Assembly (NCBI RefSeq): GCF_902652985.1
Contig: NC_047019.1
Coordinates: 36,146,001-36,210,000 of the forward strand
Direction of reading: 5' to 3'
DNA from: Pecten maximus
Taxonomy: Eukaryota
Length of the DNA: 64,000 bases
The notes beneath the pieces are model-generated. The model was not told where the DNA came from, did not search any database, and worked only from the letters and a program-made list of their open reading frames with translations. Positions 1 through 64,000 of this stretch are shown one piece after another (positions within the stretch are counted from its first letter, which is position 1; every line of letters starts with the position of its first letter). A program made the translations under genes and the position numbers.

Positions 1-176
1 TAGTGTGATACCATGGTGTGAATATGAACTACATCTCTCTGGGTTCATAACAGATTGCTTCCACAAGTTTAAAGGGACAGAATTGGTGGTCCTGGGTGAG
101 CCAAGACCTAAAGAGTAGTAGAATGGTTAAAATAAAACAAAAGTGACCATTACCCTTTTCACAAGTGCTGCACTTA

Positions 177-4805
<4,629 letters not shown>

Positions 4806-4988
4806 CTTGAATGGTATTTATTTCGTATTTATTTTATCATCTCCTCTTTATTCGTTTGTGAATATACAGCAATCCTACTGATTATTGGAAGTATGGCTGC
4901 CGATAATAGAGGAAATCTCGCGGTCTCGCATATACGTGAACTCAAACGTGACCTCATACTTCCTTTCCGGTTGGTGCTCCAGACAAAC
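4806..4988. promoter_or_regulatory. Compact bidirectional promoter region USP47/RPL10A with a TCT/5'TOP-like start (CTTCCTTTCC at ~4959)
   Basis: Only 183 nt separate the divergent ATGs. The region is CpG-enriched, contains TCTCGCGGTCTCGC (~4916), and has a pyrimidine tract 30 nt before the RPL10A ATG, as is typical of ribosomal protein genes. Confidence 0.7.
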
Positions 4989-7861
4989 ATGAGGTGAAAA
5001 TTTACAAGGATACAGAATCCGAATTAATCGTGGTTTTAATCCACAGAAAACAATCAAAAATAATTACTAGCTATAACTAGTTTATGTTTGTGTATTGTTT
5101 TACGTTTTTTTTAGATATTATCTTTTAGTTAAGCTGCAAATTTTAAGATATTTATTGCAAGCTATTGAAACGATGTTGATAGGAGCATTGCACCACCTTT
5201 TGAAAATTATCTAAAGTGCTAAAATTTACATTTTGAAATCATTGTATTTCAATTATATATGATATGAATAGAAAATATCTTCATTAAGATTCGCAAGACA
5301 TGCGAAATTAACGGATCTAAAGAAATTTCCACCTTGCCATGTAGACTAGAAATATTGCACACAACATGGGTAATGGTTCTTGTATGTGACGAATTCCGTC
5401 AATCATGACGATTATACATGTATTGGTTTCTGTTTCGGGGGGAAATACAGAGGCGTAAGAGGGTTATTTACAGTGAATTAGTGATTTTTTTTGTTATATA
5501 AATAAGATTACAGAATTGGGTGATGAGTGCGAGGACTTCAAGGGCTGCATATGTGCCTTGAAGTCCTCTAGTGAAGTGCAATGTACTGCTGCTACAGGGA
5601 GGAGATTCCACTATGTTATCGTGTGATGGAAGAATGAGTATTTATATGGGTCCAGAAAAAGGAAATGATTTTTTTAAGTCCAACTTTCATCCAGATTTAT
5701 ATTTTGTGTGCCGGCATTTAAATACATTGTTACTTGCATCACAGGTGCCAGACTCATTTCATAAAGTAATAACATATAAGAGTACATATAAATGAGAAAA
5801 GTTCTGAACTCGCTCAGACTTAAAATCTGATGTATTTATTTCTATGTACCGTAGCTTTGATTGTATTGAGTGTATTCATGGATTTCATGCATTCACAAAA
5901 AAAAAGAATAAGAGCCTGCTTTCTTTTGTGAAACATTGACATCTGACCAACCATACTTTGTTTTACAGCAAGATTTCAAGGGACAACCTTTACGAGGCCA
6001 TCAATGCGGTCCTCACTTCCTCGCAGGATAAGAAGAGGAAGTTCACACAATCTGTTGAGCTTCAGATTGCTTTGAAGAACTATGACCCTCAAAAGGACAA
6101 GCGTTTCTCTGGAACCGTCAAGTATGCATCATCCTTTTCGTGACTCAAGTGCAAAGGAAAAATGAACCTGTTAAAAGCCCTGGACCTCCACCCTGGGTCA
6201 TAAAATAACTGGGAAGGTGTTATCAATATAATGCCGAAAAAATGATGCCCCTTAATATGTTTTAATGACGACCCCCACCCAGGGTCAATAAAGAACTGGG
6301 AAGGCTCTTGTTGGTACTGTTTCCACAAGGCCGACTATTGATGTATTCTACCATTAGTATGAGAATTCCGTCTCTGTGACATCTGACACAGGCTGGACAG
6401 AACAAGTGTTTCTGCTAGAGTATTTGGTATGTAATCCTGAATTGATGCACTTCCTATTCCAACATGTCTTAAGTTTTGTATATAGGTTTAGAAGGCATTA
6501 ATCAAATAATTTGTGATGAAAAGTAGGTATGGAAACTGGAGGAAAGGATTGTTATATACCATCCTTTTACATTCACATGAGTTTTGTTATGACTTGTTTC
6601 CTGTTGATTTTGTTTGATCCTTTACTAATCATGGACTGGACCGGTCAAACATATTTGATTGCTTAATATTGATGAAATGTTGAATTTTGATTTCCATTAT
6701 TTGCAAACATCAATTTTCAGACTGAGGCATGTGCCACGTCCCAAGATGAGGGTCTGTGTTCTTGGAGACCAGGTACATTGTGACCAGGCTAATGCCAACA
6801 AAATTCCTTGCATGGATTCCGATTCATTAAAGAAACTGAACAAGGACAAGAAGCTAGTAAAGAAGCTGGGTAAGATTAATAATCAAGCATTGAAAACATA
6901 AATGTAGGGTTATTAACAAAGAAAAAGAGGGTGAACTTGTACTGATTTCATTTATGTCGATATTGAAAAATTTGAAGTGAGACATTAAAATAATCCAGAT
7001 CTAAAAACAGACTTGCTTGCACAAGTTCCTTCACTTAGCTTTTCACAACCTTTGAATTGTTTGAAAACAAACTTTAGGTTGCTAAAACTTGAGTAGTTCT
7101 TCCTGCCAATGATGATCAAATATTTGCATGTATTGTCTTATTTTATACCATGACGAGAGAAAAAACTGAGGCAGGAACTCCATAATGTTTTTGTGTAATT
7201 TGTGAAAAGGCCAATATTTTATGGAAAGATTTGCTTTTCAGCCAAGAGGTATGATGCCTTCCTTGCCTCTGACTCATTGATCAAGACCATCCCTAGGATC
7301 CTTGGACCAGGCTTGAACAGGGCAGGGAAGTTCCCCACCCAGGTCACACACAACGAGTCCCTGGTGTCCAAAATTGAAGAAACCAAAGCAACCATCAAAT
7401 TCCAATTGAAAAAGGTAAGGTTCATTAAAAAAAATAACATACACTTATAATGACAAGTAAGCTTCAATTTACCAGTTGTAGACATTGTCTGTTATAAGTC
7501 TGGGGGAAAAAAACATGAGAAGTCTTTAATTTTACTGTTTTCTATGAAGAATATGCCTATTAAGTGTTAATAATGTTATACTGTAAACAATATTGAAATA
7601 CAGTACAGGTATTAAATACAAAATGTATTTAAACACTGCCAGGTGAACAAATATTTAAGATGTCTTGACAATTTTGCATTAATTCCACAGGTATTGTGTT
7701 TGGCTGTTTGCGTTGGACATGTAGAAATGAGTGCCGACGATCTGTATTCCAACATCACATTGTCCATCAACTTCTTGGTATCTCTGTTAAAGAAGAACTG
7801 GCAGAATGTTCGTGCTCTTTACATCAAGGGAACCATGACGCCTGCCCAGAGAATTTACTAA
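4989..7861 (+). CDS. RPL10A: 60S ribosomal protein L10a (uL1), 216 aa. Exons 4989-4993, 5969-6121, 6721-6869, 7242-7414, 7691-7861
   Basis: The spliced CDS is 651 nt: [12 protein letters not shown]...[31 protein letters not shown]...[26 protein letters not shown]. All introns are GT-AG. AATAAA at 7877. Confidence 0.98.
6183..6310 (+). promoter_or_regulatory. Two copies of a ~41-nt element in RPL10A intron 2, candidate autoregulatory splicing element
   Basis: 6183-6223 GACCTCCACCCTGGGTCATAAAATAACTGGGAAGGTGTTAT and 6270-6310 GACCCCCACCCAGGGTCAATAAAGAACTGGGAAGGCTCTTG. The function is inferred. Confidence 0.45.
7102..7175 (+). ncRNA. Intronic box C/D snoRNA, predicted guide for 18S rRNA U172-equivalent 2'-O-methylation (SNORD45-like target)
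   Basis: Terminal stem CCTGCC/GGCAGG, C box ATGATGA 7109-7115, D' CTTA 7137-7140, C' ATGACGA 7150-7156, D box CTGA 7166-7169, ~70 nt upstream of the 3' splice site. The guide GCATGTATT is complementary to the conserved 18S sequence AAUACAUGC. Confidence 0.85.
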
Positions 7862-7916
7862 ACAGACTGTTGTCCTAATAAAGTAATTACTGTGATGGCA
7901 AATTTGTGTTGGAAGA

Positions 7917-8425
7917 TTTTTAGCCTACCGTCATCAGATGGTGGGCTATTCAAATCACCCTGCGTCTGTGGTCCATCGTTCATCCGTCCATCCCTCCGTA
8001 AACAATTCTTGTTATCGCTATTTCTCAGAAAGTACCGAAGGGATCTTTCTCAGATTTCATATGTAGGTTCCCCTTGGTTTCTAGTTGTGCACATTGCATT
8101 TTGGGATTGATCAGAAAACATGGCTGATAGGTGGCCATCTTGAAATTTGACTATTGAAGATTGTTATTGCTATTTCTCAAAAAGTACATAAGGGATCTTT
8201 ATCAAATTTCATATGTAGGTTTCCCTTGTCTTGTATTATTGCATCTTTGAACCAATCTGAAAACAACATGGCCGACAGGTTCCCCTTGTTTGAAAAGTAC
8301 TGGAGGTATGTTTCCCAATTTACACAGATTAGTAAGAGTAAGGGGGAAATAGAGATGATAAATCTGACATGGAACCGATAAAGATCATTCAATGAAGGTG
8401 CCAAGATCCCTCAGGGATCTCTTGT
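7917..8425. mobile_element. Non-autonomous Helentron/HINE-like element (family B)
   Basis: TTTTAGCCTACCGTCATCAGATGGTGGGCTA end hairpin, CCGT-type microsatellite, and AAGATCCC-TCA-GGGATCTCTTGT hairpin at the other end. A related copy lies at 55032. Confidence 0.65.
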
Positions 8426-10240
8426 ATTTAAATGTCTCTGTTCATCGGCAATTGCCTTGTGAATATGACAACTTCAGTAAATGTCAACCAAGTTTGATGA
8501 AACTTCGAATGCAGTCAGATCTCGAACGAGTTTGAAAATGGGAATTATTTGACAGTAACACGAGTTATTTTTATTAGAACTTGTAAACACAATACTTTGT
8601 ATGTTGCCATATATCACAAAGATATTTTGAGGAGTTCGATAATATGAAATATTTAAAAGTAACTTGAGTTATTGGCCTCCCTATTTTCGACAGTAACTCC
8701 AGAGTTATTGCCCTTTGTAATTATATTATTGGATCTTGGGAACACGACAAATGGAGTAAATATCAACCAAGGTTGATGACAGTTTGTACTTCGCCATACA
8801 TCATTCATAAGTACACAAGTTCGTTAATGGAAATTATTTGACAGTACTCTACAGTTAAAAGAATGATGCGACACCCTTAGGGTGGGAGAAGAGGGCTCGA
8901 TAAGGGAAATATAGCAACAAAAAAATAAGATACATTTCCTCTTTCAAGAATGACAGGATTTAGTCTACCTGTAGTTTGAACCTTGGAAAGGCAGTTCAAA
9001 AGTAGAAAAATATAATTAGGGTATTACTGAAATATTCAGTTGAGTGATGCTGGGACCTCTTGTTTGAAAAATTCAACATGGCAATTTGGTACTTGGCTCC
9101 ACCATAATAATTTGCACTCGCGGGAATTTTGCATGAATTTCCACCCACATGGTCCATTAATAGATACGATATATATGGACTGGGTTGGAAATTTGTGTTG
9201 AATCCCAGAGTATACTCTTGTCAACCTATATACATGATGAATTTTCATTGGATGCCCTGAAATGCTAGGGCACAATAATTTGAAATGTAGTGAAGATGGT
9301 GTACACCATGTGAATACATGTAGTCTACATCATGACTTCAGTGGAGATCAAAACACACTAATAATATTGTGTACCACACCCATGGTCTGGTTTTACATAT
9401 GATTATAGAAAATAAATCAACACTGAACAAAAGTAACATGTCAATTTATTCTATATGACGCATGTTTAACATGAATGTACAACACTAGTTTGTAAATGAC
9501 ATGGGTAATGGCTGTGGTGTACTGAGTAAAGTCTGTTATTCATGCAGTCATTGCTCTGTACAAAACAAAAAAAATGCAGACAGTAAAGAGGAAGGCGATA
9601 TCAACATAACACCAATTCTCAGGCCACATGCCATATATGCATTATATTCTTTGTTTCTGGTAGATGTTTTTCCCTGTTCCCAGAAATGTAAGTGATCTCT
9701 CTTATACCACACAACTAAGTAACTACATTACCGGTATTATACCCTAGGGATATGACATGGATACATTTTCATGCACTAAAATGACCCAACATGCATGCTC
9801 ATATTTTTAAAATATTGAATATTGTAATTTGTACAGAATTTTCCCAGATTTGGCTCTGCACCTCTCTCAAGTACATTTACATGTATATAATGTTTGGCAC
9901 ATTCAACACCTCGCACGAGGATATCTACATGTCATAGTGAAGACTGGCTTAATATTGTCCAATGGAATATCACAGGAATAGATATTAGATGTCCTCCTGG
10001 CATTGATATAGCTACATATGGCATATGAAAGCTTTTATTGTAATACGGTATGTAAAAAAAAAAAGAAAAAAAAAGCTTAATTGCAGCCTAATGGATCGAT
10101 CCATAGGGGCTTAGTAGACTCACATTTTAAAGTTTTTAGCATAGCATACTCTCTATTTAATATATATGCCATATCAATAAATATGATAGAATCAAATCTG
10201 TCGCTCTTTTCAAATTCCTGGGTCTGGATTGCAATAACGC

Positions 10241-10411
10241 AAAACAAGAGGCCCGCATGGGACTTGACCCTTTTTTCCTCCGCCATATGTTGGTCAAAAA
10301 TGTGATTCCTCTATATGAAGTTTAAAAATGTTGACGGATACAGCACACAATAAAGTTCAATTTGAAAATAGAAGACGTATCTTTGAGACTCCGTCCCAGG
10401 TGATCTAAAAA
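10241..10411. mobile_element. Internally deleted Helentron/HINE-like element (family A), inverted relative to the 25.7 kb copy
   Basis: AAACAAGAGGCCC...CAGGTGATCTAAAA ends are the reverse complement of the 25694-27518 element ends. Confidence 0.55.
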
Positions 10412-11540
10412 GGCATGTTACCTAAACAGGCAGCTGTAATTGATTTAAATGTGGTTTAAATAACACGGTGACTACATTACCACTTTTGTATAACATTAAG
10501 ATTAATTTTGACCCGAATACTTGGTACATATGTAGTTCTTACAAATTTTACATTTACACAGAATTTAGCAGAGGACTCTGACCAAAATATTAGTGGCATG
10601 ATGTTATAGCCTCAATAACTATAACTATAGCAGTAACTGAGTTCTCCAATTACTCTACTGGTCAATATGAAAATTAAATGGTAGGCTTTTTATATTTAAT
10701 ATTTGTTCTTCAAATGTGAGGTTAATTTTCAATAAATGGAACAATAGGAGAACTACAACATTAACTAGAGATTATGTTTATTTATTACCAGGTAAGCACT
10801 GAATATGTTTGCACTCAGCGGACCTTTGACCTGAAAATAAAGATTGCAATGACCAGATTATAGAACGCTGCAAACTGTGTAGGTGATGCATGCTTTTTAA
10901 GTTTCATCAAAATATCTTCAAACAATTCAAAAGTTCTATCCCTGACAAGATTGTATTAGGACAACATCAACAAGAATTTAGTTCAGAAGAACCTGTACTA
11001 AAAGCCCTCCCTTCATTCAAGGTATTTGTCACAATGACGGAGTACTGCACATTGTCTGTGAGTCATAAAGGTATACAGCAACTATCATTAAGATTTCTTC
11101 AAAAGTATAAGTAGACTAGGTTTTTCCCAAAATATAACTTATTTTACTTTTAACCTTTAGATCAAGGTCACAATTATTCAATGATAAAACAATGCATTTC
11201 ATCAGTGGATGATAAAGATATACAGCAACTTTCAGTTTGATATCTTTAACAGTTTAAAAGTTATGACCTGAACTAGAAATTATTGGAAAATTTTGTGATC
11301 ATTTGACCTTTGACCTTGAGGCCAATCTCTGTGATAGGTGATGTATATTGCAAGATGTCAACATTCATTCATTGGTTCATTGTGCAGCTTGATAAATCCA
11401 AAGTTCAGAACACCAACGCTAGGAATATACTATTGCACATATCTAGGTTAATAATTTATGTAAAATATACAAAGTTTGAACAGAACACAGACAAATGTTA
11501 TCACCATTCATTACCATACAACAAAGTTTTGATACAAGTT

Positions 11541-12138
11541 TAACAAGAGGCCCATGGGCTAACAGTCACCTCAGTTCTTGTATATGTATTCTTTCAATTT
11601 ATCTCATTTCGACCTGACCCACCAGTCCCTGGGCATCAATCAGGGTCGGTATGTTATGTTACAAACTTTCATTCCATGCTGATAATTCTAACCAAGTTTT
11701 AATTACCGGTGTTACTTCCAATGGCAATCCAACAATTGATGCTCAAAAAATGTGATTTCCTTATATAAACTGCAATAAAGTCAACTCTCTCACCAGGGGG
11801 AAATGGGAGACCCCCGGGTTATGAAATTCACAATTTTGGGAAAGACCCTTCCATCTATGAAGAGTATTTGATGCATCTTATTTGGATCTTGAGAAGATCC
11901 ATGAAATTTTAGTCAATTGAACCCCTTTCTGCCTCGCCCCCATGGAAGAGGACCATATAATTTAAAACATTTTTTTCCCTTTAGCTATGGAAGGTTTTTG
12001 CAAAATTTCATCGAAGTTGGTGCAGGGGTTTGTGGGAAGAAGTCGAAAATGTGAATTGTTTACGACGAGACAACACATAAAGACGAACAAAAGGCAATTA
12101 AAATAGGTCACTTGAGACTTGATATCTGGTGACCTAAA
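11541..12138. mobile_element. Helentron/HINE-like element (family A), inverted
   Basis: AACAAGAGGCCCATGGGC...AGGTCACTTGAGAC...GGTGACCTAAA, with about one internal repeat unit. Confidence 0.7.
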
Positions 12139-14065
12139 GTATCTGCCCTAGAAATAAATTAATTGCCCTATCTCGATGGTGATTCTAAAGTATACTTATT
12201 TCACTAAATCTAACCAGCAACATATACACAGATACATAAGGCACAAATCCACAACCACACAGTCCACATATATTATGGTAGTTACTCATCTGCACAGTGA
12301 ACCAGACAAATTTATTGAAATTATAATTTTTTTATACATTGTATATAGTATTCATTTTTAAAATATGTATACAGACCATGGGATTGGGAATTTGTGCAAA
12401 GTCCCTGTGGACATCAAAAAGTAAAATAAAATTAGAAAATTGTCAACACTGATGTCTTATTGAAAATACCATGCAACTGTATTTAACAAGCTTTAATCTC
12501 ATAATTTCCAGTTTTGTTTGGCATTGTTTACGTCTCATCAACAGTATTATCATGGAGTATGTAATTCTTATATCTGTTGGCAGGCATAAAAAATAAAGTA
12601 TTGACTTATCTAATTAAAAAAAGTCCTGAAGTTACATGTGTATCATGTATTGAATATAAAAAAAGTTTAGTCATTATTAAAGTGTTTTCTAAATTTATAA
12701 CAAAATCATTACTATTTAATATAATGATTTCAGCACAAGAAACCAAGCATGCCAATTAAGGAACGAGTGTTGTGGATTATGGTTGTACAAAGTAAGAAGC
12801 CATCATATCGCAGATATGAATAAAAAGGATGTGATATTAAATAATGAATTTTCAGATGACATTTAATCAACAACAAGAGATAAACACTTTACTGGCCACT
12901 GGAGAGTCTAGCTAAATATGGTTTTGTTTGAATATGAATAAAAATCACAACCTTTTAAATGAAGCAGGTACCACATTTCTTAGCACCCTTCTGATGCACA
13001 TACAGAAGTGTGACAATAACCCATATCTTTACCGTGCTACGATTGAATAGAAAACTAATTGATGATATATATTTTAGACTGGATAGATTATTTTCTTTTC
13101 ACTTTTACACTAGAAAGGAAATATAATATTAAATGTTGACACGGGGAAGTGAGACCAAAGCAAAATGCTGTAAATAGGATCAGACCTTTCTACGCTCTCT
13201 ATTATACAAATGGTTTTGTTAATAATTATGACAGCTTCAGGCATAATTTATATTTATCATGATTCAACATTAACACACAAATTATCACATTATGCTCAGT
13301 GATTTAGTTATAACAGCAGAAAACAATGTTCGTACATGCTTCATAACAAGTTACAATTCTGACATGTAACAAGTAAAGTGTTCTCTATATGAATCAGGTG
13401 ACCTAAAACAGAATGGAAAATAACCTTATCTGATGCTACCCTTCAAGAACTAATTAACAAGAAACATTGGTTGTTCATTTACACTAGCTTCAACGATAAA
13501 GTAAACAAACCAGCTGATCATTAAAGCCTGGATCAACAAATTGATTTGTTAATATAAAACAAGCAAAAATAATTCATTATAATACAATAAATCAATGTTG
13601 ATGTCAAATAACTAACAGATATTGGTATGAGATCACTCTCACAGCGAGAAATTTCAGCACTTTTCCAGTTACTAGATCAGCACTGTAGAGGTGGTTTATC
13701 TATTAATGGGTCGTACATCCACTACTGAAACTTCACACATCATCCACATAATATAAATAAAAAAACAGAGGGAACAGTACATGTCCCCTTCATCACAGTT
13801 AATTAAACTTTTACATTATATTTATACAAGTATATCAGTTTTTGAATGATAGCTTTGCATGGTCTTTGTACAAGTATACAAGTTTCTGAACAATGATTAT
13901 ATCACACTGCTTTCTAAAGCACATTTGTAAAAGTATATTAGCACAAACACAACAAAATTCACAAGCTATTTAGATTATTTCCTCTGCCATAAAACATGAA
14001 GATATCATGTAGGTAGACAGATAACATTTATAGCACACAGTTGTGGGGTAGGGGATACACCTTCG

Positions 14066-17000
14066 TCAGGTTGTGTGCTGTGACAGGAGCTGGTGATGAG
14101 ACATGGCCTCAGCGTGTGTCAGTGGCTGGGCATCTGTATTAAGCCTGCGTATAGGGGGATGTGTGTTTGGAGTGCGTCGTCTACTGAGAGGAGCCTTAGG
14201 AGGGGGTTTTGAAGACTCTTGGTGAGCTGAGTGTATGTGGTTTAGTCTTTGCTCTAGTTCACTGGCTTGAGATGTTGCTGATGAGGGTCCTGCACTTGAC
14301 GAGCTACTATCTTCTTCCGTGACTGGACAGGTGTCAATATCAGGGACCACCTGTATCTGTCCGGACATACTCGACATGGCACGCCTGGAAACAATGTCAG
14401 ATTTTGGTTCAATTTCACGGATTACTTTTCACATTCTCAATCTGATAAACTTTTCGTGATGAAACTTACAGAAATTCTTAGTATTGCCAATATCAATAAT
14501 AAAGGTCATCTATGTAAATTAATTCCTTAAAATCCTTGAATTAATCTCTTCCAAATTAAGTTTGCCAAGAGGCGAAAGGTCAACGAGCCACTGTCCACCT
14601 GTACATCTTAATGTAGAAATATTAATTCCAGGTAGAAATCAATCACTAGCTAGAGTGGACAGTTCCTAGAAATGTTAACCATAGTATCTATAAAGAGCTA
14701 AAGCCACTACTTATCATGTACCATGCTTTCACTAAAACCTACCATACTCTTTATTGACAATGATCTTAAGAACTAAAGGTGTACCATACTCCCTATAGAC
14801 AATGATCTTAGAAGGTAAAAGTGTTTTAACTTAGTACGATTTGGTTGAAACGCACCATATTTCTTAAAGATTAAGTACCAGCAGCACAAAAACTTAGAAG
14901 TACTGTACAGCATGACTCAAGAGGATATACACAAATGTTTCCTCACCATTTGGATATAACAGACTGGAGAGCTGACATTACTTGGGTAGCAGTCATTCTA
15001 GTTTCAGGGGTGAGCACCATCAGGTTTCTGATAACTATAATTGTATCCTGAGATACGCGTCCATCACTGTCAACAAAGAAAAAACAACATTTTACAAACC
15101 TTTTTTTCTTAGATCATGAATATATTAATTTCTAAGAAGTTTTTTGTTCATATGTATGTACCATCTAAATCCAAGTAACCTACACTTAATACTCTCTCAT
15201 CAGTGTGTAAGAGCTACACTACAACAGATGTCATGTTTATAGTCAGTGAGGAATACAGTCTTATGTATGTGGATATATCCAATGAAGGTTTATTGATACA
15301 CAAACACAAATATTCGACAAGGAAAATAAAATTCATATTACTACACAGTGTAAAATATCCGGCTGTTATTCTATCAGATTTTAATGAAATATTTCTTATG
15401 AAATTTGCAGACACTGTTACCAGCTATGAAGACTGTGTATACTGATACTTTGAAAATATGACTGCTATCTTACTCTGGTATAGTGTACTCTGCTGATTTG
15501 ATCTTCCTGAACAGCTCATTGGGAACACTGTCGTAGAAAGGGAATTGGCCATACAGCATGGTAAAGAGGACAACTCCAAGGGCCCACATATCACTGGGCT
15601 TGCCAAGGTAAGGCTTGCCTACAAGTCAATAAAATAAAGTATTCAGCTCCAGATCAAAGCCAAGAAGCAAAGCCTAGGTGCAATAACATTAACAATATAG
15701 AAAATTCATTTTACTGATTAATATTTTCACTGTGTGACATATGTACACATTTCTATGTGACATTGAAACATCTTGACTGAAGTAGAATGTGTGACCTTGA
15801 GATTATTTGACATTGACTCATCTTGACTGATGTAGAATGTGTGACCTTGAGATTATTTGACATTGACACATCTGGACTGATGTAGAATGTGTGACCTTGA
15901 GATTATTTGACATTGACACATCTGGACTGATGTAGAATGTGTGACCTTGAGTTATGCCACTTCTTACCACTGAGAACATCGGGACTTATATATGCTGGAC
16001 TGCCTCTCTGATCTTTCAGCAAGTCATTTTCAGATACCAAGTGTTTCCCAAGACAGAAATTTGTAATGATTATCCGTCGCGTTCTTTTGTTTAAAACCAT
16101 ATTTCCAAGTTTTAAGTCACGATGTACAATATTTTTCTGAAAAACGAAAAGAAAAATGTTCAAATGTATGATATTATTTTTGAATTCTTTACAACACACA
16201 TGATAGTAAATATGACATAGATTCCTCATTTGTACTTGAATGGCAGATAAAGAAAATGCATTTGATACATAATACAAGAGACATTAAAGTTCAATTCTCT
16301 GGTATAATCGGACATATTGTGTACCTTGTGTAGACTCTCTACAACCCTAACAATATCATAGAAAATAACAATGGCTTCTTTCTCTGTCAATTTCTTCTCC
16401 TTAATCACATAATGCTGAAGGTTAATGAGGTCTGCATTTTTATTGCTGAAGTCATGAGGGATGAGGCAGTCCAGGACCAGACATAGTCGTTGTTTCCTTT
16501 GACCAGTATACTGAATACGCCCAGATGGATCCAGAACCTCCCTCTCCTCCCAAGCCTCATCCTGAAATCAACGTCTATAGTTTTTAAGTACACACACACA
16601 AACAGTTCTTACATAACCATAAAACATGTCTCTATCATTTTTTTATGCCTATGATTTCAACTATAGATGTTGTGCATACATGTACAAATTTCAAATTCAT
16701 GAACATGTGTCAAAAATTGTACCAATCAAAACTGCTTAGCTTACTGATTTAATCATTTTTCAAAACAATGTTTTCAGTATTTTCTTCATTAAATCCTATG
16801 TACATGTATTGTATTGCACATGCACACTTTAAACACAGGTGCACAACAACAAAACAACACTTACTTTGAAGAGTCCGTGATGATGGACTACCCCATCTTG
16901 ATGTCTCAATAGTGACAGCAAAGAGTACTCAGTGTGTAGAAGCATCTTACCCTGCCTGTCATCCTGGCTCTCCTTGTTTGGGTTTTCAAGGGTGAGCATC

Positions 17001-18047
17001 TGTCAATAAACCAGCATCAAATACAGATTGATTTGATTTTACAGGCATTTTATTAATAAATACTTTTTAGTAAATCCAATCAGACAACAGGCTGAAGCCT
17101 AAACATGCCTTCATACAACCCAGCAAGTGGTCAACGGATCATAGCCTGATGCAGTGTGGGATTTTTATTGTTCCTTGTTTGTTAGTCTAGATCTAGTTTG
17201 CCAAACTGAGTCTGTGATAACATGATAACAGGAAACATGACAGAATTTTGGGGTCTGAGGTTATGGTCAAGCATTAAACCAAAATACTGCATTACTATTC
17301 AGCTGTATGATGTTTCAATTATGCTATTTTTATTTCTTAATGTACGCAAACACATTTTTTATTTGTAATAAAACTAATAATGCATATTTAAGTACCAGTA
17401 TAAACACCAATATTCAGTATTAAGAGAGATTATTTGCAAATGATGAGGACTTACCTTCAACGTATAAAAGTCATCAGTGCCTTCTTTTCTAGCCAAACAT
17501 TGCACAATACTTTTCACAGGTGATGCCTGCAGTCTTGGCCCTACAAATTAATATTGACAGGAAATACTCACTGATCAGATTATCACATGACTTGCAAACA
17601 AAGTATGTTTTATATATATAAACAATAATTCAAGTATAAATTTCTAAGGACATGATTCTTTGCATTAATTAACTGAGCACTTTCAATATATATATAGTAC
17701 TGTATTTATTAAGCATGAAAAGTTTCTCTGCTGCAGTGAGAAAAAATATGTATTTGGAAATAAGAATATTTTTAAAGAAGAAAAGAAACTAAACTATTAA
17801 TTTGTTATCTATTTATGCTAACAGTATGTTAATTTGGAATCTATTAATATTAACAGCATGTAGACTATGTACCAAGTAAGTAAGGTCCTGCTCTTTTCGT
17901 TTCCCCACTAGATGGGAATGGCCCCTTTTGTTTACTGCTTGAAGGTCCTCGGTCAGACCTTTGTTGTCCTTCTATTCTTGGCAACTTGCTAGACCCACTA
18001 GCCTGCTGCTGTTGGGACAAAGATGAAAATGCAAAAGACCGCTTCAT
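14066..18047 (-). CDS. STK40: Serine/threonine-protein kinase 40 (Tribbles-related pseudokinase), 461 aa. Exons 18047-17873, 17540-17455, 16999-16865, 16561-16325, 16136-15968, 15618-15474, 15066-14947, 14384-14066
   Basis: In-phase spliced CDS of 1386 nt containing KRAGPYLLGPRL..SIVQCLARKEGTDDFY, QGKMLLHTEYSLLSLL, HRDLKLGN, ITNFCLGKHL (NFC replaces DFG), DQRGSPAYISPDVLSG, DMWALGVVLFTMLYGQFPF and the C-terminal QVVPDI. Confidence 0.96.
15758..15951. repeat. 50-bp minisatellite, ~4 copies, in an STK40 intron
   Basis: TGACATTGACACATCTGGACTGATGTAGAATGTGTGACCTTGAGATTATT recurs at 15758, 15808, 15858 and 15908. Confidence 0.9.
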
Positions 18048-20087
18048 TTTTCTTTGATTCAGCTCATGCTCATCACATCAGAGACAGATTCCCCCAAAAC
18101 GTCTCCATCTCCTGGTCATTACCTCAGGATGTCTCACAGCCATTTTACATATGTTGTACTTCCCAAGCCCTAAAATAGAAAAGAGGAAATAAGAAATACA
18201 AGAAACATAAATTATCCAGTATACAAGCACAGACTTATTTCAGTCTGTGATACAAGAAATCCCATTGCATTACTACCTCAGACTGGTGGGAATTTCCTTT
18301 TAGTAGTAAGTATATATTTGTGAGATGTGTCTGTAGAGTGAGATGCTGATGAGGTATCATTCAAACAGAATAGAATATCAGTGATGGATCAAAGAGATAC
18401 AAACTTACTAGATGGGAAACATCCTTTAATTTGCAAGGATACATAGGAACACCAACATGCCCTCCTATCACTGAAGATGATGAAGATCTTCTTAACTCAG
18501 ACACATTGGTGTAAGTCATAAAATGTTTTTCAGTAACCACAAAAAATAGTATATTCACAAGAATGGATCAAGACATGCATGCTATCAATTAATATTTGTA
18601 AACAGCAATTTCAAATATGTGTTGTCTTATTTGTTAAAAATTCATATATAAACCATACTCTGCACAGATAAGTGAATCTATTTTTAGAATGTTTTCGCCA
18701 GCATTTTTCTGACAAAGGGTTTGATTATTATCAATGGCAATAATGAATAGGGGTATAGTTTAATTTGTGTATAAAATGGACAACATCTTTCTGAAATTTT
18801 AAAGCCACATACCCCCGAAGAAACACATATCAATGTTTACATTTTGAGCTTTTTACAGTTTTTGGACTTGATACATACCTAACAGATTATCGTGAATCAG
18901 AAACTGAAAGAAAATGTGTATTTATGAAAGTATACGGGGAATTCCCAAAAATAATAACTGTGGCTGCCAGACCAAGTCCCACAATGCAATGGCAGGTTTT
19001 ACACTCCATACAAAATGGTGGAATGCAGAAAGCGTGGACATGCGAAAACGCACAGATTATGCCAAAAAAAAGATGCAAAAGTAAGTGGAATTGGCAAAAC
19101 CTGAGTATTTCCTTAGGAAAGTAAATGATTTGTTGGAACTGAGCGAGAGAAGAAAATGTGGTGGGAATAGACTTGATTTCTGATTTTGCCAGACGTCTAT
19201 TGGATTGCTGGTTAGCTTTTTAACGTGTCAACTTCGCCGATCTAAAATGTTATTGCTAAATTTTAGAATTAAGCATTTAAATGTAAACTATGTTTGTTTA
19301 TTTTGTTCAGTTATGACGCGAATATTCTGTTTATAAGTTAAAATGAAAGCATTATTTTAGCAAAGTTCACATATGCTCGATATGTAAACAACAGCCATGT
19401 GTGTAGTTTATGTGCAGTTTTCAGCTCCGTGACAAATCTCCCGATAAATATAGATGCGGCAAGTTATTTTTTTACACTGATGTCTCAAGGACTCCCCGGT
19501 CAAGCGTCCAGGCCAGTGGTCATTTTAATGTTAGGAGAGCGTGAATGAGCATCTTGGATTGCCATTAATACATGTGTGCAACTAGAATTTTAGGTTGTTT
19601 GACAGTATGTGGCTTTAATTTGTAAATGAAGTTAAATACCATACAACTATTGTAGTAGGATAGGGAAATTCACGCTAGCCTAAGCTAGTAAGGTGACCTT
19701 ATACTCTTTACTTTTACACTATGTCTATATATGTGAATACAAAAATCCATTTTGTCCGGTTATTTTCAAAAAAGGACTTTATGACTTCATGTACTCCAAT
19801 ATGTCTGAGTTCAGAAATGGTTTCCACTGCAAAGAGAGGTCGTGTTTGAGTCCAGTGCATCCTCTAAAATCCAAGGACGTAATATACCAACTAAGCTAGG
19901 TTATGGAAATATTTTGTCACACGTGAATAATCACTTGTCACATTTTGCAACCTCATCTCAATTTTTTCCGTATTCATCTGTGTATAAATTTAATTTAAAA
20001 TAACCCAAGTTTCTTTTCTGTGCAATAGGCTAATCAAACAATTCAGTTCTTTTTGTAAGATTTTTAGACACTCTCTTTTTGTCTTAC

Positions 20088-20254
20088 CTTCTCCATCATA
20101 AACAGGAAGTCAGCATTATCAATAGAGTGCTTTAACTAATGATGACAATACACGCACTTAGTACAAAAACCGACGTCATAATTCAAACATCGCAGAATCA
20201 CTTTGTATTGTTCAGGATATAAAACATTTCGGGGACACAGATGAAAAAAAGAAA
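20088..20254. promoter_or_regulatory. Bidirectional promoter STK40/MRPL19, including the probable non-coding STK40 exon 1 (donor at 20087, minus strand)
   Basis: Minus-strand donor AAG|GTAAGA at 20088/20087, ETS-like CAGGAAGT 20103-20110, CRE-like GACGTCA ~20172, MRPL19 ATG at 20255. Confidence 0.55.
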
Positions 20255-23200
20255 ATGGCTACTGTGGGGAGAAGAACGTGCTGTCACTTCGCCAAACGTT
20301 TACAATGTAATATATAGTGGTCCATATGCACTTTATTACCCACCTGTTCATTACCTTTTCTTCATTACAGCATTTCCTCCAAAATTGATGAGATTAATGG
20401 TCAGACTTTTTTTATCTTCAATTTACTGTGATTGAAGTTGTCTTGAGTTGAGGACGAAATCAGAGTTGTCGACTTGGAAATCGTTAGAGGACACAGCCGA
20501 GATGGTGTTCAGTTTTGAAAACATCAATCGCATGTTTATTGTGACATCTTCCTCTGAAAACAAGGAAATGATTTACCCGTAACTAACCTGACAAAATATA
20601 GATGATCATATTACACTAATATAATTTTAGGCATGGCCTATGTGAGAGCGCAGCAATCCCGGTGCCCATGGAATTCGAGAAACAAGCACACATAATCTAG
20701 TGTACTAGAATAGTAAATCCCACGTTATAAAATGAATATATTGCCAACAGATCTATACACTGGTTCGTAATAAAGTATATATCAACAAGAATTATGATTT
20801 ACATAACTTACTACAAAAACTAATCGTAGAATAAGTCTTAAAATAGACTGATTAAGCGATGACAAGGTGACGGGACAGTAGAACGAATATTCATACCCTG
20901 CCTACACTGCTCTCCGGCAGGGTATGAAGTCCCTCCCATTGCCGATAGTGTAGCAAGCCCCGATGTGATTCACATCGGGCAGTATTAGCGGTGGTAAAAT
21001 TTTTCTCGGATGAAAAAAACACATGTAAATTGATGATTCTGGTATCTATTATCAATATTCAAGCCACAAACCTGCACATTACTTCAAATGTTTGACAATA
21101 AATAGTTAAATCCAAAACGAGCAAGACACACGGAGATATCAGTTCAAACATACCGCCATCTTTGATACAAGTGTAAAGGTCTATTTCCTTATAAGGAAAT
21201 CAAAATAAATTGATGCTAATGAGGTTTCCCGCGAGATTTCAACAGAAAAACAAATTCGGAGTAATATATCTCGGTAAGGAAGGTCAATTCATTCTGTAAT
21301 TATTTAATTATGCAAAGTAAGATTCGCTTTCTTCACAAGAGTTACAAAAGAGTGGTTAAATATCTCTGATTATGTATTTATTTATCGTAGTAGCTTCATC
21401 CATATATGGATCACGGGTTCCATATTTGGGTTAGAATCCTCGCGAGAGTTCTTCGAGAAGTATCATGGCGGATTACGGCGACAACTCTGAGCAGTATGAT
21501 ATCAGAATATGCGAATTAAAGATTTCTAGATTAGACGGTAGGCTAATACATTGCAAAATTGTATTAGAAATGTTTAATTATACGAACTATTACTCCAAAG
21601 TTAAACGATATCCGCTATTTGTAGCATTTTCGAGGTTCACTGTTTTGCTACATTACGAGCAATGGGAGGGAATCGTAGCTCTGACGACGACCATCTGTCA
21701 GAAATTGTCCGTCCGTCGTCCAGAGCTACGTTATCGCAGCTAACGGGACAGCAGATCTCGCAGATGAGCAGCAGACGACAACAAAAAATTTCGGAAGTCC
21801 TCTTTATTTTATGTGCTATATTTGGTAAACTTGTATGCAACTCGAACGGACCGGAGCTGCACTCGTAAAACACCGGAAATATTTTCGTTGAAAATTATAC
21901 CGTTACGTTTTGAATATAAAAAATTAAGAACTTGTTCGTGATAAATTTTATTAACAAATTCTAACTAGTGTGAAGTCAAACATTTGCATATTTTTAAAAT
22001 CTTGATATTTTGTAATCTCCCGAGAATGTGACTTTGAATACAGTCTTGCGCAACACTGGATCTTGTCGTGACTTCCTGTTTCCGGTTACTGAGAAAGTTT
22101 TTGAACTCTAAGTATATTGGGGGAAAAGGGGGGGGTTTCCTGAGACATCTCTACCATTAAGTTTGCTATGCGAACGGGCTTCGCCCGTTCGAGCTGCGCT
22201 CTCTAATACAAGGGATTTGGTCTGAAGGAGACTAAATGATGTTAAAACCTTGGATTTTAAAGACTTTTTTGAACTGATATTTAAGATTTTCATCTTTGGT
22301 TGAAAGGAACTGAATATTGTATTTGTCTTTTTTCCCAATATCATTACCCACCTGGGAGGCAAAGGGGCAGCGGGCAGGTCTCGTGCATAGAGGACATGTT
22401 TACAGTGCCAGAATACTGAATGAAAGTGCACTGCCATGCATACTTCTAAGAAGTAGAACTCAGGACGAAAAAAAAAAATATTTGTAATGAATTGAAACTA
22501 AAATGAGGGTTTTCCATGATCATGAAACAATTATGTGAGTAATACAGGCTTTTAGAGCATACCGTTTTCAATTGTAATATGTCTTCAGAATGATTTTCAT
22601 TTTATTTTGCAGTAACTTCTACAAATCCACAGACTGTTATCAAGAGATGGTCAAACACAGTCCCAGGCCATGTGATTGATAAGCAAAGACAATCTCCAAT
22701 GTCATCTGATCGATTAAAAATGGAGGAAGTTGATAAAGCTATTAAAGTTCCAAAGGATTTTACGTAAGATTTTTAATTTGTTGCCTACAGTGTAATGTTA
22801 CATGTACATGCATGTACATGTGTTGTAGGTCATTCCACAACTAATCTGGTTATATAACTTTACCAAGCTCACTTGAAAGATAGGTTTCCATAACTTCCAA
22901 ACCTTTATTATGATGTCATTCTTATTGTGACGTCATAATTGTCACATCAGCAATAACGAAATATGGCTGTTGAAAAGGCCCCTCTGTCTTTGTTCATTCA
23001 TTGTAGGAGCAAAATTCCTGGATATAGTCTTTAAAAATCGTCAAATGTAAATATAAGCATTAAACTGCTTTCATTTGGAAGTTATGGGCTGATGAATGCC
23101 AACTGGACAAAGGCAAATTTAGAATGAAGCACTAAATTTGGCTTTGTCAATCCAGCAGCTGAAGATAGGTAGTTATCAGTACAGCTGTAAAGATATTGCT

Positions 23201-26200
23201 TTTTAGGTCACCTGAAACAAAGTGACCTATTCTAATCGCCTTTTGTCCGTCCTTCATCTGTAAACAATTTACATTTTCGACTTCTTCTCCAAAACCTCTG
23301 AACCAAATTAAATGAAATTTGGCTGGAAGCTTCTATGGCTAAAGGTCAACCAAAAATGTGAATTATATGGTCCCCACCCCTAGGGGCCCAAGGGGTGGGA
23401 TCAAAAAGGGTAAAATTGACTAAAACTTCAAAAATCTTCTTCTTTACTCTTAGATATATTAAAATCAAATACTCTTCATAGATGGAACGGTCTTAAGGTG
23501 CTTTACCAAAATTGTGAATTTCATGATCCTTGGATCTCACATTTTACGCCTGTGGAGGGGTAAACTTTACAATAATTCTTATAGGGAAACCACATTTTTG
23601 ACTATCATTTGTTTGATTTCTATTGGAATTGGAAAACTTTGTTAACATTATCAGCTTGGGATGACAGCTTAATGGTAGGTACATGTTGGCCCTGATTGAT
23701 CCCTTGGACTGATGGGTGGGGCCAAAAAGGATCAATTAAATCAACTGAAATATTTTTGAACTCTTGTGACTGTCAAGGCCCACGGACCTCTTGTTTTCTG
23801 TTGTGTCTGTAATTAGATGGTGTGTTTACTTCTTAGAAATTTTCATATGTTAATAAAAGTTGGTTATCACAAGAGGAGAATTCATTATTAAGAAAGGACT
23901 GTAAAGGTTAATGTTAGATATGGAGAGGGCCTCAGGGGTCATGTATGTTTGAAAATAAACGAAACAATTTCGGTAAAATCAAATCAGAATTTATTGAAAT
24001 AAAACAATTCATTATCAAATTAATCCTCATCAAACACAGATTATGTTTCCTTAATTCTAGGTTCTAGCATGTTTCTTGAACCTTTTTATTGAATATGGAT
24101 TTATATTGATAACCAAATAACAGTGTTACAGAATATTGTTTGTTATGATTACCATATAAAATCTCGTGAATTAATCTGTGTATTAGTGTGAGAGTTTGCT
24201 ACCATTACAGGTCAGTGTATCCCGAGTTTCTCCCAAACCGTTCTCCCGAGTCGTACAGAGATAATTTGAGAGATGCTTTGGAGAGAAAGGATATGTTGAA
24301 ACGCAGGGCACACATACATTTGCCAGAGTTTCATGTTGGTAAGAAAATTTATTTTTATATGCGTTGAAAACATTTGACTATAAATTGCAAATTCTAACAC
24401 CCAATACATACATTGTATGTATTATATGTTGGTTGCAAATTCGAACCATTGTGTTCTTCTGAAAATCTCAAAATTTCTCAAAATTAAACATACCTAACTA
24501 TGACCATTATATAAATCTGTGATTTCAGAAAGATATGTTGTGTAGTTGAGATATAGCTACAACAAGACTTGTTCAAGTACATACCACAGATGGGAAGTGG
24601 TTCAAATCTGATGAAATTGGACTACAAACTAATGTGTAAAAACGTTGGTTTGAATTACCTTCTGTAACAAAAGTATTTTCTTCTAAAATGTGAAAATTGG
24701 GACTCTTTAACATGTTTCCTTTAAATGATTACACTAAATGACAATTATTTCCTACTCATAACACACTCTGTGATTTCATTCTTAATTTACCATAACTTTT
24801 AGTAGAAATTAAACAATACAAAACCAAAAAATGGTATCTAGCTTTTCAACAGTTACCTAATTATTTCTTTAGTAGGAGTGTATATCAGCATATCATTGAT
24901 GTCGACAACTGTATGAACAAAACCAAACACCATGATTTGTGTTGAGAGTTATCCCCCTTAAAATAGCTTTTACATATAGCTGTGTTTGTGGGAAAATCAT
25001 ACAACAGGTTAAAAAAACATGTTTATAGTGTCTTATTGGACCATGTAAGTTTAAGGCATTTTGTTATTTTTACTCAAAGAACTGAAGGAATCCTCATGAA
25101 ACTTGTGAGAATTCATTCTTGATTGATCACAATTAAGCTATTGTTATATGGCTGGACTTTTCCTAGTTTTCTGGTAGGGATCCATTGGATTGGGAAATTA
25201 TATGAGGTATAACTTAAAATTGGGAGAAGGGGTTGAAAATTAAAAAAAAATATATTTTGTAGATTTCTGTTCATTTATTTTACAACTGAGTATACTGTTG
25301 ACTGCCCATTTGATTCGAGTTCTGTTCTACAGTATGGAATGAAAACATGAAACATTTGTATTATAGCTATATACCAGGTAGTCTATAAATTATTTTTTTG
25401 CATTGATATGCACATTGACTTTTATTTACTTTTTAAACATTTAAAAAATGACAACGAATGGGAATTTGTAACCAGCAAATTGGGAATTTATGCTAAATTT
25501 TCGGAGGGGAATAGGGCCATTATTTGGCCCCAAATTCAACTGGAGGAAAATCTCTGTATTGTCAAGGTGTCAATGTCAAAGGTCAAATTCATTATCATTA
25601 CATTTCTTCTTTACAAATAGCCTGTGATCTCATTTCTGCCTTCCACACTCAACTAATTGGTGCAAAAACTACAGCGTTCAATCTGAAAAAGAGTTTTTTT
25701 AGGTCACCTGAGACGAAGTCTCAGTTGACCTATTGCAATCGCCTTTTGTCGTGCGTCGTCCGTCGTCCGTCGTGCGTCGTAAACAATTTACATTTTCAAC
25801 TTCTTCTCAAAAACCGCTGAACTAAATTCAATGAAATTTTACAGGAAGCTTCCATGGCTGAGGGTGAACCAAAATTGTGAATTATATGGTCCCCACCCCC
25901 CAGGGGCCTGCGGGGCGGGGCCAAAAAGGGTCAAATTGACTAAAACTTCAAAAATCTTCTTCTCTACTCTCAGATATGGTAGAATCAAATACTCTTCATA
26001 GATGGAAGGGTCTTAAGGTGCTTTACCAAAATTGTGAATTTCATGACCCTGGGGTCTCATGTTTGCCCCTGGGGAGGGGGTAAACGTTACTATAGTTTAT
26101 ATAGGGAAATCACATTTTTGACTATTATTTGTTGGATTTGTATTGGAATTCATTCTAACTTGTATCAAATTATCAGCATGGGATGACACTTTGATGGTAT

Positions 26201-29200
26201 GTACATGTTGGCCCTATTTGACCCCCAGGGGCTGGTGGGCGGGGCTAAAAAAGGGTCAAATTGACAAAAATTTCAAAAATCTTCTTCTTTACTCTCAGAT
26301 ATGGTAGAATCAAACACTCTTCAAAGATGGAATGGTCTTAAGGTGCTTTACCAAAATTGTGAATTTCATGACCCTGGGGTCTCACGTTTGCCCCTGGGGA
26401 GGGGGTAAACTTTACTATAGTTTATATAGGGAAATCACATTTTTGACTATTATTTGTTGGATTTGTATTGGAATTCATTCTAACTTGTATCAAATTATCA
26501 GCATGGGATGACACTTTGATGGTATGTACATGTTGGCCCTAGTTGACCCCCAGGGGCCTGCGGGGCGGGGCCAAAAAGGGTAAAATTTACAAAAATTTCA
26601 AAAATCTTCTTCTCTACTCTTAGATATGGTTTAATCAAATACTCTTCATAGATGGAAGGATCTTAAGGTTCTTTACCAAAATTGTGAATTTCATGACCCT
26701 GGGGTCTCACGTTTGCCCCTGGGGAGGGGGTAAACTTTACTATAGTTTATATAGGGAAATCACATTTTTGACTATTATTTGTTGGATTTGTATTGGAATT
26801 CATTCTAACTTGTATCACATTATCAGCATGGGATGACACTTTGATGGTATGTACATGTTGGCCCTAGTTGACCCCCAGGGGCTGGTGGGCGGGGCCAAAA
26901 AGGGTCAAATTGACAAAAATTTCAAAAATCTTCTTCTCTACTCTTAGATATGGTAGAATCAAATACTCTACATAGATGGAAGGATCTTAAGGTGCTTTAC
27001 CAAAATTATGAATTTCATGACCCTGGGGTCTCATGTTTGCCCCTGGGGAGGGGGTAAACTTTACTATAGTTTATATAGGGAAATCACATTTTTGACCATT
27101 ACTTGTTGAATTTTTATTGGAATTCATTCTAACTTCGTTAACATATCAGCTTGGGATGACAGTTTGATGGTATGTACATGTTGGCTCTGACTGACCCCCA
27201 GGGGCTGATGGGCTGGGCCAAAAAGGGTCAAATTAACAGAAATTTTAAAAATCTTCTTCTTACAGCCCAAATAAGGTAGAATTAAATACTCTTCACAGAT
27301 CGAAGGGTCTTAAGGTGCTTTACCATAATTGTGAATTTCCTAGCCCTGGGGTCTCGCGTTTGCCCCATGGGAGGGGATAAACTTTACTATAGTTATAGGG
27401 AAATCACATTTTTGACTATCATTTGTTTTATTTGTTTTGAAATTCATTCTTTCATTCAAATTTACTGAAATATTTCAAAAATCAGGTGACCGTTAAGGCC
27501 CATGGGCCTCTTGTTTTTAGGCTAATAATCCTCATCAAACACAGATTATGTTTCCTTAATTCTAGGTTCTAGCATGTTTCTTGAACCTTTTTATTGAATA
27601 TGGATTTATATTGATAACCAAATAACAGTGTTACAGAATATTGTTTGTTATGATTACCATATAAAATCTCGTGAATTAATCTGTGTATTAGTGTGAGAGT
27701 TTGCTACCATTACAGGTCAGTGTATCCCGAGTTTCTCCCAAACCGTTCTCCCGAGTCGTACAGAGATAATTTGAGAGATGCTTTGGAGAGAAAGGATATG
27801 TTGAAACGCAGGGCACACATACATTTGCCAGAGTTTCATGTTGGTAAGAAAATTTATTTTTATATGCGTTGAAAACATTTGACTATAAATTGCAAATTCT
27901 AACACCCAATACATACATTGTATGTATTATATGTTGGTTGCAAATTCGAACCATTGTGTTCTTCTGAAAATCTCAAAATTTCTCAAAATTAAACATACCT
28001 AACTATGACCATTATATAAATCTGTGATTTCAGAAAGATATGTTGTGTAGTTGAGATATAGCTACAACAAGACTTGTTCAAGTACATACCACAGATGGGA
28101 AGTGGTTCAAATCTGATGAAATTGGACTACAAACTAATGTGTAAAAACGTTGGTTTGAATTACCTTCTGTAACAAAAGTATTTTCTTCTAAAATGTGAAA
28201 ATTGGGACTCTTTAACATGTTTCCTTTAAATGATTACGCTAAATGACAATTATTTCCTACTCATAACACACTCTGTGATTTCATTCTTAATTTACCATAA
28301 CTTTTAGTAGAAATTAAACAATACAAAACCAAAAAATGGTATCTAGTTTTTCAACAGTTACCTAATTATTTCTTTAGTAGGAGTGTATATCAGCATATCA
28401 TTGATGTCGACAACTGTATGAACAAAACCAAACACCATGATTTGTGTTGAGAGTTATCCCCCTTAAAATAGCTTTTACATGTAGCTGTGTTTGTGGGAAA
28501 ATCATACAACAGGTTAAAAAAAACATGTTTATAGTGTCTTATTGGACCATGTAAGTTTAAGGCATTTTGTTATTTTTACTCAAAGAACTGAAGGAATCCT
28601 CATGAAACTTGTGAGAATTCATTCTTGATTGATCACAATTAAGCTATTGTTATATGGCTGGACTTTTCCTAGTTTTCTGGTAGGGATCCATTGGATTGGG
28701 AAATTATATGAGGTATAACTTAAAATTGGGAGAAGGGGTTGAAAATTAAAAAAAAAAAATATTTTGTAGATTTCTGTTCATTTATTTTACAACTAAGTAT
28801 ACTGTTGACTGCCCATTTGATTTGAGTTCTGTTCTACAGTATGGAATGAAAACATGAAACATTTGTATTATAGCTATATACCAGGTAGTCTATAAATTAT
28901 TTTTTTGCATTGATATGCACATTGACTTTTATTTACTTTTTAAACATTTAAAAAATGACAACAAATGGGAATTTGTAACCAGCAAATTGGGAATTTACGC
29001 TAAATTTTCGGAGGGGAATAGGGCCATTATTTGGCCCCAAATTCAACTGGAGGAAAATCTCTGTATTGTCAAGGTGTCAATGTCAAAGGTCAAATTCATT
29101 ATCATTACATTTCTTCTTTACAAATAGCCTGTGATCTCATTTCTGCCTTCCACACTCAACTAATTGGTGCAAAAACTACAGCGTTCAATCTGAAAAATAG

Positions 29201-30588
29201 TGGGTTTTTTTCTCATTCTAGTCTTTAGACTAGAATTGAATCTAAAAAGTGACTCTGACTGGTGCATTTTCTGGTCCATTTTTACAGGTAGTATACTAGC
29301 AGTGACTGCTGCAGATCATTTTGCTCCGGACAAGACCAACAGATTTGTTGGGATATGTATTGAACGTGAGGGACATGGAATGTGGCATAAATTTACTTTG
29401 AGGAATGTCATCGACAACCAAGGTAATGACAAGGATTGGTAGTTACTGTATTAGATAATATAAACTATGATGCATGTACATAGTAGTATATAATTTATAA
29501 TACATCTCATAAAGGCTTTTTGATAAGATAATATTTTATCTAACCTACAATACACAAAACATGATCCATTGAATTTTGATTCTTAATGTCAAGAATATTA
29601 ACTATGAAATATTTATGAAATTTATTAGATAAAAGGCACTTTGTAATAATATATGCCCAATATTATCATAAAGGAGAGGAATAATGAACACAGGTTGTAA
29701 GGAAAAATATTCAAGACACCATTGTCATTGGCAAGAAGTCAATGACAGGAAAGAAATATTACAGTATTTTATTCTTTCATATCTATGGCAATCTTTTATT
29801 ACAGGTGTTGAGATTTCATACCACCTTTATAATCCTACTATACAAAAAATAGAGGTGTTAAAACTGGAAAAGCGGGCAGACGAACACCTGCGTTACCTTA
29901 GAAACGCCCCACATGAATACAGCACAGTTCCATTTGATCTGAAGGCAACCTTAATTGCCAGAGGCCAACCTGTACCAATCAATGACATAAAGGTAAATTT
30001 GTGACGCCTTAGTACTGTTTCAGTCGCTGTAGCCCTGGCCACTGTTTTTCCTGTTCTACTGTCCCACAACATGTAATTGAACCTGTAACTGTTATTACCT
30101 GAAGAACTATCATGTCCAGGATTAAGAAATTTGGATTGTAGCTTAATTGCAGGGGCGGAGAGATCTCTGTTTGTTTAAAAAACATATATGGCTCCCTGGT
30201 TTTGATATTCATGGTCATAATAAGTTCATATTTGTTATGTTGCTTGCAGGTGAACGTAACAAACCTTTAAGGTCATTGGATCAAATGTGTTGAATATGCA
30301 AGTAGGTTGAGATTTCTTAATTTTTTTAGAGCCTTAAACAGTCACTTTCTGTTACAGGTACCATTAAACCCCAAGCCTTGGCTTGAAAGATGGGAACGGC
30401 AGGACTTGGAAGGAGCAGAATTTACTGTTAATTTAACTGCAAAGCAACAGAAGAAGTTTGATGCATCACAAGCTCCACGTAAACTGAACAAATATGATTT
30501 AATGAAAAAATATAGGACAACAATAAACAAAGAAGAAAAAGAATCAATCAGTAGAGAAATGTACGAAAGTAATACAATGGAGGAGTAA
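20255..30588 (+). CDS. MRPL19: 39S mitochondrial ribosomal protein L19 (bL19m), 294 aa. Exons 20255-20306, 22613-22763, 24211-24338 (or its duplicate 27716-27843), 29288-29422, 29805-29992, 30358-30588
   Basis: Spliced CDS of 885 nt: MATVGRRTCCHFAKRLQ (presequence-like)...[97 protein letters not shown]. Exons 1-2 are less certain than exons 3-6. Confidence 0.93.
20626..22206. mobile_element. ~1.6-kb non-autonomous Helentron-like element in MRPL19 intron 1
   Basis: Subterminal inverted repeat GAGAGCGCAGC (20644) / GCTGCGCTCTC (22193), with end hairpins TAGGC-ATG-GCCTA and CGAACGGGC-TTC-GCCCGTTCG. CpG-rich relative to the flanks. Confidence 0.6.
23200..23797. mobile_element. Helentron/HINE-like element (family A), short copy
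   Basis: TTTTAGGTCACCTGA...GTGACCTA start and AAGGCCCACGGACCTCTTGTTT end, with about 1.3 internal units. Confidence 0.75.
24021..25690 (+). repeat. Segmental duplication copy A (1.67 kb, contains MRPL19 exon 3)
   Basis: Near-identical to 27526-29197; the ORF track is duplicated at offsets of 3505-3507. Confidence 0.95.
25694..27518. mobile_element. Helentron/HINE-like element (family A) carrying ~5 tandem ~324-bp units
   Basis: AGGTCACCTGAGAC-GAA-GTCTCAGTTGACCT end hairpin, CGTC microsatellite, internal repeats (GGGCCAAAAAGGGTCAAATT at a ~324-bp period) and a CAGGTGACCGTTAAGGCCCATGGGCCTCTTGTTT end. Inserted in a T-rich site. Confidence 0.85.
27526..29197 (+). repeat. Segmental duplication copy B
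   Basis: Differs from copy A by roughly 8 substitutions and 2 homopolymer indels, counted by eye. Confidence 0.95.
27716..27843 (+). CDS. MRPL19: Second, apparently identical copy of MRPL19 exon 3 (128 nt)
   Basis: Same sequence and splice sites as 24211-24338, inside a 1.67-kb duplication. Confidence 0.8.
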
Positions 30589-30866
30589 AGTGTGTGAGAG
30601 TGTTATATGTGATCATATCATGTTTGAAATCTGTAAATACATAATTATAAAATTCATTTTCTGATGGTTTTTTTTTGTATTTTTGATATTCATCAGGAGA
30701 GGGCAGTTAATAGCCTGGATATGTATGTGAATTGTTCAATATTTGCTAAAAACAATGCCCATATGTGCAAATGTAAAACTTCATATTATCTACATAGTGA
30801 GCTGTCATGGTGGTTGAAAAAAGAACATTGAATATCTGACATCATATGCCATCATTTGTCATTAAG

Positions 30867-32010
30867 TTAGGACATCTTTGTCGCCCTAATTCCTCAATTA
30901 ATCGTGAGGACATTTTTGTGGCCATTGTTCCTCACTAATTTGCGAGGAAACTTTCTATCCACCATTCCTCTATAAGTTAGAACATCTTTGTAGCCATCAT
31001 TCCTCAATAAATTGCAAGGACACTTTTGTTGCCATAATTCCTCAATAAATTGCAAGGACACTTCGTGGCCATCATTCCTCATTAAATTGCAAGGAAGTTT
31101 TTGTTGTCTACCATTTCTCAATAAGTTAGGACATCTTTGTGACCGCCATTCCTCAATACTTTGTGAGGACATCTTTATTGCCGTCATTTCTCAATAACTT
31201 TCGACAACAACGTTGTGGCCATCATTCCTCATTAAGATGGGACATCTTTGTGGCCACCACCCAACAATAAATTGTGAGGATATATTTGTGGCCACAACCC
31301 ATCAATAAATTGTGAGGATATATTTGTGGCCACCACCCATCAATAAATTGTGAGGACCTCTTTGTGGCCACCACCCATCAATAAATTGTGAGGACCTCTT
31401 TGTGGCCACCACCCATCAATAAATTGTGAGGACCTCTTTGTGGCCACCACCCATCAATAAATTGTGAGGATATATTTGTGGCCACCACCCATCAATAAAT
31501 TGTGAGGACCCCTTTGTGGCCACCACCCATCAATAAATTGTGAGGATATATTTGTGGCCACCACCCATCAATAAATTGTGAGGACCTCTTTGTGGCCACC
31601 ACCCATCAATAAATTGTGAGGACCTCTTTGTGGCCACCACCCATCAATAAATTGTGCGGATATATTTGTGGCCACCACCCATCAATAAACTGTGAGGATA
31701 TATTTGTGGCCCCCACCCATCAATACATTGTGAGGATATATTTGTGGCCACCACCCATCAATAAATTGTTAGGATATATTTGTGGTCACCACCCATCAAT
31801 AAATTGTGAGGACCTCTTTGTGGCCACTATCCATCAATAAATTGTGAGGACCTCTTTGTGGCCATCAATCCTCTATACGATCGAAAAACATCTTTGTGTA
31901 GTCCTTTTTAAGTAAGGAGGACATTTTTGTGGCCATCTTTCCTTTATAAATATGAGGACATCCCTCAATAAATTGTAAGGACATCTTTGTGGCCACCATT
32001 CCTTTATAAG
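30867..32010. repeat. 38-bp tandem repeat with a homogeneous core (~31240-31865) and degenerate flanks
   Basis: Unit GTGGCCACCACCCATCAATAAATTGTGAGGACCTCTTT. Confidence 0.92.
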
Positions 32011-32017
32011 ATGTTAA

Positions 32018-33276
32018 CACCTGTCCTGTAGAAGTTGTTAGACATCGTTGTGGCCACCTGTCCTATAGAAGTTGTTAGACATCGTTGTGGCCACCTGTCC
32101 TATAGAAGTTGTTAGACATCGTTTTGGCCACCCGTTCTATAGAAGTTGTTAGACATCGTTGTGGCCACCTGTCCTATAGAAGTTGTTAGACATCGTTGTG
32201 GCCACCCGTCCTATAGAAGTTGTAAGACATCGTTGTGGCCACCCGTCCTATAGAAGTTGTAAGACATCGTTGTTGACACCTGTCCTATAGAAGTTGTAAG
32301 ACATCGTTGTTGACACCTGTCCTATAGAAGTTGTTAGACATCGTTGTGGCCACCCGTCCTATAGAAGTTGTTAGACATCGTTGTTGACACCTGTCCTATA
32401 GAAGTTGTTAGACATCGTTGTGGCCACCTGTCCTATAGAAGTTGTTAGACATCTTTGTTGACACCTGTCCTATAGAAGTTGTTAGACATCGTTGTTGACA
32501 CCTGTCCTATATAAGTTGTTAGACATCGTTGTTGACACCTGTCCTATGGAAGTTGTTAGACATCGTTGTTGACACCTGTCCTATAGAAGTTGTTAGACAT
32601 CGTTGTTGACACCTGTCCTATAGAAGTTGTTAGACATCGTTGTTGACACCTGTCCTATAGAAGTTGTAAGACATCGTTGTTGACACCTGTCCTATATAAG
32701 TTGTTAGACATCGTTGTTGACACCTGTCCTATAGAAGTTGTTAGACATCGTTGTGGCCACCTGTCCTATAGAAGTTGTTAGACATCTTTGTTGACACCTG
32801 TCCTATAGAAGTTGTTAGACATCGTTGTTGACACCTGTCCTATATAAGTTGTTAGACATCGTTGTTGACACCTGTCCTATAGAAGTTGTTAGACATCGTT
32901 GTTGACACCTGTCCTATAGAAGTTGTTAGACATCGTTGTTGACACCTGTCCTATAGAAGTTGTTAGACATCGTTGTTGACACCTGTCCTATAGAAGTTGT
33001 AAGACATCGTTGTTGACACCTGTCCTATATAAGTTGTTAGACATCGTTGTTGACACCTGTCCTATAGAAGTTGATAGACATCTTTGTTGCCACCTGTCCT
33101 ATAGAAGTTGTTAGACATCGTTGTTGACACCTGTCCTATAGAAGTTTTTAGACATCGTTGTTGACACCTGTCCTGTATTAGTTTTTAGACATCGTTGTTG
33201 ACACCTGTCCTGTATTAGTTTTTAGACATCGTTGTTGACACCTGTCCTATAGAAGTTGTTAGACATCGTTGTTGAC
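32018..33276. repeat. 37-bp tandem repeat, ~34 copies
   Basis: Unit ACCTGTCCTATAGAAGTTGTTAGACATCGTTGTTGAC. Confidence 0.95.
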
Positions 33277-34539
33277 TTGCTACAGTAAATGGCAGGAGAT
33301 GTGTCGGGACATTTCTACATCACAGTATTTCTGTTTGATACTGTTAAACCCAGCGTGTTCAAAACGGTAAAATAATGTGACTGCTGTTTATAATAGTTAT
33401 ACCTGGTACAGGGTAAGGTCACACAATCATACTTCCATAAAGAGTGACTCTCAAGGTGTAACACATACAAAGTCTATAAGTAAATGTGACATTAAAATAT
33501 AAAATATTGTCAAGGAATATTACTTGTTGTCTATATGGTATTTCACTGGTAGAAAATGGAACGATTACAAGCATCAGATATACCTAAGGTTAAATATGTT
33601 GTTATGGTATAGCTCTGTTACCAATAGTGCTGAGGACATTTTCTACCATTTTATTCAGATAGTGTATCACCCGAGTCGAGGGATGCATGGTCATTTTGAA
33701 CAGGTTCCCAAATAGCAATGGATTTCTCGTATTTCTTGTTCCTAAACTGGGCCAGACTAAATGTTGGTTGTTAAGTTATACATAGGCTTACAATTCCCAT
33801 ATCATATATCCTTTCTGACGGCAACCATAGAGGGGATAATCTTATTCAGACCGAGACACTTCACAAATGTCTCTTGTATGGCTACGTCATTGCAGCTAGG
33901 GCAGCCTGGGACGCCACACTAATTCACCACAACTTCATTCTGCCACTGTGCTGGGTGACTTTAGCCACGCCTTAATTAATGCATATCTACTTATTGACTA
34001 GCCAAGTTTGGATCGCTGCATGATATTCATGCGGCGGTTTCAGCGGTCCTGTGGAAAAATATTCTGAGATTAATATTTTTTATCAGAACTATGAACTAGG
34101 ACAGTGAGCTGCGTAAAATGGAATGATTACAAGAAGTAAGGCGGGGATGTCTACTTCTTACTGCATTGTACCGACATGCGCTGATTTGCCATCTGATTAG
34201 ACTCCTTACATACTTATTGCATTGTTGTACATCATAATTTTAGAAAGAGATGCATACTTCAACTGGCAAGGAGCACTGTCTTGGTAGTTTCATCATCCCA
34301 GCGTCCACGCAGTCAGTGACAAACTCTAATATTCCATATTGGATAGATCCTATCAATATCCACACCAGGAATACACACCTGGGAATTCAGCGGAATGCTG
34401 CTACCGACACTGTTGATTCCGATATACAGAATACCACTGTTGATTCCAATATACAGAATACCATGCGTGTAATGTACAGTTCTCTAAAGCCAATTCGATG
34501 ACAACTATACCTAACATCCAGATGGCGACAACAAGGTCT

Positions 34540-35760
34540 CATAAACATGCGTCATTATTGTGTACATGCTTTCGAGAGGAAGATCAACAGGGACTAGCTT
34601 TCGGGAAACTCTGGATGAGCTTGAAGAGATCATTAATAAATTCCAGTTGTAACTTAACACCCAACAACTTTTAGTGTGATCCAGTTTGAGACATAATGAA
34701 TGCGAGGTAATCAATGCTATTCGATAACAAGTTCAATATAACGAAAGATACACGGATTGTGCATCCTCCGACTCGGATGATGTGAATAATTGTATTTCGT
34801 TGGCATCTGCCTTTTCTCTCCATTTCTTAGATATTAGTCCCATGCTATTTTCCTTTGCGGAGACATGAAGATGCCTCCTTACAATTATGCAATTCAGCCA
34901 GAATATGGAACTGAAAACGTTTCAAGGGGGATGATCAACATTTTCCTGTGCTAATGATAGAGATGTAGCTGAAATTGATTACATTGTACTCAACCAGAGA
35001 GCAAAATAGCTTTTTAGAGCCCCGATAATGAAACCTCAAAAAAACCTCGGACCACATTTCAGGTGTCATTAAGGTTAACCTTTAATATCAACAAGATTGA
35101 GAAAGTTAAAAAAAAATGAAATCTTAAAATCAAACTGGAACAAGTGTTATCATACCTTAAAGATCCTATATCAGTGAGATAACTACAGTAGACGTCAAAT
35201 GAATTTTAATCGATCAGGGCAATTACCACCTCAACACCAAACTTGCTACTGCAAAGACTGAAAGAGTACATTGGGGTACAAACCTACCATACGGAGGGAA
35301 AACATATGTATCAACATCTGTGGAGACGTGAAGTAGCTGGCAAACCACACCATCTTAACAACAAGCTCTACTGTGATAGGATAAAAGCAAAACGTTACCT
35401 CAACGGAATCCTTCCATACAGATACCTACCATGGAATCTGCTGGATCCAGGCAAGTCGACTCAACGGAAAACCTTGGCATCTGGACAAAGAATCCTAGAA
35501 GTAGGAGAAACATCTTTAAACCCCAGAAGGAGAAAAAAACCCACTGATGGAATAGTCACTTACCTTGCAATTCCGTCAACAGAGAACATATTTGACAAAG
35601 AGCACATACACAATGTAGACATGCAGACATAAGATAAACAAAATATTCTCAGATTGTACCTGCATCAGAAAAACTACTTACAGCAATCTCGAAGCTAATC
35701 AAGGTGGCCAAAATGGGTTTAACAAGTGAGAATTGAAAGACAATAAAGTTGGCTGTTCCA
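34540..35760 (+). mobile_element. Degraded non-LTR retrotransposon (LINE) ORF2 remnant
   Basis: Frame at ~34548 reads CVIIVYMLSRGRSTGTSFRETLDELEEIINKF (APE endonuclease-like), and ~35320 reads WRREVAGKP..NKLYCDRIKAKRYL (linker-like). Stops and frameshifts are present. Confidence 0.5.
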
Positions 35761-36254
35761 TCTATCCTTGTTTAAAGAAGGATTGTCCCCAATCTACACA
35801 AAAGTTTAAATAGTTTACCTTCACTTTTTTTTTAAATTCATCGAAATAGCTACTTTCTCTTTCGCTTTGATATGGAAAAACCTGTGTTTACAAAATCGTC
35901 CATTGTGAACCCATCGACATACCTGGGGTAGAGGATATACGTAATTGTCAAATAACGGAATAACAACATAGGTAAGTAACCGTATTATTGGCATTATTTA
36001 CAATAAAGAAATAGTAGAGTGTTACTGACGTGAACCCATACATAATTTTCTTCAGCTTTTTGTTGAGGGAGGTGTACGTGTATTTTCGTTGTTATGGAAA
36101 TATCTCCAAGATTTACATAGCTGAAAAATGACCGACGTATGATAATCATGTAGATTTCTTCAGATATTTTAGACGATCCGTTAACATTTACCTAACTGTA
36201 AGTCACCCTGAAGTGGTGATTGCAAACTGATCGATTTACCTGTACACGTACTCA

Positions 36255-36301
36255 CTGTCGTGTTCCTGTTTCAAGATGGCTGACCAAGAGTATCTCAGAA
36301 G
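36255..36301 (+). promoter_or_regulatory. Probable first exon/promoter-proximal region of the TRIM gene
   Basis: TTCCTG and YY1-like CAAGATGGC at ~36272, followed by the donor AAG|GTAGTA at 36301/36302. Confidence 0.4.
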
Positions 36302-36437
36302 GTAGTATTTTAGCTACAAGTCATATATTTTTAGTACTCTCTGACCTGGACAAATACCAAATCTAACCCGAAATGTATTATTACAGTATTTGTTTGATAC
36401 TGTTTAGTGAGTATACTAGGTGTTCAATGTAAGAACC

Positions 36438-36900
36438 CTATCAGTCGGAATTACACCACCTATCGTGAATCTATCAGTCGGAATTACACCACCTATCGTG
36501 AATCCATCAGTCGGAATTACACCACCTATCGTGAATCCATCAGTCGGAATTACACCACCTATCGTGAATCTATCAGTCGGAATTACACCACCTATCGTGA
36601 ATCTATCAGTCGGAATTACACCACCTATCGTGAATCTATCAGTCGGAATTACACCACCTATCGTGAATCCATCAGTCGGAATTACACCACCTATCGTGAA
36701 TCCATCAGTCGGAATTACACCACCTATCGTGAATCCATCAGTCGGAATTACACCACCTATCGTGAATCCATCAGTCGGAATTACACCACCTATCGTGAAT
36801 CTATCAGTCGGAATTACACCACCTATCGTGAATCCATCAGTCGGAATTACACCACCTATCGTGAATCTATCAGTCGGAATTACACCACCTATCGTGAATC
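36438..36900. repeat. 33-bp minisatellite, 14 copies
   Basis: Unit TCAGTCGGAATTACACCACCTATCGTGAATC(T/C)A. Confidence 0.97.
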
Positions 36901-37555
36901 AGTCGCTGAAGAGTTGAATTCGGCATCGAGGCAGGATTCGTCGGGCGTTTTTGCTAATTAGATTATCTGGTGGTCAGGCGATAGAGTGGTATTTGCAAAA
37001 ATAAAAAGGGGGGAGGGGGAGGAACACATTTTGTTTATGATATTGATTGGCGTTCAGTAATTGTTGCAATTTAGACACAAAATGTTATTGATTGAATCTA
37101 AAACGTTATGCACTTCAGATGTACATAGATTCTATAATTGTGTGACATATAGACGATCTGAAACCGAAATAAGTGCATTTAAGATACAATAGACTTTCTG
37201 GCTTTCGGCATTTTCAAATGTCCACTTAATGTTGAGCGAGGAAGGAATTGCCATTGCAGTCATTATTTTGAACAACCCCGTAATGAAGATGATTCACCCT
37301 TTAGAAGTAGTCTGTACCATTTTCTGTCAAAACTGCTACAAATACATGTTAAGACCAGACCATAACTCAAACGAAATTGTTTTCCGCAGTTTTTGTAAAT
37401 ATTATAGGGCTATGAACACAGATGTGACAGGGAAAGGTTTCCCACAATGAATATCAACATAAAACAATTCTATATTACCAAAAACTCCCGGTAAATCCCG
37501 CCGGGATGCCAAGTTCACCAGTTCCTCCTACTTCATAAATTCGAGCGTTTCTGAG

Positions 37556-40500
37556 TTAGATTTAGTGCTTGTCTATATCAGAGTGTTATACAAGCCTAGT
37601 TCTTGTCTCTGTCAGAGTGTAATACAAGAATAGTGCTTGTCTAGGTCAGAGTGTAATACAACCCTAGTGCTTGTCTCCGTCAGAGTGTAATACAAGCCTA
37701 GTGCTTATCTAGGTCAGAGTGTAATACAAGCCTAGTGCTTGTCTAGGTCAGAGTGTAATACAACCCTAGTGCTTGTCTCTGTCAGAGTGTAATACAAGTC
37801 TAGTGCTTGTCTAGGTCAGAGTGTAATACAAGCCTAGTGCTTGTCTCCGTCAGAGTGTAATACAACCCTAGTGTTTGTCTAGGTCAGAGTGTAACACAAG
37901 TCTAGTGCTTGTCTAGGTCAGAGTGTAATACAAGCCTAGTGCTTGTCTCTGTCAGAGTGTAATGCAAGTCTAGTGCTTGTCTAGGTCAGAGTGTAATACA
38001 AGTCTAGTGCTTGTCTAGGTCAGAGTGTAATACAAGCATAGTGCTTGTCTCTGTCAGAGTATAATGCAAGTCTAGTGCTTGTCTAGGTCAGAGTGCAATA
38101 CAAGTCTAGTGCTTGTCTAGGTCAGAGTGTAATACAAGCCTAGTGCTTGTCTAGGTCAGAGTGCAATACAAGTCTAGTGCTTGTCTAGGTCAGAGTGTAA
38201 TACAAGCCTAATGCTTGTCTAGGTCAGAGTGTAATACAACCCTAGTGCTTGTCTCGGTCAGAGTGTAATACAAGTCTAGTGCTTGTCTCTGTCAGAGTAT
38301 AATGCAAGTCTTGTGCTTGTCTCTGTCAGAGTGTAATACAAGCCTAGTGCTTGTCTCTGTCAGAGTGTAATGCAAGTCTAGTGCTTGTCTAGGTCAGAGT
38401 GTAATACAAGTCTAGTGCTTGTCTAGGTCAGAGTGTAATACAAGCCTAGTGCTTGTCTAGGTCAGAGTGTAATACAAGCCTAGCTAATGCTTGTCTAGGT
38501 CAGAGTGTAATACAAGTCTAGTGCTTGTCTAGGTCAGAGTGTAATACAAGCCTAGTGCTTGTCTCTGTCAGAGTATAATGCAAGTCTAGTGCTTGTCTCG
38601 GTCAGAGTGTAATACAAGCCTAGTGCTTGTCTAGGTCAGAGTGTAATACAAGTCTAGTGCTTGTCTAGGTCAGAGTGTAATACAAGTCTAGTGCTTGTCT
38701 AGGTCAGAGTGTAATACAAGTCTAGTGCTTGTCTCCGTCAGAGTGTAATACAAGCCTAGTGCTTGTCTCCGTCAGAGTGTAATACAAGCCTAGTGCTTGT
38801 CTCCGTAAGAGTGTAATACAAGCCTAGTGCTTGTCTAGGTCAGAGTGTAATACAAGTCTAGTGCTTGTCTAGGTCAGAGTGTAATACAAGCCTAGTGCTT
38901 GTCTAGGTCAGAGTGTAATACAACCCTAGTGCTTGTCTCCGTCAGAGTGTAATACAAGCCTAGTGCTTGTCTAGGTCAGAGTGTAATACAAGCCTAGTGC
39001 TTGTCTAGGTCAGAGTGTAATGCAAGTCTAGTGCTTGTCTAGGTCAGAGTGTAATACAAGTCTAGTGCTTGTCTCCGTCAGAGTGTAATACAACCCTAGT
39101 GCTTGTCTCCGTCAGAGTGTAATATAAGCCTAGTGCTTGTCTAGATCAGAGTGTAATACAAGCCTAGCTAATGCTTGTCTAGGTCAGAGTGTAATGCAAG
39201 TCTAATGCTTGTCTCGGTCAGAGTGTAATACAAGCCTAGTGCTTGTCTAGGTCAGAGTGTAATACAAGTCTAGTGCTTGTCTAGGTCAGAGTGTAATACA
39301 AGTCTAGTGCTTGTCTCGGTCAGAGTGTAATACAAGTCTAGTGCTTATCTCCGTCAGAGTGTAATATAAGCCTAGTGCTTATCTCCGTCAGAGTCTAATA
39401 CAAGCCTAGTGCTTGTCTCTGTCAGAGTGTAATATAAGCCTACTGCTTATCTCCGTCAGAGTGTAATACAAGCCTACTGCTTATCTCCGTCAGAGTGTAA
39501 TACAAGCCTAGTGCTTGTCTAGGCCAGAGTGTAATACAAGTCTAATGCTTGTCTCGGTCAGAGTGTAATACAAGTCTAGTGCTTATCTCCGTCAGAGTGT
39601 AATACAAGCCTACTGCTTATCTCCGTCAGAGTGTAATACAAGCCTAGTGCTTGTCTAGGTCAGAGTGTAATACAACCCTACTGCTTATCTCCGTCAGAGT
39701 GTAATACAAGTCTACTGCTTATCTCCGTCAGAGTGTAATATAAGCCTAGTGCTTATCTCCGTCAGAGTCTAATACAAGCCTAGTGCTTGTCTCTGTCAGA
39801 GTGTAATATAAGCCTACTGCTTATCTCCGTCAGAGTGTAATATAAGCCTAGTGCTTATCTCCGTCAGAGTCTAATACAAGCCTAGTGCTTGTCTCTGTCA
39901 GAGTGTAATACAAGCCTAGTGCTTGTCTAGGCCAGAGTGTAATACAAGCCTAGTGCTTATCTCCGTCAGAGTGTAATATAAGCCTAGTGCTTATCTCCGT
40001 CAGAGTGTAATATAAGCCTACTGCTTATCTCCGTCAGAGTGTAATACAAGCCTAGTGCTTGTCTCCGTCAGAGTGTAATACAAGCCTACTGCTTATCTCC
40101 GTCAGAGTGTAATATAAGCCTACTGCTTATCTCCGTCAGAGTGTAATACAAGTCTAGTGCTTATCTCCGTCAGAGTGTAATATAAGCCTACTGCTTATCT
40201 CCGTCAGAGTGTAATACAAGCCTACTGCTTATCTCCTTCAGAGTGTAATATAAGCCTACTGCTTATCTCCGTCAGAGTGTAATACAAGCCTAGTGCTTAT
40301 CTCTGTCAGAGTGTAATACAAGCCTGCTGCTTATCTCCGTCAGAGTGTAATACAACCCTAGTGCTTGTCTAGGTCAGAGTGTAATACAAGTCTAGTGCTT
40401 ATCTCCGTCAGAGTGTAATACAAGCCTACTGCTTATCTCTGTCAGAGTGTAATACAACCCTAGTGCTTGTCTCCGTCAGAGTGTAATATAAGCCTAGTGC

Positions 40501-40667
40501 TTGTCTAGGTCAGAGTGTAATATAAGCCTACTGCTTATCTCCGTCAGAGTGTAATACAAGCCTACTGCTTATCTCCGTCAGAGTGTAATATAAGCCTACT
40601 GCTTATCTCCGTCAGAGTGTAATATAAGCCTAGTGCTTATCTCCGTCAGAGTGTAATATAAGCCTAA
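37556..40667. repeat. 34-bp tandem repeat, ~90 copies
   Basis: Unit GTCAGAGTGTAATACAAGCCTAGTGCTTGTCTAG and variants. Confidence 0.97.
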
Positions 40668-41032
40668 CTTCTGTGATACTCGTGGATCAAGCTTCATCAA
40701 CGTTCACCGACGTAAAATTGTCCATATGAAAGCATTACAAGGAACTTTCCTTTCGTTCTGTAATGCTTTCCTATGGACAATTTTAAGATAAGGAATTTCC
40801 TTAAGATTATAAAACAAGAGTAGTGGCGAGTACGTGTGTGGGGTTTATGGTGAAATGAGGTACAGTTCACTTTATCTGTGGTGTATAGGTGTGTGGGGGG
40901 TTTACGGTGAAATGAGGTACAGTTCACTTTAGCTTGTTATAATACATGTAGTCACATTTGTAATAAAATCGCCCAAAAATGTATTAACCATACTATTTCA
41001 TGTAAACATATTTTCAGAACTGAATTTTAGCC

Positions 41033-44000
41033 ATGGCATGTTCCAAAGACCAGTTATTGACAAGCCGGCTGGGTTTAGAAGAGGAACTGTCCTGTACCAT
41101 CTGTCTGGATTTGTACGATGATCCTGTATCCCTCCCATGTCAACACAATTTCTGTCGTAAATGTATACATGCACACTTACAGCAGAAGTCGGATGTTCTC
41201 GTGCATGTCCTTGGAGGTCAGCCTAGACGATTCCAGTGTCCAAATTGTCGGGAATCTACCGAGCTCACGGATGCAGGCATTAAAATTTTGCCAAAGAATT
41301 TCGCTTTACAGAACATCATTTCAAAACTTCAGGCAGTGAAATCAGAAAATGATGAGGAAGATGTAAGAGAAATTAACTGCTGCCATCACAACAAACCTCT
41401 GATGGTGTACTGCAATACATGTGAGGAGGCCATGTGTATTGATTGCATTCCAACACGGAGTCATGAAAACCACACCATTGTCCATTTTAATGACAAAATG
41501 AAGATGTACCAGGTATGACCTTCAGTAGACGATGTATTCCAATTAATTTATTGTTAAAAGGAGGTTTCATATTTGTTCATGCATAGACGACAGTGAAGAA
41601 ACCCAACTTGTACTTTTTCTGTTCTGTCTGAGAGTTTTCCTAGAAGAATTACATTTAAATATACAGTCCTTTTGTCTCTTTGTCCCGCTAATAAAATAAC
41701 TCTTCATGTACAACGTCTAGTCTTAGCAGTCACTAGGAAGCGACAACTTAAACAGTAACTTACACATTTGCAGGAAGAAGTGGAGCAGTCAATTTTGCCT
41801 AACGTTATCAAGTTGCAAGAATCTTTCAAAGGCATAAAGGAAGAGCTCGACAGTAGTCACGAAAAAAACAAGGTATGTTATCCTCTTTATGTAACAAGTT
41901 GTATCAATTGAAATAACCGGTTTATTTAATGCGGAAGTAGCATAGGGTATCGAATGTTGGTGATACATATAAGCTAGGCAACGAGTGTATTTTGCTTTCA
42001 ATGAAAACTTGAGTGACGTGACTCGCCTCATTAACTAATAATGAGTAAATCATAATATATTTAAGAATTTTTAACATTATCTTATCTCGTCAAAACAGTT
42101 TACTATTTTTCGAATTGACAGTGTCACAAATATTTTACTTAATTGCTTGCAGATCTTTACTGGAACGAAAAACATATCTATTTAGATAGAGTAAACTGCA
42201 TCTTCAAAGATTTTATGAGAATGTTTGTTATTTTCGAACAGAACAATTAAACGATGCATTCCAGAAAATACATACGCCAATTCACTAGGCTCGTCAGCGT
42301 GATTCCTACTCACTTTGTCTTTTCAGGAAATGCTTCAGGTCAATTGGAAAGGAGTTGCTGACAGTTTTCAGGAACTTAGATCAGCTGTGAACCAGAAAGA
42401 ATCAGAGTTGATGTTTTCATTTGAGTCGAAGAAACAGGAAATGGAATCCCATTATAAAAGTCAAACTGACAGAATGGTTGTCCAGTTGGACACTCTGGGA
42501 AACCTCATCACAAAATTTTCAACCATGACATTCAATGATCATGCAAAAATTACTGAGGTACGTTTTTTGTTGTTTCATTCTTACAGTAAGGAATAATATA
42601 TACTAAAATATACCTGATAGAGTCAAGTGATTGTGTGCATTCCTATATAGCCCGAGTTTCCTCTGGCCCTGACGCCATGTCTGGTGTAGACGAAACTCGG
42701 GCTAATTCCTATAGTGACTTAGTTATCTTTATCCTTATTTGAAATAATATCAACAAGGCTGATGCTCTCAAACTTGGTGAAAAAATAATACTTTTATTTC
42801 TACATTTGTCAATACGAATTGTAACCATAATTTTTTTTTTTTTAAATCCATAGCCATAACGGTTGTGGAATGTTTCTTTGATGAGTAATGATTTCAGGAA
42901 GACTTACGTAAGTTATTTTTCCTACGGTAGCTGATATTATGTACCTAATGTAACCGTAATAATATTACAAAACCCTTTGATTCCACAGAGACTTTGTTCC
43001 CAAAGTTCTCAGAAATATACAATACATTTACTTTGTATTTCTGAAGAAACAAAAATGAAAACGAATGTCATTTGGAGAAGCGATGGTGATGAGTCTCAAT
43101 TAGCAAACACGTTCCTTGGTAAAACTGATAACGTACAATAATTCTATTTCGTACTTATGTAATCAGCATCTTTTCTTTTAACAGGAAATGAAATTGGACA
43201 AAGAAAGGTAATTATAAAATAGCTGGATCGACCATGTCGGTTATAGGTGACAAAAAAACTAAAATCAAGATGAGAATTCAAGATTTAAATAGAATATCAT
43301 ATCGATAACTATTTAACTCTAATTTTAAAAAGGATTATAAAATACATTTTGTAATTGCAATATGATTATCTTCTCATGCTTCTTAGGAATCGGGGAAAGG
43401 TGTCAATTATTTCAAGCACATGTGAATATAAAAAATGTTGTTTTGCATGTTGCTGTGAAATGTTAACAGTAAAGACAAGCTATCTTCCTGGTGTGTGTGA
43501 AACAGTAGGAAAGGTTTGTAACGGCAACATAAATAGGACAGGTTTGTAACGGTAACATAGTTCCACCGTGTTGTTCCTGTTACAGATAGAACAGGTTTGT
43601 AACGGTAACATAGTTCTACTGTGTTGTTCCTGTTACAGATAGGAAAGGTTTGTAACGGTAACATAGTTCCACTGTGTTGTTCCAGTTACAGATACGACAG
43701 ATTTGTAACGGCAACATAGTTCCACTGTGTTGTTCCTGTTACAGATAGAACAGGTTTGTAACGGTAGCAAAGTTCCACTGTGTTGTTCCAGTTACAGATA
43801 CGACAGATTTGTAACGGCAACATAGTTCCACTGTGTTGTTCCTGTTACAGATAGGAAAGGTTTGTAACGGCAACATAAATAGGACAGGTTTGTAACGGTA
43901 ACATAGTTCCACTGTGTTGTTCCAGTTACAGATACGACAGATTTGTAACGGCAACATAATTTCACTGTGTTGTTCCTGTTACAGATAGGACAGGTTTGTA

Positions 44001-47000
44001 ACGGCAACATAGTTCTACTGTGTTGTTCCTGTTACAGATACGACAGGTTTGTAACGGCAACATAGTTCCACCGTGTTGTTCCTGTTACAGATAGGAAAGG
44101 TTTGTAACGATAACATAGTTCTACCGTGTTGTTCCTGATACAGATAGGAAAGGTTTGTAACGGTAACATAGTTCCACTGTGTTGTTCCTGTTACAGATAG
44201 GACAGATTTGTAACGGCAACATAGTTCCACTGTGTTGTTCCTGTTACAGATAGGACAGATTTGTAACGGCAACATAGTTCTACTGTGTTGTTCCTGTTAC
44301 AGATAGGAAAGGTTTGTAACGGTAACATAGTTCCACCGTGTTGTTCCTGTTACAGATAGGAAAGGTTTGTAACGGTAACATAGTTCCACCGTGTTGTTCC
44401 TGTTACAGATAGGAAAGGTTTGTAACGGCAACATACTTCTACCGTGTTGTTCCTGTTTCAGATAGGAAAGGTTTGTAACGGTAACATAGTTCCACCGTGT
44501 TGTTCCTGTTACAGATAGGAAAGGTTTGTAACAGTAACATAGTTCCACTGTGTTGTTCCTGTTAGATAGGAAAGGTTTGTAACGGCAACATAGTTCTACT
44601 GTGTTGTTCCTGTTACAGATAGGAAAGGTTTGTAACGGTAACATAGTTCTACTGTGTTGTTCCTGTTACAGATAGGACATATTTGTAACGGCAACATAGT
44701 TCCACTGTGTTGTTCCTGTTACAGATACGACATATTTGTAACGGCAACATAGTTCCACTGTGTTGTTCCTGTTACAGATACGACAGGTTTGTAACGGCAA
44801 CATAGTTCCACTGTGTTGTTCCTGTTACAGATACGACAGGTTTGTAACGGCAACATAGTTCCACTGTGTTGTTCCTGTTACAGATAGGACAGGTTTGTAA
44901 CGGCAACATAGTTCTACTGTGTTGTTCCAGTTACAGATACGACATATTTGTAACGGTAACATAGTTCTACTGTGTTGTTCCTGTTACAGATACAACAGGT
45001 TTGTAACGGCAACATAGTTCTACTGTGCTGTTCCAGTTACAGATACGACATATTTGTAACGGTAACATAGTTCTACTGTGTTGTTCCTGTTACAGATACA
45101 ACAGGTTTGTAACGGCAACATAGTTCCACTGTGTTGTTCCTGTTACAGATAGGACAGGTTTGTAACGGCAACATAGTTCTACTGTGTTGTTCCTGTTACA
45201 GATACGACAGATTTGTAACGGCAACATAGTTCTACTGTGTTGTTCCTGTTACAGATACGACAGGTTTGTAACGGTAACATAGTTCCACTGTGTTGTTCCT
45301 GTTACAGATAGGACAGGTTTGTAACGGCAACATAGTTCTACTGTGTTGTTCCAGTTACAGATACGACAGATTTGTAACGGTAACATAGTTCCACTGTGTT
45401 GTTCCTGTTACAGATACGACAGATTTGTAACGGCAACATAGTTCTACTGTGTTGTTGCTGTTACAGATACGACTGATTTGTAACGGTAACATAGTTCTAC
45501 TGTGTTGTTCCTGTTGCAGAATGGACATATTTGTAACGGTAACATAGTTCTACCGTGTTGTTCCTGTTACAGATACAACAGATTTGTAACGGTAACATAG
45601 TTCCACTGTGTTGTTCCTGTTACAGATACGACAGATTTGTAACGGCAACATAGTTCTACTGTGTTGTTGCTGTTACAGATACGACTGATTTGTAACGGTA
45701 ACATAGTTCTACTGTGTTGTTCCTGTTGCAGAATGGACAGATTTGTAACGGTAACATAGTTCTACCGTGTTGTTCCTGTTACAGATACGACATATTTGTA
45801 ACGGTAACATAGTTCCACTGTGTTGTTCCTGTTACAGATACGACAGATTTGTAACGGCAACATAGTTCCACTGTGTTGTTCCTGTTACAGATAGGACAGG
45901 TTTGTAACGGCAACATAGTTCTACTGTGTTGTTGCTGTTACAGATACGACTGATTTGTAACGGTAACATAGTTCTACTGTGTTGTTCCTGTTGCAGAATG
46001 GACAGATTTGTAACGGTAACATAGTTCTACCGTGTTGTTCCTGTTACAGATACAACAGATTTGTAACGGTAACATAGTTCCACTGTGTTGTTCCTGTTAC
46101 AGATACGACTGATTTGTAACGGTAACATAGTTCTACTGTGTTGTTCCTGTTACAGATACGACAGGTTTGTAACGGTAACATAGTTCCACTGTGTTGTTCC
46201 TGTTACAGATACGACAGATTTGTAACGGCAACAGTGTTCCACTGTGTTGTTCCTGTTACAGATAGGACAGGTTTGTAACGGCAACATAGTTCTACTGTGT
46301 TGTTCCTGTTACAGATACGACAGATTTGTAACGGCAACATAGTTCCACTGTGTTGTTCCTGTTACAGATACGACAGATTTGTAACGGCAACATAGTTCCA
46401 CTGTGTTGTTCCTGTTACAGATAGGACAGGTTTGTAACGGCAACATAGTTCTACTGTGTTGTTCCAGTTACAGATACGACATATTTGTAACGGTAACATA
46501 GTTCTACTGTGTTGTTCCTGTTACAGATACGACATATTTGTAACGGTAACATAGTTCTACTGTGTTGTTCCTGTTACAGATACAACAGGTTTGTAACGGC
46601 AACATAGTTCCACTGTGTTGTTCCTGTTACAGATAGGACAGGTTTGTAACGGCAACATAGTTCTACTGTGTTGTTCCTGTTACAGATACGACAGATTTGT
46701 AACGGCAACATAGTTCTACTGTGTTGTTCCTGTTACAGATACGACAGGTTTGTAACGGTAACATAGTTCCACTGTGTTGTTCCTGTTACAGATAGGACAG
46801 GTTTGTAACGGCAACATAGTTCTACTGTGTTGTTCCAGTTACAGATACGACAGATTTGTAACGGTAACATAGTTCCACTGTGTTGTTCCTGTTACAGATA
46901 CGACAGATTTGTAACGGCAACATAGTTCTACTGTGTTGTTGCTGTTACAGATACGACTGATTTGTAACGGTAACATAGTTCTACTGTGTTGTTCCTGTTG

Positions 47001-50000
47001 CAGAATGGACATATTTGTAACGGTAACATAGTTCTACCGTGTTGTTCCTGTTACAGATACAACAGATTTGTAACGGTAACATAGTTCCACTGTGTTGTTC
47101 CTGTTACAGATACGACAGATTTGTAACGGCAACATAGTTCTACTGTGTTGTTGCTGTTACAGATACGACTGATTTGTAACGGTAACATAGTTCTACTGTG
47201 TTGTTCCTGTTGCAGAATGGACAGATTTGTAACGGTAACATAGTTCTACCGTGTTGTTCCTGTTACAGATACGACATATTTGTAACGGTAACATAGTTCC
47301 ACTGTGTTGTTCCTGTTACAGATACGACAGATTTGTAACGGCAACATAGTTCCACTGTGTTGTTCCTGTTACAGATAGGACAGGTTTGTAACGGCAACAT
47401 AGTTCTACTGTGTTGTTCCTGATACAGATAGGACAGATTTGTAACGGCAACATAGTTCTACCGTGTTGTTCCTGTTACAGATAGGAAAGGTTTGTAACGG
47501 TAACATAGTTCCACTGTGTTGTTCCTGTTACAGATAGGACAGATTTGTAACGGCAACATAGTTCCACTGTGTTGTTCCTGTTACAGATAGGACAGATTTG
47601 TAACGGCAACATAGTTCCACTGTGTTGTTCCTGTTACAGATAGGACAGATTTGTAACGGCAACATAGTTCTACTGTGTTGTTCCTGTTACAGATAGGACA
47701 GGTTTGTAACGGTAACATAGTTCCACTGTGTTGTTCCTGTTAGATAGGACAGATTTGTAACGGCAACATAGTTCTACCGTGTTGTTCCTGTTACAGATAG
47801 GAAAGGTTTGTAACGGTAACATAGTTCTACCGTGTTGTTCCTGATACAGATAGGAAGGGTTTGTAACGGTAACATAGTTCTACCGTGTTGTTCCTGTTAC
47901 AGATAGAACAGGTTTGTAACGGTAACATAGTTCCACCGTGTTGTTCCTGTTACAGATAGGAAAGGTTTGTAACGGTAACATAGTTCTACTGTGTTGTTCC
48001 TGTTACAGATAGGAAAGGTTTGTAACAGTAACATAGTTCCACCGTGTTGTTCCTGTTACAGATAGGAAAGGTTTGTAACGGTAAAATAGTTCCACTGTAT
48101 TGTTCCTGTTACAGATAGGAAAGGTTTGTAACAGTAACATAGTTCCACTGTGTTGTTCCTGTTAGATAGGAAAGGTTTGTAACGGTAACATAGTTCCACC
48201 GTGTTGTTCCTGTTACAGATAGGAAAGGTTTGTAACGGTAACATAGTTCCACCGTGTTGTTCCTGTTACAGATAGGAAAGGTTTGTAACGGCAACATACT
48301 TCTACCGTGTTGTTCCTGTTTCAGATAGGAAAGGTTTGTAACGGTAACATAGTTCCACCGTGTTGTTCCTGTTACAGATAGGAAAGGTTTGTAACAGTAA
48401 CATAGTTCCACTGTGTTGTTCCTTTTGGATAGGAAAGGTTTGTAACGGCAACATAGTTCTACTGTGTTGTTCCTGTTACAGATAGGAAAGGTTTGTAACG
48501 GTAACATAGTTCTACTGTGTTGTTCCTGTTACAGATAGGACATATTTGTAACGGCAACATAGTTCCACTGTGTTGTTCCTGTTACAGACACGACAGGTTT
48601 GTAACGGCAACATAGTTCCACTGTGTTGTTCCTGTTACAGATAGGACAGGTTTGTAACGGCAACATAGTTCCACTGTGTTGTTCCTGTTACAGATAGGAC
48701 AGGTTTGTAACGGCAACATAGTTCTACTGTGTTGTTCCAGTTACAGATACGACATATTTGTAACGGTAACATAGTTCTACTGTGTTGTTCCTGTTACAGA
48801 TAGGACAGGTTTGTAACGGCAACATAGTTCCACTGTGTTGTTCCTGTTACAGATAGGACAGGTTTGTAACGGCAACATAGTTCTACTGTGTTGTTCCTGT
48901 TACAGATACGACAGATTTGTAACGGCAACATAGTTCCACTGTGTTGTTCCTGTTACAGATAGGACAGGTTTGTAACGGCAACATAGTTCTACTGTGTTGT
49001 TCCTGTTACAGATACGACAGATTTGTAACGGCAACATAGTTCCACTGTGTTGTTCCTGTTACAGATACGACAGATTTGTAACGGCAACATAGTTCTACTG
49101 TGTTGTTGCTGTTACAGATACGACTGATTTGTAACGGTAACATAGTTCTACTGTGTTGTTCCTGTTACAGATACGACAGGTTTGTAACGGTAACATAGTT
49201 CCACTGTGTTGTTCCTGTTACAGATAGGACAGGTTTGTAACGGCAACATAGTTCTGCTGTGTTGTTCCAGTTACAGATACGACAGATTTGTAACGGTAAC
49301 ATAGTTCCACTGTGTTGTTCCTGTTACAGATACGACAGATTTGTAACGGCAACATAGTTCTACTGTGTTGTTGCTGTTACAGATACGACTGATTTGTAAC
49401 GGTAACATAGTTCTACTGTGTTGTTCCTGTTGCAGAATGGACAGATTTGTAACGGTAACATAGTTCTACCGTGTTGTTCCTGTTACAGATACAACAGATT
49501 TGTAACGGTAACATAGTTCCACTGTGTTGTTCCTGTTACAGATACGACTGATTTGTAACGGTAACATAGTTCTACTGTGTTGTTCCTGTTACAGATACGA
49601 CAGGTTTGTAACGGTAACATAGTTCCACTGTGTTGTTCCTGTTACAGATAGGACAGGTTTGTAACGGCAACATAGTTCTACTGTGTTGTTCCAGTTACAG
49701 ATACGACAGATTTGTAACGGTAACATAGTTCCACTGTGTTGTTCCTGTTACAGATACGACAGATTTGTAACGGCAACATAGTTCTACTGTGTTGTTGCTG
49801 TTACAGATACGACAGATTTGTAACGGTAACATAGTTCTACTGTGTTGTTCCTGTTGCAGAATGGACAGATTTGTAACGGTAACATAGTTCTACCGTGTTG
49901 TTCCTGTTACAGATACAACAGATTTGTAACGGTAACATAGTTCCACTGTGTTGTTCCTGTTACAGATACGACAGATTTGTAACGGCAACATAGTTCTACT

Positions 50001-53000
50001 GTGTTGTTGCTGTTACAGATACGACTGATTTGTAACGGTAACATAGTTCTACTGTGTTGTTCCTGTTGCAGAATGGACAGATTTGTAACGGTAACATAGT
50101 TCTACCGTGTTGTTCCTGTTACAGATACGACATATTTGTAACGGTAACATAGTTCCACTGTGTTGTTCCTGTTACAGATACGACAGATTTGTAACGGCAA
50201 CATAGTTCCACTGTGTTGTTCCTGTTACAGATAGGACAGGTTTGTAACGGCAACATAGTTCTACTGTGTTGTTCCTGATACAGATAGGACAGATTTGTAA
50301 CGGCAACATAGTTCTACCGTGTTGTTCCTGATACAGATAGGAAAGGTTTGTAACGGTAACATAGTTCCACTGTGTTGTTCCTGTTACAGATAGGACAGAT
50401 TTGTAACGGCAACATAGTTCCACTGTGTTGTTCCTGTTACAGATAGGACAGATTTGTAACGGCAACATAGTTCCACTGTGTTGTTCCTGTTACAGATAGG
50501 ACAGATTTGTAACGGCAACATAGTTCTACTGTGTTGTTCCTGTTACAGATAGGACAGGTTTGTAACGGTAACATAGTTCCACTGTGTTGTTCCTGTTAGA
50601 TAGGACAGATTTGTAACGGCAACATAGTTCTACCGTGTTGTTCCTGTTACAGATAGGAAAGGTTTGTAACGGTAACATAGTTCTACCGTGTTGTTCCTGA
50701 TACAGATAGGAAGGGTTTGTAACGGTAACATAGTTCTACCGTGTTGTTCCTGTTACAGATAGAACAGGTTTGTAACGGTAACATAGTTCCACCGTGTTGT
50801 TCCTGTTACAGATAGGAAAGGTTTGTAACGGTAACATAGTTCTACTGTGTTGTTCCTGTTACAGATAGGAAAGGTTTGTAACAGTAACATAGTTCCACCG
50901 TGTTGTTCCTGTTACAGATAGGAAAGGTTTGTAACGGTAAAATAGTTCCACTGTATTGTTCCTGTTACAGATAGGAAAGGTTTGTAACAGTAACATAGTT
51001 CCACTGTGTTGTTCCTGTTAGATAGGAAAGGTTTGTAACGGTAACATAGTTCCACCGTGTTGTTCCTGTTACAGATAGGAAAGGTTTGTAACGGTAACAT
51101 AGTTCCACCGTGTTGTTCCTGTTACAGATAGGAAAGGTTTGTAACGGCAACATACTTCTACCGTGTTGTTCCTGTTTCAGATAGGAAAGGTTTGTAACGG
51201 TAACATAGTTCCACCGTGTTGTTCCTGTTACAGATAGGAAAGGTTTGTAACAGTAACATAGTTCCACTGTGTTGTTCCTTTTGGATAGGAAAGGTTTGTA
51301 ACGGCAACATAGTTCTACTGTGTTGTTCCTGTTACAGATAGGAAAGGTTTGTAACGGTAACATAGTTCTACTGTGTTGTTCCTGTTACAGATAGGACATA
51401 TTTGTAACGGCAACATAGTTCCACTGTGTTGTTCCTGTTACAGACACGACAGGTTTGTAACGGCAACATAGTTCCACTGTGTTGTTCCTGTTACAGATAG
51501 GACAGGTTTGTAACGGCAACATAGTTCCACTGTGTTGTTCCTGTTACAGATAGGACAGGTTTGTAACGGCAACATAGTTCTACTGTGTTGTTCCAGTTAC
51601 AGATACGACATATTTGTAACGGTAACATAGTTCTACTGTGTTGTTCCTGTTACAGATAGGACAGGTTTGTAACGGCAACATAGTTCCACTGTGTTGTTCC
51701 TGTTACAGATAGGACAGGTTTGTAACGGCAACATAGTTCTACTGTGTTGTTCCTGTTACAGATACGACAGATTTGTAACGGCAACATAGTTCCACTGTGT
51801 TGTTCCTGTTACAGATAGGACAGGTTTGTAACGGCAACATAGTTCTACTGTGTTGTTCCTGTTACAGATACGACAGATTTGTAACGGCAACATAGTTCCA
51901 CTGTGTTGTTCCTGTTACAGATACGACAGATTTGTAACGGCAACATAGTTCTACTGTGTTGTTGCTGTTACAGATACGACTGATTTGTAACGGTAACATA
52001 GTTCTACTGTGTTGTTCCTGTTACAGATACGACAGGTTTGTAACGGTAACATAGTTCCACTGTGTTGTTCCTGTTACAGATAGGACAGGTTTGTAACGGC
52101 AACATAGTTCTGCTGTGTTGTTCCAGTTACAGATACGACAGATTTGTAACGGTAACATAGTTCCACTGTGTTGTTCCTGTTACAGATACGACAGATTTGT
52201 AACGGCAACATAGTTCTACTGTGTTGTTGCTGTTACAGATACGACTGATTTGTAACGGTAACATAGTTCTACTGTGTTGTTCCTGTTGCAGAATGGACAG
52301 ATTTGTAACGGTAACATAGTTCTACCGTGTTGTTCCTGTTACAGATACAACAGATTTGTAACGGTAACATAGTTCCACTGTGTTGTTCCTGTTACAGATA
52401 CGACTGATTTGTAACGGTAACATAGTTCTACTGTGTTGTTCCTGTTACAGATACGACAGGTTTGTAACGGTAACATAGTTCCACTGTGTTGTTCCTGTTA
52501 CAGATAGGACAGGTTTGTAACGGCAACATAGTTCTACTGTGTTGTTCCAGTTACAGATACGACAGATTTGTAACGGTAACATAGTTCCACTGTGTTGTTC
52601 CTGTTACAGATACGACAGATTTGTAACGGCAACATAGTTCTACTGTGTTGTTGCTGTTACAGATACGACAGATTTGTAACGGTAACATAGTTCTACTGTG
52701 TTGTTCCTGTTGCAGAATGGACAGATTTGTAACGGTAACATAGTTCTACCGTGTTGTTCCTGTTACAGATACAACAGATTTGTAACGGTAACATAGTTCC
52801 ACTGTGTTGTTCCTGTTACAGATACGACAGATTTGTAACGGCAACATAGTTCTACTGTGTTGTTGCTGTTACAGATACGACTGATTTGTAACGGTAACAT
52901 AGTTCTACTGTGTTGTTCCTGTTGCAGAATGGACAGATTTGTAACGGTAACATAGTTCTACCGTGTTGTTCCTGTTACAGATACGACATATTTGTAACGG

Positions 53001-56000
53001 TAACATAGTTCCACTGTGTTGTTCCTGTTACAGATACGACAGATTTGTAACGGCAACATAGTTCCACTGTGTTGTTCCTGTTACAGATAGGACAGGTTTG
53101 TAACGGCAACATAGTTCTACTGTGTTGTTCCTGATACAGATAGGACAGATTTGTAACGGCAACATAGTTCTACCGTGTTGTTCCTGATACAGATAGGAAA
53201 GGTTTGTAACGGTAACATAGTTCCACTGTGTTGTTCCTGTTACAGATAGGACAGATTTGTAACGGCAACATAGTTCCACTGTGTTGTTCCTGTTACAGAT
53301 AGGACAGATTTGTAACGGCAACATAGTTCCACTGTGTTGTTCCTGTTACAGATAGGACAGATTTGTAACGGCAACATAGTTCTACTGTGTTGTTCCTGTT
53401 ACAGATAGGACAGGTTTGTAACGGTAACATAGTTCCACTGTGTTGTTCCTGTTAGATAGGACAGATTTGTAACGGCAACATAGTTCTACCGTGTTGTTCC
53501 TGTTACAGATAGGAAAGGTTTGTAACGGTAACATAGTTCTACCGTGTTGTTCCTGATACAGATAGGAAGGGTTTGTAACGGTAACATAGTTCTACCGTGT
53601 TGTTCCTGTTACAGATAGAACAGGTTTGTAACGGTAACATAGTTCCACCGTGTTGTTCCTGTTACAGATAGGAAAGGTTTGTAACGGTAACATAGTTCTA
53701 CTGTGTTGTTCCTGTTACAGATAGGAAAGGTTTGTAACGGTAACATAGTTCCACCGTGTTGTTCCTGTTAGATAGGAAAGGTTTGAAACGGTAACATAGT
53801 TCTACTGTGTTGTTCCTGTTACAAATAGGAAAGGTTTGTAACGGTAACATAGTTCTACTGTGTTGTTCCTGTTACAGATACGACAGGTTTGTAACGGTAA
53901 CATAGTTCTACTGTGTTGTTCCTGTTACAAATAGGAAAGGTTTGTAACGGTAACATAGTTCTACTGTGTTTTTCCTGTTAGATAGGAAAGGTTTGTAACG
54001 GTAACATAGTTCTACTGTGTTGTTCCTGTTACAAATAGGAAAGGTTTGTAACGGTAACATAGTTCCACTGTGTTGTTCCTGTTAGATAGGAAAGGTTTGT
54101 AACGGTAACATAGTTCTACTGTGTTGTTCCTGATACAGATAGGAAGGGTTTGTAACGGTAACATAGTTCTACTGTGTTGTTCCTGATACAGATAGGAAGG
54201 GTTTGTAACGGTAACATAGTTCCACTGTGTTGTTCCTGTTACAGATAGGACAGATTTGTAACGGCAACATAGTTCTACTGTGTTTTTCCTGTTAGATAGG
54301 AAAGGTTTGTAACGGTAACATAGTTCCACCGTGTTGTTCCTGTTACAGATAGGAAAGGTTTGTAACGGTAACATAGTTCCACTGTGTTGTTCCTGTTACA
54401 AATAGGACAGATTTGTAACGGCAACATAGTTCTACTGTGTTGTTCCTGTTACAAATAGGACAGATTTGTAACGGTAACATAGTTCCACTGTGTTGTTCCT
54501 GTTACAAATAGGACAGATTTGTAACGGCAACATAGTTCTACTGTGTTGTTCCTGTTACAGATACGACAGATTTGTAACGGTAACATAGTTCCACTGTGTT
54601 GTTCCTGTTACAAATAGGACAGATTTGTAACGGTAACATAGTTCCACTGTGTTGTTCCTGTTACAAATAGGACAGATTTGTAACGGCAACATAGTTCCAC
54701 TGTGTTGTTCCTGTTACAGATACGACAGGTTTGTAACGGTAACATAGTTCTACTGTGTTGTTCCTGTTACAGATAGGACAGGTTTGTAACGGTAACATAG
54801 TTCTACTGTGTTGTTCCTGTTACAGATAGGACAGATTTGTAACGGCAACATAGTTCCACTGTGTTGTTCCTGTTACAAATAGGACAGATTTGTAACGGCA
54901 ACATAGTTCTACTGTGTTGTTCCTGTTACAGATAGAACATGAACACTGTTTAGTGGACAACTGATTTGCTGGGCAATATGGATATGTGTTCAGGGTACCA
55001 TATAACCAGGTATATTGTGATATACTTTGCGTTTTAGCCCACCATCATCTTATGGTTGGCTATTCAATTTCCCCTGCTTCCATGGTCCTTCGATCTGTCC
55101 GTAAACAATAATTGTTATCGCTATTTCTTGAGATGTACCGGAGGAAACATCATCTGTAGGTTCTCTTTGGTCTCTAGTTGTGCTTGTTCAATTTTGAGCC
55201 TGATCGGGACAACAAAATGATCGATAGGCAGCTATCTTCGATTTTGACAGTTGAAGTTTGTTATTGCTGGGAGGACATTTCTAAAACTTGTCGGTTCACC
55301 TTGGACCTTAGTTGTGCCTGTTCTATTTTGAAACTGATCGGCGACAAGCGATTATCTTGGATTTTGACAGTTGAGGATTGTCCCTTGTAAAGTAACTTTC
55401 ACTGAAACGTCGTGTGTAGATTCTATTTTGAAACTGATCAGAGAAAGAAATGGTCGACAGACAGCAATTTGGATTTTAACAAATGAAGTTTTGTCGCCAT
55501 TTTCGAAGAAATACTGGAAGGATTTTTCTGAAACTTGATCTGTAGGTTCCCATTAGTCCTTAGTTGTCCCTGTTTATAGCAAGCCAATATAAGGTTTATT
55601 ACCAAAATGAAATATCTCTTAAAATTCATGAAATACATGTACCTTTAATTTTGAGATTTATGGAGGAAAATGGCTGATAGGCAGCTATCTTGAATATTGA
55701 GTTGAAGGTACTGGAAGGATTTGTATGAAACTTGATATGTAGGTTCCTGGCATGCAGTCTCGTGTTATGACAATATCAATTTTGAGACTGTTCGCAGAAA
55801 CAAAATAGCTGGCAGTCGATCTTATTGGAATTAAATGCTTTTGTCAATTTTCAGAAATTTCCTTTCGATTCCACTTGCTTTCAAATACTTAGGAGGAAAC
55901 GACGAAAATTAAGAAAAATTTAAAAAAAAAAAAAAAAAAAAAAGTCAATTGTGGGCGCTAAGATTCCTCTGGGACCTCTTGGTAATTATGCAGGTTTGTG

Positions 56001-59000
56001 TTACTATACAATGTCGTTAGCATTTATTTCTAGTGAACATAGTCGCGGATATTTTAATTCCAGTTGTGAAGAGGCGTCAAGAGAGGAATCCGTGTCAAAA
56101 GAAAACATGACAAAGTTCCTTGGTGACGTAAACGAGTTAGTGGGTTCCAAACAGCTATTAGAAATGACTGAGGAGCTGAACAAGATTAAATTTCAAATCG
56201 ACAACATGAAGATTGGTAGGTTGTATAGCAAACCAATATAAGGTTTAATTATTACCAAACTGAAATATCTCTTAACATTCATGAAATACATGTACCTTTA
56301 AATGTTTCCATATATAGACAATATTGATACTTCATCTAATTCAAATAAATTATTACATCGCCATATTTTTAGAAATATAACTCTTTCACTACACTTGGTG
56401 TAATCTACCATATTAAGGTGTTGTGTGCGGTATCTCCATATAAAACAGCGATGTGATATCTTCATATAAGATGTGGTCCGATGTCTCCATATTTAGGTTT
56501 GGCCCGCGAGCTCCATATTTAGGTGTGCCGAGCTCCATATTTAGGTGTGGTGGGATATCTCCATGTACAGGTGTGTTCCGATATTTCCATATGTAGGTGT
56601 GGCCCGATATTTCCATATGTAGGTGTTGTGCGATATCTCCATATTCAGGTATGGTACGATGTCTCCATATTTATGTGTGGTGCAATGTGTCCGTATTGAG
56701 GTATTGTACGATATTTCCACATACAGGTTTGGTCCGATGTCTCTCATATTTAGATGTTATACGATATATTCATATTAAGTTGTGTAGCGATGTCGCCTTA
56801 TTGAAATCTGATACGATATCTCCTTATACAGGTGTGGTGCGATATTCCAAAATTCAGGTGTGGTGTGATGTCTCGATATCTAGGTGTGGTGTGATATTTC
56901 CATATAAAGGTGTGGTGCCTTATCTCAATATTTCGGTTTGGACAGGTATGACAATATTTGTGGTTGGAGCGATATTTCCATATTTAGATGAAGTGTGATG
57001 TTTCTATATCCAGGTATGTAGCGATGTCCTCATATTGAGGTTTGATACGATATATCCATATTAAGGCGTGTAGCGATGTCTCCTTATTTAGGCGAGGTGC
57101 AATATCGCCATATCAAGATGTGGTGCGATATATTTATATTTAGGTGATGTCCGCCATCTCCATATTTAGGTGTGGTCCGGAATCTCTATATTAGATGTGG
57201 TGCGCTGCCTCCATACAAAGACGTGATACGTTTCTCCGTATTAAGGTCCTGTCCGATATCTCCATATTTAGGCGTGATGCGATGTCTACAATTTTCGGTG
57301 TAACGATAACTTCTTTTTTCGATGTGGTACAATATCTCTCACTATCTGGTGCAATATTTCTATATACAGGTGTGGTCAAATGTCTTCATATTTAGGTGTG
57401 GTATGATATCTCCATATTTAGGTGTGGATCGTTATCTCCATAAACATGTGTGGTACAATAGCTCCATATTATCTTTGGTGCGATATCTCCATATTTAGGT
57501 GTTGTGCGACAACGCCATATTTCGGTTGTAGCGATGTATCTATATCTAGGTGTGGTACGATATCTACATATTTAGATATGTTGCAATGTCTCCATATTTA
57601 GATATGTTGCGAAGTCTCCATATTTAGGTTTGGTACGTTACCTCTATATACAGGTGTGGCGAGATAAATCCATATTTATGTGAGTTCCGATAGCCTTATT
57701 AGTCAAATCAGGTTAGATATCTCTCTATTATGACCTTGTACGATGTCTCAATGGTTAGGCAAAGTACGGTATCTCCATATTTAGGTAAAGAGCGATGCCC
57801 ATAGTTAGACAGAATTCAAAGGTCAAGTCAGATACTTCCCATTTAGAATATTGATTTATTCTTGAATACGTGTGCAATGTTTATTGAAAATAATCCGTTG
57901 GCTAAACCCCAGCTATTTTATCTGTAAAATTTTCAGAATCCACACAAGACGTTAGACTTCAACGGGGAGATCAAACAGCACTATGTCAATCAACATCATC
58001 ATATAGTACTGCCCCAGAACATCCCTGAAGACTCTTGGCAACCGGTATTTTAGAAACTTGTTGGTATACATCGTAGCTTTAATAGTTCTAATATACTCAG
58101 CTATGTAGTTGTACATAAAATATCACCTTTTGCCTCTAAAAGAAATGAACTGGAAAAATTCTTAGGCGCCCGTTTTACAAATGTGTTGGGCAAATTGAAT
58201 ACTCACCTTGCCTTTCCGTTTCAAGGTTTGTCGTTTAAATGTATGAACTGTAAAATGAACTACCTATATCCTTATCCGTTACCCGAAGGTCAATCTAGTA
58301 ATTATGCATTAATGCGGCGTCCGTCGTCCGCTCGACGTCAACTTTTAATCACGCTTGTTGGCCCGGATTGAAGCAGGCGATGGGTCTCACAGCGAGATGA
58401 AACCCCTGGATACCCAGGGTCATAGTGGTATAAAATTATCCTGATCATAGGTTGTCATTGATGCTATGGCGGCCATTTTATAACACCATCGCGCAATCAT
58501 CGTATTATGTAAAGAATACACATTTTAAGCTTTTTCTGTAGTTCTATCAGTCAGATATGGATGAACCCTAAGTACTTACTGCTATAACTGTTATCAAGCT
58601 TAGCCAAACCATGTCAGGCCCATCTTGTTCTCATATAAGGGTAATAATATTGTGCCAGTAGCATGCTTTGATAAAGGGCTAACAAATTTATTCAAATGAA
58701 TCGCCAACTTTCAATGTCACGGGGATCAAAATGTGTGAAATTTTATGGCAATTTTCTCATTAATAACCAGGAGTTCCAGGGTTACGATACCTGGCCAGTA
58801 TCATGCTAGAAACTTACTTTCATATTGGAATGAAGTTTTTCTACTTAGCATCCATATCAATTGTAAAAGTTTTATGAGTAGCAGGTGAGCGAAACAGGCC
58901 CATTTGATCTCTTGCTCGACCGTGCACGAAATTACAGAGCTAACGCAAAATTCATTACAAAATACCTTCCAACTATCTGCACTATGCAAACTGTTGATTC

Positions 59001-60373
59001 TTATGTTAAGAAAACGTCAGATATGTAGTCTTCTAAATAAGTTCAGAAAACATCAGATATACATGTATAGTCTTTATATTGACAAAGACAAATTTGATCT
59101 ATTGACACGATAATTTACACATACATTCGTTTGTATATAACATTATCTGTAGTAGAGCGGCCTCGACACAATAGGCATAATTTCTCGTCAGTATAAACAC
59201 TGTATTGCTTTGTCTCTTCGTCATAATCTGTTGTCTAATCTGGATTTATCTCAACTCAATTTGTTTTGTTTATTGTACTATATTGATCTTGTCCGAAGAT
59301 CCTCTTTCTGTTTTACATAATCTTTTGAGACTTGGTAAACTTTATTATCATCATAATTATTGAGCTGTGCTTTCTCAAACGCTATTTTGATCACAGATAT
59401 TTTATTCATGTTCGATATCAGAGTTTTTGACTGATCTTTTTGAAACTCGATAGGCTTTATCTGTTTAAAAATAATTTTAGGTATCTATGATTTCCTGCGC
59501 TGTCATTAATTGGCTTAAAATCACTTTGCGTTTTAGCGATAATCATGTTCGCAGAGGTCCTTGTTTTTTTCATACGATCTCAATAGGTAGGATATGCAAG
59601 CATCCTATGACACGTAGGTGTGCTTACCCAGACAGCATTAATTAACTGTTTCACTTCACGGTAATCTTGCTCTATTTAATGTGCACCAATTTAAAAGAAA
59701 AAGCCACGATTTGTACAAAACGCCTTACACCTAGACCATGAATTTCAGAATAAAGGAAGACGAATCAGTCAAAGGGTGAAAATTGTGGACCCCAGCACCG
59801 GGAAAGATATATCGAGCGAAATCCAAAACGGAAGATACACTGGACGAAGTTCTTCTGTAGAGCTGTCTCGGAGCCATTGGTATGACAGTTACGAGTTCCC
59901 CAATGACGACACATCCAACAAACCATTGAACAAGGTTTGATTTGTATTTGTTATTTTTGTTGATTCCTTTATCAATTCTGACTTGTATTTCTATTTTCAC
60001 TTGGGTGACTGAGGATACAAATTTAATTACAGGTACACCTATTATGACATTGTGGGAATTTCTATTCAATAAATATGGAAACTCTACTTAAAACAGTATT
60101 AGTTTGTAGACGTCATTTAGCCAATGTGAGCAAAAAGAGCACAGACTTTTTTCAATCGAAAGTAAATTTATACAAATTACATACATGCTAAATGTTTTTT
60201 AATGGCATAACTTTGCAAAAATAATACAGATAAACTGTTTAAATCAGTACGACTGTTTTCAGGAAAATCAACGATCAGGAGGAAAAGTGAAGTTTTCGCA
60301 ATTAAAAAGGAAGCAAAAGAAAAAGAACAGAAAAGAAGGCAACGGCTTGTTCACCGACGAGGATTACGATTAA
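41033..60373 (+). CDS. TRIM/RBCC E3 ubiquitin ligase (RING-HC, B-box 2, coiled coil, atypical tail). Exons 41033-41512, 41774-41872, 42327-42557, 43185-43207, 56064-56215, [57937-58044, has TGA], 59735-59934, 60263-60373
   Basis: RING [43 protein letters not shown] linker and B-box CCHHNKPLMVYCNTCEEAMCIDC..H.NH. The 99/231/23-nt exon series resembles the classic TRIM 96/231/23 pattern. The first five exons are well supported; the last three rest on phase-compatible splice sites, a TAA at 60371 and AATAAA at 60420. Confidence 0.8.
42648..42704. mobile_element. Short MITE-like element, internally deleted
   Basis: TIR TAGCCCGAGTTTC / GAAACTCGGGCTA. Confidence 0.65.
43503..54937. repeat. 53-bp satellite, ~215 copies (11.4 kb) in TRIM intron 4, with higher-order duplication
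   Basis: Unit GTAACGGCAACATAGTTCCACTGTGTTGTTCCTGTTACAGATAGGACAGATTT; rare variants recur at a 2856-bp offset. Confidence 0.98.
55032..55982. mobile_element. Degraded Helentron/HINE-like element (family B) with internal repeats
   Basis: TTTTAGCCCACCATCATCTTATGGTTGGCTA start and AAGATTCCTCTGGGACCTCTTG end; homologous to 7917-8425. Confidence 0.65.
56400..57790. repeat. Degenerate 26-bp tandem repeat
   Basis: Consensus about TCTCCATATTTAGGTGTGGTCCGATG. Confidence 0.85.
58270..58914. mobile_element. Degraded Helentron/HINE-like element
   Basis: GGCGTCCGTCGTCCG microsatellite near the start and CAGGTGAGCGAAACAGGCCC...CTCTTG end. Confidence 0.5.
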
Positions 60374-60531
60374 CTATATAGTTTTGTCGTTATTTCCTCC
60401 TATAAATAATACAAAACGGAATAAATATTGTAATAGGTTTTTAACCTTCTCCGCCAATTCCAAGATATTTTTTCTATTGTATATGTGCCTGCTCGGTTCT
60501 CGGTATAGTATCTATGATTTAACGTTTTCCA

Positions 60532-60890
60532 TTTGATTCCCCTTTACATATAACATTTTAATCCCCTTTAACAGATTACATTTTACAACCCTTAAAACAT
60601 ATCATTTGATTCCCCTTTACATATAACATTTGAATCCCCTTTAACGGATAACATTTTTATCCCATTTAATAGATAACATTTGAATCCCCTTTAACGGATA
60701 ACATATTAAACCTCTTTTACAGTTAACCAGAGGCGTATATATCATACAAGTCTCCGAGTTAACATTTGAATCCCCTTTACGGATAACATTTAAATCCGTT
60801 TTTAACGGATAATATCCTAACCTCCTTTAACAGAAAACATTTTAATCCTCTTTTACAGATACCATTCAAATCCCCTTAATAGATTACGCT
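60532..60890. repeat. Degenerate 25-bp tandem repeat
   Basis: Unit about ACATTTGAATCCCCTTTAACGGATA at 60626, 60651, 60676, 60701 and onward. Confidence 0.8.
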
Positions 60891-61084
60891 AGAGCCATGT
60901 GTGTTGTTTTACACCGATGAGAATGGGACACTTCGGCCTATGTACAGTCTAATATTTTTATTTCTTTTTTTTTCAAAGTATCTTTTTTCGTTTTTTTTTT
61001 TTACATGTAGATCTATTAATCAAATAAATTCCAGTGCTGATAAAAGAACTTCTTGTATATACTATAAAAATACATATTTCTTTG

Positions 61085-61174
61085 TAGCCCGACCTTTCCT
61101 CTGGCCCTGACATCATGTCAGGTGTAAGGCCTATACACCAGACATGGTGTCAGGACCAGAGCAAACTCGGGCTA
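61085..61174. mobile_element. ~90-bp palindromic MITE-like element
   Basis: TAGCCCGAC..CCTCTGGCCCTGACATCATGTC..GGTGTA / TACACCAGACATGGTGTCAGGACCAGAG..AAACTCGGGCTA. Confidence 0.65.
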
Positions 61175-62066
61175 ATTTCAGTAGAAATCTGTAGGTACTA
61201 TACATTGTAGCTTCGACATGTATCGGGTATTGATATTTGGCGATCTGTGGTACATATATACGGCATCATCATATCAGCTGTATCGTCACTAATGTATATG
61301 TACATTACTGAGATTACGTCACGTTAGGCAGTAATTAATATATCATTTAGATGTCCACTCTAAATTTTCACAACATTTACAGAACATTCCAAAATGGTAT
61401 CATTGTTTCATTTTGATTTCATATTATAACTTCTTAAATCATGTACTGAAATACAAATAACAATAAGTCTTTGGGGGATCTTTTTTAGTGTGTAAATTTC
61501 ATATGCATGTTTTTTTAGTGGATTTTTATCTATTGTTTCACAAAGTATATACACTATGTACCAGATACTAGCAAGATATTTTCTATTTATTATACACTTC
61601 TTCATCTACTTATATATTTGTTTGGTATATGCACATACATATATCAGTGTCAATATTTGTTATTCAATAATTTTAAGTGTTATTATCACTGAACCTTTGT
61701 TTTATCTATGCGTAAGCATGGGCATCTCAGCACATGGTTGCTATAATGATTTCAACATTTACTTGGGTGTTTAATTGGACTTTGTTGATATATTCTGAAT
61801 CTCCTCTCCTTTACCGTTAATTGGAGTTTGTTAATTAATTGTACAATTTTATATCTCGGTTTACCTGGGACTGAGCTTAATTTCTATGTATATGCAGATT
61901 TGTCTGCATCGACATCCAAACACACACACTTCAGATGCTGAATATTCCCTACAATTTGACTTTGGGAAACGGACAAACGGGACATAATATAATTACATGT
62001 AATTCTTAAGTATACGGATCAAAGTTATATGCAGCCGAGTACATGATTAATTAAATTCAAAATCAT

Positions 62067-62138
62067 TGCCTACCTAGAGACCGAACCCGGGACCTCTGGC
62101 TTACTAGTCTTACGCTCAAACGATCGAGCTAAAGGGAA
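62067..62138 (-). pseudogene. tRNA-derived sequence (Thr-AGT-like), probably a SINE head or tRNA pseudogene
   Basis: Minus strand reads TAGCTCGATCG (A box), GACT-AGT-AAGCC, GAGGTCCCGGGTTCGGTCTC (B box). The acceptor and anticodon stems pair poorly. Confidence 0.6.
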
Positions 62139-62881
62139 AATTTCTCCATCTACCAGGGTTACACAAATAACATCCACAAGACATGACTTGTTTTTGAGTT
62201 CATAATATATAATTCACGTACATAAAACACAAGAGTTCATAATATATAACCCCCGTACATAAAACATGACTTAGGGACCTGTTTATGAATTTAACGTACT
62301 AGTATACATAAAAAAATATTATCATTGTAGTTCATTTAATGATTTATTTTGGGGGGGTTATCAATTCAATGTACATAAATACAATAATTTATTGTTGTAT
62401 TCTATAGCAAAGATATATTTTTTCACATTTCTGAAAATAATAGACAATACATGTATGTTCATATTGTATCAATTGCGAAAATAATTTACATCAGCTTTCG
62501 TTTTATGGCGATTTTATGCCTTGGGGGAAGGATGATTTACATGTGTTCTCCACTTTATTAAATCCAAGTTATGTATTCATGTATAGGTAGGTACTAAATT
62601 GTTTAAAGCATAACGTTTTGTTATTACATACAGATAAGCGTATATTTTAGACGAAACATGAATTATCTCAACTAAAATTTCATTAAGATTGATATTTTGA
62701 TATTGTACTTTGGATATTTTTGAATTTATTTAAATAAACGCATCAAAAAGTTTTGTTTGTTATTTATTCCAGCAAAAAGGCGTAAACTGTAATCAGTAAA
62801 TATACATGCCAGAGCTATGCACAGTTCAAAGTGGTGTAACATTGCTCTTAGTGAATACACGCATCATCACTAAAGTAAATC

Positions 62882-64000
62882 TACCCACTTATACTCAAGA
62901 GAATTCAGACATAAATACCCAATAGATTCAACACACTAATACTCGAGAGAATCTTCACACCTATACTCAGGAGAATCGACATACCAATACTCACAATAAT
63001 TCACAAACCAATACCCAAGATAATCCACACGACAATACTCGAGATAATTCACACAATATTCGAGATATTTCACACACGAATACTAAGAGACTTTATACAC
63101 CAAATCCTCAAGAGAATTCACACACCAACACTCAAAATAATTCACACACAAATACTCAATAAAATCCACATACCATAACTCAAAAGAATTCATACACCAA
63201 TACTCCAGAAAATTTGCATACCAATACTCAAGAGAATCCACACACCAATACTCAATAAAATCCACATTCCAATACTCAATAGAATCCACATACCAATACA
63301 CAAGAAAATTCACAAACCAATACTAAAGAGAATTCACATACCATAACTCAAAAGAATTCATACACCAATACTCCAGAAAATTTGCATACCAATACTCAAG
63401 AGAATCCACACACCAATACTCAAGAGAATCCACATACCAATACTCAAGAGAATCCACATACCAATACTCAAGAGAATCCACACACCAATACTCAAGAGAA
63501 TCCACATACCAATACTCAAGAGAATTCACATACCAATACTCAAAATAATTCACACACCTATATTCAAGAAAATTTACAAACCAATACTCAAGAGAATCAA
63601 CCTACCAATACTCAAGAGAATTCACAAACCAATACTAAAGAGAATTCACACACCAATGCTCGGGAGAATCCACAAACCAATACTCAAGACAATTCACACC
63701 AATACTCAAGACAATTCACACACCAATGCTCAAGAGAATCGACAAACCAATACTCAAGACAATTCACACGCCAATGCTCAAGAGAATTCACAAACCAATA
63801 CTCAAGAGAATCGACAAACCAATACTCAAGAGAATTCACACACCAATACTCAAGAGAATTGACAAATCAATACTAAAGAGAATTCACACACCAATACTCA
63901 AGAGAATCGACAAACCAATACTCAAGAGAATTCACACACCAATACTCAAGAGAATCGACAAATCAATACTCAAGAGAATTCACAAACCAATACTGAAGAG
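62882..64000. repeat. 24-bp tandem repeat running off the right edge
   Basis: Unit CCAATACTCAAGAGAATCCACATA; a variant block recurs at a 168-bp offset (63170/63338). Confidence 0.95.

What the first reader, a model, noticed from the sequence alone, without database searches (positions are those of the whole stretch)
59735..60373. TRIM E3 ligase whose tail resembles the eIF4G PABP-binding motif
Seen: the last two candidate exons of the RBCC gene encode ...KGRRISQRVKIVDPSTGKDISSEIQNGR... and then a basic segment SQLKRKQKKKNRKEGNGL, with no PRY-SPRY, NHL or filamin domain. Known (recalled): the PABP-binding peptide of human eIF4G1 is [26 protein letters not shown], and a basic KRRRKIKELNKKE segment lies further downstream in eIF4G1. 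Inference: this may be a RING ligase that captured or mimics the eIF4G docking motif to target poly(A)-binding protein, i.e. a ubiquitin-linked translation-control or antiviral factor. The match is short, and these exons are not in the ORF track.
Basis: partly seen in the sequence, partly recalled or inferred. Interest (0 to 1): 0.75.

Follow-up and report, generated by a model that had tools for sequence, protein, structure and literature searches.

The report
RING ligase carrying eIF4G's PABP-docking motif
An expressed RING/B-box/coiled-coil ubiquitin-ligase gene ends in a short peptide almost identical to the stretch of this animal's own translation factor eIF4G that docks onto poly(A)-binding protein, so it may link ubiquitination to mRNA translation or act as bait for viruses.

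Summary
RNA contigs splice coiled-coil exon 2 to a 23-nt microexon, then exon 3, then exon 57937-58044, then the tail exon. The tail exon starts at 59749, not 59735, and joins 60263-60373.

The tail motif VKIVDPSTGKDISSEI is 14/16 identical to a peptide in this genome's own eIF4G gene on contig C16. That gene has the motif, then a YDRDFLL eIF4E-binding site, then MIF4G. In the PDB, the only hit to the tail at E<=10 is the eIF4G1 peptide crystallised with PABP (4f02_C).

An intact paralog about 260 kb away has a 15/16 match. Between the two copies the motif has 4 synonymous and 1 non-synonymous change. Its flanks have 5.3 and 25.7 (Fisher p=0.009).

No shuffle reached the observed score (0 of 20,000). 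The resemblance is therefore real and selected. PABP binding, ubiquitination and any antiviral role remain inferred.

As assembled, the window has one extra base in exon 57937-58044 that creates a stop; the RNA contigs lack it. No orthologs were found, and no earlier scan note or paper describes this.

The parts
41033..41512 (+). Exon 1: start codon, RING finger and B-box (160 codons, phase 0 donor CAG|GT)
   Evidence: Pfam PF00097 (43.4 bits), PF13445 and PF00643 B-box (32.7 bits, cut-off 24.1). Sequence. The paralog exon is 97% identical in DNA. Splicing to exon 1b is inferred from frame and splice sites, not seen in RNA.
41774..41872 (+). Exon 1b: 33 codons, helical/coiled-coil-like, phase 0
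   Evidence: AG|..|GT borders and open frame read. Conserved in the paralog (83.5% over 97 nt). No RNA evidence obtained.
42327..42557 (+). Exon 2: 77 codons of the coiled-coil region
   Evidence: Borders read. The last 9 letters of this exon are joined to the microexon in the X2 contig's loose end. That 30-mer is absent from the window as a contiguous string. The paralog is 94.8% identical.
43185..43207 (+). Exon 2b: 23-nt microexon
   Evidence: The X2 loose end before 56062 reads end of exon 2, then the microexon, then exon 3. The paralog has 22/23 identical letters.
56064..56215 (+). Exon 3: end of the helical region; ends in phase 1
   Evidence: RNA contigs X1 record 1 and X2 record 8. Joint 56214(+1)->57936(+1), GT..AG, in X1 and X2. 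Sequence.
57937..58044 (+). Exon 3b: Ser/Thr/Gln-rich linker. It is 108 nt in the assembly but 107 nt in the RNA contigs. The assembled extra base at 58023-58026 creates an in-frame TGA at 58026-58028.
   Evidence: table 4: one letter left out at 58023 (X1 38.9 of 38.9 depth; X2 45.4 of 138.3; X3 7.2 of 7.2) or at 58026 (X2 33.3 of 96.5). Sequence. With 107 nt the frame runs open into exon 4 (hand translation).
59749..59934 (+). Exon 4: 62 codons of tail carrying the eIF4G-like motif
   Evidence: Acceptor shown by the X2 loose end of 29 letters before 59748. Donor 59934|GT is confirmed by loose ends or letters before 60261 in X1, X2, X3 and X5. The paralog is 85% identical over 167 nt.
59776..59823 (+). 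The motif VKIVDPSTGKDISSEI (16 codons), an eIF4G PABP-binding-peptide look-alike
   Evidence: 14/16 identical to the own eIF4G motif IKIVDPNTGKDISSEI (L003). Only PDB hit is 4f02_C, E 0.78. Between paralogs Sd 4 and Nd 1, against flanks Sd 5.3 and Nd 25.7.
60263..60373 (+). Exon 5: 36 codons plus stop. Lys/Arg-rich patch (60305-60334) followed by an acidic/aromatic C-terminus.
   Evidence: Translation. RNA contigs run from 60261 onward in 4 of 4 runs. No other genomic match at E<=10. A weak diverged counterpart lies in the paralog locus (52% over 21 aa, E 0.012 within that locus).
60374..60652 (+). 3' untranslated region as far as RNA contigs follow the window
   Evidence: Contig records 7, 15, 19 and 23 reach 60559-60652. 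Beyond that a 25/73-bp tandem repeat (60530-60727) makes the ends ambiguous.

Best explanation
The gene encodes a RING, B-box, coiled-coil (TRIM-like) E3 ubiquitin ligase of about 462 residues. It has no globular C-terminal domain. Instead it has a low-complexity tail.

The tail carries a 16-residue short linear motif that copies the PABP-docking peptide of the animal's own eIF4G. A Lys/Arg-rich patch follows the motif.

The proposed mechanism is this. The coiled coil dimerises the ligase. The tail motif docks on RRM2 of poly(A)-bound cytoplasmic PABP, at the site eIF4G normally uses. This brings the RING/E2 to PABP-coated mRNPs.

The ligase then competes with eIF4G for PABP, or ubiquitinates PABP or its neighbours, or both. 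Either effect would lower closed-loop translation or mark the mRNP.

Shown: gene structure, splicing and expression, motif identity to the own eIF4G, selection on the motif, and conservation of the PABP surface. Inferred: binding, competition, ubiquitination and their effect.
For: (1) RING and B-box score over Pfam cut-offs in exon 1.

(2) RNA contigs chain exon 2, the microexon, exon 3, exon 3b, exon 4 and exon 5 (read).

(3) In a whole-genome six-frame search, the only match besides the exon itself and its paralog is C16:21792091-21792204 (E 0.0025). That exon lies upstream, on the same strand, of a YDRDFLL eIF4E-binding motif. It also lies upstream of the genome's best MIF4G match (56.9 bits). 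It is therefore eIF4G.

(4) The own eIF4G peptide's only PDB hit at E<=10 is a human eIF4G peptide (1lj2_C, E 0.025). The tail's only hit is 4f02_C (E 0.78). The paralog's only 2 hits are 4f02_C (0.039) and 1lj2_C (0.09). Each search covered 177,635 distinct sequences. Entry 4f02 also holds PABP1 RRM1-2.

(5) Motif identity to the own eIF4G is 14/16 and 15/16, although synonymous sites are saturated (10.5 and 6.5 differences over about 10.2 sites).

(6) Between the paralogs the motif shows dN 0.027 and dS 0.54. The flanking tail shows 25.7 non-synonymous against 5.3 synonymous changes (Fisher p 0.009). The linker exon is unalignable between the copies but keeps its phase.

(7) The own PABPC RRM1-2 exons are near-identical to human PABPC1 (E 2e-43). 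They keep the NGMLLN stretch containing the Met161 equivalent. A passage in PMC10546976 says M161A disrupts eIF4G binding.

(8) 0 of 20,000 shuffles reach the observed score.
Against: No binding or ubiquitination data exist, and no complex model could be run.

The PDB E-values for the window copy are weak on their own (0.78). A 66-aa query that included 4 intronic residues found no eIF4G peptide at all.

The basic cluster upstream of the motif is named as part of the necessary region in a PMC13081929 passage. It is only partly kept in the window copy and largely lost in the paralog.

The Lys-rich patch could be a nuclear localisation signal, which would take the protein away from cytoplasmic PABP.

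No ortholog or any similar protein was found. Only 1 unrelated plectin-repeat protein reached E<=0.001 among 1,835,955,588 representatives. Two word-based searches were blank.

The assembled window copy has a stop in exon 3b. RNA contigs also cover the 58045-59748 intron, so tail-less isoforms may be common.

Exon 1 to exon 2 splicing was not seen directly.
Confidence: 0.5

Rival explanations
1. Integrated decoy. The tail copies eIF4G's PABP-binding peptide in order to be bound by pathogen proteins that target that peptide, not to bind PABP. Such proteins, for example viral factors that sit on eIF4G and evict PABP, would be caught by the ligase and ubiquitinated.
For: The same human eIF4G peptide appears in PDB entry 1lj2. 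From recall, that entry is the complex with rotavirus NSP3. The abstract start of PMC5524322 states that NSP3 binds eIF4G1 and evicts PABP (listing).

A decoy must track the host target, which fits the 14-15/16 identity despite saturated synonymous sites.

Outside the motif the two paralogs diverge faster than neutral. The tail C-flank has Nd 16.7 against Sd 2.3, and exon 1 has Nd 12 against Sd 1. The gene is a tandem-region duplicate in a large RBCC family, with 39 RING/B-box matches listed at E<=1e-5 from 150 scored candidates. Both patterns are typical of immune genes.
Against: No pathogen of this animal is known, from anything seen here, to bind this peptide. No infection-response expression data were examined. 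The same data fit plain PABP docking equally well. The dN/dS counts are small.
Confidence: 0.2
2. The motif is a real, selected linear motif, but its partner is neither PABP nor a pathogen protein. It could be another cellular reader of this eIF4G segment. It could also be a structural plectin-repeat-like turn (IVDPxTG).
For: The only database protein at E<=0.001 is a repeat protein built of VVDPETGE units that scores as Plectin repeat PF00681. The xVDPxTG core therefore occurs in other contexts.
Against: Exon 4 gives no PF00681 hit at E<=1. No plectin or desmoplakin chain appears in the PDB searches at E<=10, whereas eIF4G peptides do. Identity to the own eIF4G extends through GKDISSEI, beyond the VDPxTG core.
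Confidence: 0.12
3. Non-functional in this animal. The window copy is a null allele, the tail is not made, and the resemblance is a relic.
For: As assembled, exon 3b has an in-frame TGA at 58026-58028. The intron 58045-59748 is covered by contigs at depth 14-20 in X1 and X2. Reading into it would stop translation after a few codons.
Against: Every listed contig that crosses 58023-58026 lacks one base, in runs from 2 studies. The two RNA versions differ by C or T at the spot where the assembly has both letters. That pattern looks like a consensus artefact. Purifying selection on the motif and an intact paralog argue against a relic.
Confidence: 0.08
4. Chance resemblance of a short peptide, with no shared function.
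For: The match is only 16 residues long. E-values against the PDB are modest (0.78 and 0.039).
Against: A genome-wide six-frame search singles out eIF4G (E 0.0025). 0 of 20,000 shuffles reach the score. The motif is conserved between paralogs while its flanks are not.
Confidence: 0.05

Closest known systems
PABP-binding peptide of eIF4G (human eIF4G1 peptide in PDB 4f02 with PABPC1 RRM1-2; this genome's own eIF4G on C16)
   Same: The core is the same, [IV]K/R-I-x-D-P-x-x-G-K-D-I-[ST]-x-E-I. The tail is 14-15 of 16 identical to the own eIF4G. It has 11 identities over 22 aligned positions with one gap to the human peptide. The motif sits in a low-complexity region.
   Different: The host protein is a RING/B-box/coiled-coil ligase. 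None of its exons scanned has an eIF4E-binding site or a MIF4G domain. The upstream basic cluster is only partly kept. The motif lies near the C-terminus, not the N-terminus.
Makorin RING ligases (MKRN1 with a PAM2 motif; MKRN3 ubiquitinating PABPs)
   Same: A RING E3 is brought to PABP by a short linear motif. MKRN3 is reported to ubiquitinate PABPC1/3/4. Basis: search listing and abstract starts of 10.1101/516005, PMC7001992 and PMC8053111.
   Different: Makorins use PAM2, which binds the C-terminal MLLE domain, and they have C3H zinc fingers. Here the motif is of the eIF4G type, which in 4f02 is crystallised with RRM1-2. No PAM2 was found at E<=1. The scaffold is RBCC.
Competitors of eIF4G for PABP (Paip2, Musashi1)
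   Same: The proposed outcome is the same: occupying PABP so that eIF4G cannot. Basis: abstract starts of PMC9019252 and PMC2386104.
   Different: Those proteins are not ligases. From what I recall, they do not use a copy of the eIF4G peptide.
TRIM/RBCC proteins without a C-terminal domain
   Same: RING, then B-box, then a helical region, in that order. The gene belongs to a large lineage-expanded set, with 39 matches listed.
   Different: The substrate-selecting part is a linear motif borrowed from a translation factor, not a PRY-SPRY, NHL or filamin domain.
Rotavirus NSP3 bound to the eIF4G peptide (PDB 1lj2; the NSP3 identity is recalled)
   Same: It shows that this eIF4G peptide is a target for viral proteins, which is the basis of the decoy reading.
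   Different: NSP3 binds the peptide. The ligase carries the peptide.

Membership tests
TRIM / RBCC E3 ligases | N-terminal RING finger | tested here: met
   PF00097 43.4 bits (cut-off 21) and PF13445 43.5 bits (cut-off 25.2), residues 21-72 of exon 1.
TRIM / RBCC E3 ligases | B-box zinc finger after the RING | tested here: met
   PF00643 32.7 bits (cut-off 24.1), residues 113-150 of exon 1.
TRIM / RBCC E3 ligases | Coiled coil after the B-box | tested here: inconclusive
   No coiled-coil predictor was run. Exon 2 gives only a weak hit to a coiled-coil family (PF24850, E 0.023, below cut-off). Exons 1b to 3 look helical and charged by eye.
eIF4G-type PABP-binding linear motif | Sequence match to the eIF4G peptide crystallised with PABP RRM1-2 | tested here: met
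   4f02_C is the only PDB hit at E<=10 for the window tail (E 0.78, 13.8 bits). It is the best of 2 hits for the paralog (E 0.039). The values are weak, but these are the sole hits among 177,635 sequences.
eIF4G-type PABP-binding linear motif | Match to the same species' eIF4G motif | tested here: met
   14/16 and 15/16 identical. Genome-wide E 0.0025. 0 of 20,000 shuffles reach the score. The eIF4G identity of the C16 gene rests.
eIF4G-type PABP-binding linear motif | Basic cluster just upstream of the core (named as part of the necessary region in a PMC13081929 passage) | tested here: inconclusive
   The window copy has K, R, R and R within the 9 residues upstream. The paralog has K, R and K with acidic or neutral residues between. 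The own eIF4G has K-R-E-K.
eIF4G-type PABP-binding linear motif | Binds PABP RRM2 in competition with eIF4G | not testable with these tools
   No multimer modelling or experiment is available. Only the target's conservation was shown.
eIF4G family (MIF4G scaffold proteins) | MIF4G domain and eIF4E-binding motif | tested here: not met
   No MIF4G hit in any of the 7 exon peptides scanned. The genome's MIF4G matches lie on C16, C10 and C7, none on C5. The gene is not a member of this family.
PAM2-bearing PABP partners (e.g. Makorins) | PAM2 motif (Pfam PF07145) | tested here: not met
   No such hit at E<=1 in the exon peptides.
Plectin repeat proteins | Plectin repeat PF00681 | tested here: not met
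   Exon 4 has no hit at E<=1. P0001, the only distant database hit, does score as PF00681.

The most novel reading that the evidence does not exclude
The ligase is an 'integrated decoy'. An innate-immune RBCC ligase displays a copy of eIF4G's PABP-docking peptide as bait. Pathogen proteins that seize that site on eIF4G to shut off or hijack host translation are trapped and ubiquitinated. This would be an animal counterpart of the decoy domains of plant immune receptors, aimed at the translation apparatus.
Probability: 0.18. Interest if true: 0.9.

Novelty: new variant of a known kind. Interest (0 to 1): 0.68.

Why it matters
E3 ligases are known to reach PABP through PAM2 motifs that bind the MLLE domain. 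A ligase carrying the eIF4G-type peptide would instead be aimed at the surface that closes the mRNA loop. That would couple ubiquitination directly to competition with eIF4G.

If it binds PABP, it is a new kind of translational repressor or mRNP-marking enzyme. It would also show that a core translation-factor motif can be redeployed on an unrelated scaffold. If it acts as bait, it would be a new logic for animal antiviral sensing.

Either way the prediction is sharp and cheap to test: one peptide, one RRM pair and a few point mutants.

My searches found no paper describing such a protein. Only titles and abstract starts of the listed papers were seen, so absence from print is not proven.

Tried and rejected
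Searches that found nothing.
Shorter queries centred on the motif did find eIF4G.
- An ortholog search of the exon-4 peptide against 1.84 billion representatives gave 1 hit at E<=0.001. It is an unrelated plectin-repeat protein. A single 16-residue motif would not reach that threshold, so this blank has little power.
- Word-based protein searches with exon 4 and with the eIF4G N-terminal exon were blank. Both are limited to proteins 0.55-1.75 times the query length.
- The ESM Atlas gave no usable hit.
- The exon-5 peptide matched only itself in the genome. I therefore dropped the idea that the basic patch derives from eIF4G.
- DNA similarity between the ligase exon and the eIF4G exon is confined to the motif: 39/44 nt for the paralog and a 20-nt seed for the window copy. 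No flanking similarity shows a DNA-level capture.
- Safaee et al. 2012 is not held. Residue-level contacts in 4f02 could therefore not be checked. PMC8754640 added nothing on contacts.
- Earlier scan notes held only an unrelated RPL10A note and nothing for eIF4G/PABP/TRIM.

Readings rejected.
- Chance match.
- Exons not spliced to the RBCC gene.
- Plectin repeat.
- PAM2.

Steps not done.
- The joined spliced protein was never built for, or sent to, any search or fold. Exons were searched one by one, and the total length and residue numbers come from arithmetic on exon lengths.
- No complex prediction was run, because the tool folds single chains and a fusion would need a joined sequence.
- No silent-stretch control for DNA in the runs was possible.
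- Supplements were not consulted.
Full report
WHAT IS THERE

The window is G000:C5:36146001-36210000 of a 918-Mb assembly. On the + strand lies a gene whose first exon (41033-41512) encodes a RING finger and a B-box, both above the Pfam cut-offs.

Reading the sequence together with RNA contigs gives eight coding exons:
- 41033-41512
- 41774-41872
- 42327-42557
- a 23-nt microexon, 43185-43207
- 56064-56215
- 57937-58044
- 59749-59934
- 60263-60373, ending in a stop

Exon lengths add up to about 462 codons, by arithmetic. I did not build or search the joined protein.

The 12.9-kb intron between the microexon and exon 3 is almost entirely a 53-bp satellite of about 209 copies (43879-54939).

SPLICING AND EXPRESSION

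One search for runs listed 24 runs of one organism, 20 of which hold part of the stretch. I laid 4 of them (X1 and X2 of study P1, X3 of P2, X5 of P4) on 55900-60700. All are Logan contigs, and only X5 is on record as RNA.

- Exon 3 to exon 3b. A GT..AG joint 56215|57937 is present in 2 of 4 runs (X1 and X2, one contig each).
- Exon 2 to microexon to exon 3. This is seen in 1 of 4 runs. The X2 contig has 151 further letters before 56062. The 30 letters shown are the end of exon 2 followed by the microexon. That 30-mer does not occur contiguously in the window (0 matches with up to 2 mismatches). Both halves are visible.
- Exon 3b to exon 4. This is seen in 1 of 4 runs. An X2 contig has, directly before 59748, 29 letters equal to the end of exon 3b.
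- Exon 4 to exon 5. This is seen in 4 of 4 runs. The last 15 letters (X1, X2) or 21 letters (X3, X5) of exon 4 precede 60261.

Three caveats apply.
- X1 and X2 come from the same study, and the 'RNA?' label is a guess. The spliced joints themselves show RNA origin.
- Exon 1 to exon 2 splicing was not observed.
- Contigs also cover intron 58045-59748 at depth 14-20 in X1 and X2, with a spike at 58315-58475. Intron-retaining, tail-less transcripts or some DNA are therefore present. I could not lay a silent control stretch.

A DEFECT IN THE ASSEMBLED COPY

In the window, exon 3b reads through ...CCCT... at 58023-58026. In the frame set by exon 3 this gives a TGA at 58026-58028 (hand translation).

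Contigs leave out one letter here:
- at 58023: X1 38.9 of 38.9 depth, X2 45.4 of 138.3, X3 7.2 of 7.2
- at 58026: X2 33.3 of 96.5

In X2 the remaining 59.6 at 58023 equals the depth of record 8, which by its 89-letter side ends at about 58024. Two further contigs start at 58024 with 9 clipped letters that fit the shorter form. No listed record shows the assembled form across the site, but 45 records were not shown.

With one base fewer the frame runs open from exon 3 through exon 3b into the motif frame of exon 4. The two RNA forms differ by C or T exactly where the assembly has both letters, which looks like a consensus artefact. A real null haplotype is not excluded.

THE RESEMBLANCE TO eIF4G

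A six-frame search of the whole genome with the exon peptide gave 3 matches out of 4 scored candidates:
- the exon itself
- a paralog at C5:35922468-35922659 on the minus strand (69% identity)
- C16:21792091-21792204 (E 0.0025, 54% identity over 37 residues)

The C16 exon is Gln-rich and contains IKIVDPNTGKDISSEI. On the same strand, about 3.7 kb downstream, lies an exon with the eIF4E-binding signature YDRDFLL. At 6-8 kb downstream lie the genome's best MIF4G matches (56.9 bits). The C16 gene is therefore the animal's eIF4G.

Its motif region has a single PDB hit at E<=10, a human eIF4G peptide (1lj2_C, E 0.025).

PDB searches with the two ligase tails gave:
- window copy: a single hit, 4f02_C, 'Eukaryotic translation initiation factor 4 gamma 1', E 0.78
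- paralog: two hits, 4f02_C (E 0.039) and 1lj2_C (E 0.09)

Entry 4f02 also holds PABP1.

Further measures:
- Motif identity to the own eIF4G is 14/16 for the window copy and 15/16 for the paralog.
- Local alignment scores against the eIF4G exon are 86 and 92. 0 of 20,000 shuffles reach them (maxima 58 and 69).
- Both ligase copies share with the own eIF4G the features that distinguish it from the human peptide: a single Gly, Val instead of Arg before Asp, and Ser-Ser instead of Thr-Glu (alignments).

IS THE MOTIF SELECTED?

The paralog locus (L010) has counterparts of the window exons at the following DNA identities:
- exon 1: 97%
- exon 1b: 83.5%
- exon 2: 94.8%
- microexon: 22/23 letters
- exon 3: 80.6%
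- exon 4: 85%

At the position of exon 3b it has an unalignable but open 125-nt candidate with the same phase and similar splice-site contexts. It also has a weak, diverged exon-5 counterpart with a Lys-rich patch and an acidic/aromatic end (52% over 21 aa, E 0.012 within that 9.5-kb locus). The paralog therefore looks intact, though I have no RNA evidence for it.

Nei-Gojobori counts between the two copies:
- the 16 motif codons: 4 synonymous and 1 non-synonymous difference (dS 0.54, dN 0.027)
- the 46 flanking codons of exon 4: 5.3 synonymous and 25.7 non-synonymous

Fisher's exact test on rounded counts gives p=0.009.

Against the eIF4G motif, synonymous sites are saturated (10.5 and 6.5 differences over about 10.2 sites) while dN is 0.04-0.07. 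The peptide is thus not a recent copy. It is either an old capture held by selection or a convergence, and these data cannot tell which. All these counts are small.

THE PRESUMED TARGET

The genome has two MLLE matches 15 kb apart on C18. Upstream of the first lie RRM exons that match human PABPC1 RRM1-2 (1cvj_A and 4f02_A) at E 2e-43. They keep the NGMLLN stretch holding the equivalent of Met161.

A passage of PMC10546976 says PABPC1 binds eIF4G through RRM2 and that M161A disrupts the interaction. A passage of PMC13081929 gives the region necessary for PABP binding in human eIF4G1 as the basic cluster plus the first half of the core. The ligase keeps the core well and the basic cluster only partly.

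INTERPRETATION

Most likely (0.5) this is an RBCC ligase that docks on PABP RRM2 through an eIF4G-type linear motif. It would compete with eIF4G, or ubiquitinate PABP or neighbouring mRNP proteins, or both.

Precedents exist for each half:
- Makorin RING ligases reach PABP by PAM2, and MKRN3 ubiquitinates PABPs (listing and abstract starts).
- Paip2 and Musashi1 compete with eIF4G for PABP (abstract starts).

I found no report of a ligase carrying the eIF4G-type peptide.

The boldest reading still allowed (about 0.18-0.2) is a decoy that traps pathogen proteins aimed at this eIF4G site. It is supported by two points. The peptide is a known viral target (abstract start of PMC5524322; the NSP3 content of 1lj2 is recalled). 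The protein also evolves fast outside the motif: exon 1 has 12 non-synonymous against 1 synonymous difference, and the tail C-flank has 16.7 against 2.3.

That patch could equally be a nuclear signal or an RNA contact.

LIMITS

- No binding, modelling or functional data exist.
- No orthologs were found, and the searches had little power for a 16-residue motif.
- Expression rests on contigs, which give neither abundance nor strand.
- Residue contacts of 4f02 could not be read, because the paper is not held.

VERDICT

The functional part is a well-posed, untested hypothesis. It is a new variant of a known kind (an E3 ligase with a PABP-docking linear motif). Interest 0.68.

Noticed in passing
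window 58020-58030: The assembly has one base more than every listed RNA contig crossing the site. The two RNA forms carry C or T where the assembly has both letters. As assembled this puts a TGA into exon 3b. It is probably a consensus artefact at a heterozygous site.
   Followed up: partly
window 43879-54939 (also 43533-43877): An 11-kb satellite of 53-bp units (about 209 copies, 92% matches) fills the intron between the microexon and exon 3. It generates dozens of spurious ORFs on both strands.
   Followed up: partly
window 37563-40666 and 36440-36900: Two further tandem arrays lie just upstream of the gene: 34 bp x 91 copies and 33 bp x 14 copies.
   Followed up: no
window 56403-57682; 60530-60727; 62891-64000: A 26-bp array (about 50 copies) lies in the exon 3 / exon 3b intron. 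A 25/73-bp array lies in the 3' UTR, where contigs of 4 runs branch off to other sequence. A 24/48-bp array lies at the window's end.
   Followed up: no
window 58045-59748, spike at 58315-58475: The intron before the tail exon is covered by contigs at depth 14-20 in X1 and X2, while other introns are near 0. A 160-bp bin reaches depth about 455-486. This suggests intron retention (tail-less isoform) plus an expressed repeat.
   Followed up: no
window 59837-59934 and 60261-60652 (contigs of X3 and X5): X3 and X5 carry a third version of the end of exon 4 joined to exon 5. It has 21 letters that differ from both the window and the paralog. X3's exon 5 has 12 differences in 108 letters and a 56-base skip at 60368-60425. 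It is either a divergent allele or an unassembled third copy.
   Followed up: no
L010 = G000:C5:35919000-35928500 (minus strand): An intact-looking paralog with the same exon order lies about 260 kb away in opposite orientation. Exon 1 differs from the window copy by 12 non-synonymous and 1 synonymous change. The very low dS (0.01), against 0.29-0.42 in exons 1b and 4, suggests a mosaic history (gene conversion) or positive selection.
   Followed up: partly
G000:C5:36218432-36218848 (minus strand), about 8 kb beyond the window end: A third RING/B-box exon, 52% identical to exon 1. The motif exon search found no motif-bearing tail for it.
   Followed up: no
P0001 (290 aa, library protein): This is the only distant hit of the tail exon. 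It is a protein with six tandem units of the form RQKVVDPETGExxSK that scores as Plectin repeat and DUF4585. The xVDPxTG core is shared with the eIF4G motif.
   Followed up: partly
G000:C18:31061378-31061557 and 31076000-31076179: Two strong MLLE (PABP C-terminal domain) matches lie 15 kb apart on the same strand, possibly tandem PABPC genes. RRM exons were found upstream of the first only. The stretch upstream of the second (L019) had none.
   Followed up: partly
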